Positions 1 through 64,000 of a stretch of DNA of 64,000 nt are shown here, piece by piece. The stretch's first letter is position 1, and the number at the start of each line of letters is the position of its first letter. Origin of the DNA: Alphaproteobacteria bacterium (GTDB lineage Bacteria; Pseudomonadota; Alphaproteobacteria; SHVZ01); assembly GCA_009694025.1 (NCBI GenBank), contig SHVZ01000007.1:5872-69871 (forward strand), written 5' to 3'. Below the pieces are notes generated by a model. It ran no database searches, was not told where the DNA came from, and saw only the letters and a list, made by a program, of their open reading frames with translations. A program made the translations under genes and the position numbers.

Positions 1-1
1 G

Positions 2-1351
2 AGGAAATACCACACCGACCTGCCGGACTACGCGACGCCGGTGAAGGTCTCGCACGTGATGACCAATGTCAGCGGGCTCCGCGAATTCCTCGACATGATC
101 TCGCTCAGCGGCGCCGATGCCCGCGCACCGATCTCCGCCGCCGAGATCTCGAAGCTGATGCGCGGCCAAAGCGAGCTGAACTTCACCCCGGGCGAACGGC
201 TGATGTACTGCAACACCGGCTTCCGCCTGCTCTCGGAGATCGTCGAGAAGATCGCCGGCGAGGACATCGCCGAGGTCATGCGCAAGCGCATCTTCGAGCC
301 GCTGGGCATGGCGAACTCGCGCCTGATGCGCCTCGACGACGAGGTCGTGCCCGGGCTGGCCACCCACCATCTGCAGCAGCCCGACGGCAGCTACAAGAAA
401 GGCCGATGGGGCGTCCCCATCGGCGGCGAGGGCGGCTGCGTTTCGACCCTCGACGACATGCTCGCTTGGGCCGCTAACATGGCGGCGGAGAGGCCGAAGG
501 TCGGCACCGCGGAGATCTTCAAGGCCATGGCGACGCCGCCGAAGTTCAACAGCGGCCGCATCAGCATCTATGCCCATGGCCTGCAATCTGCACCCTATCG
601 CGGCGTGCACGGCATCGGCCACGGCGGCGGCGTGCCCGGCGGCCGTTCCGGCACCTATCAGTTCCCCGAGCACAAGCTGGCCGTTTGCGTTCTTGGCAAT
701 CTCGACAACATCAGTCCCTACCCGCTCTCCCGGAAGATCGCCGACATCGTCCTCGGCGATAAGCTCCAAGCCTTGCCACCTGCGCCCAAGGCGGCAGAAC
801 TCGAAAAGCTGGCCGGTCTCTATTGGGACGAAGCACGCAGCGAGCCGATGGAGCTGGTGGTGGAGAACGGCGAGCTGATCTCGCGGCTCGGCCACAAGAC
901 GCCGCTCTGGCAGCTTTCGCCAGGGACCTTCGTGCCGATGAGCGGCGTGCACGCGCAGGAGTTCAAACCCTCCGCCGACGGCCGCAAACTCGACGGCACC
1001 GAGTCCGGCAATCCCGTCTCCTTCCGCCGGATCGAGCCCTATACGGCGCCGAAGGCCGATCTCGACCAGGCCCAGGGCAGCTACGCCAATGCCGGCCTGG
1101 AAGCCACCTACACGATCTCCGCCGACGGCGACCGGCCGATCCTGGACATGCAGGGGGCGCTCGGCCGCAAGCGCATGGGCCTGACCCCGATCCTCAAGGA
1201 CGTCTTCGTCGCCTCCGCCCTCGGTCCCCGGGAATGGGGCGGCGACTTCCAGCCGGTGCTGCGCCTCGCCCGCGACGACGGCGGCAGCGTCACCGGCCTC
1301 AACGTCTCGACCGACCGCAACAAGAAGCTGCGCTTCGCCCGCAAGGGCTGA
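2..1351 (+). CDS. serine hydrolase, beta-lactamase / D-aminopeptidase-like family (5' end outside window)
   Basis: Frame is open from nt 2; track ORF 41..1351 only marks the first internal ATG. Class-C-type Y-x-N box (YCNTGF), HGGG box, then a beta-rich C-terminal extension as in D-aminopeptidases. The SxxK nucleophile motif would lie upstream of nt 1. Confidence 0.8.
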   Translation, partial: RKYHTDLPDYATPVKVSHVMTNVSGLREFLDMISLSGADARAPISAAEISKLMRGQSELNFTPGERLMYCNTGFRLLSEIVEKIAGEDIAEVMRKRIFEPLGMANSRLMRLDDEVVPGLATHHLQQPDGSYKKGRWGVPIGGEGGCVSTLDDMLAWAANMAAERPKVGTAEIFKAMATPPKFNSGRISIYAHGLQSAPYRGVHGIGHGGGVPGGRSGTYQFPEHKLAVCVLGNLDNISPYPLSRKIADIVLGDKLQALPPAPKAAELEKLAGLYWDEARSEPMELVVENGELISRLGHKTPLWQLSPGTFVPMSGVHAQEFKPSADGRKLDGTESGNPVSFRRIEPYTAPKADLDQAQGSYANAGLEATYTISADGDRPILDMQGALGRKRMGLTPILKDVFVASALGPREWGGDFQPVLRLARDDGGSVTGLNVSTDRNKKLRFARKG

Positions 1352-1495
1352 CCCACCCTCCAGCCAGCGAAGGGGTGAAGTCATCGGCTCGGCGACTGTC
1401 TCAGCTGCAACACTGGCTCGCCTATCTCTTTGACATTCTTGACTTAGCCGGAGGGCGCCCCGCATCCTCCCGATGGGAACCAAGGGCAGGGTGCG

Positions 1496-2734
1496 ATGGC
1501 GACTGCTGTGCTGTTCAAGAACATGGAGCTGCTGGACCCGCGCTGGGATGGGCCCCGCGGCGGCTATCAGGTCCTCATCGAGGGCGAGACCATCAAGGAG
1601 GTCTCGGACAAGCCGATCAAGGCGGCGAAGGCGCGCACGGTCGACTGCGGCAAGCGGACGCTGATGCCGGGTCTGATCGACTGCCACGTCCATGTGATGC
1701 TGAGCGAGGTCAACATCCGCGCCCTCGAGTCGGTGCCGCTGACGCTGATGACGGCGCGTGCGGCCGACCTCATGCGTGGCATGATCGACCGCGGCTTCAC
1801 TACCGTCCGCGACACCGGCGGCGCCGACTGGGGCCTCAAGACCGCGGTCGATACCGGCCTGCTCCCCGGCCCCCGGCTCTTCATCTCCGGCCGCGCCATC
1901 GGCCCGACCGGCGGCCACAGCGACTCCCGCCGGCGCACCGACATGGGCGCCCGGTGCGGGTGCTGCAATGCGCTGGTCCACGGCATGGCGATCGCCGACG
2001 GCGCCGACGAGGTGCGCAAGACCGTCCGCGAGCAGATGCGCCAGGGCGCCGACCAGATCAAGATCATGTGCTCGGGTGGCGTCGCCTCGCCCTACGATCC
2101 GCTCGACAGCCTGCAGTATTCACCGGGCGAGATCGCCGCGGCGACCGACGAGGCCGCCAATTTCGGACGCTATGTGCTGGCCCATGCCTATACGCCCGAG
2201 GCGATCACCCGTGCGGTCAGCAACGGCGTCAGGACCATCGAGCACGGAAACCTGATCGACGCCAAGGCGGCGAAGCTGCTCGCCTCGAAGGGCGGCTTCA
2301 TGATCGCCAACCTCGTCACCTACTTCGAGATGAAGGAGCGGGCGGCCCAGTTCGGCATGAGCGCCGACATGCTGGCCAAGAACGACATCGTGCTGGACGG
2401 CGCGCTCCGCTCGCTCGAGATCTGCAAACGCGTCGGCGTCGAAGTGGGATTCGGCAGCGATCTCCTGGGGCAACTCCAGACCGAGCAGAGCAAAGAGTTC
2501 ATCCACCGGGCCAAGGTGCTGAAGCCGATCGAGATCATCCGCCAGGCGACGCTGGTCGGCGCCAGGATCCTCCGGCTCGAAGGCAAGATCGGCATCGTCG
2601 AGCCCGGCGCCTACGCCGATTTCATCGTCGTCGACGGCAATCCGCTGAACAAGCTGGAGCTGTTCTTGGACCAAGGCGCTCATCTGCCGGCGATCATGAA
2701 GGCCGGCAGGTTTCACAAGAACGAGCTCGCCTGA
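1496..2734 (+). CDS. amidohydrolase-superfamily metallohydrolase (COG1228-like, prolidase/carboxypeptidase type), copy 1
   Basis: Track ORF 412 aa. Purine-rich AGGGCAGGG before the ATG. Motifs MPGLIDCHVHV (HxH), GPTGGH, KIMCSGG, HAYT, IEHG, GFGSD. Confidence 0.9.
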   Translation: MATAVLFKNMELLDPRWDGPRGGYQVLIEGETIKEVSDKPIKAAKARTVDCGKRTLMPGLIDCHVHVMLSEVNIRALESVPLTLMTARAADLMRGMIDRGFTTVRDTGGADWGLKTAVDTGLLPGPRLFISGRAIGPTGGHSDSRRRTDMGARCGCCNALVHGMAIADGADEVRKTVREQMRQGADQIKIMCSGGVASPYDPLDSLQYSPGEIAAATDEAANFGRYVLAHAYTPEAITRAVSNGVRTIEHGNLIDAKAAKLLASKGGFMIANLVTYFEMKERAAQFGMSADMLAKNDIVLDGALRSLEICKRVGVEVGFGSDLLGQLQTEQSKEFIHRAKVLKPIEIIRQATLVGARILRLEGKIGIVEPGAYADFIVVDGNPLNKLELFLDQGAHLPAIMKAGRFHKNELA

Positions 2735-3984
2735 TGCCCTCCCCCGCTCCCGCCTCCGCCCTCTTCCGCAACCTCAACCTGCTCGATCCGCGCTGGAAGG
2801 AAGCCCGCGGCGGCTATGAAGTCCTGGTCGAGGGCGAGACCATCAAGGAAGTCTCGGACAAGCCGATCAAGGCGGCCAAGGCCCGGATCGTCGACTGCGG
2901 CAAGCGCACGCTGATGCCCGGCCTGATCGACTGCCACGTGCACACCATGCACAGCGAGGTCTATATCAGCCGGCTCGAGGGCATGCCGCTGACGCTGATG
3001 GCGGCGCGCGCGACCGAGCGGCTCCGCGCCTTCATCGACCGCGGCTTCACCACCGTGCGCGACGCCGGCGGCGCCGACTGGGGCATCAAGACGGCGGTAG
3101 AAACCGGCCTGATCAAGGGCCCGCGGATGTTCATCGCCGGACGCTCCATCGGCCCCACGGGAGGCCACAACGACCGCAACCGACGCACAGACTCCAGCCC
3201 GCCCTGCAACTGTTGCAACGCCATGGTCTTTCTCCGCCACCTCGCCGACGGCCCCGACGAGGTCAGGAAAGCGGCGCGCGAGCAGATGCGCCAGGGTGCC
3301 GACCACGTCAAGTTGATGTGCTCGGGCGGCGTCGCCTCGCCCTACGATCCGATCGACTCGCTTCAGTTCACGGTCGAGGAGATCACCGCCGCAGTCGAGG
3401 AGGCGCACGCCTTCGGACGCTATACCCTGGCGCACGCCTATACGCCGGAGGCGATCACGCGCGCGGTGAGCTGCGGCGTCCGCACCATCGAGCACGGCAA
3501 CCTGATCGACGCCGCCTCGGCCAAGCTGATGGCGAAGAAGGGCGCCTATATGGTCGCCAACCTGGTGACCTACTTCGCCATGCGCGAGCGCGCCGCCGAG
3601 TTCGGCATGACCCGTGACATGCTGGACAAGAACGAGCTGGTGATCGACGGCGGCCTCAAGTCGCTCGAGATCTGCAAAAAGGCGGGCGTGTCCGTCGGGT
3701 TCGGCTCGGATCTCCTGGGCCAGCTGCACGTCGAGCAGAGCCGCGAGTTCATCTTCCGCCGCGAGGTCCACACCCCGATCGAGGTGATCCGCCAGGCGAC
3801 CCTCGTCGGCGCCGAGATCGTCCGCATGAAGGGCAAGCTCGGCATCGTCGAACCCGGCGCCTTCGCCGATCTGATCGTGGTCGACGGCGACCCCCTGCAG
3901 AAGCTGGAGCTGTTCCTCGACCAGGGGGCGCACCTGCCGATCGTCATGAAGGGCGGCTCGTTCCACCGAAACCGATTGAACTAG
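2734..3984 (+). CDS. amidohydrolase-superfamily metallohydrolase, copy 2 (tandem paralogue)
   Basis: Last 416 codons of track ORF 823..3984. ATG 2734-2736 shares one nt with the TGA 2732-2734 of copy 1. Same motif set (MPGLIDCHVHT, KLMCSGG, IEHG, GFGSD); roughly 70% aa identity to copy 1 by eye. Confidence 0.88.
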   Translation: MPSPAPASALFRNLNLLDPRWKEARGGYEVLVEGETIKEVSDKPIKAAKARIVDCGKRTLMPGLIDCHVHTMHSEVYISRLEGMPLTLMAARATERLRAFIDRGFTTVRDAGGADWGIKTAVETGLIKGPRMFIAGRSIGPTGGHNDRNRRTDSSPPCNCCNAMVFLRHLADGPDEVRKAAREQMRQGADHVKLMCSGGVASPYDPIDSLQFTVEEITAAVEEAHAFGRYTLAHAYTPEAITRAVSCGVRTIEHGNLIDAASAKLMAKKGAYMVANLVTYFAMRERAAEFGMTRDMLDKNELVIDGGLKSLEICKKAGVSVGFGSDLLGQLHVEQSREFIFRREVHTPIEVIRQATLVGAEIVRMKGKLGIVEPGAFADLIVVDGDPLQKLELFLDQGAHLPIVMKGGSFHRNRLN

Positions 3985-4037
3985 CGTCACACGACCGACA
4001 ACGAACCACTGTCCAACACGATCCCAAGGAGGCAGCC

Positions 4038-5558
4038 ATGGCCAGAGTCTATCGACCTGAGCTCACACGGGCACTTTTCGGAACGGCAGCCGTCCTCGCC
4101 GTGACGCTGACCTCCGGGTCGGCGCTCGCCGCGGGCAAGGATGCCCTGCTGGTGACGATCGCCGGCGACGCCGCTTCGCTCGACCCCCACGTTCAGTGGG
4201 ACACCGACAGCTACACCGTGTACCGCAACATCTTCGACAACCTGGTCACCCGAAACGCCAAGGGTGAGATCGTTCCGCAGATCGGCAAGAGCTGGAAGTA
4301 CCTTAACGACAACGAGATCGAGTTCGAGCTTGTCGATGGCATCAAGTTCCACGACGGAACCCCGCTGACCGCCCAGGACGTCGTCTTCAGCGTTCAGCGG
4401 ATCACCAACCCGGCCTTCAAGAGCCCGCAGCTCAGCCAGTTCAACAGCATCGTCGAGGCCCAGGTCGTCGGCCCGAACAAGATCAGGCTGCGCACATCCT
4501 CGCCCTACCCGGCGCTCATGGCGCAGCTGGTCAAGCTCTCGGTCGTGCCGGAAGCGACGGTGAAGAAGACCGGCGACGTCGAATTCAACCAGAAGCCGGT
4601 CGGCAGCGGCCCCTACAAGCTGGTCAACTGGCAGCGCGGCGTCCGCATCGATCTCGAAGCGGTGCCGGGCTACTGGCGCGGCAAGGCGCCGTTCGAGAAG
4701 GTCGTCTTCCGCGGCGTCTCCGATCCCTCGACCCGCATCGCCGACCTCCGCACCGGCAAGGCCGACGTGATCCGCAACGTCCTGACCGACGATGCCCCGC
4801 TCATCGCCAAGGATCCCAACCTTCAGGTCCTCTCGGTGCCGACCGAGCGGATTGGCTACATGTTCCTCAACGCGCTTCACGGGCCCACGGCCGACGTGCG
4901 CGTCCGCCGCGCCATCGCCCATGCGGTCGACCGCAAGGGGATCATCGACGCGCTTCTCGGCGGCTACGGCAAGATGGTCAACATCGTGCTAACTCCGGCG
5001 AACTTCGGCTACATCGACGGCTTCCAGGGCTATCCCTTCGATCCGGCGAAGGCGAAGGCCCTGATCAAGGAGGCCGGCGCCGACGGCGCGCAGCTCACCT
5101 TCATCACCTCGCCGGTCTACGACCAGCGCGTGGTCCAGGCGATCCAGCAGATGCTGGGCGAGGTCGGGCTCAAGGTGAACATCGCCACCAGCGACCAGCC
5201 CACCTTTCTGAAGCGCCGCCAGGGCAATCCGGCAGAGGCCGGCAATCTCTCGACCGGCAACTGGTCCTGCGCCTGCCAGGATGCCGACGGGGTGATCTAT
5301 CCGCTGTTCCAGAGCGAGAGCATCTGGTCGAAGTACAAGGACAAGGACTTCGATGCCGCGGTCGAAGCCGCGCGCACGACCCTCGACGAGAAGAAGCGCA
5401 TGGACGCCTATCGCAAGGCCTTCGAGCTGCTCGAGCGCGACGTGCCGGGCATCGGGCTGTTCCAGGGCGTCGCCATCTATGCCGCCCGCAAGGAGCTGCA
5501 GTGGGCGCCGACGCCGAACGAGGCGTTCTTCGTCTTCGACATGAAGTGGAACGGCTGA
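4038..5558 (+). CDS. ABC transporter substrate-binding protein, family 5 (DppA/OppA type)
   Basis: SD AAGGAGG 6 nt before the ATG; signal peptide ending SALAAG. Family hallmarks SLDP, KFHDGTPLTAQDVVFS, GSGPYKL, and a canonical C-terminal block. Confidence 0.92.
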   Translation: MARVYRPELTRALFGTAAVLAVTLTSGSALAAGKDALLVTIAGDAASLDPHVQWDTDSYTVYRNIFDNLVTRNAKGEIVPQIGKSWKYLNDNEIEFELVDGIKFHDGTPLTAQDVVFSVQRITNPAFKSPQLSQFNSIVEAQVVGPNKIRLRTSSPYPALMAQLVKLSVVPEATVKKTGDVEFNQKPVGSGPYKLVNWQRGVRIDLEAVPGYWRGKAPFEKVVFRGVSDPSTRIADLRTGKADVIRNVLTDDAPLIAKDPNLQVLSVPTERIGYMFLNALHGPTADVRVRRAIAHAVDRKGIIDALLGGYGKMVNIVLTPANFGYIDGFQGYPFDPAKAKALIKEAGADGAQLTFITSPVYDQRVVQAIQQMLGEVGLKVNIATSDQPTFLKRRQGNPAEAGNLSTGNWSCACQDADGVIYPLFQSESIWSKYKDKDFDAAVEAARTTLDEKKRMDAYRKAFELLERDVPGIGLFQGVAIYAARKELQWAPTPNEAFFVFDMKWNG

Positions 5559-5574
5559 CCGCCTGACAGGATCT

Positions 5575-5610
5575 CCGGGGCCGGCGGAGGGTCTCCGCCG
5601 CCGGCCCCGG
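5575..5610 (+). promoter_or_regulatory. GC-rich intercistronic stem-loop between SBP and permease genes
   Basis: ccggggccggcggag / ggt / ctccgcc(gcc)ggccccgg: 5 bp + 3-nt bulge + 10 bp stem with a 3-nt loop. No U-tract follows, so it is more likely an mRNA-stabilising or partial-attenuation element than a full terminator. Confidence 0.45.
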
Positions 5611-5620
5611 CGTCCGATTG

Positions 5621-6550
5621 ATGACCGGCTTTCTCCTCAACCGCGCCGCACAGTCCATCGTCTCGTTCTGGGGTGCGATCAGCATCGTCTTCGTCATCAT
5701 GCACCTCTCCGGCGACCCGACGCTGCTCCTGGTGCCGGAGGGCGCGACGCGCGCCGACATCGAGCAGCTCCGCCACCTGCTCGGATTCGACCGGCCGCTG
5801 ATCGTCCAGTACGCCGATTATCTCTTCCAACTGCTGCGCTTCGATTTCGGCGCCTCGCTGATCCAGCGCGTGCCGGTGATGGATATCATCCTGTCGCGCC
5901 TGCCCTACACCCTCTGGCTCGGCGGTTGCGCCCTCGCCCTCGCCCTCCTGATCGGCATTCCGGTCGGCGTCCTGACCGGCCTCTTCCGCGGCAGGCTGGT
6001 CGATCGCATCTGCATGCCGATCGTGCTGATCGGCCAGAGCATGCCGACCTTCTGGAGCGGCATCCTGCTGATCCTGCTGTTTGCAGTCGAGCTCCGCTGG
6101 CTACCCTCCTCCGGCGCCGAGAGCTCGGTTTCCGTCATCATGCCGGCGGTCGCGCTCGGCGCGCTTTCGATGGCGACCTACGCGCGGATCGCGCGCACCG
6201 GTGTGATCGAGGAGCTGTCCAAGGAGTATGTCCGCGCGGTCCGGGCCAAGGGCGTCTCCGGCATCCAGGTCGTCCTGTCGCACGTTCTCCGCAACGCCTC
6301 GATCCCGATCATCACGGTCTCGGCGCTCGAGATCGCCAACCTGTTGGCCGGCGCAGTGATCGTCGAGACGGTCTTCGCCTGGCCCGGGCTCGGCCAGCTC
6401 GCGGTCCAGTCCATCGCGTCGCGCGACTTCCTGGTGGTGCAGGGGCTGGTGGTCCTCGGCGCCTTCACCCATATCGGCCTCAATTTCGTCGCCGACCTGC
6501 TCTACGGCGTCGTCGATCCCCGCATCAGCCTGAGCCGGCGGGATACATGA
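5621..6550 (+). CDS. ABC transporter permease (DppB/OppB type)
   Basis: Track ORF starts at TTG 5618; the adjacent ATG 5621 is preferred. Multi-TM protein with the EAA-loop box KEYVRAVRAKG. Confidence 0.9.
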   Translation: MTGFLLNRAAQSIVSFWGAISIVFVIMHLSGDPTLLLVPEGATRADIEQLRHLLGFDRPLIVQYADYLFQLLRFDFGASLIQRVPVMDIILSRLPYTLWLGGCALALALLIGIPVGVLTGLFRGRLVDRICMPIVLIGQSMPTFWSGILLILLFAVELRWLPSSGAESSVSVIMPAVALGALSMATYARIARTGVIEELSKEYVRAVRAKGVSGIQVVLSHVLRNASIPIITVSALEIANLLAGAVIVETVFAWPGLGQLAVQSIASRDFLVVQGLVVLGAFTHIGLNFVADLLYGVVDPRISLSRRDT

Positions 6551-7416
6551 CGTCGCTTGCAGGCCCGACACGACGCCTCCCCTTTGGGCTCTCGCCGATT
6601 GCGGCCATCGCCGCCTTCGTCCTCCTGGTGTTCGTGGTGATGGCGCTGCTGGCGCCGTGGCTCTCCCCCTTCGACCCGGCGCGTCAGACGCTGTTGGCAC
6701 GCCTGAAGCCGCCGGGCTTCACCACGGTGTCGGGCGCCGTCTACTGGCTCGGCACCGACGAGGTCGGCCGCGATCTTCTCTCCCGCGTCATCTATGGCGC
6801 CCGCATCTCGCTGCTGGTCGCCGTCCTCTCCGTCGCCGTCTCCGGGACCCTCGGCACCTGCCTCGGCATGATCGCCGGCACCTACCGCGGCTGGGTCGAG
6901 ATCGTGATCATGCGGCTGGTCGACATCGTGCTGTCGATCCCGGCGATCCTGCTCGCCATCGTCACCGTCGCCGTGCTCGGCCCCGGCCTTCTCAATCTGG
7001 TGCTGGTCCTCGGGCTCACCCGCTGGCCCCGCTACACCCGCGTCGCCTACGGCCAGACCCTGTCAGTCGCCAACCTGACCTACGTCACCGCCGCCCGGAT
7101 CTCCGGCGTGCGTGGACCCCGCCTGCTGCTCCGCCACATGCTGCCGAACATCCTGGCGCCGATGATCGTGGTGGCGACCCTGGAATTCGGCCTGATGGTG
7201 CTGTTCGAGGCCGGCCTCTCCTTCCTCGGACTCGGCATCCAGCCGCCGACGCCGAGCTGGGGCTCGATCCTGGCGGTCGGGCGCAACTACGTCGGCCAAG
7301 CCTGGTGGATCGCGACGCTGCCGGGCTTCTGCCTGTTCGGTCTGGTGCTGTCGATCAACCTGCTCGGCGACTTCCTCCGCGATCGTTTCGATCCGCGCTC
7401 CCAGACCAGCTCCTGA
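6547..7416 (+). CDS. ABC transporter permease (DppC/OppC type)
   Basis: Last 289 codons of track ORF 5926..7416. ATG 6547 overlaps TGA 6548-6550 (ATGA). N-terminal LLAPWLSPFDP and GTDEVGRDLLSRVIYGARISL boxes typical of DppC. Confidence 0.9.
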   Translation: MTSLAGPTRRLPFGLSPIAAIAAFVLLVFVVMALLAPWLSPFDPARQTLLARLKPPGFTTVSGAVYWLGTDEVGRDLLSRVIYGARISLLVAVLSVAVSGTLGTCLGMIAGTYRGWVEIVIMRLVDIVLSIPAILLAIVTVAVLGPGLLNLVLVLGLTRWPRYTRVAYGQTLSVANLTYVTAARISGVRGPRLLLRHMLPNILAPMIVVATLEFGLMVLFEAGLSFLGLGIQPPTPSWGSILAVGRNYVGQAWWIATLPGFCLFGLVLSINLLGDFLRDRFDPRSQTSS

Positions 7417-7437
7417 CGCCCTGAGAGGACACAGACG

Positions 7438-8223
7438 ATGCGTTTCGACTTCAAGGACAAGAAGGTTGTGATCACTGGCGCCGCCGGCGTCATCGGCCGG
7501 CGTATCGCGGCCGACTTCGCCGCCGCCGGAGCGCTCCTCTGTCTCTCCGACAACCGGGCGAAGAAGCTGGCGGCGCTGCCGAGGGAGCTCGGCCTGAAAA
7601 AGGGCCGCTACCTGACCCACGCGACCGAGCTGACGGACGCCAAGTCGATCGAGACGCTGGTGCGCCAGGTGGCCAAAGCCTGGAGGTCTCCGGACATCGT
7701 CGTCAATAACGCCGGCATCTATCCGCGCATGGGTTCGCTCCTCAAGATCACGACCGAGGCCTACGACCAGCTGATGGACGTGAACCTCCGGGCGCCATTC
7801 CTGGTTTCCCGCGATTTCGCCAATCTGATGGCGGCAAACAAGGTCAAAGGCACGATCATCAACATCTCCTCCGGCGCATCCCGCCGCATGGGGATGGGCT
7901 CGGTCCCCTATTGCACGTCGAAGACCGCGATCGACCGCCTGACCAAGGGCTTCGCCCTCGAGCTCGCCCCGCTCGGCATCCGCGTCAACGCGGTCGAGCC
8001 GGGCTTCGCCGCCGGCAGCGAAGTGAGCCTGCTCTCCGCCGAATACGTAAAAGCGATGATGGCGCGCATCCCCATGGGCCGCGCCTCGGGTCCGCATGAC
8101 GCTCCGAACGCAATTCTCTTCCTCTGCTCGGAAGCGGCGAGCTTCATCACCGGCGCTACGCTCGCCGTCGACGGCGGCAACTCCATCGGCACGTTCAACC
8201 CGGATTTCTACAAGAAGCGCTGA
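7438..8223 (+). CDS. SDR-family oxidoreductase
   Basis: SD GAGAGGA upstream. TGAAGVIGRRIA Rossmann box, NNAG, catalytic YCTSK (YxxxK). Confidence 0.9.
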   Translation: MRFDFKDKKVVITGAAGVIGRRIAADFAAAGALLCLSDNRAKKLAALPRELGLKKGRYLTHATELTDAKSIETLVRQVAKAWRSPDIVVNNAGIYPRMGSLLKITTEAYDQLMDVNLRAPFLVSRDFANLMAANKVKGTIINISSGASRRMGMGSVPYCTSKTAIDRLTKGFALELAPLGIRVNAVEPGFAAGSEVSLLSAEYVKAMMARIPMGRASGPHDAPNAILFLCSEAASFITGATLAVDGGNSIGTFNPDFYKKR

Positions 8224-8237
8224 GCAGGACCGATCCC

Positions 8238-9113
8238 ATGTTCAAGTTCGCCGCTCCCTACGAATGGCCGAAGGGCTACACCTCGGCTGCGGTGTTCTCC
8301 GCCGACGTCGACGGCGAGAGCCCTTACATCTGGCGCAACCGCGGCCAGAAGGTCGAGAAGCTGAGCGAGATCGAGCAGCGACGGTTCGGGCCGCGCGTCG
8401 GGCTCTCACGCATCCTCGGTCTCTGCGACGAGTTCGGCATCAAGGGCAGCTTCTACGTGCCGGCCTGGATCGCCAAGACCTACCCGGAGATCCTGCCGGC
8501 GATCGTCAAGGGTGGTCACGAGGCCGCCGCCCACGGCTATTTCCACGAACGGGTGGACGAGCTCGGCGAGGCCGAGAACGACCTGATCCTCGACCGTTCG
8601 ATCAAGGTGTTCAAATCGCAGCTCGGCAAGGGGCCGGTCGGTTACCGCTCGCCCTCCTGGGAGCTGACGCCGGCGGTGCATCGCTGCCTCAGAAAGCGCC
8701 GCTTCCTCTACGACAGCTCGCTCATGGGCATGGACCATCCGTACACGCTGGACGGTCTCGCCGAGATCCCCGTGCAGTGGTTCGTCGACGACGCGCCCTA
8801 TTTCCGCTACGTCGGCGGCCCCACCGACAAGACGCCGCCGGCCAACCCGCTCTCGGTGCTCGAAGCCTGGACCGAGGAGTTCGAGGCGACGCGCGAGTAC
8901 GGCACACTGTTCATGATCACCATCCACCCGTGGATCTCCGGCCGTGGCCAGAGAATCCGAATGCTCCGGCGGCTGCTCGATCGCGTCTGCAAGACCCGCG
9001 GCGTCTGGGTGACGACGGCCGAGGAGGTCGCCCGGCACCACCAGAAGTCCGTCAACGCGAAGAAGTTCGCGATGAAGCTCAAGCTCGTCTCGACCGACGT
9101 CGGCCTGACCTAG
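8238..9113 (+). CDS. polysaccharide deacetylase / NodB-homology (PuuE-like) hydrolase
   Basis: Motifs FSADVDGES (D-D), HGYFHE (HxxxH), RSPSWE, and ITIHPWISGR typical of the PuuE-like subgroup. Confidence 0.88.
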   Translation: MFKFAAPYEWPKGYTSAAVFSADVDGESPYIWRNRGQKVEKLSEIEQRRFGPRVGLSRILGLCDEFGIKGSFYVPAWIAKTYPEILPAIVKGGHEAAAHGYFHERVDELGEAENDLILDRSIKVFKSQLGKGPVGYRSPSWELTPAVHRCLRKRRFLYDSSLMGMDHPYTLDGLAEIPVQWFVDDAPYFRYVGGPTDKTPPANPLSVLEAWTEEFEATREYGTLFMITIHPWISGRGQRIRMLRRLLDRVCKTRGVWVTTAEEVARHHQKSVNAKKFAMKLKLVSTDVGLT

Positions 9114-9117
9114 GGCC

Positions 9118-10110
9118 GTGACCGCAGCGCCCGCCCTGTTGTCCGTCGAGAACCTCACCGTCGTCATCGGCGGTGCGGCGGTGGTCGACCGTGTGTCCTT
9201 CGAGGTCGGGGGCGGCCAGGTCGTCGCCATCGTCGGCGAGAGCGGCTGCGGGAAGTCGATGACCGCCTTCGCCCTGATGGACCTGCTGCCGGCCGCGGCC
9301 CGCCGGACCAGCGGGCGCATCGAGCTGTCCGGCCGGCCGATCCAGGATCTCGGCGACGCCGGCATGCGGAAGCTGCGCGGCAAAGAGATGTCGATCATCT
9401 TCCAAGAGCCGGTCGCCGCGCTCGATCCGTTGATGACCGTCGGCGATCAGCTCATCGAGGCGATCCGGGCGCACCACGACCTCGACCGCGCCCAGTCGAT
9501 GGCCCATGCCCGGAAGCTCCTGGAGAGCGTCGGTATCACCGACGCCGACCTCCGGCTCAAGCAGTACCCGTTCGAGCTGTCCGGCGGCATGTGCCAGCGG
9601 GTGATGATCGCCGGCGCGCTCGCCGGCCAGCCGCGCCTGCTGATCGCCGACGAGCCCACGACCGCCCTCGACGTCACCATCCAGGCGCAGATCCTGGAGC
9701 TGATCAAGGCGCGGCGGGCGGAAATCGGCGCCAGCGTCATCCTGATCACCCACGACATGGGTATCGTCGCCGACATGGCCGACCGTGTCCTCGTCATGTA
9801 CGCCGGCCGCATCGTCGAGGAGGCGGATGCCTTCGATCTCTTCGCCCGGCCGCGCCATCCCTATACGGAAGCGCTGATGAAGAGCGTTCCCCGCCTCGAT
9901 GACGTGCCGGGAACCCGCCTGCCGGTGATCGAGGGCGCGGTGCCGCGACCGGGCAGCCATGGCCCCGGCTGCCGCTTTGCCGACCGCTGCTTCCTGGCGA
10001 TCGACCGGTGCCGGGCTGAGGAGCCGGGCCTTCTGCCGGTCGACGGCGGCGGCCGCCGGTCGGCCTGCTGGCGCCGCGACGACGTCGGGCTCGCCGGAGG
10101 CCCGGCATGA
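9118..10110 (+). CDS. ABC transporter ATP-binding protein (DppD/OppD type)
   Basis: GTG start 4 nt after the preceding stop. Walker A GESGCGKS, signature LSGGMCQR, Walker B LLIADEPTTALD, oligopeptide C-terminal HPYT box. Confidence 0.9.
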   Translation: MTAAPALLSVENLTVVIGGAAVVDRVSFEVGGGQVVAIVGESGCGKSMTAFALMDLLPAAARRTSGRIELSGRPIQDLGDAGMRKLRGKEMSIIFQEPVAALDPLMTVGDQLIEAIRAHHDLDRAQSMAHARKLLESVGITDADLRLKQYPFELSGGMCQRVMIAGALAGQPRLLIADEPTTALDVTIQAQILELIKARRAEIGASVILITHDMGIVADMADRVLVMYAGRIVEEADAFDLFARPRHPYTEALMKSVPRLDDVPGTRLPVIEGAVPRPGSHGPGCRFADRCFLAIDRCRAEEPGLLPVDGGGRRSACWRRDDVGLAGGPA

Positions 10111-11093
10111 CCGGCGGCGCCCCAGGCGAGCTGCTCGGCCTGACCGACCTCGCCGTTCATTTCACCGGCCGGCGGAACTGGCGCGGACGCTATCCGCCGC
10201 CGGTGCGGGCGGTCGACGGTGTGACGCTCGCGGTCGGACACCGGGAGACCCTCGGCCTCGTCGGCGAAAGCGGCTGCGGCAAGTCGACGCTCGGCAACGC
10301 CGTGCTCAGGCTGGTACGGCCGACCGCGGGCCAGGTCCGCTTCGACGGCCGCGACGTCACGGCCGCGACCGGCGACGAGCTGCGGGTGTTCCGGCGAAAC
10401 GTTCAGATGATCTTCCAGGATCCCTATTCGGCCCTGAATCCGAAACTGAAAGTGGGCGAAAGCGTCGGTGAGCCGCTCCTTGCCCATGGCCTCGCCGACG
10501 GCGAGGCGCTCGGCCGCCAGGTCAACGAGCTGCTCGATCTGGTCGGCCTGCCGCCGGAACGCGCCACCCGCTACCCGCACGAGTTCTCCGGTGGTCAGCG
10601 CCAGCGCCTGGTGATCGCGCGCGCGCTCGCGCTCCGGCCGAAGCTGATCGTCTGCGACGAACCGGTCTCGGCTCTCGATGTCTCCATTCGCTCGCAGATC
10701 CTCAATTTGCTTATGGAGTTCCAGCAGCGCCTGGGCTTGAGCTACCTCTTCATCTCGCACGATCTCTCGGTGGTCCGGCACATCAGCCACCGGGTCGCGG
10801 TGATGTATCTCGGCCGCGTGGTCGAGCTGGCGCCACGCGACAATCTCTTCCGCGAGCCGCTGCATCCATATACCGAGGCGCTGATCAGCGCGATTCCGCT
10901 CCCCGACCCGATCCAGCAGCGAAAGCGCCACCGAATCATCCTGAAGGGCGAGCTGCCGAAGCCGACGGCACCGCCGCCGGGCTGCCCCTTTCACACCCGC
11001 TGCCCGATCGCCCAGCCGATGTGCCGGGAAAAGGTGCCGCCGCTCGAGGAAAAACGGTCGGGCCACTGGGCCGCCTGCCACCTCCGAAACTAA
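10107..11093 (+). CDS. ABC transporter ATP-binding protein (DppF/OppF type)
   Basis: ATGA overlap with the upstream gene. GESGCGKST, FSGGQRQR, IVCDEPVSALD, HPYTEAL. Confidence 0.92.
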   Translation: MTGGAPGELLGLTDLAVHFTGRRNWRGRYPPPVRAVDGVTLAVGHRETLGLVGESGCGKSTLGNAVLRLVRPTAGQVRFDGRDVTAATGDELRVFRRNVQMIFQDPYSALNPKLKVGESVGEPLLAHGLADGEALGRQVNELLDLVGLPPERATRYPHEFSGGQRQRLVIARALALRPKLIVCDEPVSALDVSIRSQILNLLMEFQQRLGLSYLFISHDLSVVRHISHRVAVMYLGRVVELAPRDNLFREPLHPYTEALISAIPLPDPIQQRKRHRIILKGELPKPTAPPPGCPFHTRCPIAQPMCREKVPPLEEKRSGHWAACHLRN

Positions 11094-11108
11094 GCCCGCA
11101 CCCGGGTC

Positions 11109-12134
11109 TCAATGCGGCAGATGGTCGCCGCGCCAGTGGCCGCCGCGTATTTCGCCCGGCCCGGTGCGGCCATAGAGGACCTTGAAGCTGTCGGGCAGCG
11201 GCCGGCTGTTCGCCGTCGACAGCCAGATGCGGATCATGTGGCGCCGCTGGTTCTCGTCGTCGCCGTCGAAGAACTCGGTGCGCGAATGCAGCACCATATG
11301 GTTGCTGAACAGCTCGATGTCGCCGGGCTGCATGGCGAAGTAGACGGAGGTCTCCTCGGCAATGGCCGCATGCAGATCGATCGCTTCCACCTGCTCCGGG
11401 CGGATACGCGGCACCTCCGGGAATTCCTGGGCGGCCCGCACCAGGCGTCGCGAGATGTGGGAGGCGAACCAGCCGTCCTTGAGGCCGAAGACCGGCATCG
11501 TGTAGTAGCGCGGCTCGCCCGGCCGCTCCTCGGTGTTGCGCGAGCTGTGATAGGGCTCGAACAACCGCTCGAGCAGGTCCGGACGGCGCCTCAGCATCTC
11601 GTTGTGGATGGTGATCGAGCTCGCGACCTTGCTGATCCCGCCCTGACGGGCCGTGCGGAGGGAGAGAAGGCCGGTGATGTCGGCAGTGTCCGTATGAAAC
11701 ATCAGCTCGGCCCTCGTGCGGTTGCCGCGCGAGAACGGGGTGCCGGGCTTGTCGCCGAAATCCATGACGTCGTCGAACTTCGCCGCCTGCTGGGCGAAGG
11801 GGACGGCGGCACCGAGATAGAGGCTCAAGCCCCAGAACATCTGGCGGAGCTCGTCCTTGGTATAGCGCATTGCGTCGATGCCGCGCAGCAGGACCAACCC
11901 GCGACCGTTTTCGATCTCCTCGGCGACGAGCTGAAGCTGTTCTGCCGCCTGCTCCAGCGGGAAGTCGGCCTTCGTCGCCTCATAGAGCGGGATGCCTCGG
12001 GTCATCACCGCCTTGGTCGCGCTGCGGAGCTCGTCCAGGGCGCCTGGCGTCAGCGCGCGGATCCAACGATCCTCACGGCCAAGCTGCGCGCCATACCAGG
12101 CTGCCGGCGACGAGATGGGCTGACGGACCGTCAT
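11109..12134 (-). CDS. TauD/TfdA-family Fe(II)/2-oxoglutarate dioxygenase
   Basis: Track ORF 11109..12299 is over-extended. The internal ATG at 12134 has SD GGAGAG 6 nt upstream and gives 341 aa. HxD box FHTDTAD and distal His LHSRTEF. Confidence 0.85.
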   Translation of the reverse strand: MTVRQPISSPAAWYGAQLGREDRWIRALTPGALDELRSATKAVMTRGIPLYEATKADFPLEQAAEQLQLVAEEIENGRGLVLLRGIDAMRYTKDELRQMFWGLSLYLGAAVPFAQQAAKFDDVMDFGDKPGTPFSRGNRTRAELMFHTDTADITGLLSLRTARQGGISKVASSITIHNEMLRRRPDLLERLFEPYHSSRNTEERPGEPRYYTMPVFGLKDGWFASHISRRLVRAAQEFPEVPRIRPEQVEAIDLHAAIAEETSVYFAMQPGDIELFSNHMVLHSRTEFFDGDDENQRRHMIRIWLSTANSRPLPDSFKVLYGRTGPGEIRGGHWRGDHLPH

Positions 12135-12292
12135 GGACACTCTCCGCTGATGAACTCGCCCTTGAAGGACATTGTTGCAGATTTGCCCTGAGCCGATAAG
12201 CTTTCCGACGGGAAAACCGGCTGGTCGGGGCGAGGCGCCGCGATGCAACCGGACGGCAATTGCACGGATACAACGCGGGAGAGGTAAGGCCG

Positions 12293-13984
12293 ATGACACC
12301 GAGGATGCCCTTCAAGGCCCTGTTGGCGCTTGGCGCCGGCGTGCTGGCCCTAACATCCGTTCAGCCGGACGCCTGGGCGGCCGGCGACCGGGTCCGCTCG
12401 ATCGAGCTGACTGCCGACACCAAAGCCGCCAATCCAAACGCCAACCAGGCGGCCTATCTGCTTGCCGACATGTGGAAGAAGCTAGGCCTGGACGTGAAGG
12501 TCAAGGAAGTTCCGTACAAGCAGAAGCTCGACGTGGTCTACTTCGACCGCAGCACCTGCGAGGGTGCGGCCTGCTTCGATCTCGCCATGTGGTCGATCGT
12601 CGGCCGGCCCGAGCGCAGCGACCCGGACGAGGTGATCTACAACCTCTTCCACTCCTCGACCGGCGCCAAGGGCTACAACTATCCGGGCTACGCCAATCCG
12701 GACTACGACAAAGCCGCTGCCGGCCAGCAGGTCGAGACCGATCAAACCAAGCGTCGCGAGCTCGTCTTCAAGGCCCAGGAGATCCAGGCCAACGATCCCT
12801 CCTACGTCTTCTTCGTCAACCCGATCGTCAACTACGCCATCCGCAAGGACGTGTTCGACGAGAAGACGGTCGTCGAGCAGTCCGGCCTCGGCATCCTGAA
12901 CTTCTGGACCCACACCAAGCTCACGCCGATCGGGGCGAAGAAGGACATCATCCTCAACACCTCGGACAACCTCTTGAACCTCGTCCCGATGGCGATCGGC
13001 GGCGCTGCGGCGTCGTGGATCACCGACCTGGTCTGGGACCGCATGCTGCGCATCAGCCCGAAAGGCCTGCCGGAACCATGGGCGGCCGAGTCCTACAAGT
13101 GGGTCGACGACAAGACCATCGACGTCACGCTCCGCACCGGCATGAAGTGGCATGACGGCAAGCCGGTCACGGTCGACGACGTGATGTTCACCTTCGGCGA
13201 GGTCAAGGCGATGGCGCCGATGTACGCGCCCTTCCTCGACGTCATCGCCAAGGTGGAGACGACCGGCGAGCGCACGGTCAGGATGCATCTCAAGAACCCG
13301 TCGGCGCCGTTCCTGACCTCGACGCTCGCCAAGGTGAACCTGACGCCGGCCCACATCTGGCGCCCGGTGGTGAAGGATCTGCAGGCCAAAGGCCAGAACC
13401 TGGACAGCTACCAGCCCGACGAGCTGATCGGCTCCGGCCCGTACAAGTTCGTCCATTGGCGGCGCAACGCCGAGGTGCTGCTCGCCGCCAACAAGGACCA
13501 CTGGTCGCCGCCCAAGGCGGAGCACTGGATCCTCCGTATCGTGCCGAACCTCGAAGCGACGCTCGGCATGATGAAGCAGGGCGAGATCAACTTCCTCAGC
13601 GAGTACCGCGGCGACTTCGAGACGCTTCAGCAGGTCTCGAAGGAAAGCGGCAACATCGCGATCAAGAGCGGCGTCACCATCGGCGTCGAATACATGGGCT
13701 TCAACCTGAAGCGGAAGCCGATGAACGACACCGCCTTCCGCCGGGCGCTGTCGCTCGCAACCGATCGCAACCTGCTGGCGGCGTCGGCCTGGAGTGACCA
13801 GGCGGTGCCGACCAACTCGATTGTCTCGACGGTCCTCGACTATTGGCACAATCCAGCGGTCGCGAAGGGAATGTTCGATCTGGAGAAGGCCAAGCAGATG
13901 CTCACCGCCGCCGGCTATAGCTGGGTCGGCGGACGGCTGCACTACCCCGACGGGGTCAAGGACACGGTGATGGCGACCAAGTAG
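12293..13984 (+). CDS. ABC transporter substrate-binding protein, family 5, with swapped segment order (apparent circular permutant)
   Basis: Track ORF starts at TTG 12260; ATG 12293 has SD GGGAGAGG and yields a clean signal peptide (LALTSVQPDAWA/AG). All family-5 sequence blocks are present, but the normally C-terminal block comes first (see findings). Confidence 0.88.
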   Translation: MTPRMPFKALLALGAGVLALTSVQPDAWAAGDRVRSIELTADTKAANPNANQAAYLLADMWKKLGLDVKVKEVPYKQKLDVVYFDRSTCEGAACFDLAMWSIVGRPERSDPDEVIYNLFHSSTGAKGYNYPGYANPDYDKAAAGQQVETDQTKRRELVFKAQEIQANDPSYVFFVNPIVNYAIRKDVFDEKTVVEQSGLGILNFWTHTKLTPIGAKKDIILNTSDNLLNLVPMAIGGAAASWITDLVWDRMLRISPKGLPEPWAAESYKWVDDKTIDVTLRTGMKWHDGKPVTVDDVMFTFGEVKAMAPMYAPFLDVIAKVETTGERTVRMHLKNPSAPFLTSTLAKVNLTPAHIWRPVVKDLQAKGQNLDSYQPDELIGSGPYKFVHWRRNAEVLLAANKDHWSPPKAEHWILRIVPNLEATLGMMKQGEINFLSEYRGDFETLQQVSKESGNIAIKSGVTIGVEYMGFNLKRKPMNDTAFRRALSLATDRNLLAASAWSDQAVPTNSIVSTVLDYWHNPAVAKGMFDLEKAKQMLTAAGYSWVGGRLHYPDGVKDTVMATK

Positions 13985-14007
13985 CGGCCGGTCGGCGCCG
14001 TCTTCAG

Positions 14008-14041
14008 CGGGCGGGAGCTTAGGCTCCCGCCCGTTTCGTTT
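14008..14041 (+). terminator. intrinsic terminator between convergent genes
   Basis: Perfect 11-bp stem cgggcgggagc / ttag / gctcccgcccg followed by tttcgttt. On the minus strand the same stem lacks a U-tract. Confidence 0.6.
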
Positions 14042-14045
14042 GGCG

Positions 14046-15014
14046 CTATCGCCGGCCCGTCTTTGGCTTGACGCCCGGCAGCTTCTCGGCACCCTCGAGG
14101 TCGCCGACCATGTAGCCGTAGTCGCCGGGCTCGACCAGGTTCGGCGTCAGGTGAGAGAGGATCATCACGCCCCGCTTGATCGGGTTCTTGATGACCTCCA
14201 GTTCCTTGAAGGTATACGGGCTGACGACGCGGCCGAGGACCTTGCCGCCGGCGATCTCCTCGCCGAGCGGCGGCGCCTCGGTATAGAGGAACCCGCCCTG
14301 GGTCGGGAAGATCGTCGGAATCGCGCCCAAGACCGTCTGCGCCATCGGCGGCGACGGCGGCGCGGTGTCCATCTTCAAGGTGCGCATGCAGTTCTTGATG
14401 CCCTCGACGCCGCGGGCGATGTAGGGGCCCTGGTCGACCACGCCGCCGCCGAGCTCGATCGTCACCGACGGCACGCCGCGCGCGGTCGTCACCGCCTTGG
14501 AGGTGCCATTGAACACCGGCCCCGCCCGATCCGCCTGCGGGCGGAAGAGATAGCGGGTGCCAAAGGCGCGCGAGAGATCGAGGGCGTTGTGGACGTAGGT
14601 ATAGTCGACCGTCGGCCGGTCGGTGCCGGTGTGGAAGTCGAGATAGGCTTCCAGATGGTCCAGGAACTCGCTCTTGATCTTGGCGGCCAGCAGGTCGGTG
14701 AACATGCCCTGAGCCTTGCCCGGAAAGACCCGGTTCAGGTTCTGGCCGTCGACCGGCGTCACCCGCTTGTTCGCCTGGAAGGCGAGCGGGTTGGCCACCG
14801 GCAGCAGCCACAGCCGGCCGCGGAAGTCGCCGTCGGCGTAGTGTTTGGCGATCTCGCGGATGACGTAGGTGCCGGTCGGCTCGTTGCCGTGGATGGCGCC
14901 GGAGATGCCGAGTACCGGCCCCTTCCCCTTCTTGCCGACGATCTCGTGGATGTAGAGGCAAACCGCCTCGCCGTTGGCGAAGTGGCTCACGGGTATGCGA
15001 CGCATCGTGCTCAT
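14046..15014 (-). CDS. succinylglutamate desuccinylase / aspartoacylase (AstE/AspA, M14-like) family deacylase
   Basis: Track ORF extends to 15080. ATG 15014 has SD GGAGA upstream. Zinc box HGNEPTG, NRVFPG, C-terminal beta domain. Confidence 0.85.
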   Translation of the reverse strand: MSTMRRIPVSHFANGEAVCLYIHEIVGKKGKGPVLGISGAIHGNEPTGTYVIREIAKHYADGDFRGRLWLLPVANPLAFQANKRVTPVDGQNLNRVFPGKAQGMFTDLLAAKIKSEFLDHLEAYLDFHTGTDRPTVDYTYVHNALDLSRAFGTRYLFRPQADRAGPVFNGTSKAVTTARGVPSVTIELGGGVVDQGPYIARGVEGIKNCMRTLKMDTAPPSPPMAQTVLGAIPTIFPTQGGFLYTEAPPLGEEIAGGKVLGRVVSPYTFKELEVIKNPIKRGVMILSHLTPNLVEPGDYGYMVGDLEGAEKLPGVKPKTGRR

Positions 15015-15033
15015 CGGCCGGTCTCCGCCTTTG

Positions 15034-15738
15034 TCAGGATTTCCTGGTCCGTGCCGCCTCGCGGGCCGCACGCTCAGCATCCGCTGCCGACTTGATCTTG
15101 TCGGTGATGCCCAACCGATCCGCCGGCTTCTGACCCTGGCGCATCTTCTCGAAATTGGCCGGCTGCTTGCCCTGGCGGTCGAGCGCCATGTCGACCAGAT
15201 AGCGCACGTCCTCCGGCGGCAGCACGATCACGCCGCTTTCATCGGCCAGCACCGCATAGCCCGGCAGCACCGCGGCGCCGCCGACGCAGATCGGCACATT
15301 GATGGCGCCGCCACTTCCATAGGGATGGCAGGTGATCGGCGAGTAGCCGCGGAGCCACCCCGGGAAGTCGAATTCCCGGAACCGGGAGGCGCCGGTCGAC
15401 GGTCCGTCGATGACCACCCCGGCCGCACCTGTCAGCTTGGCCGCCAGCGTCGTGCCGCCGCCCCAGCAGGCGTTGTGGTTGTCGCCGAGCCGGTCGATCA
15501 TCAGGACGTCGCCAGGCCTCAGCATACCGATCGCATAGGGGATCATCCCGGAATCGTGCCCCGGGCAGGCGACGGTGACGGCCGTTCCGACCACCCGGCG
15601 CTCCGGCATCGCCGCTTTGATCGAGCCGTTGACGCATCCCCAATGCCGGTGGTGCCCGATCGTCTCGGTCCGGCACTTCGCCAGCATCTCCAAGAGCACA
15701 GGCTCCACCGGCGGCGGCATGTCGTTGATCTCGCACAT
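15034..15738 (-). CDS. RraA-like / class II aldolase-decarboxylase fold protein, copy B
   Basis: 234 aa. RraA-family core WGGGTTLAAKLTGAAGVVIDGPSTG. Charged C-terminal tail. Confidence 0.85.
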   Translation of the reverse strand: MCEINDMPPPVEPVLLEMLAKCRTETIGHHRHWGCVNGSIKAAMPERRVVGTAVTVACPGHDSGMIPYAIGMLRPGDVLMIDRLGDNHNACWGGGTTLAAKLTGAAGVVIDGPSTGASRFREFDFPGWLRGYSPITCHPYGSGGAINVPICVGGAAVLPGYAVLADESGVIVLPPEDVRYLVDMALDRQGKQPANFEKMRQGQKPADRLGITDKIKSAADAERAAREAARTRKS

Positions 15739-15744
15739 GGCGAT

Positions 15745-16440
15745 CTACCTCTTCTTCCGTCCGCGGGCCTCGTCCTCGACCGCCGCGGCCTTAGTGATGC
15801 GCGGCCCGAGGCCGGAGATCTCGGCGATCTTCTCCCCGGCGCGAAGCCGCGCATGCATGGCGGGATATCCTTCCTGGCGCTTGATCGCGCCCTCGGCGAG
15901 ATAGCGGACATCCTCTGGCGGAAGCACGATCACCCCGCTCTCGTCGGCGAGCACCGCATAGCCCGGCCGGACCACGGCACCGCCGATGCAGATCGGCACG
16001 TTGATGGCCCCACCATTGCCGTAAGGATGGCAGGTGACCGGCGAGTATCCCCGGATCCATGCCGGCAGGTCGAACTCCCGGAACTTGGATGAGCCGGTCG
16101 ACGGCCCGTCGATGACAACGCCGACCGCGCCCGCGACCTTGGCCGCCAGCGTCGTGCCGCCGCCCCAGCAGGAATTGTGGTTGTCGCCGAGCCGATCGAT
16201 GCAGATGACGTCGCCCGGCCGGATCATATTCATCACATAGGTGACGAGACCGGAGTCGTGCCCGGGAATGGCGAGGGTGACCGCGGTGCCGACGACCCGC
16301 CGCTCCGGCATCACCGCGGCGATCGAGCCGTGCACGCTGCCCCATTCGCGGTAGTGGCCGATCGACTCCGTTCGGCACTCGGCCAGCAGATCGAGCAGCT
16401 CCCGGTCGACCTGGGGCGGCATCTCGTTGATCTCGTACAT
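15745..16440 (-). CDS. RraA-like protein, copy A (tandem paralogue)
   Basis: 231 aa, about 70% identical by eye to the downstream copy, 6-nt spacer. Core WGGGTTLAAKVAGAVGVVIDGPSTG. Confidence 0.85.
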   Translation of the reverse strand: MYEINEMPPQVDRELLDLLAECRTESIGHYREWGSVHGSIAAVMPERRVVGTAVTLAIPGHDSGLVTYVMNMIRPGDVICIDRLGDNHNSCWGGGTTLAAKVAGAVGVVIDGPSTGSSKFREFDLPAWIRGYSPVTCHPYGNGGAINVPICIGGAVVRPGYAVLADESGVIVLPPEDVRYLAEGAIKRQEGYPAMHARLRAGEKIAEISGLGPRITKAAAVEDEARGRKKR

Positions 16441-16453
16441 GCTCGGGCGGGCC

Positions 16454-17218
16454 TCAGTTCTGAATGCGGATCGTGGAGGCGCCGTCGATCACCAGGTTGG
16501 TGCCGGAGGTGTAGCCCGAGACTGGACTCGCCAGGAAGACGACGCCGGCCGCGACCTCCTCGGGCTTGCCGAAGCGGCCGAGCGGGTTGAGCTTGAGCAT
16601 CCGCTCATAGCGCTCCGGCTCGTTCCGCTTGCGCAGGTCCCACACCCCACCCTCGAAGAAGATCGAGCCCGGCGATACCGCGTTGACGCGGATCCCCTTC
16701 TTCGCCACATCGTGACTCAGGTGCTTCATGTAGGCGAGGATCGCCGACTTGACCGATGGATAGGGTTTCCTCGGGCCGTAGACCTGCACGGCGCCGGTCG
16801 TAGCGATGAAGATGACGGATCCCGCGTCCGAGCGCTCGATCACCGGCAGGGCCGCCTCGACGCCATTGACGGTGCCCATGACGTCGACGTCGAGGGCGTG
16901 GCGCCAGCCGGCCTCGTCGGCAGTGGCGACGCTGAGCGCGCTGACGTTCGAGACGTAGATGTCGAAGCCGCCGAGCGCCTTGTCCATGTTGGCGACCCAG
17001 CGGCGGACGGCATCGCCGTCGGCGATGTCGACCGCCTCGCCGACGGCCTTGACGCCCTTCGCCCGGAGCGCCGCGACCGCGGCTTTGACACCGTCCTCAC
17101 CGCGAGCGCAGATGCCGACGTCGCAGCCCTCGTCGGCGAAGGCTTCAGCGATGGCCCGACCGATCCCGCGCGATCCGCCGGTGACGATCGCCTTTCGCCC
17201 CTTGAGTTTGAGATCCAT
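16454..17218 (-). CDS. SDR-family oxidoreductase
   Basis: TGGSRGIGRAIA box, YPSVK (YxxxK). SD GGGGGACGGAG upstream. Confidence 0.9.
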   Translation of the reverse strand: MDLKLKGRKAIVTGGSRGIGRAIAEAFADEGCDVGICARGEDGVKAAVAALRAKGVKAVGEAVDIADGDAVRRWVANMDKALGGFDIYVSNVSALSVATADEAGWRHALDVDVMGTVNGVEAALPVIERSDAGSVIFIATTGAVQVYGPRKPYPSVKSAILAYMKHLSHDVAKKGIRVNAVSPGSIFFEGGVWDLRKRNEPERYERMLKLNPLGRFGKPEEVAAGVVFLASPVSGYTSGTNLVIDGASTIRIQN

Positions 17219-17280
17219 TTGTCTCCGTCCCCCGTATGCGCCAGAAGTCTATTGCAATTTGCTCGAGCCGGGAAACGTGG

Positions 17281-18255
17281 TCAGAGCAGGTGGCAGGCGG
17301 CGCGGTGGCCGGGCGCCACCTCGCGCATCGGCGGCTCCTCGTCGGCGCAGCGCGCGAAGGCGTAGGGACAGCGGTCGCGAAAGCGGCAGCCGCCGACCTG
17401 CGCCTGGGCCGCCGACAGGCTCCCCTTGATCGGCAGCGGTTCGCGCGATTGGTCGACGCGCGGCACCGGGACCGCCTGCACCAGCGCCCGGGTGTACGGG
17501 TGCAGCGGCCGGGCGACCACCTCCGCCGATGGGCCGTCCTCGACCATCTTGCCGAGATACATGACCACCGTGCGGGCGCAGACGTAGCGGACCAACGCGA
17601 AGTCATGGGAGATGTAGACGGCGGTCAAGCCCATGGTCGCGTGCACGTCGCGCATGACGTTGAGGATTCCGGCGCGGACGCTGACATCCAGCATCGAGAC
17701 CGGCTCGTCAGCGACGATGAAACGCGGCTCCAGCACCAGTGCGCGGGCCAGCACCACCCGTTGGAGCTGACCGCCGGAGAGCTGATGGGGGTAGCGGTCG
17801 TAGTAGCCCTCGACATCCGGCAGTCGGACCCGGTGCATAGCCACGCGCATGCGCTCGGGATGCTCCTCCTTCGGAACGCCGGCGTTCTGCAGCGGCTCGC
17901 GCAACGCCCGGAAGACGGTGAAGCGTGGATTGATGGCGTCGAAGGGGTTCTGGAAGACCAGCTGAACCTCCCGGCGGAAGCGCTTCAGCGCTGCCCCGGC
18001 GAGATCGGCGAGATCCCCGCCGTCGAACCGGATCGTGCCGGCGGTCGGTCGGGTCAGCTTGAGAAGGAGCCGGCCGGTGGTGGTCTTGCCGCAGCCGGAC
18101 TCGCCGAGGAGGCCGACGGTCTCGCCCTCGCCGATGGTGAGGTCGATGCCGTCGACAGCGCGGGAGACCGGCCGCTCGCCGCGCAGCACCTCGCCGAGCC
18201 GGCGGGTGACCGGAAAGTGCTTCTCGAGGCCGCTGGCGACTACGAGCGGAGCCAC
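17281..18255 (-). CDS. ABC transporter ATP-binding protein (DppF/OppF type)
   Basis: GTG start overlapping the upstream gene by 16 nt. GESGCGKTT, LSGGQLQR, IVADEPVSMLD, HPYT. Confidence 0.9.
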   Translation of the reverse strand: MAPLVVASGLEKHFPVTRRLGEVLRGERPVSRAVDGIDLTIGEGETVGLLGESGCGKTTTGRLLLKLTRPTAGTIRFDGGDLADLAGAALKRFRREVQLVFQNPFDAINPRFTVFRALREPLQNAGVPKEEHPERMRVAMHRVRLPDVEGYYDRYPHQLSGGQLQRVVLARALVLEPRFIVADEPVSMLDVSVRAGILNVMRDVHATMGLTAVYISHDFALVRYVCARTVVMYLGKMVEDGPSAEVVARPLHPYTRALVQAVPVPRVDQSREPLPIKGSLSAAQAQVGGCRFRDRCPYAFARCADEEPPMREVAPGHRAACHLL

Positions 18256-19247
18256 GTGCCGGCCTCCCCGGCGAGGACGCGCAACTCCTCAGCTTCCGAC
18301 GTCCGCCGGCACGCCGCAAGGCTGCCGCTGGCGACATCGACCAAAGGCGGCCGCGCTGTTCGGCATTCCGGCTCGACGAAGGGGCAGCGGTCGGCGAAAG
18401 AGCAGCCTTCCGGCGGGGCGATCAGGTCCGGCGGGCTGCCTTCGATCGGTACCAGCGTGCCGCCGCCGCCATGGAGCTCGGGGAAGGCCTTGCAGAGGCC
18501 CATGGTATAGGGATGGAACGGCCGGCCCAGCACCTCGGCCGTCGCCCCGGACTCGATCACCTCGCCCGCGTACATCACCACCACGCGGTCGCTGGCATAG
18601 GCGACGACGCTGATGTCGTGGGTGATCAGGATCACCGAGAGGCCGAGCCGTCCTTGCAGCTCCTTGAAGGTGTCGAGCACCTGGCGCTGGATGATCACGT
18701 CGAGGGCGGTCACCGGCTCGTCGGCGATCACCAGCCGCGGCTCCAGCGCCAGGGCGAGTGCGATCGCCGCGCGCTGACGCATGCCGCCGCTGTACTGGTG
18801 CGGGAAGTCGCGGAGACGGCCGGGGTCGAGCCCGACCATGTCGAACAGCTCGGCCGCCCGGCGGCGGGCGGCACGCTTGTCCATGCCGCCGCGCTCGACC
18901 AGGACCTCAGCCATCTGCGTGCCGACGCGGTAGACCGGATCGAGCGAGTTCATGGCGCTCTGCGGGATGAAGGCGATGTCGCGCCATCGCCGCGACGCCA
19001 TCTCGCGTGGGCTCAGGCCCAGCAGGTCGACGCCCTGGAACATCAGCCGGCCGCCGGCGATCCGCGCCGTCTTCGGCATCACCCCGATGATGGCACGGGC
19101 GAGCGTGGTCTTGCCGCAGCCGGACTCGCCGACGACGCCGACGACCTGCCCTTCCGGCACCTCGAAGCTGGCTCCGCGAACCGCCTGGGCGACGCCGCGA
19201 TCGGTCTTGTAGTAAACCTCGAGGTCCTGGACGGAGAGAACGGACAC
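18240..19247 (-). CDS. ABC transporter ATP-binding protein (DppD/OppD type)
   Basis: GTG start. GESGCGKTT, YSGGMRQR, VIADEPVTALD, HPYT. Confidence 0.9.
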   Translation of the reverse strand: MSVLSVQDLEVYYKTDRGVAQAVRGASFEVPEGQVVGVVGESGCGKTTLARAIIGVMPKTARIAGGRLMFQGVDLLGLSPREMASRRWRDIAFIPQSAMNSLDPVYRVGTQMAEVLVERGGMDKRAARRRAAELFDMVGLDPGRLRDFPHQYSGGMRQRAAIALALALEPRLVIADEPVTALDVIIQRQVLDTFKELQGRLGLSVILITHDISVVAYASDRVVVMYAGEVIESGATAEVLGRPFHPYTMGLCKAFPELHGGGGTLVPIEGSPPDLIAPPEGCSFADRCPFVEPECRTARPPLVDVASGSLAACRRTSEAEELRVLAGEAGTWLRS

Positions 19248-19253
19248 TAAGCC

Positions 19254-20165
19254 TCAGTCCCGGAGCCGCGGGAACAGAACCTCCTCGAAGCCGCGGCTGA
19301 CGAAAAAGCCGGCGACGACGACGAGGATGATGCAGACGCCCGGCGGCACGAACCAGTGATACCAGCCTCTGGACAGCGCCTGGGAGGCGTAGGCGTTCTG
19401 GAGCATCGAGCCCCAGGACACGGTGTCGCCACCACCGAAGCCTAAGAAGCTGACGCTGGCCTCGGTCAGGATCGCCCAGCCGACGGCGATCGAGCCATAG
19501 ACGAAGGACAACGGCAGCACGTTCGGCGCGATGTGCACGAACAGGATGCGGAACGGGCTCGACCCAGTCACCCGCGCCGCCTCGACGAAGGTGCGCTCGC
19601 GGAGGCTCAGCACCTGGCTGCGGATGACGCGGGAGGTCGACGGCCAGACCACCAGCGCCATGCCGATCACCACATTCCACATGCTGGGCTCAAGGAAGCT
19701 CGACAGCACGATGACGAAGGGAAGGAACGGGATGCCGAGAGCGACGTCGGCGATCCGCATCATCACCATGTCGACGAAGCCGCGGAAAAACCCCGCGACG
19801 AGGCCGACCAGGGTCCCGATCATCACCACCGCGAAGGCCGCGGTGATGCCGACGATGAGCGCGCTCCGCGCCCCGTAGACGAGCTGGGAATAGATGTCGC
19901 GGCCGAGGTTGGTGGTGCCGAGGATGTGCTGGGCGAAGGGCGGCAGGTTGGACGCGACGCGGCCGTTCGGCCGGTAGAGGATCTGGTTCGGGTCGTGGGT
20001 GGCGAGCTGGTCGGCGAAGATCGCGATCGTCAGGAAGACCGTGTAGATCAGAACCCCGGCGGTGGCGAAGGGATCCCGCCGGACCAGGGCGAAGGCGCGG
20101 CCGACAGCCGCAAACCGGCCTCGCCCCCCGCCGCGTACCGCGGACGGCTCAGCGGTGACCGGCAT
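19254..20165 (-). CDS. ABC transporter permease (DppC/OppC type)
   Basis: ATG 20165 overlaps the upstream permease by 17 nt. GTTNLGRDIYSQLVYGARSAL box. Confidence 0.9.
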   Translation of the reverse strand: MPVTAEPSAVRGGGRGRFAAVGRAFALVRRDPFATAGVLIYTVFLTIAIFADQLATHDPNQILYRPNGRVASNLPPFAQHILGTTNLGRDIYSQLVYGARSALIVGITAAFAVVMIGTLVGLVAGFFRGFVDMVMMRIADVALGIPFLPFVIVLSSFLEPSMWNVVIGMALVVWPSTSRVIRSQVLSLRERTFVEAARVTGSSPFRILFVHIAPNVLPLSFVYGSIAVGWAILTEASVSFLGFGGGDTVSWGSMLQNAYASQALSRGWYHWFVPPGVCIILVVVAGFFVSRGFEEVLFPRLRD

Positions 20166-21135
20166 GGGCGATCCTCGGATCGAGCAGGCTGTAAAGCAGA
20201 TCGGCGACGAAGTTCATGGTCACCAGCACGGTGGTGATCAGGAGGAAGGCGCCTTGGGCGAGCGGATAGTCGCTCGCCGCCACCGCGTCGACCAGCATGC
20301 GCCCGAGGCCGGGCCAGCTGAACACGGTCTCGACCACGACGTTGCCGCCGACCGACTGGCCGATGCCGAGCGCGAAAGCGGTCGCCACCGGCAGCAGCGC
20401 GTTACGGGCGGCGTGGCGGATCACAATCGCCCAGTTGGACAGGCCCTTCATGCGGGCCATGGTGACGAAGTCCTCCTGCATGACCTCCAGCATGTTGGTT
20501 CGCATCAGGAGGAGTGGCAGCCCCTGCAGATAGAGGGCCAGCGCCGTAGCCGGCAGGATCAGGTGGCGGAGGAAGTCCAACGAGAAGATCCGCGCCCATT
20601 CGCTGGAGAAAGACTGCCCGGCCGAGTTAGCGCCGCCGCCCGGGAACCAGCCGAGGCCGAAGCTGAAGATCGCCAGCAGAACCATGCCGAGCCAGAACTC
20701 GGGCGCCGCGCGCGTGACCAGCACGATCGGGATGCCGACGGCCTCGACCCGCGTCCCGCGCTTCCAGGCGAACATCGCCCCCATCAGCACGCCGAAGGTG
20801 TAGGCGACGATCAGCGAGCCGAGCGTGAGGGCGATGGTGTTGGCGAAGGCGGTCATCACCACCTCGCCGACCGGTCGCTTGTAGAAGAAGGACTCGCCGA
20901 GATTTCCCTGCAGCAGGTTGCCGATGAACAGCAGGTACTGGTCGAACAACGTCCGATCGAGGCCGAACTGGCGGCGGAGAGAGTCCTGCTGCTCGGGCGT
21001 GAAGGTCGGGCTGACGAAGGCAGCGAGCGGGCTTCCGGGCATCAGCCGGAAGATCAGGAACAGGATCGTCGCGACCGTCCACAGGACGAAGAGCGTGAGC
21101 ACCAGCCGGCTGACGAGTCGCGACGACCCTTGCAT
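20149..21135 (-). CDS. ABC transporter permease (DppB/OppB type)
   Basis: Track ORF extends to 21246. ATG 21135 (MQGSSRLVSRLVLTLF...) has GGGGTGA upstream. EAA-loop box EDFVTMARMKG. Confidence 0.88.
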   Translation of the reverse strand: MQGSSRLVSRLVLTLFVLWTVATILFLIFRLMPGSPLAAFVSPTFTPEQQDSLRRQFGLDRTLFDQYLLFIGNLLQGNLGESFFYKRPVGEVVMTAFANTIALTLGSLIVAYTFGVLMGAMFAWKRGTRVEAVGIPIVLVTRAAPEFWLGMVLLAIFSFGLGWFPGGGANSAGQSFSSEWARIFSLDFLRHLILPATALALYLQGLPLLLMRTNMLEVMQEDFVTMARMKGLSNWAIVIRHAARNALLPVATAFALGIGQSVGGNVVVETVFSWPGLGRMLVDAVAASDYPLAQGAFLLITTVLVTMNFVADLLYSLLDPRIAHAGHR

Positions 21136-21284
21136 GTCTATTTCACCCCTGCGCGGGCGCCACTCTGGGACAGACGGGCGCCGGCGGCAAGAGCGACCCG
21201 TCTCAATCTCCACAGGCACGCACGTCCTTGACGGCTCCGGCATCACTCCACATGATCCCGGCCGATCTCAGCGAAGGAATCCCC

Positions 21285-23444
21285 GTGGCCGAGCGGTCGT
21301 TCAAGAAGGAGGCCGAGAAGCTGCGTCTCGGCGACGGGGCGGAGTTCCATGGCGAAGGCATCCTCGCCGTCACCAAGGCACTGCTGCAGTCTGGGGTCGC
21401 CTACGTCGCCGGGTACCAGGGCGCCCCGATCTCGCATCTGATGGACGTGCTCACGGATTCGGCCGACATCCTCAGGGAACTCGGCGTCCATTTCGAGCAC
21501 TCGGCCTCGGAGGCGACCGCGGCCGCAACCCTCGCCGCCTCGATCAACTATCCGCTCCGCGGCGCCGTCACCTTCAAGTCGACGGTCGGCACCAACGTCG
21601 CCTCCGACGCGCTGGCCAACCTCGCTTCCGGCGGCGTCACCGGCGGCGCCCTGATCATCGTCGGCGAAGACTATGGCGAAGGCTCCAGCATCATGCAGGA
21701 GCGCTCGCACGCCTTCGCCATGAAATCGCAGATCTGGCTCTTGGACCCGCGGCCGAACCTGCCCTCGATCGTGGCCGCGGTCGAGAGCGGGTTCGAGCTG
21801 TCGGAGGCGAGCCGGACGCCGGTGATGCTCGAGCTCCGCATCCGCGCCTGCCATGTCCACGGCCGCTTCACCGCCCGCGACAACAAGCGTCCGAGCTTCA
21901 CCTTGAAGCAGGCGATGGAGAACCCGGTCAGGGATACCAGCCGCATCGTGCTGCCGCCCGCCTCCTACCTCCACGAGCGCGAGAAGATCGAGAAGCGCTG
22001 GCCGGCGGCGGTCGAGTTCATCAAGAGCCGCGGCCTCAACGAGTTCTTCTCCGACGGCAAGACGGATATCGGCATCATCCTGCAGGGCGGGATGTACAAC
22101 ACGGTGGCGCGCGCGCTCGAGCTGCTCGGCCTCGCCGACGCTTTCGGCGACAGCCGGATCCCGCTCTACGTCCTCAACGTCACCTATCCGCTGATCGACG
22201 ACGAGATCCGCCGTTTCTGCGCCGGCAAGCGCGCCGTCCTGATGGTCGAGGAAGGCCAGCCTGACTTCATCGAGCAGGCGCTCCACGCCATCCTCCGGAA
22301 GGCCGACCTGCAGACGCGCGTCCACGGCAAGGACGTCCTGCCGAAGGCCGGCGAGTACACGGGCGACGCCGTGCTCCGCGGCCTCAGGCGCTTCCTGGAA
22401 CAGGTGGCTCCCTCCCTGCTCCCGGTGGCGCTGCCGGCCGGCGCCGCCGAACCCGGCCAGCCGAAGGCGCCGGCGATCGCCGCCGCCGAGGCCGAGGTCC
22501 ATCCGCGCCCGCCGTCCTTCTGCACGGGCTGCCCGGAGCGGCCGATCTTCACGGCGATGAAGCTGGTCGAGCGCGAGCTCGGCCCCCATCACGTCAGCTG
22601 CGACATCGGCTGCCATCTGTTCTCGATCCTGCCGCCCTTCAACCTCGGCGCCTCGACCATGGGCTACGGGCTGGGATGGGCGGGCGCCGCCGCGCTCAAC
22701 GCCAAGGACTCGACCAGGCGCACCATCAGCGTCATGGGCGATGGCGGCTTCTGGCACAACGGGCTTGCCAGCGGCGTCGGCAACGCCGTGTTCAACCAGA
22801 CCGACAATGTCCTGATCATCGTCGACAACAACTACACCGCAGCGACCGGTGGCCAAGACATCATGTCCTCCAGCGGCGGCAACCCGCTGCGGAAGACCGG
22901 GAACTCGATCGAGAAAGCGGTCCGCGGCGTCGGCGTCACCTGGGTCAAGACGATCACCAACACCTACGGCATCGCCGCCATGCGCGACGTGCTGAAGGAG
23001 GCCCTGACCACGCCCGTCAAGGGTCCGAAGGTGGTGATCGCCCAGAGCGAGTGCATGCTGAACAAGCAGCGTCGCGTGCGCCCGCTGATGCACCGGCTCG
23101 CCAAGGAGGGCAAGCGCGTCGTCCGCGAGCGCTTCGGCGTCGACCACGACACCTGCACCGGCGACCACTCCTGCATCCGGCTTTCCGGCTGTCCCTCGCT
23201 CACCGTCAAGTCCAACCCGGATCCGCTACGGAAGGACCCGGTCGCGACCGTGCTCGATTCCTGCGTCGGCTGCGGCGTCTGCGGCGAGGTCGCGCACGCG
23301 GCCGTCCTCTGTCCCTCGTTCTACCGGGCGGACATCGTCACCAATCCGACGCGGTGGGAGCGCCTGGTCGCGGGAGTCCGCCGCCGGGTGATCGGCTTCC
23401 TCCAGGATCGGATCGAGCGTCGGCTAGGCGCGGCTTCGGCGTGA
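21285..23444 (+). CDS. iorA: indolepyruvate/arylpyruvate:ferredoxin oxidoreductase, alpha subunit
   Basis: Start uncertain: track TTG 21228 or ATG 21252 are alternatives. GTG 21285 is preferred because AAGGAA lies 6 nt upstream and the product then begins (M)AERSF as I recall for homologues. GYQGAPISHL, TPP box GDGGFWHNG, ferredoxin-type CVGCGVCGEVAHAAVLCPS. Confidence 0.82.
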   Translation: MAERSFKKEAEKLRLGDGAEFHGEGILAVTKALLQSGVAYVAGYQGAPISHLMDVLTDSADILRELGVHFEHSASEATAAATLAASINYPLRGAVTFKSTVGTNVASDALANLASGGVTGGALIIVGEDYGEGSSIMQERSHAFAMKSQIWLLDPRPNLPSIVAAVESGFELSEASRTPVMLELRIRACHVHGRFTARDNKRPSFTLKQAMENPVRDTSRIVLPPASYLHEREKIEKRWPAAVEFIKSRGLNEFFSDGKTDIGIILQGGMYNTVARALELLGLADAFGDSRIPLYVLNVTYPLIDDEIRRFCAGKRAVLMVEEGQPDFIEQALHAILRKADLQTRVHGKDVLPKAGEYTGDAVLRGLRRFLEQVAPSLLPVALPAGAAEPGQPKAPAIAAAEAEVHPRPPSFCTGCPERPIFTAMKLVERELGPHHVSCDIGCHLFSILPPFNLGASTMGYGLGWAGAAALNAKDSTRRTISVMGDGGFWHNGLASGVGNAVFNQTDNVLIIVDNNYTAATGGQDIMSSSGGNPLRKTGNSIEKAVRGVGVTWVKTITNTYGIAAMRDVLKEALTTPVKGPKVVIAQSECMLNKQRRVRPLMHRLAKEGKRVVRERFGVDHDTCTGDHSCIRLSGCPSLTVKSNPDPLRKDPVATVLDSCVGCGVCGEVAHAAVLCPSFYRADIVTNPTRWERLVAGVRRRVIGFLQDRIERRLGAASA

Positions 23445-23457
23445 TCGTTTATTGCTG

Positions 23458-24939
23458 ATGGACGCGAGTCCGCCGCCACCCAAGGCGATCTCCATCGCCA
23501 TCCTGGCGATGGGCGGCGAAGGTGGCGGCGTGCTCGCCGACTGGCTGATCGACATGGCCGAACGTGCCGGCAGCCATGTCCAGGCCACGTCCGTGCCCGG
23601 TGTCGCCCAGCGGACCGGCGCCACCATCTACTACGTCGAGATTTTTCCAGGAATCGCGGTCGTCGCCGGCAAACTGCCGGTTCTCGCGCTGATGCCGATG
23701 CCGGGCGACGTCGACGTCGTCATCGCCTCCGAGCTGATGGAGGCCGGACGCGCGGTGCAGCGCGGCCTGGTGACGCCGGCCCGCACCACGCTCATCGCCT
23801 CGACCCACCGGGTCTATTCGATGACCGAACGGACGGCGATGGCCGACGGGCGCGTCGACTCGGCGAAGCTGATCGACGGCGCCCGTGCCGCCGCCAAACA
23901 CCTGCTGGCCGCCGATTTCGCCGAAATCGCCGAGAAGAGCGGCAGCGTCATCAGCGCCGCCCTGTTCGGCGCGCTTTTCGCCTGCGGCCTGCTCCCGTTC
24001 CCGCGGTCGGACTTCGAGGGGGCAATCCGCCGGAGCGGTCTTGGCGTCGACGCAAGTCTCCGCGCCTTCGCCCGTGCCTATGACGTGGCATCCGCAGGCC
24101 AAGAAACGGCCGCCGCCGCCAACGATCAACCACCGGTACCGCCGCCGGCGAGTCTGCGGGCGGCGATCGCGACCTTCCCGTCAGCGTCCCGGGCGACGAT
24201 CGAGGCCGGATGCAGCCGGCTCGTGGACTTTCAGGACGTCGCCTACGCCCAGGCCTACTTGGATCGGCTGGAGCCGTTTCGCACCACCGGCGACGTCCGC
24301 TTGCTGACGGAGGTAGCGCGTCATCTCGCGCTCTGGATGAGCTACGAAGATATCGCCCGCGTCGCCGATCTCAAGATTCGCCGGAGCCGGTTTTCCCGCG
24401 TCGCCGAAGAGGTCCGCGCCGGCAACGACCAGATCCTCCGGATCAAGGAGTTCCTGCACCCACGCCTCTCGGAGATTGCCGATGCGCTCCCCGCCGGTAT
24501 CGGCCGGTGGCTGTTGCGATCCGCTTCAGCCGGTGCCGTGGTCCGGCGCTTCACCGCCAAGGGGCGCGTCGTCGAGACGACGTCGATTGGCGGGTTCCTG
24601 CTGCTCTATGCCGCCGCCGGCCTCCGCCGCATCCGCCGCCGCTCTCTCCGCTTTGCCGTCGAGCAGCAACGGATCGAGGCATGGCTCGGCGAGATCCACG
24701 GCGCCGCCGGCCGGAACGACGCGCTCGCCCTTGCCATCGCCGAGTGCCAGCAACTGGTCAAGGGCTACGGCGATACGCACGCCCGCGGGCTCGCCAACTA
24801 CGAGACGGTGATGGCGACGCTGCCGAGGCTTCAGGGAAGACCGGACGCCGCCGAGCGCCTGTCGAAGCTGCGCCAGGCGGCGCTGGCCGACGACAGCGGC
24901 GAGCGCCTCAAGGCGGCGACGCTCGAACTGGTGCCCTAA
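23458..24939 (+). CDS. iorB: indolepyruvate:ferredoxin oxidoreductase, beta subunit
   Basis: Track start TTG 23452; ATG 23458 preferred. N-terminal AILAMGGEGGGVLADW box of the oxidoreductase gamma-like domain. About 490 aa, as expected for IorB. Confidence 0.85.
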   Translation: MDASPPPPKAISIAILAMGGEGGGVLADWLIDMAERAGSHVQATSVPGVAQRTGATIYYVEIFPGIAVVAGKLPVLALMPMPGDVDVVIASELMEAGRAVQRGLVTPARTTLIASTHRVYSMTERTAMADGRVDSAKLIDGARAAAKHLLAADFAEIAEKSGSVISAALFGALFACGLLPFPRSDFEGAIRRSGLGVDASLRAFARAYDVASAGQETAAAANDQPPVPPPASLRAAIATFPSASRATIEAGCSRLVDFQDVAYAQAYLDRLEPFRTTGDVRLLTEVARHLALWMSYEDIARVADLKIRRSRFSRVAEEVRAGNDQILRIKEFLHPRLSEIADALPAGIGRWLLRSASAGAVVRRFTAKGRVVETTSIGGFLLLYAAAGLRRIRRRSLRFAVEQQRIEAWLGEIHGAAGRNDALALAIAECQQLVKGYGDTHARGLANYETVMATLPRLQGRPDAAERLSKLRQAALADDSGERLKAATLELVP

Positions 24940-25364
24940 CCCGCTTCGACCAGGGATTTGATCAGGAAGACCTCGAACTCGTGCGAGGCGGCGAGGCGCC
25001 GCCAGCGTTCGTCCGACATGCCGCGGGTCCGCCAGGCGATCAGCGTCAGCACGCAGGCGTCATCACCGAGCTCGAGGCGCTCGCCCGGCACCACGCGCGC
25101 CATGATCCGGGGGGTGAGCGCGTTTCGGTCCTTGCCCAGGTGGTAGTCGATCACGCCGCGCGCCTTGTCCGCGTCGATCCTGACCCAGGTGACGGATCCG
25201 TCGAAGATGGCGCTGCCCTCGGCTAGGCCGCCCTCGTGCAGAACCGTCTTCCAGGTACCGAAGGACCAGCGGTCGAGCTTGCCGGGATCGCTCATGAAGG
25301 CGAAGGCCCGGTCGGCCGGCACCGCCAGCTCGATCGAGACCGTGTGGGTCGCCGCGTCAGCCAC
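24936..25364 (-). CDS. SRPBCC (START/Bet v1-like) superfamily protein
   Basis: 142 aa. GTG start with SD AGGAGG that overlaps the hyuB stop. Composition and length fit SRPBCC/polyketide-cyclase-like ligand-binding proteins; the family call is by resemblance only. Confidence 0.7.
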   Translation of the reverse strand: MADAATHTVSIELAVPADRAFAFMSDPGKLDRWSFGTWKTVLHEGGLAEGSAIFDGSVTWVRIDADKARGVIDYHLGKDRNALTPRIMARVVPGERLELGDDACVLTLIAWRTRGMSDERWRRLAASHEFEVFLIKSLVEAG

Positions 25365-25374
25365 CGATCGCCTC

Positions 25375-27045
25375 CTAGCCCGAGAAGCCGTAGTCGCGCC
25401 GCGCGGCTGCCGGCGTCACCAGTCCGGCCGCGATGTCGGCCTCGATGCGCGCGCGCGACCGCTGACGGGGCTCGCCGAGGCCCCCGCCGCCCGGCAGCTC
25501 CACCACCAGCCGGTCGCCGGCTGGCACCGTATGCGTCGCCTTGGTCGCCAACGCCGGTCCGGAGGCGAGGCGCGCCGATCCGACGCGGCCGTCGGCGCCA
25601 CCGCTGCGGCCCCGCGGCGGGAAGCGCATGCGGTCGAAGGTCGCCGCTGAGATCGTAAACGGGGCCTCCTCGCCGTTGGCGATCTCGATTACCTGGCCGA
25701 GACCGCCGCGATGGGTGCCCGGACCACCGGAGTCGGGCAGGAACTCCTTCCGCCAGAACACCAGCGGGCTCTGGTCCTCGGTGATCTCGACCGGGATGGT
25801 GCCGACGCCGCTCGGAAACGCGGTGGTCGAGAGCCCGTCCTTGCCCGGCCGGGCGCCGACACCGCCGAGGCCGACGTTCATTACGTTGAAACGGGTGGAA
25901 TTGGCGAAGCGGGCCTCGCCGCCGCGTTCATGCGCGCTCGCCATCGCCAGGACCCAGATGCTGCCGGCGCTCTCGGCCGGAACCGCGTCGGGCAATGCGT
26001 GGGCGAGGCAGCCGAAGGCCACGTCCGGAAGCATCTGGCCGATCACATGGCGTGCCGTCACCGGCGAGGGGCGTTGCGGATCGACGATCGATCCGGGCTC
26101 GGCCAGGACGCGGAACGGCTCGAGCGATCCGGCGTTGTTCGGCACCGACGGCGCGATCGCGCATTTAAGCCCGAAGACAGTGTAGGCGTCGGTGTAGCAC
26201 TTGGGCGAGTTGATGCCGAAGCTCGAGGCCGGCGAGCTTCCGGCATAGTCGATGACGATCTCTCCGTTCCCGACCGTCATCCGCGCCTTCAGAAGGATCG
26301 GCGCGTCGTAGCCGTCGAGGTCCATCTCGGCCTGGTAGCTGCCCTCGGGCACGCGACGGATCGCCGCCCGCGTGGCTTCCCGCGAATTGTCGATGATGTA
26401 GGTGGCGAGCTCATCGATCGAGGCCAGGTCGAATTCGGCCATCATGCCGAGCAGCCGGGCGACGCCGACGTCGTTGCAGCTCACAAGCGAAAGGATGTCG
26501 CCGCGGACCTCGACCGGATTGCGGCTGTTGGCGCAGACGATGGCGAGTACGTCCTCGTTCAGCCCGGCGCTTGAGCGCAGGCGGAGGTGCGGGATCAGCG
26601 TGCCTTCCTCGAACACCGAGCGCGCGTCGGCCGAGAAGCCGATGCCGCCGACGTCGACCATGTGGCAGGTCGAGGCGAACAGCGCGATCGGCCGATCGCC
26701 GAGGAATGTGGGCGTGACGACGACGTAGTCGAACAGGTGCCCGGTGCCCATCCACGGGTCGTTGGTGATGTAGGCGTCGCCCGGCTTCATCGCAGCGACC
26801 GGGAAGTGCTTCATGAAGTGTCCGACCGCGGCCGCCATGCTGTTGACGTGCCCGGGCGTTCCCGTCACCGCCTGGGCCAGCATGCGCCCATCGACGTCGT
26901 AGACGCCGGCCGAGAGATCGCCGGCCTCGCGCGCGACATGGCCGAAGGCGGTGCGCAGCAAGGCCTGCGCCTGCTCCTCGACCACGGCGATCAACCGGTT
27001 CCACATGACCTGCATGCGGATGGACTTCAGCGAGTCAGAGGGCAT
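25375..27045 (-). CDS. hyuB: hydantoinase B / oxoprolinase family protein
   Basis: Track ORF extends to 27126. ATG 27045 gives MPSDSLKSIRMQVMWNRLIAVVEEQ, the usual HyuB N-terminus. 11-nt overlap with hyuA. Confidence 0.88.
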   Translation of the reverse strand: MPSDSLKSIRMQVMWNRLIAVVEEQAQALLRTAFGHVAREAGDLSAGVYDVDGRMLAQAVTGTPGHVNSMAAAVGHFMKHFPVAAMKPGDAYITNDPWMGTGHLFDYVVVTPTFLGDRPIALFASTCHMVDVGGIGFSADARSVFEEGTLIPHLRLRSSAGLNEDVLAIVCANSRNPVEVRGDILSLVSCNDVGVARLLGMMAEFDLASIDELATYIIDNSREATRAAIRRVPEGSYQAEMDLDGYDAPILLKARMTVGNGEIVIDYAGSSPASSFGINSPKCYTDAYTVFGLKCAIAPSVPNNAGSLEPFRVLAEPGSIVDPQRPSPVTARHVIGQMLPDVAFGCLAHALPDAVPAESAGSIWVLAMASAHERGGEARFANSTRFNVMNVGLGGVGARPGKDGLSTTAFPSGVGTIPVEITEDQSPLVFWRKEFLPDSGGPGTHRGGLGQVIEIANGEEAPFTISAATFDRMRFPPRGRSGGADGRVGSARLASGPALATKATHTVPAGDRLVVELPGGGGLGEPRQRSRARIEADIAAGLVTPAAARRDYGFSG

Positions 27046-29128
27046 GGCGCCTGGTCTCCATGACGATGTCGCCGCGCTGGTTGACCGTCGCCTCGAAGCT
27101 GGCCGGCACGATCGTCGTCGTCTCATCTTCGACGATCACCGCCGGGCCGTCGATGGCAGCGCCCGGCTCGAGGTCCGATCTCCTAAAGATCGGCATGTCG
27201 ACGAGCTTCCCGAGGGTGGGTTCGTAGACCGGCCGGCGCCCGATCGACGCGGCGGTTTTGCCGCGAGGCGGCGGCGGGCTCTTGCGCAGAGGCTCGGGAA
27301 CCGTGGACACGGTCACCGACCAAGTGACGATCTCGACCGCCATGTCCGGCAGGTGAAGCCCATAGATCTGCCGATAGCGCGCCTCGAAACGTTGCCGCAG
27401 GTCGGGCAGGTCGTCGCCCGAGAGCGGCCGGTCGGGCAGGCTCATCGGCAGCTCGTGACCCTGGCCGAGGTAGCGCATGTCGACCAGCCGCATCTCGGTC
27501 AACGGGGCCGCGCCCGCCCCCTCCGCCACGACGCGGTGGGCCTCCTCGCGCAGCTCCGAGACCAGGCGGTTGGCTTCGCCGAGATCGAATGCGGCGAGCG
27601 GAACCCGCCAACTGCGGACGACTTCGTAGGCGATCGGCGCACGGAGGAAGCCGATCGCCGAGCCGACGCCGGCGCCGACCGGCACCAGGACCCGGCGGAT
27701 GCCCAGCTTCTCCGCGAGACGGCCGGCGTGCAGCGGGGCGCCGCCGCCGAAGGCGACCATGGTGTAGCGGTCGATTACCTTGCCGCGCTCGATTGCGTGC
27801 ACGCGGGCGGCGTTCGCCATGTTCTCCTCGACGATCTCCGACACGCCGGCGGCCGGCCAATGCCCGTCGAGGCCGAGCTTGGCGCCGATGTCCCGGGATA
27901 GCGCCGATTCCGCCCGCTCACCGTGGAGCGCGATACGGCCGCCGGCGAACCATTTTGGGTCGATGCGACCAAGCGCGAGGTCGGCGTCGGTGACCGTCGG
28001 TGCCGTGCCGCCGCGGCCGTAGCAGGCGGGGCCGGGATCGGCGCCGGCGCTGTCGGGTCCGACGGTGATCCGCCGCATGGCGTCGACCCGGGCGATCGAT
28101 CCGCCGCCGGCGCCGATCTCGACCATCTCGACCACCGGAATGCGCACCGGCAGACCGCTGCCCTTGAGGTCGCGGTACATGCGGGCGACCTCGAACCGCC
28201 GTGCCCGTTCCGGCTCGCCGTCGTCGAGGAGGCAGATCTTGGCAGTCGTCCCGCCCATGTCGAAAGCCAGCGCCGCGGGCAGATCGCATTCCCGGGCGAT
28301 CTCGCCCGCGAGGATGACGCCGCCGGCGGGGCCGGACTCCACCAGCCGAATTGGGAATCGGGTCGCATGGTCGAGGGTGGTGAGCCCGCCGCCGGACATC
28401 ATCAGGAACAGCGGCGCCGTCAATCCTTTCGCTTCGAGCCGCTGGCGCAGCCGCGTCAGGTATCCGGCCATCAGCGGGCGCACATAGGCGTTGGCGCAAG
28501 TGGTCGAGAAGCGCTCGTATTCCCGGATCTCCGGGCAGACCTCGCTCGAAAGACAGATGGTCACGCCCGGCGGCAACAGCTCCTTCAGCACCTCCCGCGC
28601 CCGCCGCTCGTGCTCGGCATGGGCATAGGCGTGGATGAAACCGACGGCGACCGCCTGGACCTTGGCCGCCCGGATGGCGTCGGCGGCGCGACGGAGATCC
28701 TCATCCTCCAGCGGCAGCAGCACGCGGCCGCGGGCCGAGATGCGCTCGCGCACCGGAAACCTGAGCGGCCTCGGCACCAGCGGCTCGGGCTTGTCCATGT
28801 AGAAGTCGTATTGCTCGAACCGCTTCTCGTAGCCCATCTCCAGGATGTCGCGGAGGCCGGCCGTGGTGACAAAGGCGGTCCTGGCTCCCTTCCGCTCGAT
28901 CAGCGCATTGGTCGCGAGCGTGGTTCCATGAATGAAGAGGCCGATCTCTCCGGCCTCGAGGCCGGCCAGGCGCAGGACCACCTCGATCCCCTCGATCACG
29001 CCTTCCTCAGGCGCGGCCGGAGTGGTCAGCACCTTGGTCGTGAGTCGGCCGCCCGCCGCCTCCAGAACGACATCGGTGAAGGTCCCGCCGATGTCGACGG
29101 CCAGGCGGTTGCGGACCTGCTCAGGCAC
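27035..29128 (-). CDS. hyuA: hydantoinase A / oxoprolinase family protein (ATP-dependent)
   Basis: GTG start. ASKHA-type boxes VDIGGTFTDVV and FDMGGTTAKI. 697 aa. Confidence 0.9.
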   Translation of the reverse strand: MPEQVRNRLAVDIGGTFTDVVLEAAGGRLTTKVLTTPAAPEEGVIEGIEVVLRLAGLEAGEIGLFIHGTTLATNALIERKGARTAFVTTAGLRDILEMGYEKRFEQYDFYMDKPEPLVPRPLRFPVRERISARGRVLLPLEDEDLRRAADAIRAAKVQAVAVGFIHAYAHAEHERRAREVLKELLPPGVTICLSSEVCPEIREYERFSTTCANAYVRPLMAGYLTRLRQRLEAKGLTAPLFLMMSGGGLTTLDHATRFPIRLVESGPAGGVILAGEIARECDLPAALAFDMGGTTAKICLLDDGEPERARRFEVARMYRDLKGSGLPVRIPVVEMVEIGAGGGSIARVDAMRRITVGPDSAGADPGPACYGRGGTAPTVTDADLALGRIDPKWFAGGRIALHGERAESALSRDIGAKLGLDGHWPAAGVSEIVEENMANAARVHAIERGKVIDRYTMVAFGGGAPLHAGRLAEKLGIRRVLVPVGAGVGSAIGFLRAPIAYEVVRSWRVPLAAFDLGEANRLVSELREEAHRVVAEGAGAAPLTEMRLVDMRYLGQGHELPMSLPDRPLSGDDLPDLRQRFEARYRQIYGLHLPDMAVEIVTWSVTVSTVPEPLRKSPPPPRGKTAASIGRRPVYEPTLGKLVDMPIFRRSDLEPGAAIDGPAVIVEDETTTIVPASFEATVNQRGDIVMETRRHAL

Positions 29129-29321
29129 GACAAGGCCGTGCCGCTGCGAGGGGGTTCAAGACCGAGGGAGAGGGGAGATTGGCGGGGATTTCAAGCATTC
29201 GGTACGGCCGAGGCAGGCAAGAGAACAGGTTTTTTTCTTGGTTACAAGCCAGACGAAGCGATGCAAGATCGCGCCCTTCGAGAGATGATCGCCGCCGACG
29301 CGCGCGGTCCGGGAGCGTCTG

Positions 29322-30389
29322 ATGGCCGGGGATGCAGACGTCGTTACGCCCCGCAGGAAGCCATATTACATCGAGCTTGCCGCCGGTCGCACCTATGTCT
29401 GGTGCAGTTGCGGTCGCAGCCGCTCGCAGCCGTTCTGCGACGGCTCGCACAAGGGAACCGGCTTCAACCCGATCGCCTACACCGCCAAGCAGGCGGGCCG
29501 GGAAGTGCTCTTCTGCGCCTGCAAGCAATCGAAGACGCCGCCCTTCTGCGACGGGTCGCACAACAACCTGTCGTCGACCTACGAGGAGGACGATCCGAAC
29601 AGCGCCGCGAACAGCGCCATCGCCAAGGTGGGCGCGGGTACCGATGGGGTAGCGCGGTTGGACGGCGGCTGCGCCGTCAGCACGATCGACGCAGCGACCC
29701 TCGAACACCGGGGCGTTCTCGGCCACCGCCAGGTCATCGGGGCCGCGGACGGAGCTCGTCACCAGTCACTGTTCTATCTGGAATGCGCGCGCGGCGTATC
29801 CCCCGTGGCCGGATTCGACGACCGGCATGTCATCCTCTTTGTCTCAAGCGGCTGCGGCCGGGTCGCGATCGCCGATCGCTCATTTCAGGTCGACGCGGCC
29901 ACCGGTGTCTATGTCCGTCCGGGCGAAGCCTTCCGCCTGGAGAACGACGGCGCGTTACCTCTCAAGGTCTTCGCCGCGGCCTGCCCGTTGGTGGATTCCA
30001 TTCGCTGGCACGACGCCATGCCCGCTTGTTTCGACCCTCGCCTACCGAAGCGATCCGTCGGCATCGACCCGGAGGCGCGCAACCGGATGGGCGACCGGTT
30101 CTTCCAGATGCTCGTCGACAAGTCTCTTGGGTCCGACGTCGCGACCCAGTTCATCGGTGAGATCCCGAAATCCAAGGCCGCTCCCCATCGCCACCTCTAC
30201 GAGGAGTCCCTGATCGTCGTCCGGGGAGAAGGCTGGATGTGGACCGCGGCAAAAAGGGCGCCCGTCCGTGCCGGCGACGTCATTTTCCTGCCGCGCAAGC
30301 AGGTCCATTCGCTCGAATGCACCGATCCGGCGGGGATGCTGGTTGCCGGCGTGATCTATCCCGGCGACAATCCGTCGATAAACTACTGA
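29322..30389 (+). CDS. tandem CDGSH 2Fe-2S domains fused to a bicupin
   Basis: Two complete C-x-C-x2-S-x3-P-x-C-D-G-S-H motifs (nt 29403-29450 and 29514-29561). C-terminal cupin metal motifs HRHLYEESLIVVRGEG and GDVIFLPRKQVH. SD-like GGGAGCG upstream. Confidence 0.85.
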   Translation: MAGDADVVTPRRKPYYIELAAGRTYVWCSCGRSRSQPFCDGSHKGTGFNPIAYTAKQAGREVLFCACKQSKTPPFCDGSHNNLSSTYEEDDPNSAANSAIAKVGAGTDGVARLDGGCAVSTIDAATLEHRGVLGHRQVIGAADGARHQSLFYLECARGVSPVAGFDDRHVILFVSSGCGRVAIADRSFQVDAATGVYVRPGEAFRLENDGALPLKVFAAACPLVDSIRWHDAMPACFDPRLPKRSVGIDPEARNRMGDRFFQMLVDKSLGSDVATQFIGEIPKSKAAPHRHLYEESLIVVRGEGWMWTAAKRAPVRAGDVIFLPRKQVHSLECTDPAGMLVAGVIYPGDNPSINY

Positions 30390-30420
30390 ATTTCGAACGA
30401 TCGAACCGAGGGAGGAAGAG

Positions 30421-32001
30421 ATGAAGAAGGTTTCCAGCTTGGCGTTGATGGCGGTGGCGCTCCTGATGGGAAGCACGCCGGCCGGCGCGGCGAACTTCCG
30501 CTGGGGTGCCGATTCCGATCCCGGAACCATGGACCCGCACAGCCGCAACGTGACGCCGACGATCTCGTTCCTCTCCAACATCTACGAGCCTCTGGTCAGG
30601 CGCAGCCGCGAGATGAAGCTGGAAGCGGCGCTGGCGACATCCTGGACCAACACCGCGCCCGACACCTGGCGCTTCGCGCTTCGGCGGAACGTGAAGTTCC
30701 ATGACGGGTCGCCGTTCACCGCCGACGACGTCATCTTTACGGTCGGCCGCACCCGCGGGCCGGGCTCGGCGCTCGCCGGCGTGCTCGCCTCGGTCGCCGA
30801 CGTCAAGAAAGTCGACGACTTCGCGGTCGACGTCATCACCAAGGGGCCGAACCCGATCCTTCCCTACGAGCTGCTCGGCTGGCTGATGATGTCGAAGACC
30901 TGGGCAGAGGCCCGCAACGTCACACAGGCGACCAACCTCGCGAGCCAACAGTCCACCTACGCCAGCACCAACGCCAATGGCACGGGGCCGTTCAAGCTGC
31001 GCTCGCGCGTCGCCGACTCGACCGCCGTTCTCGAGCCCAATCCGGCCTGGTGGGACAAGGTCGAGCACAATCTGACCGAGGTCACCTTCAACCCGCTCGC
31101 CAACCCCGCGACCCGCGTCGCCGCCATCGTCTCGGGCGAGGTCGACATGATCTACGGCCTGCCGGTTTCCGCCGTACCCCAGGTACAGGCGCGCCCGAAC
31201 CTCAGGGTTCTCAGGTCGCCGGAGATGCGGACGATGTATTTCGGCATGGACATGTCCCGGCCCGAACTCATCGACGGCAACCTCAAGGGCCAGAACCCGT
31301 TCAAGGACAAGCGGGTGCGCGAGGCCGTCCGGATCGCGATCGACGCCGAGCAGATCCACAACGTCGTCATGCGCGGCTTCGGCGCTCTCAACTACATCAT
31401 GGTGGGGCCGGGCGTCGAAGGCTTCGATCCGGCCCTCAACGTGAAGCCGGCGGGCGATCTCGCCGCGGCGCAAAAATTGATGGCGGACGCGGGTTTCCCC
31501 AACGGCTTCGAGACCGGCATGGACTGCTCGAACGACCGCTTCATGAACGACGAGCAGATCTGCACCTCCGTCGTCTCGATGCTGGCGAAGATCGGCATCA
31601 AGGTGAAGCTCCGGACCCAGCCCTTCTCGCAATACGTCAAGCTGATCAACCCGCCCTATGAGACCAGCCTATTCTACGTCGGCTGGGGCGGCGCCACCGG
31701 AGATGCCCATAACTACCTGATCAACCTGATGGCGACCCGCGCTCAGGGCTCGCCGCGCGGCCTGTTCAACGTCGGCGGCTACTCGAACACGAAGGTCGAC
31801 ACGCTGATCGACCAGATCCAGGTCGAGCTCGACCCGGCGAAGCGCCGCGGCATGATCGGCGACGCTCTCAAGCTGGTGCGCGACGACGTGCCGTATGTGC
31901 CGATCATGCAGCAGGTCATCGTCTGGGCGGCCAAGGACAACATCGATCTCGTCCAGCCGGCGGACGCCTACTTCCCGCTACGCTTCGTCCGCGTTCGCTA
32001 G
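30421..32001 (+). CDS. ABC transporter substrate-binding protein, family 5 (no adjacent permease/ATPase genes)
   Basis: SD GGGAGGAAGAG. Signal peptide ending PAGAAN. TMDP, KFHDGSPFTADDVIFT, GTGPFKL; canonical order. Confidence 0.9.
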   Translation: MKKVSSLALMAVALLMGSTPAGAANFRWGADSDPGTMDPHSRNVTPTISFLSNIYEPLVRRSREMKLEAALATSWTNTAPDTWRFALRRNVKFHDGSPFTADDVIFTVGRTRGPGSALAGVLASVADVKKVDDFAVDVITKGPNPILPYELLGWLMMSKTWAEARNVTQATNLASQQSTYASTNANGTGPFKLRSRVADSTAVLEPNPAWWDKVEHNLTEVTFNPLANPATRVAAIVSGEVDMIYGLPVSAVPQVQARPNLRVLRSPEMRTMYFGMDMSRPELIDGNLKGQNPFKDKRVREAVRIAIDAEQIHNVVMRGFGALNYIMVGPGVEGFDPALNVKPAGDLAAAQKLMADAGFPNGFETGMDCSNDRFMNDEQICTSVVSMLAKIGIKVKLRTQPFSQYVKLINPPYETSLFYVGWGGATGDAHNYLINLMATRAQGSPRGLFNVGGYSNTKVDTLIDQIQVELDPAKRRGMIGDALKLVRDDVPYVPIMQQVIVWAAKDNIDLVQPADAYFPLRFVRVR

Positions 32002-32020
32002 AGACTGTTCCAACGGAGGA

Positions 32021-32057
32021 GACCGGGATCGGCATTGCCGGTCCCGGTCGATTTTTT
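32021..32057 (+). terminator. intrinsic terminator-like hairpin directly abutting the next start codon
   Basis: 13-bp stem (12 WC + 1 G-U) gaccgggatcggc / att / gccggtcccggtc, then ga + T6. It ends 2 nt before ATG 32060. Confidence 0.65.
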
Positions 32058-32059
32058 GA

Positions 32060-33151
32060 ATGGCAAGCACCGGGTTCTTCGCCGAGTCCTACGAGGAGGC
32101 CCGGGCGAAGTTCCTTAGCGCCCTCGACGAGGCCGGCGGCACGCGCCTCGCCGACTTCCACAACCCGGCGAAAGGCCCCGCCGGCGAGGCCTTATGGACC
32201 GATGTCGGACGCCTCGGCCCGGCGGGCGCCCGGAAGCTACTGGTTCTCGTCAGCGGCACCCATGGGATCGAAGGCTTCTGCGGGTCCGGCTGCCAGACCG
32301 GCTGGCTCGCCGGGCGGTATGGCCGGCGCGATCTGCCCGACGGCGTCACCGTGTTGTTCGTCCATGCGATCAACCCCTACGGCTTCGCCTGGCAGCGCCG
32401 GGTGAACGAGGACAACGTCGACCTCAACCGCAACTTCCTCGATCATGCCAAGCCGTATCCGGTCAACGCCGACTATCAGGCGCTCCAGGCCCACATCAAT
32501 CCCGACGTCTGGACGCCGGAGGTGGTGGCCGAGGCCGAAGCGGCGATCGCCGCCCACCACGGCAATCCGAAGGGCCCGTTCCTGGCCAAGGCCATTCATG
32601 GCGGCCAGTACGTCAATCCACGCGGGACCTTCTACGGCGGCGACAAGGCGACCTGGTCCAACCGGACCTTCCGCGAGATCGTCGAGACGTTCGTCGCGCC
32701 GGCGTCTGAGGTCTGCCTCATCGACTACCACACCGGCAACGGCGTCTACGGCTTCTGCGACCTGTTCGTCGACGACCGGGTCGCCGGCACGCGGTCCCGC
32801 GACTGGTTCGAGCACTGCACGCCGATCGAGGCGGTGCCGGTCGAGCACGGCCATGCCCAGAGCGACGTTCCCGGTCTCCTGATGTATGTCGCCCGGGACA
32901 CGCTCCCTGGCCGCCGGGTGACGAGCTGCCTTGTCGAGATGCGCACGCGCTCGCAGGACGGTCTGCAGAACGCCATTCGCGAGGAGAACTGGCTGTTCCA
33001 GCATGGCGACCCGGATTCGCCGCGCGGACGCGAGGTCCGAGCAGGCGTCCGCGAGCTGTTCTACCCTTCCGCACCGGAGTGGAAACCGATGGTGCTCCGC
33101 CAGTCGAACGCGATGATCGGCGAGGCGCTCGACGGGCTCGGCCGGGCATGA
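32060..33151 (+). CDS. DUF2817-like M14-type metallo-deacylase/carboxypeptidase
   Basis: ATG is immediately preceded by an in-frame TGA, so this is the only possible start. Zinc box SGTHGIEGFCGSG, NRNF. Confidence 0.8.
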   Translation: MASTGFFAESYEEARAKFLSALDEAGGTRLADFHNPAKGPAGEALWTDVGRLGPAGARKLLVLVSGTHGIEGFCGSGCQTGWLAGRYGRRDLPDGVTVLFVHAINPYGFAWQRRVNEDNVDLNRNFLDHAKPYPVNADYQALQAHINPDVWTPEVVAEAEAAIAAHHGNPKGPFLAKAIHGGQYVNPRGTFYGGDKATWSNRTFREIVETFVAPASEVCLIDYHTGNGVYGFCDLFVDDRVAGTRSRDWFEHCTPIEAVPVEHGHAQSDVPGLLMYVARDTLPGRRVTSCLVEMRTRSQDGLQNAIREENWLFQHGDPDSPRGREVRAGVRELFYPSAPEWKPMVLRQSNAMIGEALDGLGRA

Positions 33152-34380
33152 TCGGCCGGGCCGACTGCGAGGCGCTCGATGCCGGCGACCCGCTGCGCGC
33201 GATCGCCGGCCGCTTTGCTCCCGGCGAGGCCGGCACGCTCTACTTCGACGCCAATTCGGTCGGCGCGATGGCAACGGACGTGCCCGATCGGGTCGACCGG
33301 CACCTCGCCGAATGGAGGAACCTTCGCCGCCGCGGCTGGAGCGAGTCGACCTGGCTCGATGCGCCGCGCCGGCTCGGCGGCAAGCTCGCCCCGCTCCTCG
33401 GCGCCGCGCCCGACGAGGTCGTGGTCTGCGACACCACGTCGATCAACCTGTTCAAGGCGCTGGCGGCGGCGCTCGCCCTCCGCCCGGGACGACGGCGCGT
33501 CGTCTCGCAGGCCGGCACCTTTCCGACCGACCTCTATGTCGTGCAGGGCCTGAAGACCCTTCGCGACGACATCGACCTTCACCTCGTGCCCGACGGCGAG
33601 GCGATCGAAGCAGCGCTCGACGACCAAACCGCCGTCGCCTATCTGAGTCAGGTCGACTACCGGACCGCGCGCCGGCTGGACATCCGGCGCCTCACCGCCG
33701 CCGCCCATGCCCGAGGCGCGCTGACGGTCTGGGATCTTTCCCACGGCGCCGGCGCCGTGCCGGCCGACCTCGATGCGTCCGGTGCCGATTTCGCCGTCGG
33801 CTGCGGCTACAAGTACCTTTGCGGCGGCCCGGGCGCTCCAGCCTATGTCTTCATCGCCCGCCGCCACCACGAGGCGGTTAGGCCGGTCCTGGCCGGATGG
33901 ATGGGGCACGCCAGCCCCTTCACGTTCTCGACCGACTATGTTCCCGGACCCGGCCTCGCCCGTTTCCTCGTCGGCACACCATCGGTGATCGCCAACGCGG
34001 TTATGGAGGCTGCCCTCGACATCTGGGCCGGCGTCGACCCGGCGAAGGTCTTCGCCAAGCACGCGGCGCTAGGAGACCTCCTCATCCGGCTCGCGCAGGA
34101 GAGCGCCGGAGCGCAGGCGATCGAGGTCGGAAGTCCGCTTGACGCCGGCGAGCGCGGGGGCTTCGTGGCGCTTCGGCACCCGGGTGGCGCGGCGGTGGTC
34201 GCGGCACTCGCCGACGCCGGCGTCGTCTGCTCCTTCCGGCCTCCCGACAGCATCCGTTTTGGCCTCAGCGCCCTCTACCACCGCTACGTCGACATGTGGG
34301 ACGCCATCGAGCGGCTCCGGCGCATCCTCGGCGAGGGCGCGTGGCGGGCAGAGAAATACGAGAAGACCAAGGCGATCTGA
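33148..34380 (+). CDS. kynU: kynureninase
   Basis: Last 410 codons of track ORF 33079..34380. ATGA overlap with the upstream gene. LDAGDPLR...YFDANSVG N-terminus and PLP-lysine box GCGYKYLCGGPGAPAY. Confidence 0.88.
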   Translation: MIGRADCEALDAGDPLRAIAGRFAPGEAGTLYFDANSVGAMATDVPDRVDRHLAEWRNLRRRGWSESTWLDAPRRLGGKLAPLLGAAPDEVVVCDTTSINLFKALAAALALRPGRRRVVSQAGTFPTDLYVVQGLKTLRDDIDLHLVPDGEAIEAALDDQTAVAYLSQVDYRTARRLDIRRLTAAAHARGALTVWDLSHGAGAVPADLDASGADFAVGCGYKYLCGGPGAPAYVFIARRHHEAVRPVLAGWMGHASPFTFSTDYVPGPGLARFLVGTPSVIANAVMEAALDIWAGVDPAKVFAKHAALGDLLIRLAQESAGAQAIEVGSPLDAGERGGFVALRHPGGAAVVAALADAGVVCSFRPPDSIRFGLSALYHRYVDMWDAIERLRRILGEGAWRAEKYEKTKAI

Positions 34381-34628
34381 CGGGCGCGTTCCTGCAGAGC
34401 AACTTTCTGTCGGCTGGCGCCCATGCCGCTTGCACAGGGCAACTCCCAAAAACTACGATAAAGGCGTGAGACAATACTCGCACCCGTACCGCGCCTGCGG
34501 CCTGATGTTGGTGCCGCCGGGCACAACCCGTTTCGTCTGGATGATCCGCGGATGCGACCATCGCGATGCGCGGCTCTGTTGTCGGGACTGAGACCCGACC
34601 CGACCACCGACCCTGAAGGGAGGACAAG

Positions 34629-36206
34629 ATGCGACCGCTGACCACCCGCATAGCCCTGCTGCTCCTCGGGACCGGCCTGACCCTGTCCGATGCCGCAGCG
34701 CAGACCACCGTCCTTCGTGTCGTCCCCTCGGCCGATCTTCGGGTGCTCGATCCGGTCGCGGTCACCGTCAATCTGACGCGCATTCATGGCGTCCAGATCT
34801 ACGAGTCGCTGTTCGCCTGGGACGAGAAGTTCCGCCCGCAGCCGATGATGATCGAGAGCTACGACAAGGCGGCTGACGGCCTCGCCTATACCTTCACCCT
34901 CCGGCAGGGCCTCACGTTCCACGATGGCTCGCCGGTGACGACCAAGGACGTCATCGCCTCCTTGAACCGCTGGATGAAGCGGGACGCCATGGGGCGCAGC
35001 ATGGCGGCGGCGGGCGGCGTCTTCGAGGCCAGGGACGACCGCACGCTGACGCTGAAACTGAAGGAGCCGTTCGGCTTCGTCGAGTTCTCGCTGGGATCGG
35101 GTGTCGGTCAGCTTCCCATCGTCATGCGCGAGAAGGAGGCGATGACCGATCCGGTCACGCCGGTCACCGAAGCCATCGGCTCCGGCCCCTGGAAGTTCAA
35201 CAAGGCGGAATGGGCGCCGGGAGCCAAGACCGTCTACGACAAGTTCGCTAACTACCGGCCGCGCACGGAGCCCACCAGCGGACTTGCTGGCGCCAAGCTG
35301 GTCAAGGTCGACCGCATGGAATGGATCGTGCTGCCGGACAACACCACCGCCGCGAACGCGCTCGGACGCGGCGAGGTCGACTTCATGGAGCAGCCGGCCC
35401 CGGACACGCTGCCTATTCTCAAGCAGATGAAGGACGTCACCATCCGCTCGGCGGTCCTGCTCGAAAGCCAGGCGTGGATCCGCCCGAACCATCTCTATCC
35501 ACCGTTCAACAACGTGAAGGCACGCCAAGCGCTAGCCGTATCGCTGAGCCAGGACGACTATATGATGGCGTTCGTCGGCGATCGTGAGCGCTTCAAGGAG
35601 TGCTACGCGTTCTTCACTTGCGGCGGCCCGTTCGACACGGCGGCCGGGTCGGAGACCTACCGCAAACCGGATATCGCGCGGGCCAAGCAACTTCTGGCCG
35701 AATCCGGCTACAAGGGCGAGAAGGTCTATCTGCTGGCCTCGAACGAGGCCGCGCTCAGCCGCTCGATGTTCCCGGTCACGGTGGAACAGATGAAGGCGGT
35801 CGGCTTCAACGTCGAGGTGATGAACTACGACTGGGGCGCCACCATCGCCCGCTGGATCAAGAAGGACAAGCCGGGCGAAGGCGGCTGGAACCTGTTCGTC
35901 GCGGGCTCACCCGGAGCCGTGCTCTTCCATCCGATCGGAAATTTCTACGTCGACTTGAGCTGCGCCGGCACCAACGGCGCCGGCTGGCCGTGCGACGAGG
36001 AGGGCGAAAAGCTCCGCCAGCGGCTGATCAAGGCGACGGACGACGCCGAGCGAAAGCAAGCCCTCGACGCCTTCCATCGACGCCTGTGGGAGCAGCAGCC
36101 GCTGATCCTCGCCGGCCAGTACCAGGTGTTCAGCGCCTGGCGGAACACCGTCGACGGCGTGCTGCAGGCGCCGACGCTCGCCTATTGGAACATCTCGAAG
36201 AAATAG
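34629..36206 (+). CDS. ABC transporter substrate-binding protein, family 5 (orphan)
   Basis: SD GAAGGGAGGA; signal peptide. LRVLDP, TFHDGSPVTTKDVIAS, GSGPWKF, GWPCDEEGEKLR. Confidence 0.9.
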   Translation: MRPLTTRIALLLLGTGLTLSDAAAQTTVLRVVPSADLRVLDPVAVTVNLTRIHGVQIYESLFAWDEKFRPQPMMIESYDKAADGLAYTFTLRQGLTFHDGSPVTTKDVIASLNRWMKRDAMGRSMAAAGGVFEARDDRTLTLKLKEPFGFVEFSLGSGVGQLPIVMREKEAMTDPVTPVTEAIGSGPWKFNKAEWAPGAKTVYDKFANYRPRTEPTSGLAGAKLVKVDRMEWIVLPDNTTAANALGRGEVDFMEQPAPDTLPILKQMKDVTIRSAVLLESQAWIRPNHLYPPFNNVKARQALAVSLSQDDYMMAFVGDRERFKECYAFFTCGGPFDTAAGSETYRKPDIARAKQLLAESGYKGEKVYLLASNEAALSRSMFPVTVEQMKAVGFNVEVMNYDWGATIARWIKKDKPGEGGWNLFVAGSPGAVLFHPIGNFYVDLSCAGTNGAGWPCDEEGEKLRQRLIKATDDAERKQALDAFHRRLWEQQPLILAGQYQVFSAWRNTVDGVLQAPTLAYWNISKK

Positions 36207-36231
36207 ACCTTCCGAGTCCGAGGACGCCGAC

Positions 36232-37944
36232 ATGAACGACAGCCCCCGGCTGACCGCCGTGAGCGTGGCCAGGAACCTGCCGTGCAAGACACGCGACGGA
36301 ACGGTCCTGCGCGCCGACGTCTATCGGCCGGAGGGTGGTGGGCGCTACCCGGTGCTGCTGTGCCGAACGCCCTACGACAAGTCCGGCAACCTCTACGTCA
36401 AGGACGCCGAGGCGATCGCCGCCCGCGGCTATATCGTCGCGGTCCAGGACGCCCGCGGGCGCTACGCCTCGGACGGAGAGTACAACTGGATGTTCGGCTG
36501 GCCCGGCAGCCGCATCAACGGCCCGGATGGCTACGACGCGGTCGAATGGGCGGCGGCGCTGGACGGCTCCGACGGGCAGGTCGGCACCTGGGGCAACTCC
36601 TATCCCTCCTCGCTCGCCTGGCGCCTGGCCGGCGAGCAGCCGCCGTCGCTGAAGGCGATGTACACCAGCGGCATGGCGATGAAGCACACCGAGATGTGCT
36701 TCGGTATCCTGGAGACGGGACGGCGACTGCAATGGGTGCACTCGATGGCCGCGGACGCGCGCCGCCGCGCCGGCGATCCGTTCGGGCCCTACACACGCGC
36801 CGACGCCGACGACGCCTGGACCCGCGTCGACCGCGGCAAGTGGATCTGGCGTTTGCCGCTGGAGACGATCCCCAAGGACGTCTTCTCGACGTTGACACCG
36901 CAATTGCACACCCATTTCCGCGAAGTCCAGGACGACTATTGGGCGTTCGACAAGGTCCACCCCAAGGTCCAGGTGCCGGTGAGCTGCACCACCGGCTGGT
37001 GGGACCGCCTCGGCGGCACCACCAGCAACTACGCCGGGATCGAGGCCAACGGGCCCAAGTCGCTGCGCGGACGCCACCGGCTGGTCGTCGGCCCCTGGGG
37101 CCATTCGACCGAGCGCTGGGTCGGCAACCTCGGCCCTCGCGACTACGGCGCCGCCGCCAACGCCTCCTACCCCGAACAGTTGACCCGCTATTTCGATCGC
37201 GAGCTCAAAGGCATCGCCAACGGGCTCGAGCGTGAGCCCCCGGTCAGCCTGTTCGTGCTCAACGACAATGTCTGGCGGCACGAACGGGAGTGGCCGTTGG
37301 CCCGCACTCGGTACACCGACTTCTTCCTCGGCAGCGCCGGCAAGGCGAATACGCCAGCCGGCGACGGCGCGCTTCTCGCCGAGCCGAAGCCCTCGGATCC
37401 CGATCGCTACGACTACGATCCGGCCGATCCCGTGATGAGCCTGATGGGTTTGGACGCGCAGGCGGCGCCCTGCGACCAGGCGATCCTCGGTCGCCGGCGG
37501 GACGTGCTGGTCTACCAGACGCCGCCGCTCGATCGAGATCTCCTGGTGATCGGGCCGGTGGTTTGCCATCTGTGGGCCGCCTCGGATGCGCCCGACACCG
37601 ACTTCGCCGCCAAGCTGATCGAGGTCGGTGCCGACGGCATCGCCCAGAACCTCTGCTACGGCATCATGCGGGCCCGCTACCGCCAGGGCTTCGACAAGCA
37701 GGTGCTTCTTGACGCCGGCACGCCCCAGGAATACGTGATCCCGATGATGCAGGTGGGCATCCGCTTCAAGAAGGGCTCGCGCATTCGGCTCGACATCGCC
37801 AGCTCCGACTTCCCCAACTTCGATCGCAACCACAATACCGGCCGCGACTACTGGTCGGACCCGGAGTTGCGCGTCGCGCACCAGACCGTGTTCCACGATC
37901 CCAGATATCCGTCGAGGATCGTGCTGCCGGTGATCGCGGACTGA
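36232..37944 (+). CDS. CocE/NonD-family (S15 X-Pro dipeptidyl-peptidase-like) hydrolase
   Basis: SD GAGGA. RTPYDKS, nucleophile elbow WGNSYPS, C-terminal beta-sandwich ending HQTVFHD. Confidence 0.88.
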   Translation: MNDSPRLTAVSVARNLPCKTRDGTVLRADVYRPEGGGRYPVLLCRTPYDKSGNLYVKDAEAIAARGYIVAVQDARGRYASDGEYNWMFGWPGSRINGPDGYDAVEWAAALDGSDGQVGTWGNSYPSSLAWRLAGEQPPSLKAMYTSGMAMKHTEMCFGILETGRRLQWVHSMAADARRRAGDPFGPYTRADADDAWTRVDRGKWIWRLPLETIPKDVFSTLTPQLHTHFREVQDDYWAFDKVHPKVQVPVSCTTGWWDRLGGTTSNYAGIEANGPKSLRGRHRLVVGPWGHSTERWVGNLGPRDYGAAANASYPEQLTRYFDRELKGIANGLEREPPVSLFVLNDNVWRHEREWPLARTRYTDFFLGSAGKANTPAGDGALLAEPKPSDPDRYDYDPADPVMSLMGLDAQAAPCDQAILGRRRDVLVYQTPPLDRDLLVIGPVVCHLWAASDAPDTDFAAKLIEVGADGIAQNLCYGIMRARYRQGFDKQVLLDAGTPQEYVIPMMQVGIRFKKGSRIRLDIASSDFPNFDRNHNTGRDYWSDPELRVAHQTVFHDPRYPSRIVLPVIAD

Positions 37945-37949
37945 CGGCC

Positions 37950-38837
37950 TTGCGCCTCATCCTGCTCGGCACGGGCACGCCGTCGCCATCGCTGAAGCGC
38001 GCCAGCTCCGGCTATCTGATCGAGGTCGGCGGCGACACGATCGTCATGGATCATGGCGCCGGAGCTCATCAGCGGCTGCTCGAGTCCGGACGGAAGGCGA
38101 TCGACGTCACCCACGTCTTCTTCAGCCACCTGCATTCCGACCACTGCCTCGACTATCCGCGACTGGTCCTGCAGCGCTGGGACATGGGCGCCGACCGCAT
38201 CCCCGACCTCAAGGTCTTTGGGCCCCCGCCGATCCGGCGCATGACGAATCTCCTGTTCTCGCGCGACGGCGCCTTCGCTCCGGACATCGCCGCCCGGATC
38301 GAGCACCCCGGCAGCATCGACATGCTGATCGCCCGTGGCGGAACGCCGCCCCGAAAGTGGCCCACGCCGGACGTGACAGAGCTGAAGGCTGGCGACGTCG
38401 TCGACGGCGGCAAGTGGCGGGTGACCGTCGCCAACGCCTCGCACATGCAGCCGCAGCTGACCTGCTTCGGCTACCGGCTCGACTCCGACGAGGGCTCGAT
38501 CTGCTATTCCGGCGACAGCGGCGGCGTCTGCCGGGACATCATCGCGCTCGCCCGCGGCGCCGACGTGCTGATCCACATGACGCATTTCCGTTCGGGCACC
38601 GAGCCCTCGGCCGCTTACCGCGCCTGCGCCGGCAGCCACATCGACGTCGCCACCGTCGCCCGCGAGGCCGGCGTTCCCACCCTCGTCCTCTCGCACATGC
38701 TGGAGCAGATCGACCAGCCAGGCATCCGCGAAGAGATCCTGCGCGAGATGATGGCGATCTTCCCGGGCACCATCATCTGGGGCGAGGACCTGATGGAGGT
38801 CCCGATCCGCGGCGCCGCCATGGCACGCTTCCTCTAG
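37950..38837 (+). CDS. MBL-fold metallo-hydrolase
   Basis: TTG start 5 nt after the preceding stop. LLGTGTP, HxHxDH box HLHSDHCLD. Confidence 0.85.
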   Translation: MRLILLGTGTPSPSLKRASSGYLIEVGGDTIVMDHGAGAHQRLLESGRKAIDVTHVFFSHLHSDHCLDYPRLVLQRWDMGADRIPDLKVFGPPPIRRMTNLLFSRDGAFAPDIAARIEHPGSIDMLIARGGTPPRKWPTPDVTELKAGDVVDGGKWRVTVANASHMQPQLTCFGYRLDSDEGSICYSGDSGGVCRDIIALARGADVLIHMTHFRSGTEPSAAYRACAGSHIDVATVAREAGVPTLVLSHMLEQIDQPGIREEILREMMAIFPGTIIWGEDLMEVPIRGAAMARFL

Positions 38838-38850
38838 CCGTCATAGGGCC

Positions 38851-41082
38851 ATGCCGCATTCGACCTACCTCGCCGACCAGATGGGCCATGCCGCCCTCGA
38901 TCCGACCGGCACCTTCGAGGCCGGCTCCTACGGCTCGTTCACGCTGGTCTATACCGCCGGCCCCTTCGGCATCGACGACAGCGGCGGGATCAAGATCTCC
39001 TTCCGCACCACCACCGACATGGGAAAGCCGCAGTTCGCCGACCCCAAAGGCCGCAACTACACCACGGCCGAGGCGAGCAACGGGGCGGCGCTCCATTGCC
39101 TCTTCGACCGCATCAACATCCGCCCCTGGGTACATACGCTTTACATCCGGTTGATCGGCGGATTCCTGCGGGCCGGCGAGCAGATCACCGTCCGTTTCGG
39201 CGATCGCCGCCGGGGCAGCGAGGGGATCCGGCTGCAGACCAATGCCGAGGTCGATTTTCCGTTCAAGATCTACGTCGACGCCTTCGCCACCTACGACTTC
39301 GTCGAGCTGCCGGCGTCGCCCAGCATCGGTCTCGTGCCCGGTCCGGTCGCCGAATGGCGAGCGATCATGCCGACGCTGCGGCGGCCCAGCGAGGCCTTCC
39401 GGCTCGCCATCACCAAGCTCGACCGCTGGGGCAATCCGGGAGCAGCCGGCGGCGGCGCCTTCGCGCTCTCGAGCACCCTGCCGGTCAAAGGCCTCCCCGA
39501 CCACATCGCCATCGCACCCGACGAGGGCGCGCGGCTGCTCGACGGGCTCTCGGTCGATCGACCGGGCGACCTCGTGGTCACGCTGACGAACGGCGCCGGC
39601 GACACGGTGGCGCGCAGCAATCCCCTGAGGGTTGCCGCGGGTCTCGCCTCCTTCTGGGCCGATTTCCACGGCCAGAGCGGCGAGACGGTGGGCAGCGGCT
39701 CGGCCCGTGACTACTTCGCCTTCGCCCGCGACCAGGCCCTCCTCGACATCGTCGGCCACCAGGGCAACGACTTCCAGATCACCGAAGCCTTCTGGGACGA
39801 GCTCAATCGCCTGACCCGCGAGTTTCACGAGCCCGGCCGCTTCGTCACCATGCCCGGCTACGAGTGGTCCGGAAACACCGGCGTCGGCGGCGACCGCAAC
39901 GTCTTCTTCCGCCACGAAGGCCGGGTCATCCATCGCTCCAGCCACGCGCTCGTCATGGACGGCCGCAACGGCAACACCGCCTGCCACACCGCGACGGACC
40001 TGTTCGCCGCCCTTGCCGGGGAGGAGGCCGTCACCTTCGCCCATGTCGGCGGCCGCTATGCCGACATTGCCGTTGGCCACGACGGTCGCATCGAGCGATC
40101 GGTCGAGATCCACTCGACCTGGGGTACGTTCGAGTGGCTGCTGCACGACGCGTTCCGGTTGGGATATCGCGTCGGTGTCGTTTGCAACAGCGACGACCAC
40201 AAGGGCCGCCCGGGCCTCGCCTCGCCTGGCGCCTCGCTGTTCGGCGCGATCGGCGGCCTCACCTGCGTCAAGCTGCGGGCGCTCACCCGGGATGCGGTGT
40301 TCGAAGCGCTCCGACGGCGACACCACTACGGCACCACCGGAATCCGCCTCCATCTCGACCTGCGCGCGACCTTTGCCGATGGAGCCGAGCTCTTCGCCGA
40401 CGATCCGGCGCTCGGCCCGACGACGTCGCGGCCGACATCGAACGCGGGGATGGGCGACATCGTGCGGGCGCAAGGCTCGGCCCACCTCACGGTCGAGGCG
40501 GTCGCTCCCGCTCCGGTCGAGCGCATCGACGTCTTTCGCGGGCCGACCCTGATCGCGACCCGTCGCCCCTTCCCGACGACCGCCCCCTCCCGTCGCCTTC
40601 GGGTAATCTGGGAAGGTGCGGAGTATCGCGGTCGCGGGCGCCAGGTGATCTGGGACGGCGACGCCCGCATCTCCGGCAATCGCGCGCTCCGCGTCCGGCC
40701 GGTGAACTTCCTCAATCCCGAGCGGCGGATCGAGGCCGACGGTGGCACGCATCTGCGCTGGACCTCGCTGACGACCGGCAACCTGGCCGGCATGGAACTC
40801 TGGCTCGACGATCCGGCGGCCGGCGAGATCGACGTCGCGACCAAGCCGGCTTCGACCCGGTGGAGAATCGCCGATATCGGCTACGAGGATCTTATCATCG
40901 AGGCCGGCGGGCTCGGCCGGCGGCTCCGCGCCTACCGGCTGCCGGAGGAGAACGCGCACTTCGCCTTTTCCTTCGACCTCGACGTCGCCATCGAGCCGGG
41001 GCATGACAATCCGTTCTTCGTCCGGGTCACGCTGGAAGACGGCCACCAGGCCTGGTCAAGCCCGCTCTACGTCATCCCGTAA
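38851..41082 (+). CDS. large (743 aa) three-part protein with a central PHP/DUF3604-like putative metal-hydrolase core
   Basis: Protein-like composition over 2.2 kb. Central ordered His/Asp boxes DFHGQS, GHQGND, GYEWSG, EIHSTWG, NSDDHKG, HHYGTTG. Flanking beta-rich N- and C-terminal regions have no motif I recognise. The family call is low confidence. Confidence 0.72.
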   Translation: MPHSTYLADQMGHAALDPTGTFEAGSYGSFTLVYTAGPFGIDDSGGIKISFRTTTDMGKPQFADPKGRNYTTAEASNGAALHCLFDRINIRPWVHTLYIRLIGGFLRAGEQITVRFGDRRRGSEGIRLQTNAEVDFPFKIYVDAFATYDFVELPASPSIGLVPGPVAEWRAIMPTLRRPSEAFRLAITKLDRWGNPGAAGGGAFALSSTLPVKGLPDHIAIAPDEGARLLDGLSVDRPGDLVVTLTNGAGDTVARSNPLRVAAGLASFWADFHGQSGETVGSGSARDYFAFARDQALLDIVGHQGNDFQITEAFWDELNRLTREFHEPGRFVTMPGYEWSGNTGVGGDRNVFFRHEGRVIHRSSHALVMDGRNGNTACHTATDLFAALAGEEAVTFAHVGGRYADIAVGHDGRIERSVEIHSTWGTFEWLLHDAFRLGYRVGVVCNSDDHKGRPGLASPGASLFGAIGGLTCVKLRALTRDAVFEALRRRHHYGTTGIRLHLDLRATFADGAELFADDPALGPTTSRPTSNAGMGDIVRAQGSAHLTVEAVAPAPVERIDVFRGPTLIATRRPFPTTAPSRRLRVIWEGAEYRGRGRQVIWDGDARISGNRALRVRPVNFLNPERRIEADGGTHLRWTSLTTGNLAGMELWLDDPAAGEIDVATKPASTRWRIADIGYEDLIIEAGGLGRRLRAYRLPEENAHFAFSFDLDVAIEPGHDNPFFVRVTLEDGHQAWSSPLYVIP

Positions 41083-41094
41083 CGGGGTTGCCTC

Positions 41095-42504
41095 CTACAG
41101 CTTTGGCCGTGCCTCGGCCCAGGGCCGTGCCTTCTCGAAGGCCCGGGATGCCTGAAGGACGACGTCGTCGCGGAAGCGCCGACCGACGATCTGGATCCCG
41201 ACCGGAAGGCCGGCCGGTGTGAAGCCGCAGGGACAGGTCGCCGCCGGGTTCCAGGTGAGGTTGAATGGGTAGCTGAAGCCGGCCCAACGGATCCAATCCC
41301 AAGGGTGCTGCTCCCAATGGGAGGGGATGAGGTCGCCCGCCTTGAAGGCGGCGACCGACAGCGTCGGCGTCAGCAGCAGGTCGTATTTGCCGAAGAAGGC
41401 CTGGACCTTGTCGTAGTACTCGAAGCGGCGGAGCCGCATCCGCACATACTCGGCGGCGGTGTATGCAAACCCGGCCCGGGTGCAGGCGACCAGGCCGGGA
41501 TCCATGTACTTCTCCCACTTGTCGAGGATCGGTCCGAGGCTCGCGGCATACCAGCTCGCGTAGAAGAAAAGCTCCATGTCGGTCGGATCGCCCCAGCCGG
41601 GATCGGAGACTTCCTCGACATGCGCGCCCAGCGCCTCGAAGGCCTTCGCCGCCTTGGCGACGGGCACCGCCACCTCCTCGTCGACCTTGAGGTATCCGAG
41701 GTTGGCGCTGAAGGCGACGCGGAGGCCTTTGACGCCTTTGTCCAGGCCCTTGAGGTAGTCCGGCGGCGAGGCCTCGAGGCTGGTCGCATCGCGGTCGTCG
41801 GGGCCGGCCATCGCATTCAGCATGAGGGCGGCATCGGCGACCGTGCGCGTCATCGGCCCGACATGGGAGATCTGGTCGGCCGCGCCCGTCGGATATGCCG
41901 CGACCCGACCGAAGGACGGCTTGAGCCCATAGATGCCGCAGAAGCCGGCGGGCATGCGGACCGAGCCGGCGCCGTCGGAGCCCTGGTGGATCGGACCGAT
42001 GCCGGCGGCGGTGCAGATCGCGGCACCGGTCGAGGAGCCGCCGGCGTTGTAGCCGAGCTTCCAGGGATTGTGCGAGATGCCGGTGACCGGGCTGTCGCCG
42101 CAGCCCTTCCACCCCAGCTCGGGCACCGTCGTCTTGCCGATGGAGATGGCGCCGGCCGCCGCCAGCCGCTCGGCCGCTGGCGCATCCACCTCCGGCACCC
42201 GCGTCGCGAAGATGTGGCTGCCGCCCATCGTGCGGACGCCCTTGGTGAACAGGAGGTCCTTGAGCGTGATCGGGATGCCGTGGAGAGCGCCCAGCTTCTT
42301 CCCCTTCATCACCGCCTGCTCGGCCTTCTTGGCGCGGTCGCGGGCTTGGTCGGCGGTCCAGGTGCAAATGGCGTTCAGCTTCGGATTCAGCGCTTCCGCC
42401 CGCTCGAGCACCGTGTCCATCAGCTCGACCGGCGACAGTTTCTTCCGCGCGATCATGTCGGCGAGCTTGGTCGCCGGCGTGAAGCAAAGATCTTCCTTGT
42501 TCAT
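41095..42504 (-). CDS. amidase (amidase-signature family)
   Basis: SD GGGGAGGGG. AS-family glycine/serine-rich box GGSSTGAA; 469 aa. Confidence 0.9.
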   Translation of the reverse strand: MNKEDLCFTPATKLADMIARKKLSPVELMDTVLERAEALNPKLNAICTWTADQARDRAKKAEQAVMKGKKLGALHGIPITLKDLLFTKGVRTMGGSHIFATRVPEVDAPAAERLAAAGAISIGKTTVPELGWKGCGDSPVTGISHNPWKLGYNAGGSSTGAAICTAAGIGPIHQGSDGAGSVRMPAGFCGIYGLKPSFGRVAAYPTGAADQISHVGPMTRTVADAALMLNAMAGPDDRDATSLEASPPDYLKGLDKGVKGLRVAFSANLGYLKVDEEVAVPVAKAAKAFEALGAHVEEVSDPGWGDPTDMELFFYASWYAASLGPILDKWEKYMDPGLVACTRAGFAYTAAEYVRMRLRRFEYYDKVQAFFGKYDLLLTPTLSVAAFKAGDLIPSHWEQHPWDWIRWAGFSYPFNLTWNPAATCPCGFTPAGLPVGIQIVGRRFRDDVVLQASRAFEKARPWAEARPKL

Positions 42505-42668
42505 GTCCCCTCCCCTGGGCGATTCACCGAGTAAAGCAGCCGGCGGACGATGCCGGAAACAAACCCGGATCGATCCGAAACGCCGAGAACGCCGGTGACG
42601 CCCCGGAAACGCACCTGCTAGGGTTGGGGCCTCGCCTGAACGCCCGCAATCGACGCGAGAGAGCCGAC

Positions 42669-43691
42669 ATGACCCTGAGGACGATCGTCTACGTCTCGCA
42701 CGCGGATGGCCGCGAGGTCTTCGTCATGAAGATGGACCCGGAGACCGGGGACCTGGCGCTCCTGGAGAAGGTGCCGGTGACCGGTGTCGCCATGCCGATG
42801 GCGGTGAGCCCGGACCGCCGCTATCTCTTCGTCGGCCTGCGCTCGGAGCCCTACTCGGTCGCGAGCTTCCGCATCGACCCGTCGAGCGGACGCCTCTCGC
42901 CGATCGCGACGACCGCGCTGCCCGACAACTTCGCCTATATCGCGACCGACCGTGCCGGCCGTTTTCTCCTCGGCGCCTCCTATTCAGGCAACAAGGTGGC
43001 GGTGAACCCCATCGGCCCCCACGGCTACGTCCAGGAACGCCCGGTGCAGGTCTTCGGCAGCCCGCCGAACGCGCATTGCATCCTCGCCGATCCGTCCAAT
43101 CGCTTTGTCTATGCACCATGCCTCGGCGGCAACGTGATCCTGCAGCTTAAGTTCGACGCGGCGACCGGCATCGTCGTTCCCAACGATCCGCACGCCGCAC
43201 CGGCAGCAGCGCCCGGGGCCGGTCCCCGGCACATCGCCTTCCACCCGAACAACGCCTTCCTCTATCTCCTGAACGAACTCGACGGCACCGCCAGCATGTA
43301 CGCCGCCGATGCGACGTCAGGCATCTTGAGCCTGCGCCAGACGCTCGATGCGAAGCCGCCGGGGCTGACCGAGAAGCCGTCGGCCGCGGACGTGCACATC
43401 ACCCCGAACGGCCGGTTCCTCTACGGTACCGTGCGCGGGTCCAACACGATCGCCGGCTTCGCCGTCGACCCGCTGACCGGCCTCCTCACCCTCATCGACC
43501 ACTGGCCGACCGAGGGGCATCCACGCGGCTTCAACATCTGCCCGCGGGGCCGCTTCCTCTATGCCGTCGGCCTCACCTCGCATCACCTCCAAAGCTACCG
43601 CATCGACGCCGATTCCGGGAAGCTCACGCCGCTGAAGCGCCTGGCGATGGGCCAGGGACCGAACTGGGTCGAGATCCTCGATTTGCCCTGA
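42669..43691 (+). CDS. beta-propeller lactonase (YbhE/Pgl-like, 3-carboxymuconate-cyclase-like fold)
   Basis: Track ORF starts at 42624. ATG 42669 has GAGAGAG upstream. Repeated blade motifs (GPRHIAFHPN, HPRGFNICPRGRFLY). Confidence 0.85.
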   Translation: MTLRTIVYVSHADGREVFVMKMDPETGDLALLEKVPVTGVAMPMAVSPDRRYLFVGLRSEPYSVASFRIDPSSGRLSPIATTALPDNFAYIATDRAGRFLLGASYSGNKVAVNPIGPHGYVQERPVQVFGSPPNAHCILADPSNRFVYAPCLGGNVILQLKFDAATGIVVPNDPHAAPAAAPGAGPRHIAFHPNNAFLYLLNELDGTASMYAADATSGILSLRQTLDAKPPGLTEKPSAADVHITPNGRFLYGTVRGSNTIAGFAVDPLTGLLTLIDHWPTEGHPRGFNICPRGRFLYAVGLTSHHLQSYRIDADSGKLTPLKRLAMGQGPNWVEILDLP

Positions 43692-43718
43692 ACAAGGCGT
43701 GACGGAGCCCCGGAGCGC

Positions 43719-43794
43719 GAGTTGATCAAGGGGATCGCTCGGCCGTTCGAACTCCGCCGAGCCCTTCACCACCGGACAGGACTTCAAGATCGAC
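43719..43794 (+). pseudogene. frame-broken relic of the 3' end of an SDR gene (paralogue of 48711..49454)
   Basis: Three collinear nt blocks match the last ~40 codons of the intact SDR: 43719-43738 vs 49314-49333 (18/20), 43754-43764 vs 49390-49400 (11/11), 43774-43794 vs 49413-49433 (21/21). A net 44-nt deletion shifts the frame (LIKGIA in one frame, FTTGQDFKID in another). Confidence 0.65.
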
Positions 43795-44267
43795 TGCAGT
43801 CGGTTCGGCGACGCTGCCGCCGCGCGCGCTCCAGCCAGCCGCCTCGCGTCGATCGAGTGACGGTCGATGTCTTGGCCGAACTCACGATGTCGACTCGTCC
43901 GCCGGAGCCTCTTCCGCACGATCCCGCTCTGTCTCGATCGACGCTAAAACCTGTCATACCAATCCACTATGACCCCAATCTCGGCAGAGACAGATGCCGT
44001 TCTCGGCAATAAGAAAATCAAGGTTTTGTTGGAAAATTGGCGACGCCCGCGCAGATTCTCCACCTCATTGACAGCCGGGTCTACATATAATACCAAACAT
44101 CTGCGATCAGCTCCTTTGCCGGCACTGCGTCGTCGTCTCGGAGGAATGCCCCGGTCACGCAGGTCTGCGGACAAGGGCTGATCGCGTACAGAAACAACCG
44201 CTCGGGGCGGCTCCTCGCACGTGTTGCCTCCGAGCGGCTCTAAAACAGGCCATGGGAGGACACGCGC

Positions 44268-45872
44268 ATGCACCGGATACATTGGCGCCGCTGGTTGGGC
44301 GGCATCGGCATTGCGGTCCTGGGCGCGAGCGCGAGCGACGCGCTGGCCCAGAGCACGCTTCGTATCGTGCCTCAGGCGGACCTGAAGGTCCTGGACACCG
44401 TCTGGACCACCAACAACATCACCTCCAACCACGGCTACATGGTCTATGACGTGCTGTTCGCGCCGAACAGCAAGCTCGACTACGTGCCGCAGATGGTCGA
44501 GAGCTACGAGCGCAGCGCCGACGGTCTCACCTGGAAGTTCAAGCTCCGCGACGGCCTCAGCTTCCATGACGGTTCGCCGGTCACGGCAGACGACGTGGTC
44601 GCCACGATCAAGCGCTGGGCCCTGCGCATCCCCACCGGCAAGACGCTGATGTCCTTCGGCAAGGAGGTCGTCTCAACCGGGGCACAGACCTTCGAGATCC
44701 GCCTGACGCAACCCTTCGGGCCGGTTCAGGCGATGCTCGGCAATCCCGAGAATCCGCTGTTCATCACCCGCGCCAAGGAAGCAGCGCTGCCGCCCGACCA
44801 GGCGATCACCGATCCGACCGGCTCCGGCCCCTTCATCATGGTCACCAATGAATGGGTCCAGGGCGCCAAGGTCGTCTACAAGAAGAACCCGGCCTACAAG
44901 CCGAGGACCGAGGCGCCCGACGCCTTCTCCGGCGGCAAGGTCGCCAAGGTCGACCGGGTCGAATGGATCGTGATCCCCGATGCCAACATCGCGACCCAGG
45001 CGCTGATCCGAGCGGAGGTCGACGCCATCGAGATTCCGCCCGCCGATCTGCTGCCGCTGATGAAGCGCGATCCCAACATCGAGGTCCGAGTCATCGATCG
45101 CATCGACACCCAGGCAATCCTCCGGATCAACCATCTGGCTCCGCCGATGAACAATCCGAAGATCCGCCAGGCGCTGCTCTACCTGGTCGGCGATCAGCGC
45201 GACTACCTCGGCTCGATGGTCGGCAACCCCGAATACGAGAAGCCCTGCTGGTCGATATTCATCTGCGGCACGCCGTTCGAGAGCACAGCCGGCGTCGGGC
45301 CCTGGGCGACCGGGACCAAGGAGCAGAACCTCGCCAGGGCGAAGGAGCTCCTGAAGGAAGGCGGCTACAAGGGCGAGCGCATCGTCCTCCTCGATCCTGC
45401 CGATGCCCATCTCGCCCACACCCAGGCGATCGTCACCGCCCAAAAGCTCAAGGAGGCCGGCATCAACGTCGACCTGCAGGCCGTCGACTGGGGCACGCAG
45501 ACTGCCCGACGCGCGCTCAAGGACGACCCCGAGAAGAACCCGCGCGGCTGGCACGTCTTCCACACCTGGGGCGGCGGTCTCGCCCTCGGAAGTCCGCTCA
45601 CCAGCCCCGTGGTGCCGACGCCCTGCGACGGCCTGAACTTCTTCGGCTGGCCTTGCGACGAGACAGCGGAAAAGATCCGGCTCGAATTCCCGATGGCGGC
45701 CACCCTCGACGCTCAGCAGAAAATCATCCACCGGCTGCAGGCCCGGCTCCTCGAGGTCGTGCCCTACATCCCGGCCGGACAATTCTATGCGCCCGTCGCC
45801 TACCGCAAATCGCTCTCGGGCGTCATCGACGCGACCCGTCTCGTGCTTTGGAACATCGAGAAGAAAGGCTGA
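44268..45872 (+). CDS. ABC transporter substrate-binding protein, family 5 (orphan; paralogue of 34629..36206)
   Basis: SD GGGAGGA 7 nt upstream; signal peptide ending ALAQ. LKVLDT, SFHDGSPVTADDVVAT, GSGPFIM, GWPCDETAEKIR. Confidence 0.9.
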   Translation: MHRIHWRRWLGGIGIAVLGASASDALAQSTLRIVPQADLKVLDTVWTTNNITSNHGYMVYDVLFAPNSKLDYVPQMVESYERSADGLTWKFKLRDGLSFHDGSPVTADDVVATIKRWALRIPTGKTLMSFGKEVVSTGAQTFEIRLTQPFGPVQAMLGNPENPLFITRAKEAALPPDQAITDPTGSGPFIMVTNEWVQGAKVVYKKNPAYKPRTEAPDAFSGGKVAKVDRVEWIVIPDANIATQALIRAEVDAIEIPPADLLPLMKRDPNIEVRVIDRIDTQAILRINHLAPPMNNPKIRQALLYLVGDQRDYLGSMVGNPEYEKPCWSIFICGTPFESTAGVGPWATGTKEQNLARAKELLKEGGYKGERIVLLDPADAHLAHTQAIVTAQKLKEAGINVDLQAVDWGTQTARRALKDDPEKNPRGWHVFHTWGGGLALGSPLTSPVVPTPCDGLNFFGWPCDETAEKIRLEFPMAATLDAQQKIIHRLQARLLEVVPYIPAGQFYAPVAYRKSLSGVIDATRLVLWNIEKKG

Positions 45873-46048
45873 TCCGAGGTCAGCCGCCGGCACGCGGCTT
45901 CATCGCCGCGTCCGGCGCCGGCACCTTGTAGTTCCGGTCGCATAAGGCGACGGTCGCGGCACACTCCGCGACCAGGCAGACCGGCGGCCGGCCGGCGGCG
46001 CCGGCGCGAGCCCACGGAGCATAACCGGGCGTTCTTCGGGAGATCGGG

Positions 46049-47035
46049 ATGAAGTTCTGCGTCATCGGCGCCGGTGCGATGGGGTGCCTTTACGGCGGCC
46101 GGCTGGCGCATGCCGGATACGACGTCACGCTTGTCGATATCTGGGAGGCGCACGTCTCGGCGATCAACAAGTCGGGACTGCTGCTGGACGGCATCGGCGG
46201 CGAGGTACGGGTGAAGGTCGCCGCCACCACGGACGCATCGACCGTCTCTCCGGTCGACGCGGCGATCGTGCTCGTCAGCGCCAACTCGACGGCGCTCGCC
46301 GGTCAGGCAGCCGCCCGGTTTCTGGAACCGGGCGGGTTCGTGCTGAGCCTGCAGAACGGGATCGGGAACTTCGAGGCCCTGGCCCAGGTCCTCGGAGAGG
46401 AACGGGTCATGGCCGGCCTCTCCTACGATAGCGCGGCGCTGAGCGGCATCGGCCACGCAACCCACACTCACGCCGGACCGACCTGGCTCGGAGAACGAGA
46501 CGGAGGCAGGTCCAAGAGGCTCGATCAGCTCTTCACCGCGTTCTCCCGCAGCGGCCTGAAGCCTGTCATCGTCGACGATATCGTCGGATTCATCTGGGAC
46601 AAATGGGTGCTGAACAGCGCGATCAACGCGGTCGCCGCGATCACCGGGCTTCGTCTAGGCGAGATCGCGCGAACGCCGCCGGTCGACGAGTTCCAAACCA
46701 GGATCATCGACGAGATTCTCTCGGTAGTTGCCGCCAAAGGCCTGCGGCTGCACGACCGCAACATCAAGGAGACGATCAAGCAGCACTGTTGGAAGAAGTT
46801 CAACAAGCCATCCATGCTCCAGCACATCGAGGCCGGCAAGCGGACCGAGATCGACGCGCTGAACGGCGCCGTCGTGCGTGAAGGAAAGGCGCTCGGCGTG
46901 CCGACGCCTTTCAACGAGGCGCTGATGCTCCTGATCAAGGGACTGGAGAAGTCCAGAGCGCAGGCCCTGCATGGCCCGGCGATCGACTACGAGAGGCTCG
47001 AGGCCGAAACCGCGACGGGCGCTGTGGCGCCATGA
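46049..47035 (+). CDS. 2-dehydropantoate 2-reductase (ApbA/PanE) family oxidoreductase
   Basis: Rossmann box IGAGAMGCLYGGRL. C-terminal SMLQHIEAGKRTEIDALNG box. Confidence 0.88.
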   Translation: MKFCVIGAGAMGCLYGGRLAHAGYDVTLVDIWEAHVSAINKSGLLLDGIGGEVRVKVAATTDASTVSPVDAAIVLVSANSTALAGQAAARFLEPGGFVLSLQNGIGNFEALAQVLGEERVMAGLSYDSAALSGIGHATHTHAGPTWLGERDGGRSKRLDQLFTAFSRSGLKPVIVDDIVGFIWDKWVLNSAINAVAAITGLRLGEIARTPPVDEFQTRIIDEILSVVAAKGLRLHDRNIKETIKQHCWKKFNKPSMLQHIEAGKRTEIDALNGAVVREGKALGVPTPFNEALMLLIKGLEKSRAQALHGPAIDYERLEAETATGAVAP

Positions 47036-47766
47036 GAGCCGCCGCCGAGGACGATCGCCAGCGACGCCGCTTTCAGGAGATCGCGGAGCACTATCGGCTC
47101 AAGATCCTCGAAGGCCGGATCAAGGCCGGCGACCGGCTGCCGTCCGAGCGGGAGATCTCCGAGGAGTTCGGGGTCGGTCGATCGAGCGTCCGCGAAGCCC
47201 TCTTCATCCTGTCGCGGCTGGGCCTCGTGTCGCTCACCGGCGGCGCCCGCGCTCGGGTGACCGAGCCGGATCCCCAGGTGATCTTTCGCGAGCTGAGCGG
47301 CATCGCCATGCTGATGCTCCGCTCGCCCGAGGGCGTGAAGGAGTTGCAGCACGTCCGGACGGTCGTCGAAAGCGGATTGGCGCGCCAAGCGGCAATCAGC
47401 GCTTCCGACGAGGCCATCGAGCAGATCCGGCGCGCCCTCAACGAGAACGAGAAGGCGATAAATGACCATGAGAGGTTCGTCGCCACCGATGTTGCTTTTC
47501 ACCGCTCCATCGCCGAGGCCGTCAGCAACTCGATCTTCTCGGCGATGCTGGACGGGCTGACCGAGTGGCTCTCCGAGCAGCGTCGCGTCGCCGCGCGCAG
47601 CAACGTGCTGCAGTCCGAGGTGCTGCAGCATCATGAGCGGATCTTTCTCGCGATCGAAGCCCGAGATCCGACAGGGGCGTTGGCCGCGATGGAGGATCAT
47701 CTCCAAGGGGTCATGAAGAACTACTGGCATTCGATGATTCTCTGGGGCGAACAGAATCCTACGTAG
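47032..47766 (+). CDS. GntR/FadR-family transcriptional regulator
   Basis: ATGA overlap with the upstream gene. Winged-helix LPSEREISEEFGVGRSSVREAL plus an all-helical FadR-type C-domain. Confidence 0.9.
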   Translation: MRAAAEDDRQRRRFQEIAEHYRLKILEGRIKAGDRLPSEREISEEFGVGRSSVREALFILSRLGLVSLTGGARARVTEPDPQVIFRELSGIAMLMLRSPEGVKELQHVRTVVESGLARQAAISASDEAIEQIRRALNENEKAINDHERFVATDVAFHRSIAEAVSNSIFSAMLDGLTEWLSEQRRVAARSNVLQSEVLQHHERIFLAIEARDPTGALAAMEDHLQGVMKNYWHSMILWGEQNPT

Positions 47767-47880
47767 CCCCGCATGACGCCGCCCATCGGCCGAGCGCAGG
47801 CACCCGAGTTCCGGTCAACGCCGCTCCAGGCGTGACGGAACCCCCGGGATCGTGCAAGGCTTCGCCCGGGAGAGACGTCC

Positions 47881-48714
47881 ATGCCGAAGATCCTGTCGCC
47901 AGCCGCCGTCGAGGCCTACCACCGGGACGGTTACTACGCTCCGGTGCGCGTCATGAGCGAAACCGAGACGGCGAAATACCGGCGCGGCCTCGAGTCGCAC
48001 GAGGCGAGGACCGGCGCGCCGCTCCAGTCCAACTGGCGGCACAAGACCCATCTCTTGTTCACCTGGGCGGATGAGCTGGTCCATCACCCGACCATCCTCG
48101 ATGCGATCGAGGACGTGATCGGGCCGGACATCCTGTGCTGGACCACGACCTTCTTCATCAAGGAGGCGAGGAGCCCAGGGTTCGTGTCCTGGCATCAGGA
48201 TTCGACCTACTGGGGTCTCGATCCGGCCGACGTCGTCACCGCCTGGGTTTCCTACACGCATTCGAACCCCATCAGCGGCTGCATGAAGGTGATGCCCGGG
48301 ACCCATGTCGGCGACCAGATCCCGCATGTCGACACCTACCACAAGGACAACCTGCTCTCGCGCGGCCAGGAGGTGGCGGTCGAGGTCGATCCGGCCAAGG
48401 CGGTCGACCTGATCCTCGAGCCCGGCGAGATCTCGCTCCACCACATCAAGCTGGTTCACGGCTCCGAGCCCAACACCAGCGGCGACCGGCGGATCGGCAT
48501 GGCGATCCGCTACATCCCTCCGCATGTGCGCCAGACCAAGGTTAGGGACTCTGCCATGCTGGTCCGCGGCGTCGACAGGTACGGCCATTTCGAGCCGGAA
48601 CCGCGACCCAAGGCCGACGTCGACGAGGCGGCGCTGGCCGCCCACAAGACATCGGTCGAACGCCAGATCGGCGCTCTCTACCAGGGCACCGACAAGAAGG
48701 CGTTCCGGGCATGA
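47881..48714 (+). CDS. phytanoyl-CoA dioxygenase (PhyH) family Fe(II)/2OG oxygenase
   Basis: SD GGGAGAG. HxD box WHQDSTYW, distal His HGSEPN, RIGMAIRY. Confidence 0.88.
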   Translation: MPKILSPAAVEAYHRDGYYAPVRVMSETETAKYRRGLESHEARTGAPLQSNWRHKTHLLFTWADELVHHPTILDAIEDVIGPDILCWTTTFFIKEARSPGFVSWHQDSTYWGLDPADVVTAWVSYTHSNPISGCMKVMPGTHVGDQIPHVDTYHKDNLLSRGQEVAVEVDPAKAVDLILEPGEISLHHIKLVHGSEPNTSGDRRIGMAIRYIPPHVRQTKVRDSAMLVRGVDRYGHFEPEPRPKADVDEAALAAHKTSVERQIGALYQGTDKKAFRA

Positions 48715-49454
48715 GCAAGGTCGCGATCGTCACCGGCGGGGCCCGCGGCATCGGCCGCGGCTGTGCGCTGGCGCTGGCCCGCAAGGGCTTCGACATCGCG
48801 CTGGTCGATCTCCTGGAACCGGAGATGGAGCGCACCTCCGGCGAGATCGCCGCCGTAGGACAGAAGGCGCTCCGTTTCGCGGCCGACGTCGCCGATCACG
48901 CGCACGCGCGCGCGATCGTCGACGGCGTGGTCAAAGAATGGGGCCGTGTCGACTTCCTCTTGAACAACGCCGGCAAGTCGATGCCGAAGCCGATGGTCGA
49001 GATCACCGAGGAAGAGTTCGACCGCACCATCGCCATCAACCTCAAGAGCTGCTTCAACTATATCCATGCCACTGCCCCGGTGATGCTGCGCCAGGGCGGC
49101 GGACGCATCGCCAGCATGTCCTCGCTCAACGCCTATACCGGCGGCGTCACCAGCGCGGTCAGCAAGTTCGCCTACGCCGCGGCCAAGGCCGGCATCCTCG
49201 GCATGACCCGGGCCCTGGCGAAGGAGCTGGGGCCGACCATCGCCATCAACGCGATCTGCCCGGGCGTGATCAAGACCGAGCTCGGCAACGCGCTGACGCG
49301 GGCACGCGAGCCAGAGCTGATCAAGGGCATCGCCTTGGGCCGTCTGGGGTCGCCGGACGACGTGGCCCAGCTCGTCGTTTTCCTCGCCACCGCCGAGCCC
49401 AATTTCATCACTGGACAGGACTTCAAGATCGACGGCTTCCAGTGGGTGATCTGA
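48711..49454 (+). CDS. SDR-family oxidoreductase (FabG-like)
   Basis: ATGA overlap with the upstream gene. TGGARGIGRG, NNAG, YAAAKAG (YxxxK). Confidence 0.9.
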   Translation: MSKVAIVTGGARGIGRGCALALARKGFDIALVDLLEPEMERTSGEIAAVGQKALRFAADVADHAHARAIVDGVVKEWGRVDFLLNNAGKSMPKPMVEITEEEFDRTIAINLKSCFNYIHATAPVMLRQGGGRIASMSSLNAYTGGVTSAVSKFAYAAAKAGILGMTRALAKELGPTIAINAICPGVIKTELGNALTRAREPELIKGIALGRLGSPDDVAQLVVFLATAEPNFITGQDFKIDGFQWVI

Positions 49455-50665
49455 GTCCTGCTACAGGTCTGCCGGACTGGGCCAAGGCGCTCGCCGCAAC
49501 CCTCACCATGCAGACGACGGCCGCGCTCGCCACCCGGGTGCTGCCGGTGCTCGGCCCCGCCGTGACCGCTGCCGCCGGCGTGCCGGCGGAAAGCATCGGT
49601 CACGTCGCCGCCGCCGGCGCGCTCGGTACCATGTGGTTCCTCATGAGCGGCAGCCCCCTGTTGGCCCGGTTCGGCCCGATCCGCCTCCTCCAGGCCGGCG
49701 GCGTCCTCGGCACGCTGGCGCTCGTCCTGGCGACGACCGGTTTCTGGCCCCTCCTGCTGATGGCCGCGTTCCTGATCGGAGTCGCCTACGGCCCGTCGCC
49801 GCCGGCCGGCAGCGACATCCTCAACCGGCATGCGCCGTCAGGTCACCGCAGCCTCGTCTTCTCGATCAAGCAGAGCGGCGTGCCGCTGGGCGGCGCCATG
49901 GCCGGGCTGCTGGCGCCGGCGGCGGCCGGCCTCTGGGGCTGGCAGACCGGCCTGCTCACCGCCGCCGCGGTTGTCGGTGCAAGCGTGCTCGCCGTGCAGC
50001 CTCTTCGTGCGGGACTGGACGCCGGTCGGCGCCGCGACGAGCCGGCGGCGCCAGGAACCGTGTTCGCCTTCGAACGCCTGGTCGCTCCCTTCCGCGCGCT
50101 TCGGCTGGCCCCGGGAATGCCAGCCCTCACCGCCGCAGGCTTCGCCTTCGCCATGGTGCAGGGCGCGGTGTTCAGCTTTTACGTGACCTTTCTCACCGCC
50201 GACCTCGGCTTCGGTCTCGTCGCCGCCGGCGCCGCCTTCGCCCTGATGCAGGGCGTCGGCGTCGGCTCTCGCGTCGTCGTCGGCTGGGTCGCCGACCGCA
50301 TCGGCTCCGCCCGCCGGACCCTGACCCTGCTGGCGCTCGGTTCGGCCACCATGGCAACGGTCATCGCCTTCCACGGCGCCGACTGGCCGTGGCCGGCGGT
50401 GCTCGCTGCCGCCGCCGTCTCCGGCGTCGCCGTGTCGAGCTGGAACGGCGTCTACCTGGCGGAGGTCGCGCGCATCGCACCGAGCGCGCGCGTCGGCGAG
50501 GCGACCGCCGGCTCCTCTTTCTTCGCCTTCCTCGCCTATGCCGTCAGTCCATCCCTCTGCTCCGTCGTGATCGCGTCGACCGGCAGCTACCGGACAGCCT
50601 TCCTGATGGTCGCCGCGGCGCCGCTCGGGGCCGCGCTCCTGCTCGGCCGGATCCGTGGAGGATGA
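49442..50665 (+). CDS. MFS transporter
   Basis: 3' part of track ORF 48524..50665. ATG 49508 would truncate the first hydrophobic helix (WAKALAATLTMQTTAALA...), so in-frame GTG 49442 (13-nt overlap with the SDR gene) is preferred. About 12 hydrophobic segments by eye. Start uncertain. Confidence 0.78.
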   Translation: MGDLSPATGLPDWAKALAATLTMQTTAALATRVLPVLGPAVTAAAGVPAESIGHVAAAGALGTMWFLMSGSPLLARFGPIRLLQAGGVLGTLALVLATTGFWPLLLMAAFLIGVAYGPSPPAGSDILNRHAPSGHRSLVFSIKQSGVPLGGAMAGLLAPAAAGLWGWQTGLLTAAAVVGASVLAVQPLRAGLDAGRRRDEPAAPGTVFAFERLVAPFRALRLAPGMPALTAAGFAFAMVQGAVFSFYVTFLTADLGFGLVAAGAAFALMQGVGVGSRVVVGWVADRIGSARRTLTLLALGSATMATVIAFHGADWPWPAVLAAAAVSGVAVSSWNGVYLAEVARIAPSARVGEATAGSSFFAFLAYAVSPSLCSVVIASTGSYRTAFLMVAAAPLGAALLLGRIRGG

Positions 50666-50667
50666 GC

Positions 50668-52146
50668 ATGTCCGACGACACCTATGCCCGGCTCGGCATT
50701 CGTCCGTTCATCAACTGCTGCGGCACCCGCACGGTCCACGGCGGCAGCCTGATGCTGCCAGAGGTGACCGAAGCGATGGATCAGGCGGCCGGTCGCTTCG
50801 TCAACCTGAATGAGCTGATCCAGGCGGCCGGCCGCCGCATCGCCGAGCTGACCGGCGCCGAGGCCGCGCTCGTCACCTCCGGCGGCGCCGCCTCGCTGGT
50901 CGCCGCCACCGCCGGCGCCATGACCAAAGGCGATCCCGAGCGCATGCTGCGCCTGCCCGATACCGACGGCTTGGCGGCCCGCGTGGTCATGCCGAAGGGC
51001 GCCCGCTTCACCTACGACCACGCCATCCGCACCACCGGCGCCCGGGTGGTCGAGGTCGGCGACCGCGCGGCCCTGGCCGAGGCCCTTCGCTCCGGCACCG
51101 CCCTGATCGCGACCATCGGCACCAAGGAGGCCGACTTGCCGATCCGGCTGGAGGAGTGCGTCGACGCCGCCGAGCCCTTGGGCATCCCCGTCCTGGTCGA
51201 CGCCGCTTCCGAGCATCTGCAGCGCCCCGACCCCTATCTCGCCCGCGGCGCCAGCTTCGTCGCCTACAGCGGCGGCAAGTATCTGCGGGGCCCGCAATCG
51301 ACCGGCCTCCTCCTCGGAAAGCGGCAGTGGATCGAGGCGGCCCGCCTCAACGCCGCCCCGCATCACGCCATCGGCCGGCCGATGAAGGTGAGCAAGGAAG
51401 AGGTCATGGGCCTGCTCGCCGCCGTCGAGTTCTGGGCCGAAGGGCGTGACCACAAGGCCGAGCACGAGCGATGGACGCGGGATCTCAAGACCATCGCCGC
51501 TCTCGCCGGCACGGTCGGCACCGTGACCGCCGAGATCGAGACGCCGTCCAAGTCGCACGAGCAGGTGCCGCGACTCCACATCGCATGGGAGCGCACCCGC
51601 ATCGGGCTCGGCGGACTCGAGCTTCGCGATCTCCTACTGGCCGGCAACCCGCGGATCATGCTGGACGATCGCGGCGCCACCGACCATTCGGTCTTCATCC
51701 TGCCGTTCAACCTCGGCTCGGGCGAGGCCGAAATCGTCGGTGCCGCCATCGCCAGGGCGCTGGCCGCGACGCCGCCCACGGCAGCCGCCGCCGGCGAGCC
51801 GCCGGCCGCCGACCTCACCGGCCTCTGGATGATCGAGATCGCCTTCGCTGCCGAGCGGACGCCGCACCGGGTGCGCCTCCGTCAGTCGGCCAGCAGGCTT
51901 GAAGGAACGCATGTGACGCTGGATCTGGTGGGGCCGCTGAGCGGGACGATCGCCGGCAGCCATGTCGCCTTCTCGAGCCTACACCCCTACGAAGGCAGCA
52001 GCCTCTCCTATGCCTTCACCGGCATGATCGCCGATGATCGGATGACCGGCACGGTGCTGCTCGGCACCTCCGGCGACTCCGCCCCGGGACCGCTCAACAT
52101 GCGGGAGTTCGGCAGCGCCTCCTGGCAGGCGCGCCGGCTCGGCTAG
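50668..52146 (+). CDS. SelA-like / DgaE-like fold-type I PLP enzyme with ~110-aa C-terminal extension
   Basis: 3' part of track ORF 49633..52146. GGAGGA lies 5 nt before ATG 50668; ATG 50662 is an alternative. PLP-lysine box YSGGKYLRGPQSTG. Confidence 0.8.
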   Translation: MSDDTYARLGIRPFINCCGTRTVHGGSLMLPEVTEAMDQAAGRFVNLNELIQAAGRRIAELTGAEAALVTSGGAASLVAATAGAMTKGDPERMLRLPDTDGLAARVVMPKGARFTYDHAIRTTGARVVEVGDRAALAEALRSGTALIATIGTKEADLPIRLEECVDAAEPLGIPVLVDAASEHLQRPDPYLARGASFVAYSGGKYLRGPQSTGLLLGKRQWIEAARLNAAPHHAIGRPMKVSKEEVMGLLAAVEFWAEGRDHKAEHERWTRDLKTIAALAGTVGTVTAEIETPSKSHEQVPRLHIAWERTRIGLGGLELRDLLLAGNPRIMLDDRGATDHSVFILPFNLGSGEAEIVGAAIARALAATPPTAAAAGEPPAADLTGLWMIEIAFAAERTPHRVRLRQSASRLEGTHVTLDLVGPLSGTIAGSHVAFSSLHPYEGSSLSYAFTGMIADDRMTGTVLLGTSGDSAPGPLNMREFGSASWQARRLG

Positions 52147-52159
52147 GGCGCTCTGCCAT

Positions 52160-52183
52160 CGATATGTTCTCAAGAATATAACG
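52160..52183. promoter_or_regulatory. Mo-box-like (ModE-type) operator upstream of modA
   Basis: AT-rich imperfect palindrome CGATATGTTC-tcaa-GAATATAACG (arms match 8/10), 16 nt upstream of the modA ATG. It resembles the CG-TAT...ATA-CG ModE operator pattern as I recall it. Confidence 0.5.
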
Positions 52184-52198
52184 AGCTGTTATCATTCC

Positions 52199-52981
52199 AT
52201 GATGTATCCGATGAAAAGTACCGTGGGTGTTCTGGCGGCCGTGTGGCTCGCGCTCGGCTCCCCCGCCACTGCCCAGACCCCGTCCGGCGACACCCTGATG
52301 TTCGCCGCGACCAGCCTCAAGGACGCGCTGGACAGCGTCACCGCCCAGTGGCGAACGGAAACCGGCAAGAGGGTGGTGGTTTCCTATGCAACCAGCCCAT
52401 CCCTTGCCCGCCAAATCGAGCAAGGTGCGCCGGCCCAGATCTTCATATCTGCCGACCTCGATTGGATGGACTACCTGAGCGGCAAGAGCCTGATCAAACC
52501 CGAGTCGCGATTCAATCTGCTGAGCAATCGTATTGTCCTCGTCGCCCCGAAAACTTCAGCGGCGACGACAAAGATCGAGCCGGACTTTCCCTTGGCCGCA
52601 CTTCTCGGCACTGGACGCCTCGCCATCACCGATGTCGCTGCGGCGCCCGCAGGAAAGTACGCCAGGGCCGCGCTCGAGAAGCTGGGTGTCTGGGCATCGG
52701 TCTCCAACAAACTCGCCCAGACTGAAAATGTGCGTGCGGCGCTACTCCTGGTCTCGCGCGGCGAGGCCCCCCTCGGGATCGTCTACCGGACGGATGCCGC
52801 GGTCGATCAAGGCGTGAAAATCCTCGGCGTCTTCCCCGAGGCCACACATCCGCCGATCATCTATCCCGTCGCCCTGACCGCCGGCACCGCCAACCCGGGT
52901 GCATCGGCCTTCCTCGCCTACCTCAAGTCGCCGGCGGCGCGACCGTTGTTCGTCGCGCAGGGCTTCACGGTCCTCGACTGA
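52199..52981 (+). CDS. modA: molybdate ABC transporter substrate-binding protein
   Basis: Signal peptide ending ATAQ. FAATSLKDALD, FISADLDWMD, AAAPAGKYA boxes. The start could also be ATG 52202 or 52211. Confidence 0.9.
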   Translation: MMYPMKSTVGVLAAVWLALGSPATAQTPSGDTLMFAATSLKDALDSVTAQWRTETGKRVVVSYATSPSLARQIEQGAPAQIFISADLDWMDYLSGKSLIKPESRFNLLSNRIVLVAPKTSAATTKIEPDFPLAALLGTGRLAITDVAAAPAGKYARAALEKLGVWASVSNKLAQTENVRAALLLVSRGEAPLGIVYRTDAAVDQGVKILGVFPEATHPPIIYPVALTAGTANPGASAFLAYLKSPAARPLFVAQGFTVLD

Positions 52982-52982
52982 C

Positions 52983-53684
52983 GTGGACTGGGTCGCGCTC
53001 ACCCCCGAGGAGTGGACCGCCGTCCGCCTGAGCCTGAAGGTCGCAAGCCTGGCCACGGCGGCGAGCCTGCCGTTCGGCATCCTCGTCGCCCTGGCGCTGG
53101 CGCGCGGTCGCTTCTGGGGCAAGACGATCCTGAACGGGGTCGTCCACCTCCCCCTGGTCCTGCCGCCGGTGGTCACCGGCTTCCTTCTGCTCGTCCTGTT
53201 CGGCCGCAACGGCCCGATCGGGAGCTTCCTCGCCGAACACCTCGGTATCGTCTTCGCCTTCCGCTGGACGGGGGCCGCGCTGGCATCGGCCGTCATGGGC
53301 TTTCCCCTGATGGTCCGTGCGATCCGCCTGTCGATCGAGGCGGTCGACCGCCGGCTCGAGGCAGCGGCCGGTACGCTCGGCGCCAGCCCGGTGTGGGTCT
53401 TCGTCACGGTGACGCTGCCGCTGATCCTGCCGGGGATCATCTCCGGCATGATCCTCGCCTTCGCCAAGGCGATGGGCGAGTTCGGCGCCACCATCACCTT
53501 CGTCTCCAACATCCCGGGCGAGACCCAGACCCTGCCGGCGTTGATCTATACCTTTACGCAGGTGCCGGGCGGCGATGCCGGCGCCTATCGGCTGACCCTG
53601 GTCTCGGTCGCTGTATCGATGGCGGCGCTGATCGCCTCCGAATGGCTGGCCCAGCGCGCTTCGCGCCGGATCGAGGTCGAATGA
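52983..53684 (+). CDS. modB: molybdate ABC transporter permease
   Basis: 3' part of track ORF 52899..53684. GTG 52983 lies 2 nt after the modA stop. Typical ModB TM pattern and the FAKAMGEFGAT box. Confidence 0.88.
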   Translation: MDWVALTPEEWTAVRLSLKVASLATAASLPFGILVALALARGRFWGKTILNGVVHLPLVLPPVVTGFLLLVLFGRNGPIGSFLAEHLGIVFAFRWTGAALASAVMGFPLMVRAIRLSIEAVDRRLEAAAGTLGASPVWVFVTVTLPLILPGIISGMILAFAKAMGEFGATITFVSNIPGETQTLPALIYTFTQVPGGDAGAYRLTLVSVAVSMAALIASEWLAQRASRRIEVE

Positions 53685-54805
53685 GCGTCGACATCGACAT
53701 CCGCAACCGGCTCGGCCGCTTCGATCTGGACGTGCGGTTTTCGGCGCCCGCGGGCCTGACGGCCTTGTTCGGACCTTCCGGGGCCGGCAAGACGTCGGTC
53801 ATCAACATCATCGCCGGCCTCGTTCGCCCCGACCATGGCCGGGTTGCGGTCGACGGCGAGGTTCTGGTCGACGCCGAGCTCGGCATCTTCGTGCCGACCC
53901 ATCGCCGACGGATCGGCTACGTCTTCCAGGAGGGGCGCCTCTTTCCGCACCTGACCGTGCGCCAGAACCTCGTCTACGGACGATGGTTCGCGCCCGCGGC
54001 CGGGCGTCGGGACGATCTCGGCCACGTGGTCGGCCTCCTGGGTCTCGGAGCGCTCCTCGACCGACGCCCCGGCCGCCTCTCCGGCGGCGAGAAGCAGCGC
54101 GTCGCCATCGGCCGCGCGCTGCTCTCGAGCCCCCGCATCATCCTCATGGACGAGCCGCTGGCCTCCCTCGACGAGGCGAGGAAGGCCGAGATCCTGCCTT
54201 ATATCGAGCGGCTCCGCGACGAGACCCGCGTGCCGATCGTCTATGTCAGCCACTCCGTCACCGAGGTCGCCCGGCTGGCGACGACCATGGCCGTTCTCGC
54301 CGAGGGCCGGATCGCCGCCGTCGGACCGACCGACCAGGTGATGCAGCGCCTCGACCTGCTGCCCGAGGCGGCACGATCCGAGGCGGGCTCGGTGCTGGAG
54401 ACGACCGTCGAGTCCCATGACGAAGCCTTCGGGCTCACCACGCTGCGCTCGCCGGCCGGCGCGTTCCGAGTTCCCCGCATCGACCTCGCCGCCGGCCATC
54501 GCGTCCGCATCCGCGTCCGTTCCCGCGACGTCATCGTCGCGACGACGGCGCCGCAGGGCCTAAGCGCGATCAACGTTCTGCCGGGCGTGGTGGCGGAGAT
54601 CGGCGCCGCCGACGGTGCGGCGGCCGATATCCGCATCGACTGCGCGGGCGAGATCCTGGTCGCCCGCCTCACCCGCCACTCGATCGAGACGCTACGGCTG
54701 CGGCCGGGATTGCCGGTCTATGCGGTCATCAAGAGTGTCGCCTTCGACCGGCGCAGCATCGGCGCGCCGATGCATGGCGCGGTCGCCGGCGGCGGCGGCA
54801 CCTAG
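53681..54805 (+). CDS. modC: molybdate ABC transporter ATP-binding protein with C-terminal TOBE/Mop domain
   Basis: 3' part of track ORF 53012..54805; ATGA overlap with modB. GPSGAGKTS, LSGGEKQR, ILMDEPLASLD. C-terminal INVLPGVVAEI TOBE-like region. Confidence 0.9.
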   Translation: MSVDIDIRNRLGRFDLDVRFSAPAGLTALFGPSGAGKTSVINIIAGLVRPDHGRVAVDGEVLVDAELGIFVPTHRRRIGYVFQEGRLFPHLTVRQNLVYGRWFAPAAGRRDDLGHVVGLLGLGALLDRRPGRLSGGEKQRVAIGRALLSSPRIILMDEPLASLDEARKAEILPYIERLRDETRVPIVYVSHSVTEVARLATTMAVLAEGRIAAVGPTDQVMQRLDLLPEAARSEAGSVLETTVESHDEAFGLTTLRSPAGAFRVPRIDLAAGHRVRIRVRSRDVIVATTAPQGLSAINVLPGVVAEIGAADGAAADIRIDCAGEILVARLTRHSIETLRLRPGLPVYAVIKSVAFDRRSIGAPMHGAVAGGGGT

Positions 54806-55782
54806 GTTCGATCGAGCGGGCGCCCCGGGATCGACTGCGCGCCGTACTGGTGGTCCCAGTCATCCTGTGCCGCCTGCAGCACGCGCATGGCCGGAAGCAC
54901 CGACGGGCCGGAGGCGATCGGCGCTCGGCCCTTCTCGATCGCCTCAAGGAAGTCGAAGATCACCCGCGCGCAGTTGTCTTGTTCGCTTTCGATCGGCACC
55001 GTCCCGGCCTCCGTGCGAAGCGTGCCCGCGAGGATGTCGTAGAGGTAAGTGTCGCGATCGGTGACGATCACCTTGTCATAGAGCCGGTACGTCGCGTGAT
55101 AGGAGCCGTGGACCAGCAGCGTCTGGTCGGCTTCGGTCTCGACTACGAGCACGCATTCCATCGGAATGCCTGTTGTCGGATGCAAGCGGCCGAGGGAGCT
55201 CTGCACGCGCCGGATCGGCGTGCCGTCGAAGAGGTACATGCCGAGATCGACGAAGTGGCAGAAGTGGTGCCACAGGATGTTGTCGATCCAGCTCCGCCGG
55301 TATCCGGTGGCGCCGACGTTCACCAGGCGCTTGATGAAGAAGCGCCCGGCGATGTGGCGGATCTTCTCTTCCCCTGCGCGGATTCGTGCCCGGAGCGCGT
55401 CGCGCTCGCGCCGGAACCGCATCGGGTGGCAAAGGCCGTAGATCTTGCCGCTCCTCTCGCCGGCGGCGACCACCCGTTCGGCGCCCTTGAGGCTCATGGC
55501 GATCGGGATCTCGAGCAGAATATGCTTGCCCGCTTCCAGGCACTTGATCGCCTGCTCCTCGTGGACCTCGCTCGGACTGCCGACGATCACCGCATCGATC
55601 GCGGGGTCGGCCAACGCCTCGTCGAGCGAGACCGTCCATTTCCGGTAGCCGAAGCGCCCAGCGAACTCCTTGCTGGCCTCCGGCCGGCGGCCGACGACGG
55701 TGTGCAGGACGGCATCGGTCGTCTTCAGCACCTCCGAGTGCCAGATACCCATCATGCCGTAGCCGACCATGCAGATATTCAT
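54802..55782 (-). CDS. Gfo/Idh/MocA-family oxidoreductase
   Basis: Track ORF extends to 55812. ATG 55782 gives MNICMVGYGMMG (Rossmann start); 326 aa. Confidence 0.88.
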   Translation of the reverse strand: MNICMVGYGMMGIWHSEVLKTTDAVLHTVVGRRPEASKEFAGRFGYRKWTVSLDEALADPAIDAVIVGSPSEVHEEQAIKCLEAGKHILLEIPIAMSLKGAERVVAAGERSGKIYGLCHPMRFRRERDALRARIRAGEEKIRHIAGRFFIKRLVNVGATGYRRSWIDNILWHHFCHFVDLGMYLFDGTPIRRVQSSLGRLHPTTGIPMECVLVVETEADQTLLVHGSYHATYRLYDKVIVTDRDTYLYDILAGTLRTEAGTVPIESEQDNCARVIFDFLEAIEKGRAPIASGPSVLPAMRVLQAAQDDWDHQYGAQSIPGRPLDRT

Positions 55783-55882
55783 CGAAACCTGTCCGTGGAA
55801 TGTGGATCGCACCCGTTTGATGCCACTCTAGAGGTGAGCGATGCATCATTCCATCCGGTCACGAGAAAGACTCTGGCCAAGG

Positions 55883-56677
55883 CTAGCGACGGCGCTTCGG
55901 CTTCGGCGCCGCCGACCGCATGGCGTCGATGCCGGACCGGAGCGCGCTCTCCAGCAGCCAGATGTCGCCCATGTAGGCGATCATCCGGAAGCCCTTCCTG
56001 ATCCAGGCCTTGCCCCATTTGGGGTTGCCGACGAGGTTGCCGGCGATCTTGCCGTGGCGCTTGCAGGCGGCGAGAACGGCGTCGCGGGCACGGACGAACT
56101 CCGGCCGCTCGAATTCGAGCGGCATGCCGAGCGACACGGAGAGGTCGGTGTGGCCGACGAAGGCGACGTCGACGCCCGGCACCGCCATGATCTCATCGAC
56201 GTTGGCGACTCCCTTCCTGGTCTCGATCTTGACCATCACCAGCACGCCGGCGTTGGCCGCCTTCATGGTCTTCTTCGCATCGCCGATGACGTAGTCGTCA
56301 TGGGCGACGCCGAAGGCCGAGCCGCGGTTGCCGTGGGGCGGATAGCGGGTCGCGCGCACGATCGCTTCGGCCTGGGCCTTGGTCTCGACCACCGGCACCA
56401 GCAGCCCCTTGGCGCCGAGGTCGAGCGAGCGGGTGATGAGGTTGAAATCGTCGCCGGGTGGATTGACCAGCGGCACCAGGCCGGCGCCGCGGGCGAACTG
56501 GATCTGGTCCTTGACCGTCTCGAAGCTCCAGCCCGAATGCTCCATATCCAGGATGATGTAGTCGGCGCCGGCCGCCTTGACGATGCGGGCCAGGCCCGGG
56601 CTGTCGAACTCGAAGACCATCGTGCCGAAGACGGTCTCGCCGCGGGCGAGCCGGGCCTTAAGCGGATTGTCGCGCAC
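55883..56677 (-). CDS. HpcH/HpaI-family class II aldolase
   Basis: C-terminal 264 codons of track ORF 55883..57655. No in-frame ATG nearby; GTG 56677 gives (M)RDNPLKARLARGETVFG, the usual family N-terminus. ILDMEHSG and VMVKIET boxes. Confidence 0.82.
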   Translation of the reverse strand: MRDNPLKARLARGETVFGTMVFEFDSPGLARIVKAAGADYIILDMEHSGWSFETVKDQIQFARGAGLVPLVNPPGDDFNLITRSLDLGAKGLLVPVVETKAQAEAIVRATRYPPHGNRGSAFGVAHDDYVIGDAKKTMKAANAGVLVMVKIETRKGVANVDEIMAVPGVDVAFVGHTDLSVSLGMPLEFERPEFVRARDAVLAACKRHGKIAGNLVGNPKWGKAWIRKGFRMIAYMGDIWLLESALRSGIDAMRSAAPKPKRRR

Positions 56678-56758
56678 CGTCGTTTCTTTCCGTGCCTGTT
56701 TCGGATCGGCAAAACTGTCTAATGTATGGGCCCGCCTGGAGTCGAGAGAGCAAGTAAA

Positions 56759-57664
56759 ATGGATAATTGCCGCGTCAAAGGGCAGCCGGTGCCGAGCTCC
56801 CTGGTCGGGGAGCTGACCGACAGCGCCTCCCTCCTCGACGACCCCAAGGCGCTCCGGGCGCGCCTGGCCGACGACGGCTACCTCTTCCTTAGGGGCGTGG
56901 TCGACCGCGACACGGTCATGGAGGCCCGCCGCGAGGTGTTCAAGCGCCTGGTCGAGGTCGGCGAGATCAAGCCTCCGGCCATCGACGGGATCGCCACCGG
57001 CGACAGCCGCCGGAAGGAGCTGAAGCCGGACCTCGGCGCCTTCTGGAAATCGATCAGCGAGGGCCGGAATCTCCGGGCCGCCAGCAACGGGCGCGACATG
57101 ACCCGGATCATGTCGCTGATCTTCGCCGAGCCGGCCCGCCCCCAGGACTACATCTTCCTTCGCGCCGGCGCCCAGGGCCGCGCGACCGGGCTGCATTTCG
57201 ACTATCCGTTCTTCACCCGCGCCCATGACAAGGTGTGCACGGTGTGGCTGCCGATCGGCGATGTGCCGGTGGAGGACGGCCCGGTCGTCATCGTCGAGGG
57301 ATCGAACCGCTATCGCGACCTGATCGACCCGATGATCGGCTTCGACATCTCCAAGGACAATTCGCGGAAGGCCGATTTCGGCGCCGACGCCGTCTCCTTC
57401 GCCAAGGCGCGCGGCACCCGGCTCCTCACCCATAACTTTGAGGCCGGCGACATCGCGCTCTTCGGCATGTACACGGCGCACGGCTCGCTCGACAACCACT
57501 CGCCGATCGGCCGCGTCAGGCTCTCCTGCGATCTCCGCTGGCAGCCGGCCTCGCTGCCGCTCGACGAGCGCTACTTCGGGGAGAATCCGCCGGGGACCAC
57601 CGGCGTCGGCTACGGCGAGCTGAACGGCGCCAAGCCGCTGACCCAGGACTGGCACGTCCGGTGA
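56759..57664 (+). CDS. PhyH-family Fe(II)/2OG oxygenase
   Basis: Track start ATG 56726. ATG 56759 is preferred weakly (GAGAGAG upstream). HxD box LHFDYPFF, distal His TAHGSLDN. Confidence 0.8.
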   Translation: MDNCRVKGQPVPSSLVGELTDSASLLDDPKALRARLADDGYLFLRGVVDRDTVMEARREVFKRLVEVGEIKPPAIDGIATGDSRRKELKPDLGAFWKSISEGRNLRAASNGRDMTRIMSLIFAEPARPQDYIFLRAGAQGRATGLHFDYPFFTRAHDKVCTVWLPIGDVPVEDGPVVIVEGSNRYRDLIDPMIGFDISKDNSRKADFGADAVSFAKARGTRLLTHNFEAGDIALFGMYTAHGSLDNHSPIGRVRLSCDLRWQPASLPLDERYFGENPPGTTGVGYGELNGAKPLTQDWHVR

Positions 57665-58773
57665 CCGAACCGTCTCCGACCAGGCCGCCGCGCGACAAGG
57701 ATCAGATCCGGGCCCGCTGCACGCGGTTCCTCACCCGCCAGCGGGCGCTTTCGCCCAAAGAGACGCTGCAGGCGCTGGCCGATCACGTCGGCGCCGACGA
57801 GCGCGCCGACATGTATGGCAAGGGTAAGCTGATCGAGGATTTCGAGCGGGAGATCGCCGCCCTCCTCGGCAAGCCCGCCGCCGTCTTCATGCCCTCGGGC
57901 ACCATGGTGCAGACGATCGCTCTTCGCATCTGGTGCGGCCGCCGCGGCAGCGGCACGGTCGGCCTGCATCCTTTGAGCCATCTGGAGCGCAACGAATCCC
58001 AGGCCTACCGGGCGCTGCATGGGCTGTCCTCCCACTATCTCGGCGACGATAGCCGCCAGTTCCGCCGGAAGGACTTGGAGTCGGTCGCCGAAAAGCTGGG
58101 CGCCGCGGTCCTGGAGATGCCGCTCCGGCCGCTCGGGTGCGTGCTGCTGCCCTGGGAGGAGCTCGCGGGGCTCTCGCTTCTGGCGCGCGAGCGCGGCATC
58201 CCGCTGCACCTGGACGGGGCCCGGATCTGGGAGAGCCAGCCCTACTACGCCAAGAGCCTGCAGGAGATCGCCCGCCTCTTCGACAGCGTCTACGTCTCCT
58301 TCTACAAGGGCCTCGGCGCCATTGCCGGCGCCGCGCTGGCGGGGCCTAAGGATCTGATCGACGAGGCCTGCCTGTGGCAGCACCGCCAGGGCGGGCGCGT
58401 CGCCCAGCTCTATCCCTATGTCCTCTCGGCGCGGAAGGGACTTGCCGAGCGCCTGCCGCTGATGGGCGTCTTCCATGCGGAGATCCGCCGCGTGGCGGAG
58501 GCGCTTCGCGGCCTGCCCGGCCTCCGCGTGACGCCGGATCCGCCGGAGGCGACCTCGATGCTGATCGCGCTCCCCGGCTCCCAGGAACAGGCCGAGTCCG
58601 CGGTGCTCGACCTCGCCGAGGAAACCGGCATCTGGCTGGTCGACCGGATCATGGCGAGCCCAATCCAGGGTCTCGCGCTGGCGGAACTGACCGCCGGGAC
58701 CGGCACCTCTGCCTTCGCCTCGGCCGAGGTTCGCGCCCTGTTCGAACGGGTGCTCGCGCGGCTCGGTGGATGA
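57661..58773 (+). CDS. threonine-aldolase-like (beta-eliminating lyase family) PLP enzyme
   Basis: GTGA overlap with the upstream oxygenase. MPSGTMVQ and HLDGARIW boxes, PLP-lysine box SFYKGLGA. Confidence 0.85.
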   Translation: MTEPSPTRPPRDKDQIRARCTRFLTRQRALSPKETLQALADHVGADERADMYGKGKLIEDFEREIAALLGKPAAVFMPSGTMVQTIALRIWCGRRGSGTVGLHPLSHLERNESQAYRALHGLSSHYLGDDSRQFRRKDLESVAEKLGAAVLEMPLRPLGCVLLPWEELAGLSLLARERGIPLHLDGARIWESQPYYAKSLQEIARLFDSVYVSFYKGLGAIAGAALAGPKDLIDEACLWQHRQGGRVAQLYPYVLSARKGLAERLPLMGVFHAEIRRVAEALRGLPGLRVTPDPPEATSMLIALPGSQEQAESAVLDLAEETGIWLVDRIMASPIQGLALAELTAGTGTSAFASAEVRALFERVLARLGG

Positions 58774-58782
58774 CCGGCCCCG

Positions 58783-60057
58783 CTACTGCATCATCCGCGG
58801 CAGCCAGAGCACCAGCTCCGGCACATAGGCAACCAGGAAGATCACGGCCATCCAGGTCATGGTGTAGGGAAACAGCATGCCGAGGGCCGCGTTGTAGCTG
58901 ATCCCTGCGATGCGGCAGGCGACCATCGCCAGCACGCCGACCGGCGGCGTGACCGACCCCACCACCAGCAGCATGATGGTGACGATGCCGAAATGGACGG
59001 GGTCGTAGCCGAGGTGGCTGATCAGCGGCCCCATGATCGGGACGACGATGATCAGGGCCGGCACCGGCTCGAGGAAGGTGCCGAGCAGGAAGAAGAAGAC
59101 GATCAGCACCGCCATCGCCAGCTTGGGATCGCTGGTGATGGCCAGCATGAATTCCAGCGTGGTCTGGCCGACGCCGGCACGGCTCAGGACCCAGCTGAAG
59201 AGGGCGGCACCGCCCAGCGTCACCAGCGCGCTCGCCGTCACCTCGGCGGCCGAGGCGAAGTTGCGGTAGAGCGAGGCGAAGCTGTGTCGGCCGCCGATGG
59301 CCCCGTAGAGAAGCGCGTACAGCGCGGCGACCGACCCCGCCTCGGTCGGCGTGAAGGCGCCGGACAGGATGCCGCCGATGATGATCGCCGGCATGACCAT
59401 GGCGGGGATCGCGCGCCAGGACGCGGTGAAGACCTCCGGAAGCTTCGCCCGCGGCAACGGCCGGGCACCGGCACCCGGCGCGAGAAACCAGGTGATGATC
59501 ATCATGGCGATCCCGGCGATGATCCCGGGGATGGCGCCGCCGAGGAACAAGGCACCGATCGAGACGCCGGTGACCGAGCCGTAGATCACCGCGATGATGC
59601 TGGGCGGGATGATCGGCGCCATCATCGCCGCGCAGGCGGTGACGGCGACGGCGAAGGCCGGCTTGTAGCCCTCCTTCTTCATCGCCGGGATCATCATCGA
59701 GCCGATGGCGGCAAGGTCGGCGAGCGCCGAGCCGGAGATCGCCGCCATGAACATGTTGGTGAGGATGTTCGCCTGGGCGAGGCCGCCCCGGAGATGCCCG
59801 ATCAGCGCCTTCGACATGCCGACCAGCCGCTCGGTGATGCCGGCGACGCTCATCAGCTCACCGGCCAGGATGAACAGCGGCACCGCCAGCAGCGAGAAAT
59901 TGTCGAGGGAATCATAGAACTGCTGCGCCAGCAGCAGCACCGGGAGCTGCCCGTCGATGAGGATCGCGAGGATGGCGGCGAAGCCCATGCAGTAGGCGAT
60001 GGGCATGCCGAGGCACATGAAGACGAAGAACAGCACGAGCATCAGGCCGACGGTCAT
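58783..60057 (-). CDS. dctM: TRAP transporter large permease
   Basis: Track ORF extends to 60381. ATG 60057 (MTVGLMLVLFFVFMCLGMPIAY...) overlaps the dctQ stop (ATGA). 424 aa, highly hydrophobic. Confidence 0.9.
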   Translation of the reverse strand: MTVGLMLVLFFVFMCLGMPIAYCMGFAAILAILIDGQLPVLLLAQQFYDSLDNFSLLAVPLFILAGELMSVAGITERLVGMSKALIGHLRGGLAQANILTNMFMAAISGSALADLAAIGSMMIPAMKKEGYKPAFAVAVTACAAMMAPIIPPSIIAVIYGSVTGVSIGALFLGGAIPGIIAGIAMMIITWFLAPGAGARPLPRAKLPEVFTASWRAIPAMVMPAIIIGGILSGAFTPTEAGSVAALYALLYGAIGGRHSFASLYRNFASAAEVTASALVTLGGAALFSWVLSRAGVGQTTLEFMLAITSDPKLAMAVLIVFFFLLGTFLEPVPALIIVVPIMGPLISHLGYDPVHFGIVTIMLLVVGSVTPPVGVLAMVACRIAGISYNAALGMLFPYTMTWMAVIFLVAYVPELVLWLPRMMQ

Positions 60058-60563
60058 AGGGTTCTGTCCGTCGGCTCGTCGGATGGTTCGTGCTGCTGCC
60101 AGGTCAGGATCGTCATCAGCGATTCGAGCGCCGCGCCGACCGGGATCGCCAGATAGACCGTGTACTTCGGCACGTCGAGCAAGGGCGAGTTCTGGAACCA
60201 GGTGCGGTCGACGAACTGGATCCCGGCCCACATCAGCGTCAGGCAGAAGGCAAGGGTGAGCCCGTCCGTCAGCCCGACCACGAACCGGCGGCCCGCCGGC
60301 GGCAGCATCAACTCCAAAATCTCGATGCGGATATGGGCGCGGGACGCCGCGACCAGCGCCACGCTGATCATGACCCCCCACAGCATGGCGCCGCGAACCA
60401 GCTCCTCCGCCCAGAACAGCGACTCGTTCAGCACGTAGCGGAAGAAGACCTGGAGCAGGACGAGGAAGAAGTATCCAGCCAGCAGCGCCACCGACACGGC
60501 GGTCAGCACCGTCCGGAGACGATCGACCAGCGGACCGGTCGCCCAGGCGAGGAAGGGAGTCAT
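60054..60563 (-). CDS. dctQ: TRAP transporter small permease
   Basis: 169 aa, four hydrophobic segments, positioned between dctP and dctM. Confidence 0.85.
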   Translation of the reverse strand: MTPFLAWATGPLVDRLRTVLTAVSVALLAGYFFLVLLQVFFRYVLNESLFWAEELVRGAMLWGVMISVALVAASRAHIRIEILELMLPPAGRRFVVGLTDGLTLAFCLTLMWAGIQFVDRTWFQNSPLLDVPKYTVYLAIPVGAALESLMTILTWQQHEPSDEPTDRTL

Positions 60564-60578
60564 CAGGGCTCAGACGAA

Positions 60579-60605
60579 ACGCCCCCGGAAACGGTCCGGG
60601 GGCGT
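60579..60605 (-). promoter_or_regulatory. intercistronic stem-loop between dctP and dctQ
   Basis: Perfect 10-bp stem acgcccccgg / aaacggt / ccgggggcgt. On the transcribed strand it is followed by ttcgtct (weak U-tract). Confidence 0.45.
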
Positions 60606-60626
60606 TCGTTGCAGATCATGAGTTGC

Positions 60627-61637
60627 TCAGGCCTTGCCGGCGGCCTGGACGGCCTCGATGTAGGCCTTCGCCTTCGGCCCGGCCTTGGTGACGAAGTTGT
60701 CGATGACCGGGCCCATCTTCGAGCGGAAGGACGGAATGTTCGGCGAGGCGTTGGCGCTGACCTTGGAGGCGAGCTCGGTCCAGGCCTCCCCCTGGATCTT
60801 CAGGTTGGCTTCCCACATCTGCTTCGCCGTGGTGTCGACCGCCGCGTCGCGAAGCGCCTTCTGCACGTTGGGCGGGAGGGACGCCATCTTCTTGGCGCTG
60901 GCCATCATCGAGACCTCGGTGAAGATGTGGTAGGTGCGGGTCACGAACTTCGCGACCTCGTACTGCTTGCCTGATGTCACGAAGTCGGCAGGCGCCTCGA
61001 ATCCGTCTATCACACCGGTCTGGAGCGCGGTGTAGATCTCGCCCGCCGGGATCGGCGTCGGGTTGGTGCCGAGCGCGCGTGCCATGTCCACATAGACCGG
61101 GATCTCCGGCACGCGGAGCTTGATGCCGCGGAGGTCGTCGGCCGACTTGATCTCCTTCTTGGTCACGAAGATGCGGAAGCCCGACGCGCCGAGCGACAGG
61201 ATGTCGATGCCGAGCGTGTCCTTGGCCTCCTTGGTCACCTGCTCGCCGATCGGCCCGTAGAGGACCTTCTTCACATGATCGTAGTCGTTGAACAGGAAGG
61301 GGATGGAGGTGAAGCCGAACTGCGGCTGCCAGTTGGCCATCGTGCCGAGGTCGCTCCAGCACAGGTCGAGGGTCCCGAGCTGAAGGGCTTCCGAGGACGT
61401 ACGCAGGTTGAAGAGCTGCGAGGCCGGCCGGATGTCGATCGTCACCTGCCCGTTGGTCGCCTGCTTCACCTGATCGGCGAACTTCTCGGCGACGCCGTGG
61501 ATCAGATGCGCCGTCGGGACGTGGTGCGAGAAGACGAGCCGGATCGGCTGCGCCTGCGCCTTGGCGACATATGGCATCGCCAGAACGCCCGCGGCGCCGG
61601 CGCCGTAGCCTAAGAGTTTCCGCCTGGAAATGGTCAC
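60627..61637 (-). CDS. dctP: TRAP transporter substrate-binding protein
   Basis: GTG start with SD GGGAGGAAG. Signal peptide with RRKLL...AKAQA. DctP-family length (336 aa). Confidence 0.9.
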   Translation of the reverse strand: MTISRRKLLGYGAGAAGVLAMPYVAKAQAQPIRLVFSHHVPTAHLIHGVAEKFADQVKQATNGQVTIDIRPASQLFNLRTSSEALQLGTLDLCWSDLGTMANWQPQFGFTSIPFLFNDYDHVKKVLYGPIGEQVTKEAKDTLGIDILSLGASGFRIFVTKKEIKSADDLRGIKLRVPEIPVYVDMARALGTNPTPIPAGEIYTALQTGVIDGFEAPADFVTSGKQYEVAKFVTRTYHIFTEVSMMASAKKMASLPPNVQKALRDAAVDTTAKQMWEANLKIQGEAWTELASKVSANASPNIPSFRSKMGPVIDNFVTKAGPKAKAYIEAVQAAGKA

Positions 61638-61882
61638 TGCTTCCTCCCGTTCGCGGCTGAATGCCGACGTTTCTTTGGTCCCGCCCAGATCGCGTCGCCC
61701 GCTCTCGGGCGTCGAATTGGGCCATCCGTCGGGGTCGGAGTTTAACGACGACGGGTCATTGCTGGCAAGCTACTCCGGCGCTATATTGAAGGGCTGGCTG
61801 AGTGGCTTGTCGTTTCGGAAACGGAGCCGCTGCCGCGTCTAGTGTCTATCACCCGTTCCAGGTGCCCGGCGGAGGAACCTCG

Positions 61883-62782
61883 ATGATCAGCGACAAGGAT
61901 GTGGAAACCTACCGCAAGCGCGGCTACATCGTCTTGCCGAATGTGCTGTCGGAGGACGAGGTCGCCGACCTCCGGCGGGTGACCGAGGAGTTCGTCGAGG
62001 GCTCCCGCGCCGTCACCTACCATACCGACGTCTACGACCTCGAGCCCGGCCACACCGCCGAGCAGCCCAAGGTCCGGCGCATCAAGACCCCGCATGCCCA
62101 CCATCCGGTCTACCAGCGGATGGTGAAGCATCCGAAGATCCTTGCGGTTCTCACCAAGCTGTGGGGGCCGAACATCCGCTTCGACCTCTCCAAGCTCAAC
62201 CTGAAATCGGCCGGCTTCGGCTCGCCGGTCGAATGGCATCAGGACTGGGCCTTCTATCCGCACACGAACGACGATCTGGCCGCCGTCGGCATCATGATCG
62301 ACGACTTTACGCCGGAAAACGGCTCGATGCAGGTCATTCCGGGCAGCCACAAGGGCCCGATCTACAATCATCACGCCAAGGGCCACTTCGTCGGCGGCGT
62401 CGATCCGTCCAAGTCCAATATCGACTTTTCCAAAGCGGCGATGTGCACCGGCAAGGCGGGCTCCATCACGGTCCATCACGCCCGCCTCCTGCATGCGTCA
62501 TCGGCCAACATCTCCGGCGCGCCCCGGCGCTTCCTCCTGCACCAGTACCGCGCCGCCGACGCCTGGCCGCTGATCCATCCGCCGACATCCTGGGAGAAGT
62601 GGGAGTCGCTGCTGGTTTCCGGCGAGGAGACGCTGGAGCCGCGCATGGTCGCGCTCCCGGTGCGTCTGCCCTACCCGCCGGCGCCGAACCAGGGCTCGAT
62701 CTACGAGAACCAGCGCGACCTCGAGACCAAGTTCTTCAAGATGCCGGACGAGATCCAGAAAAAGCTGGAGCCCGCCCAGTAG
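61883..62782 (+). CDS. PhyH-family Fe(II)/2OG oxygenase
   Basis: Track ORF starts at 61802. ATG 61883 has SD GGAGGAA 5 nt upstream. HxD box WHQDWAFYPH, distal His HASSAN. Confidence 0.88.
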   Translation: MISDKDVETYRKRGYIVLPNVLSEDEVADLRRVTEEFVEGSRAVTYHTDVYDLEPGHTAEQPKVRRIKTPHAHHPVYQRMVKHPKILAVLTKLWGPNIRFDLSKLNLKSAGFGSPVEWHQDWAFYPHTNDDLAAVGIMIDDFTPENGSMQVIPGSHKGPIYNHHAKGHFVGGVDPSKSNIDFSKAAMCTGKAGSITVHHARLLHASSANISGAPRRFLLHQYRAADAWPLIHPPTSWEKWESLLVSGEETLEPRMVALPVRLPYPPAPNQGSIYENQRDLETKFFKMPDEIQKKLEPAQ

Positions 62783-62812
62783 GCCGCCTCTCATTTCGGC
62801 GCCCTGCCGTCA

Positions 62813-62850
62813 GCCGCCTGCGACCCCGTCGCGGGCGGCTTTTCCTTGTT
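62813..62850 (+). terminator. intrinsic terminator
   Basis: 12-bp stem (one G-U) gccgcctgcgac / ccc / gtcgcgggcggc followed by ttttccttgtt. Confidence 0.6.
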
Positions 62851-62861
62851 CGGAGCCAGCT

Positions 62862-64000
62862 ATGAGCATCATCGACCTGGTCGAGGTTCATGAATTCACC
62901 TTCGATGCCGCGAACCTCGGCATCGAGGCCGACGGTCCGGCCGCCATCTACAACATCGGCTACAAGCCGGGCGGCAAGCTCACCATGTCGAAATACGCCG
63001 TGGTCATCGGCACCAAGGACGGTGCGCGGGGCGAATACGTGACCCAATGGGTCGGGACCAAAGCGGCGTTGGCGCAGACCCTGATGCTGGCGCCGATGCT
63101 GATCGGACGGAATGCCGACCAACGCGAGAGCATCTACGACGACTTCAAGCGCGAGATCCGGCAGTACGACCACATGGGCCACGGGCCGCTCGACATCGCC
63201 CTTTGGGACCTGGCTGGGCGCAAGTTCGGCGCTTCCGTCACCCAGCTCCTCGGCGGCTACAGGAAGCGGCTCAAGGCCTATGCCTCCACCTACCATGCCG
63301 ACCGCAACGGCGGCCTCGATTCCAAGGAGGCCTTCGTTACCTTCGCCGAGCACTGCCACGATCTCGGCTACCGCGCCTTCAAGATCCACGGATGGCACGA
63401 CGGCGACGCCCGCGAGGAGGCGGAGAACGTCCGTTACATGGGCAAGAAGATGGGCGGACGTATGACCCTCATGCTGGACCCGGCCTGCGAGCTCCGCACC
63501 TTCGCCGACGCGCTCCATGTCGGCCGCGCCTGCGACGACGCCGGGTTCTTCTGGTACGAGGACCCGTTCCGCGACTCCGGCGTCTCGGCCTTCGCCCACA
63601 AGAAGCTGCGCGAGATGATCCGGACCCCGCTTCTCCAGACCGAGCACGTGCGCGGCCTCGAGCCCAAGGCCGACTTCCTGATCGCCGGCGGCACCGACTT
63701 CCTCCGCGCCGATCCCGAATACGACATGGGCATCACCGGCTGCATGAAGATCGCGCACCTCGCCGAGGCCTTCGGCATCGACGTCGAGGTCCATGCCTCG
63801 GGCCCGGCCCATCGGCACTGCATGGCCGCGATCCGCAACACCAACTTCTACGAGGTGGCGCTGGTCGGCCCGAACTGCCCGAACGCGTTGGCGCCGGTCT
63901 ATGCCTGCGGCTATTCCGACCAGCTCGAGGCGATCGGCAAGGACGGTTGCATGCCGGTTCCTGACGGGCCGGGTCTCGGCGTCACCTATGACTGGGATTT
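62862..64000 (+). CDS. enolase-superfamily enzyme (mandelate racemase / muconate lactonizing / acid-sugar dehydratase type), 3' end outside window
   Basis: Not in the ORF track (no stop before nt 64000). My translation from ATG 62862 (GGAG 6 nt upstream) is open for 379 codons. Family boxes KIHGW, MLDPACE, WYEDP, LQTEH in the order expected for the metal ligands. Confidence 0.85.
   Translation, partial: MSIIDLVEVHEFTFDAANLGIEADGPAAIYNIGYKPGGKLTMSKYAVVIGTKDGARGEYVTQWVGTKAALAQTLMLAPMLIGRNADQRESIYDDFKREIRQYDHMGHGPLDIALWDLAGRKFGASVTQLLGGYRKRLKAYASTYHADRNGGLDSKEAFVTFAEHCHDLGYRAFKIHGWHDGDAREEAENVRYMGKKMGGRMTLMLDPACELRTFADALHVGRACDDAGFFWYEDPFRDSGVSAFAHKKLREMIRTPLLQTEHVRGLEPKADFLIAGGTDFLRADPEYDMGITGCMKIAHLAEAFGIDVEVHASGPAHRHCMAAIRNTNFYEVALVGPNCPNALAPVYACGYSDQLEAIGKDGCMPVPDGPGLGVTYDWD

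What the first reader, a model, noticed from the sequence alone, without database searches (positions are those of the whole stretch)
12293..13984. Family-5 (DppA/OppA-type) substrate-binding protein with circularly permuted segment order
I compared the 563-aa product with the four canonical family-5 SBPs in this window (4038, 30421, 34629, 44268); its segment order is swapped.
- After a normal signal peptide (LALTSVQPDAWA/AG) it opens with the block that is normally C-terminal: LGLDVKVKEV ... SDPDEVIYNLFHSS ... GYNYPGYANPDYD ... RRELVFKAQEIQANDPSYVFFVNPIVNYAIRKDV ... ILNFW (aa ~33-210, nt ~12389-12922).
- Compare the C-terminus of SBP 4038: GLKVNIATS ... DADGVIYPLFQS ... DKDFDAAV ... RMDAYRKAFELLERDVPGIGLFQGVAIYAARKEL ... 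FDMKW.
- A short linker (TPIGAKK) then joins the block that is normally N-terminal: DIILNTSDNLLNLVP ... WAAESYKWVDDKTIDVTLRTGMKWHDGKPVTVDDVMFTF ... GSGPYKF.
- The chain stops right after the EKAKQMLTAAGY helix, which in canonical members lies about 60% of the way along.
This is the signature of circular permutation: the old termini are fused and new termini are opened in the second lobe. In the DppA/OppA fold both native termini sit in lobe I, so this is structurally plausible. I am not aware of a described natural permutant in this family and cannot search. The gene is convergent with an SBP-less Dpp-type importer operon (17281..21135) and is probably its receptor.
Basis: partly seen in the sequence, partly recalled or inferred. 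Interest (0 to 1): 0.8.

Follow-up and report, generated by a model that had tools for sequence, protein, structure and literature searches.

The report
Circularly permuted peptide-type ABC binding protein
This gene encodes a normal-looking nutrient-capturing protein of a bacterial ABC importer whose chain is "cut and re-joined" (circularly permuted) relative to every studied relative. The same rearrangement is shared by a large, apparently undescribed family in bacteria and archaea.

Summary
ORF 12293..13984 (+, 563 aa) is a family-5 (PF00496, cluster C) substrate-binding protein with swapped segment order. After the signal peptide, aa 30-212 match the canonical C-terminal third (E. coli DppA 342-507). 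A roughly 5-residue linker follows, then aa 217-543 match DppA 1-341. Re-joining the two blocks in silico gives one collinear PF00496 match (2-365/368) and an end-to-end alignment with mature DppA. AlphaFold2 gives a confident single fold (pLDDT 89.5, pTM 0.87). No PDB entry aligns over more than about two thirds of the chain.

It is not an oddity of this genome. All 252 full-length relatives among 270 retrieved share the order and the breakpoint. They come from Alphaproteobacteria, Chloroflexota, Actinomycetota, Bacillota and Archaea. In over 30 genomes the gene heads an SBP-permease-permease-ATPase-ATPase operon.

The ligand is unknown, probably a peptide or amino-acid derivative. I found no description of permutation in this family. 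The only natural precedent found is T. pallidum MglB-2 (cluster B). Verdict: a real, new variant of a known kind, of moderate interest.

The parts
12293..13984 (+). Gene for the circularly permuted family-5 substrate-binding protein (563 aa plus stop)
   Evidence: ORF and translation. PF00496 at 232.8 bits in two swapped stretches. Identical to NCBI MSP48174.1 apart from the annotated start.
12293..12379 (+). Signal peptide, aa 1-29 (MTPRMPFKALLALGAGVLALTSVQPDAWA, then AG)
   Evidence: Read from the sequence: basic n-region, hydrophobic core, A-W-A cleavage motif. AF2 pLDDT is below 50 for aa 1-26. Not run through a signal-peptide predictor.
12380..12928 (+). Block A, aa 30-212. It is the canonical C-terminal third: the second half of lobe II/domain III plus the last lobe-I strand, equivalent to DppA 342-507.
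   Evidence: PF00496 HMM positions 289-366. Matches S4038 415-487, S30421 376-508 and 5u4o 423-486. DppA mapping.
12926..12940 (+). Linker joining the old C- and N-termini, aa 212-216 (P-I-G-A-K). P212 is invariant and G214 is at least 90% conserved among close relatives.
   Evidence: DppA E507 aligns to T211 and DppA K1 to K217. Conservation. Mean pLDDT of the 10-residue block aa 211-220, which holds the linker, is 94.
12941..13921 (+). Block B, aa 217-543. It is the canonical N-terminal two thirds: lobe I, the extra domain II and the first part of domain III, equivalent to DppA 1-341.
   Evidence: PF00496 HMM positions 2-284. Matches S4038 23-347 and PDB 5u4o 66-360 and 1xoc 68-349. DppA mapping.
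13922..13981 (+). New C-terminal tail, aa 544-563 (WVGGRLHYPDGVKDTVMATK). It is a short hairpin after the EKAKQMLTAAGY helix. The family consensus is AGYxWDxxGRLxYP.
   Evidence: Consensus. The model has strands at 543-545 and 548-550. The same ending occurs in archaeal members L039 and L042.
17281..21135 (-). SBP-less Dpp/Opp-type ABC translocator, the probable partner. Permease B 20149-21135, permease C 19254-20165, ATPase D 18240-19247, ATPase F 17281-18255.
   Evidence: Pfam BPD_transp_1, OppC_N, ABC_tran and oligo_HPY. It is 57-68% identical to the transporters encoded directly downstream of permuted SBP genes in L003 and L004, and 52-72% identical to those in L001 and L005-L028.
14046..17218 (-). 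Enzyme genes on the same strand directly downstream of the translocator genes: SDR 16454-17218, two RraA-like genes 15745-16440 and 15034-15738, and an AstE/AspA-type deacylase 14046-15080.
   Evidence: Pfam. The same set lies next to the 70%-identical SBP in L001. Co-transcription is inferred, not shown.
11109..12137 (-). Divergent TauD/TfdA-family dioxygenase gene upstream of the SBP gene
   Evidence: PF02668 at 108.5 bits. A 31%-identical homologue lies upstream of the SBP in L037.

Best explanation
The gene encodes a functional, exported, circularly permuted cluster C (DppA/OppA/NikA-type) substrate-binding protein.

Compared with the canonical chain, the polypeptide starts in the middle of lobe II (domain III), at the strand equivalent to DppA 342. 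It runs through the canonical C-terminus, crosses a 5-residue linker directly into the canonical N-terminus, and continues through lobe I and the extra domain II. It re-enters lobe II and stops after the helix equivalent to DppA 330-341. Every segment of the fold is present exactly once, and the two hinge cross-overs are kept. The protein should therefore still work as a Venus-flytrap receptor.

Shown:
- the swapped order;
- the completeness of the fold;
- conservation of the arrangement in a large family;
- genomic coupling of that family to its own lineage of DppBCDF-type translocators.

Inferred:
- In this window the protein delivers its ligand to the SBP-less translocator at 17281..21135.
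- The ligand is a small peptide or an amino-acid-derived compound that is then processed by the neighbouring deacylase, RraA-like, SDR and TauD-like enzymes.
- The permutation arose once, most simply by tandem duplication and fusion followed by in-frame loss of the first copy's N-terminal two thirds and the second copy's C-terminal third.
For: Permuted order:
- The two PF00496 stretches are swapped.
- The de-permuted control gives a single 2-365/368 match.
- The de-permuted sequence aligns end-to-end with DppA 1-507.
- Window SBPs and PDB chains show the same swap.

Fold:
- AF2 gives pLDDT 89.5 and pTM 0.87, and the region of the fused old termini is modelled confidently.
- All top Foldseek PDB hits are cluster C SBPs. 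They align over only 324-413 columns with TMq 0.37-0.47, as expected for a sequential aligner on a permutant.

Real and conserved:
- All 120 best homologues are 445-596 aa, at 48-100% identity and 75-100% coverage.
- 132 of the best 150 cluster representatives at 50% identity, down to 24-30% identity, have the same order. Sixteen are fragments and only 2 are canonical.
- Members occur in cultured Alphaproteobacteria, other bacterial phyla and Archaea, with the same C-terminal motif.

Transport role:
- In more than 30 of about 40 genome loci the permuted SBP gene is the first gene of an SBP-permB-permC-atpD-atpF operon.
- The window's 17281..21135 system is orthologous to those partners.

Single origin:
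- The breakpoint is the same everywhere.
- The permuted sequences form one bipartition in NJ trees, with 94/100 bootstraps for 81 members against 43 canonical sequences.
Against: - No coordinates were available to me, so no permutation-aware superposition was done. The structural claim rests on sequence mapping plus model confidence.
- In this window the SBP gene is not in the translocator operon. It is convergent and 3.3 kb away. A second Dpp-type system (4038..11093) lies just upstream, although that one has its own canonical SBP.
- Ligand and binding were not tested.
- The residue equivalent to DppA D408 is ambiguous because of a 2-residue indel (E107, or R105/R108), and R355 is not conserved.
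- Bootstrap support for monophyly falls to 34/80 when two very divergent archaeal members are added. The sister relation to the closest canonical proteins is unsupported.
- No tandem-fused intermediate was seen.
Confidence: 0.85

Rival explanations
1. aa 30-212 is an unrelated N-terminal domain fused to a C-terminally truncated SBP, so this is not a permutation.
For: On its own the N-terminal block scores only 24.9 bits against PF00496, below the 32.4-bit gathering score.
Against: - The block matches exactly the HMM positions (289-366) missing from the rest of the protein.
- Appending it restores one collinear full-length match and raises the score to 240.4 bits.
- It independently matches the C-terminal regions of S4038, S30421, 5u4o, 1xoc, P0222 and P0251.
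- It aligns with DppA 342-507, including the GxxxDPD and RxxxxxxAQ motifs.
Confidence: 0.02
2. The order is an artefact: a mis-assembly, a chimeric contig or a frameshifted pseudogene.
For: The window appears to come from a metagenome-assembled genome. The protein is identical to a MAG protein, MSP48174.1.
Against: - The same architecture and length recur in hundreds of independent assemblies. These include isolate genomes such as Alsobacter ponti, Marinibacterium profundimaris, Rhodophyticola porphyridii, Roseomonas sp., Paracoccus sp. M683 and Natrinema altunense.
- The reading frame is uninterrupted.
- 71 columns are invariant among the 55 aligned sequences.
Confidence: 0.01
3. The protein is a genuine permutant, but in this genome it serves another partner. 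That could be the upstream 4038..11093 Dpp-type system or a sensor/chemotaxis pathway, rather than the 17281..21135 translocator.
For: - The gene is not co-operonic with any permease here.
- In the 70%-identical relative L001 it sits directly downstream of another ABC system's ATPase genes.
- DppA is reported to act in chemotaxis towards dipeptides as well as in transport (PMC8566422).
Against: - The upstream system has its own canonical SBP at 4038. Its permeases and ATPases are only 33-46% identical to the partners of permuted SBPs elsewhere, against 57-68% for the 17281..21135 system.
- The 17281..21135 operon has no SBP gene of its own.
- Synteny between the SBP, the AstE/RraA/SDR genes and this translocator is kept in L001.
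Confidence: 0.1
4. The permuted architecture arose several times independently instead of once.
For: Bootstrap support for a single permuted clade drops to 34/80 when the most divergent archaeal members are included. Only NJ trees were made.
Against: - The breakpoint, the C-terminal motif (AGYxWDxxGRLxYP) and the linker position are the same in all members examined, including L039 and L042.
- All point-estimate trees recover one permuted bipartition.
- The associated permeases co-vary with the SBPs.
Confidence: 0.1

Closest known systems
E. coli DppA and other cluster C / family-5 SBPs (PF00496: OppA, AppA, NikA/NikZ, GsiB, TM1223; PDB 1DPP, 1XOC, 5U4O)
   Same: - Same fold components and sequence family. 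All segments of DppA 1-507 are present once.
- All top Foldseek and phmmer PDB hits are of this kind.
- Exported, and encoded with DppBCDF-type permeases and oligo_HPY ATPases.
   Different: - Chain connectivity differs. The termini are moved from lobe I to a loop of lobe II (between DppA 341 and 342), and the old termini are joined by 5 residues.
- It is far below the curated cut-off of every characterised NCBIfam equivalog, for example DppA 91 bits against 1005 and NikA 85 against 393.
- The carboxylate-binding R355 of DppA is not conserved.
Treponema pallidum Tp0684 (MglB-2), the 'Type Ic / Cluster Bc' ligand-binding proteins (PMC4990184)
   Same: - A naturally circularly permuted ABC-transporter binding protein that still binds its ligand.
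- The permuted topology is shared by a family of homologues.
- Many members are membrane-tethered, as are about half of the diverse members here, which carry a lipobox.
   Different: - A different structural class (cluster B, sugar-binding, Type I), with no sequence relationship.
- There the permuted part shows poor sequence conservation and needs a fourth hinge crossing. Here both blocks are clearly homologous to the canonical ones and the number of hinge crossings is unchanged.
- A crystal structure exists for MglB-2. None exists for this family.
Closest canonical relatives: archaeal-type SBPs with a C-terminal transmembrane anchor (P0222, P0251; L043 Bathyarchaeia, L044 Desulfurococcales)
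   Same: - They are the highest-scoring non-permuted proteins among 1.84 billion representatives: 199 and 183 bits, about 32-33% identity.
- They share the WxFxxxxP(V/L)G ending of the last lobe-I strand.
- Their permeases are the closest to those of the permuted family.
   Different: They have the canonical order (block B before block A) and a Thr/Pro-rich linker plus a TM helix at the C-terminus. The sister relationship is not statistically supported.

Membership tests
Pfam PF00496 SBP_bac_5 / cluster C substrate-binding proteins | Significant match to the family profile above the curated threshold | tested here: met
   232.8 bits against a cut-off of 32.4.
Pfam PF00496 SBP_bac_5 / cluster C substrate-binding proteins | Canonical N-to-C order of the segments (one collinear match to the profile) | tested here: not met
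   There are two stretches in swapped order: aa 260-548 match HMM 2-284, and aa 38-124 match HMM 289-366. The order is swapped in the same way against S4038, S30421, 5u4o and 1xoc.
Pfam PF00496 SBP_bac_5 / cluster C substrate-binding proteins | Complete set of fold segments, each present once (both lobes plus the extra domain) | tested here: met
   The de-permuted sequence gives one match at 2-365/368 and aligns with DppA 1-507 end to end. The AF2 model is a single confident fold, pTM 0.87.
Pfam PF00496 SBP_bac_5 / cluster C substrate-binding proteins | Three-dimensional superposition on a solved member when permutation is allowed | not testable with these tools
It covers 324-413 columns at TMq 0.37-0.47.
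ABC-importer receptor (Dpp/Opp type) | Export signal at the N-terminus | tested here: met
   By inspection: a basic n-region, a hydrophobic core and an AWA-then-A cleavage site. Residues 1-26 are disordered in the model. Relatives carry Sec, Tat or lipobox signals. No dedicated predictor was run.
ABC-importer receptor (Dpp/Opp type) | Encoded with cognate permease and ATPase genes | tested here: met
   For the family, it is the first gene of an SBP-perm-perm-ATPase-ATPase operon in more than 30 loci. In the window, the orthologous SBP-less operon lies 3.3 kb away and is convergent.
ABC-importer receptor (Dpp/Opp type) | Binds a ligand and closes around it, then docks on the translocator | not testable with these tools
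   This needs purified protein (DSF or ITC) and transport assays.
Characterised equivalogs (NCBIfam DppA, OppA, NikA, GsiB, CntA, SapA, Opp4A) | Score above the curated equivalog cut-off | tested here: not met
   The best hit is Opp4A at 98.9 bits against 650. DppA scores 91.4 against 1005, NikA 84.7 against 393 and GsiB 71.7 against 594.
Cluster Bc permuted binding proteins (TpMglB-2 type) | Type I / cluster B sugar-binding fold with permuted N-lobe strands | tested here: not met
   Only the family-5 (cluster C) profile and structures are hit. The resemblance is in the phenomenon, not in ancestry.

The most novel reading that the evidence does not exclude
The window's gene belongs to an ancient, single-origin and so far undescribed subclass of cluster C binding proteins, 'cluster Cc' by analogy with Brautigam's 'Bc'. 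In this subclass the chain termini, and in archaea and Gram-positives the membrane tether, have moved from lobe I to lobe II. The subclass has spread across Bacteria and Archaea together with its own lineage of Dpp-type translocators. It would give a natural experiment on how termini position, tethering and chain connectivity affect Venus-flytrap receptors, and a naturally validated split or insertion site for biosensor design.
Probability: 0.6. Interest if true: 0.6.

Novelty: new variant of a known kind. Interest (0 to 1): 0.55.

Why it matters
Family-5 binding proteins are among the most abundant and best-studied bacterial receptors, with many solved structures, all of them with the same chain order. 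A large natural family with a different connectivity has four consequences:

- **Classification.** It adds a topological subclass to the SBP classification. Only cluster B had one among the cases I found.
- **Annotation.** It explains why domain annotation of these proteins looks truncated or split.
- **Protein evolution.** It gives a clean case for studying how circular permutation arises in exported proteins, which must keep a signal peptide.
- **Engineering.** It marks a naturally tolerated site for new termini (the DppA 341/342 loop) and shows that the old termini can be joined by 5 residues. This is directly useful for engineered permuted or split binding-protein biosensors.

For genome annotation, it also assigns a receptor to an otherwise orphan Dpp-type transporter.

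Tried and rejected
- **Literature.** Eight full-text searches combined circular permutation with substrate-, solute- or periplasmic-binding protein, OppA/DppA, PF00496 and SBP_bac_5. Only the cluster B precedent MglB-2 turned up. PMC2588589 and PMC8694067 mention the terms in unrelated contexts.
- **Solved permutant.** None was found. Foldseek and phmmer against PDB return only canonical chains, partly aligned.
- **Tandem-fused intermediates.** None of the best 150 cluster representatives exceeds 634 aa. No targeted search was possible.
- **Genome scan with the broad alignment.** A scan with alignment A2 failed because no stretch was conserved enough. It was repeated with A1.
- **Archaeal loci.** The tblastn ranges suggested that L043 and L044 are permuted. 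Extracting the ORFs showed they are canonical with C-terminal TM anchors.
- **Ligand anchor.** Mapping the peptide-anchoring residues of DppA gave D408 aligned to E107 and R355 to K44. The result is ambiguous because of an indel and poor conservation, so I make no ligand claim from it.
- **Expression signals.** Promoter and terminator scans around the gene gave nothing above shuffled expectation.
- **Taxonomy of the closest canonical relatives.** The cluster look-up returned no names.
- **Sister group.** The sister-group hypothesis (P0222-like archaeal SBPs) is not supported by NJ bootstraps.
Full report
**1. Observation**

The ORF at 12293..13984 (+) is intact and encodes 563 aa. Pfam PF00496 (SBP_bac_5) matches at 232.8 bits in two stretches. 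Residues 260-548 match HMM positions 2-284. The N-terminal block (aa 30-212, tested alone) matches HMM positions 289-366.

Other comparisons show the same swap:
- BLASTP and phmmer against the canonical family-5 proteins of the same window: query 206-541 aligns to S4038 23-347, query 110-187 to S4038 415-487, and query 49-187 to S30421 376-508.
- phmmer against solved structures: 5u4o has query 238-543 on chain 66-360 and query 108-171 on chain 423-486. 1xoc is analogous.

As a control I re-joined the blocks in silico (aa 213-563 followed by aa 30-212). That sequence gives one collinear PF00496 match, 2-365 of 368, at 240.4 bits. The canonical SBP at 4038 gives 1-364.

**2. Anatomy**

I aligned de-permuted family members with mature E. 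coli DppA (taken from NC_000913.3) and with canonical SBPs. The query covers DppA 1-507 end to end.

| Feature | Query | DppA equivalent |
|---|---|---|
| New mature N-terminus | A30 (strand RSIELTA) | K342 (strand FSIDLWAM) |
| End of block B | S543, then the 20-residue tail WVGGRLHYPDGVKDTVMATK | E341, end of helix PEKAKALLKEAGLE |
| Old C-terminus | T211 | E507 |
| Old N-terminus | K217 | K1 |

The linker between the old termini is P-I-G-A-K. P212 is invariant and G214 nearly so among close relatives.

From my memory of Dunten & Mowbray 1995, not re-checked here, DppA domain I is residues 1-33, 183-262 and 479-507, domain II is 34-182, and domain III is 263-478. With those boundaries, the new termini open a loop inside domain III. 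Domain I becomes two segments instead of three, and the two hinge crossings (query about 177/178 and 463/464) are retained. [quoted passage not shown]

AlphaFold2, run with a 55-sequence alignment, gives mean pLDDT 89.5 and pTM 0.87. Only aa 1-26 (the signal peptide) and aa 561-563 fall below 50, and the block containing the fused old termini scores about 94.

Foldseek against PDB returns only cluster C SBPs (AppA, TM1223/TM1226, DppA, NikZ, OppA and others). Each aligns over 324-413 columns at TMq 0.37-0.47. That is what a sequential aligner should give for a permutant. It also shows that no solved structure up to April 2026 has this connectivity. I could not run a permutation-aware superposition because the coordinates are not exposed.

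**3. A family, not a one-off**

- The word-indexed search returned 1228 relatives, a capped figure. The best 120 are 445-596 aa (all but one fragment 544-596 aa), at 48-100% identity and 75-100% coverage.
- The exhaustive HMMER search of 1.84 billion cluster representatives found 301 clusters at E <= 1e-30.
- I scored the two blocks separately against all 270 retrieved proteins. 252 have block A before block B, 16 are fragments, and only 2 (P0222 and P0251) are canonical.
- A scan of one genome per GTDB species found full-length collinear matches in many lineages:
  - cultured Alphaproteobacteria: Alsobacter ponti, Marinibacterium profundimaris, Rhodophyticola porphyridii, Roseomonas, Roseibium and Paracoccus sp. 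M683;
  - Chloroflexota, Actinomycetota, Bacillota, Atribacteria and Deferribacteres MAGs;
  - Archaea.
- After extracting the ORFs, Desulfurococcaceae archaeon AG1 (L039) and Natrinema altunense (L042) are permuted and share the C-terminal motif AG(Y/F)xWDxxGxLxYP. L043 (Bathyarchaeia) and L044 (Desulfurococcales) are canonical.
- Among 114 diverse representatives, about half carry a lipobox and 32 are strongly acidic, which looks haloarchaeal.
- No member among the best 150 is longer than 634 aa, so no tandem-fused intermediate was seen.

**4. Origin**

I built NJ trees from de-permuted sequences plus 43 canonical ones: DppA, the four window SBPs, P0222, P0251 and 36 sequences from genome loci. 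The 81 permuted proteins form one bipartition, with 94/100 bootstraps (a first run had a numerical flaw in the distance cap). Adding the two most divergent archaeal members keeps the bipartition in the point estimate but lowers support to 34/80.

The identical breakpoint in all members is the stronger argument for a single event. The nearest canonical proteins are archaeal-type SBPs with a C-terminal Thr/Pro-rich linker and a TM anchor. Their neighbouring permeases are the closest to those of the permuted family. Their position as sister group is not statistically supported.

The usual duplication-fusion-truncation route would work here if the deletion in the first copy were in frame behind the signal peptide. 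That route is an inference.

**5. Function**

In L003 (7.8-Mb genome) and L004 the 49-53% identical homologue is the first gene of a classic SBP-permease-permease-ATPase-ATPase operon. The same layout holds in more than 30 of about 40 genome loci, and permease identity falls in step with SBP identity. The family therefore acts as ABC-importer receptors with its own translocator lineage.

In the window the gene stands alone, flanked as follows:
- Upstream and divergent: a TauD-like dioxygenase gene.
- Downstream and convergent: a minus-strand cluster of dppB-, dppC-, dppD- and dppF-like genes (21135..17281), then SDR, two RraA-like genes and an AstE/AspA-type deacylase.

The partners of permuted SBPs in L003 and L004 are 57-68% identical to this SBP-less system. 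They are 33-46% identical to the window's other Dpp-type system at 5618..11093, which has its own canonical SBP at 4038. The 70%-identical relative L001 keeps the SBP, AstE, RraA, SDR and translocator neighbourhood.

The ligand is unknown.
- The protein is far below every curated NCBIfam equivalog cut-off.
- DppA D408 anchors the peptide alpha-amino group (PMC8566422). It aligns with E107, which is E or D in 28 of 40 family members. A 2-residue indel next to the nearly invariant R108-x-D110-P111 makes this uncertain.
- DppA R355 is not conserved.
- In the 42-53% clade an M28 peptidase is a conserved neighbour in 19 loci, usually divergently transcribed just upstream.
- Here the neighbours are a deacylase, RraA-like proteins, an SDR and a dioxygenase.

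My inference is a small peptide or an N-modified amino acid.

**6. Comparison with what is known, and novelty**

The protein works like, and descends from, cluster C/family-5 SBPs, but it fails the collinearity that all described members share.

The only natural precedent I found is T. pallidum MglB-2. Its circularly permuted cluster B fold led its authors to propose 'Type Ic/Cluster Bc' (PMC4990184). That case involves another fold class, a poorly conserved permuted part and an extra hinge crossing.

Eight full-text searches found no description of permutation in family 5. Subscription-only literature and database notes could not be searched, so prior mention cannot be excluded. Source annotations call these proteins simply 'ABC transporter substrate-binding protein', 'peptide/nickel transport system substrate-binding protein' or 'twin-arginine translocation pathway signal protein'.

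**7. Verdict**

The observation and the interpretation are both correct. This gene is an ordinary member of a large, conserved and apparently undescribed permuted subclass of a very well known receptor family. That is a new variant of a known kind. It would interest people working on binding proteins, protein topology evolution and biosensor design, but it does not change how ABC import is understood. Interest 0.55.

Noticed in passing
window 15034-15738 and 15745-16440 (-): Two adjacent RraA-like (PF03737) paralogues. The related locus L001 has a single copy that matches both at 69-70% identity, which suggests a recent tandem duplication in this genome.
   Followed up: partly
L030 3635-5353 and 5227-7635; the same spacing in L031-L033, L035, L038 and L039: In the distant (about 30% identity) branch of the permuted family, the OppC-type permease ORF is about 570 aa, roughly 270 aa longer at the N-terminus. 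The next ORF is 802 aa and may be a fusion of the two ATPases.
   Followed up: partly
L003-L005, L008, L012-L019, L021, L024, L026, L027, L029, L040 (upstream of the SBP gene): An M28-family peptidase of about 575 aa (PF04389) is a conserved neighbour of permuted-SBP operons in 19 loci, usually divergently transcribed. It often occurs with an IclR regulator, a zinc ADH and an Asp/Glu-racemase-like gene. The window has no M28 homologue.
   Followed up: partly
P0222 (L086 8001-9731), P0251, L043 7815-9548, L044 7755-9728: The closest canonical relatives of the permuted family end in a Thr/Pro-rich linker and a C-terminal TM helix, an archaeal type of anchoring. L086 has an S9 peptidase gene directly upstream. 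Desulfurococcales carry both this canonical form (L044) and a permuted form with an N-terminal anchor (L039).
   Followed up: partly
window 4038-11093, 30421-, 34629-, 44268-: The 64-kb window carries five family-5 SBP genes and at least two Dpp/Opp-type translocator systems (5618..11093 and 17281..21135). This is an unusually dense set of peptide-type importers interleaved with catabolic enzyme genes.
   Followed up: no
window 12482-14092 (-): A 536-aa ORF runs antisense across almost the whole SBP gene. Similar long shadow ORFs occur all over the window. This looks like a feature of a high G+C sequence rather than a gene.
   Followed up: no
L002 2972-4731 versus L001 3368-4729: A canonical SBP gene upstream of the permuted one is called as two ORFs (203 + 342 aa) in one assembly and as one 453-aa ORF in a near-identical contig. 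This is probably a frameshift or sequencing error.
   Followed up: no
window 21228-23444 (+): A 738-aa TPP-enzyme (PF02775) gene is divergent from the translocator operon and overlaps the long form of the permease B ORF. The permease start at 21135 (ATG) fits the homologues better than the GTG at 21246.
   Followed up: partly
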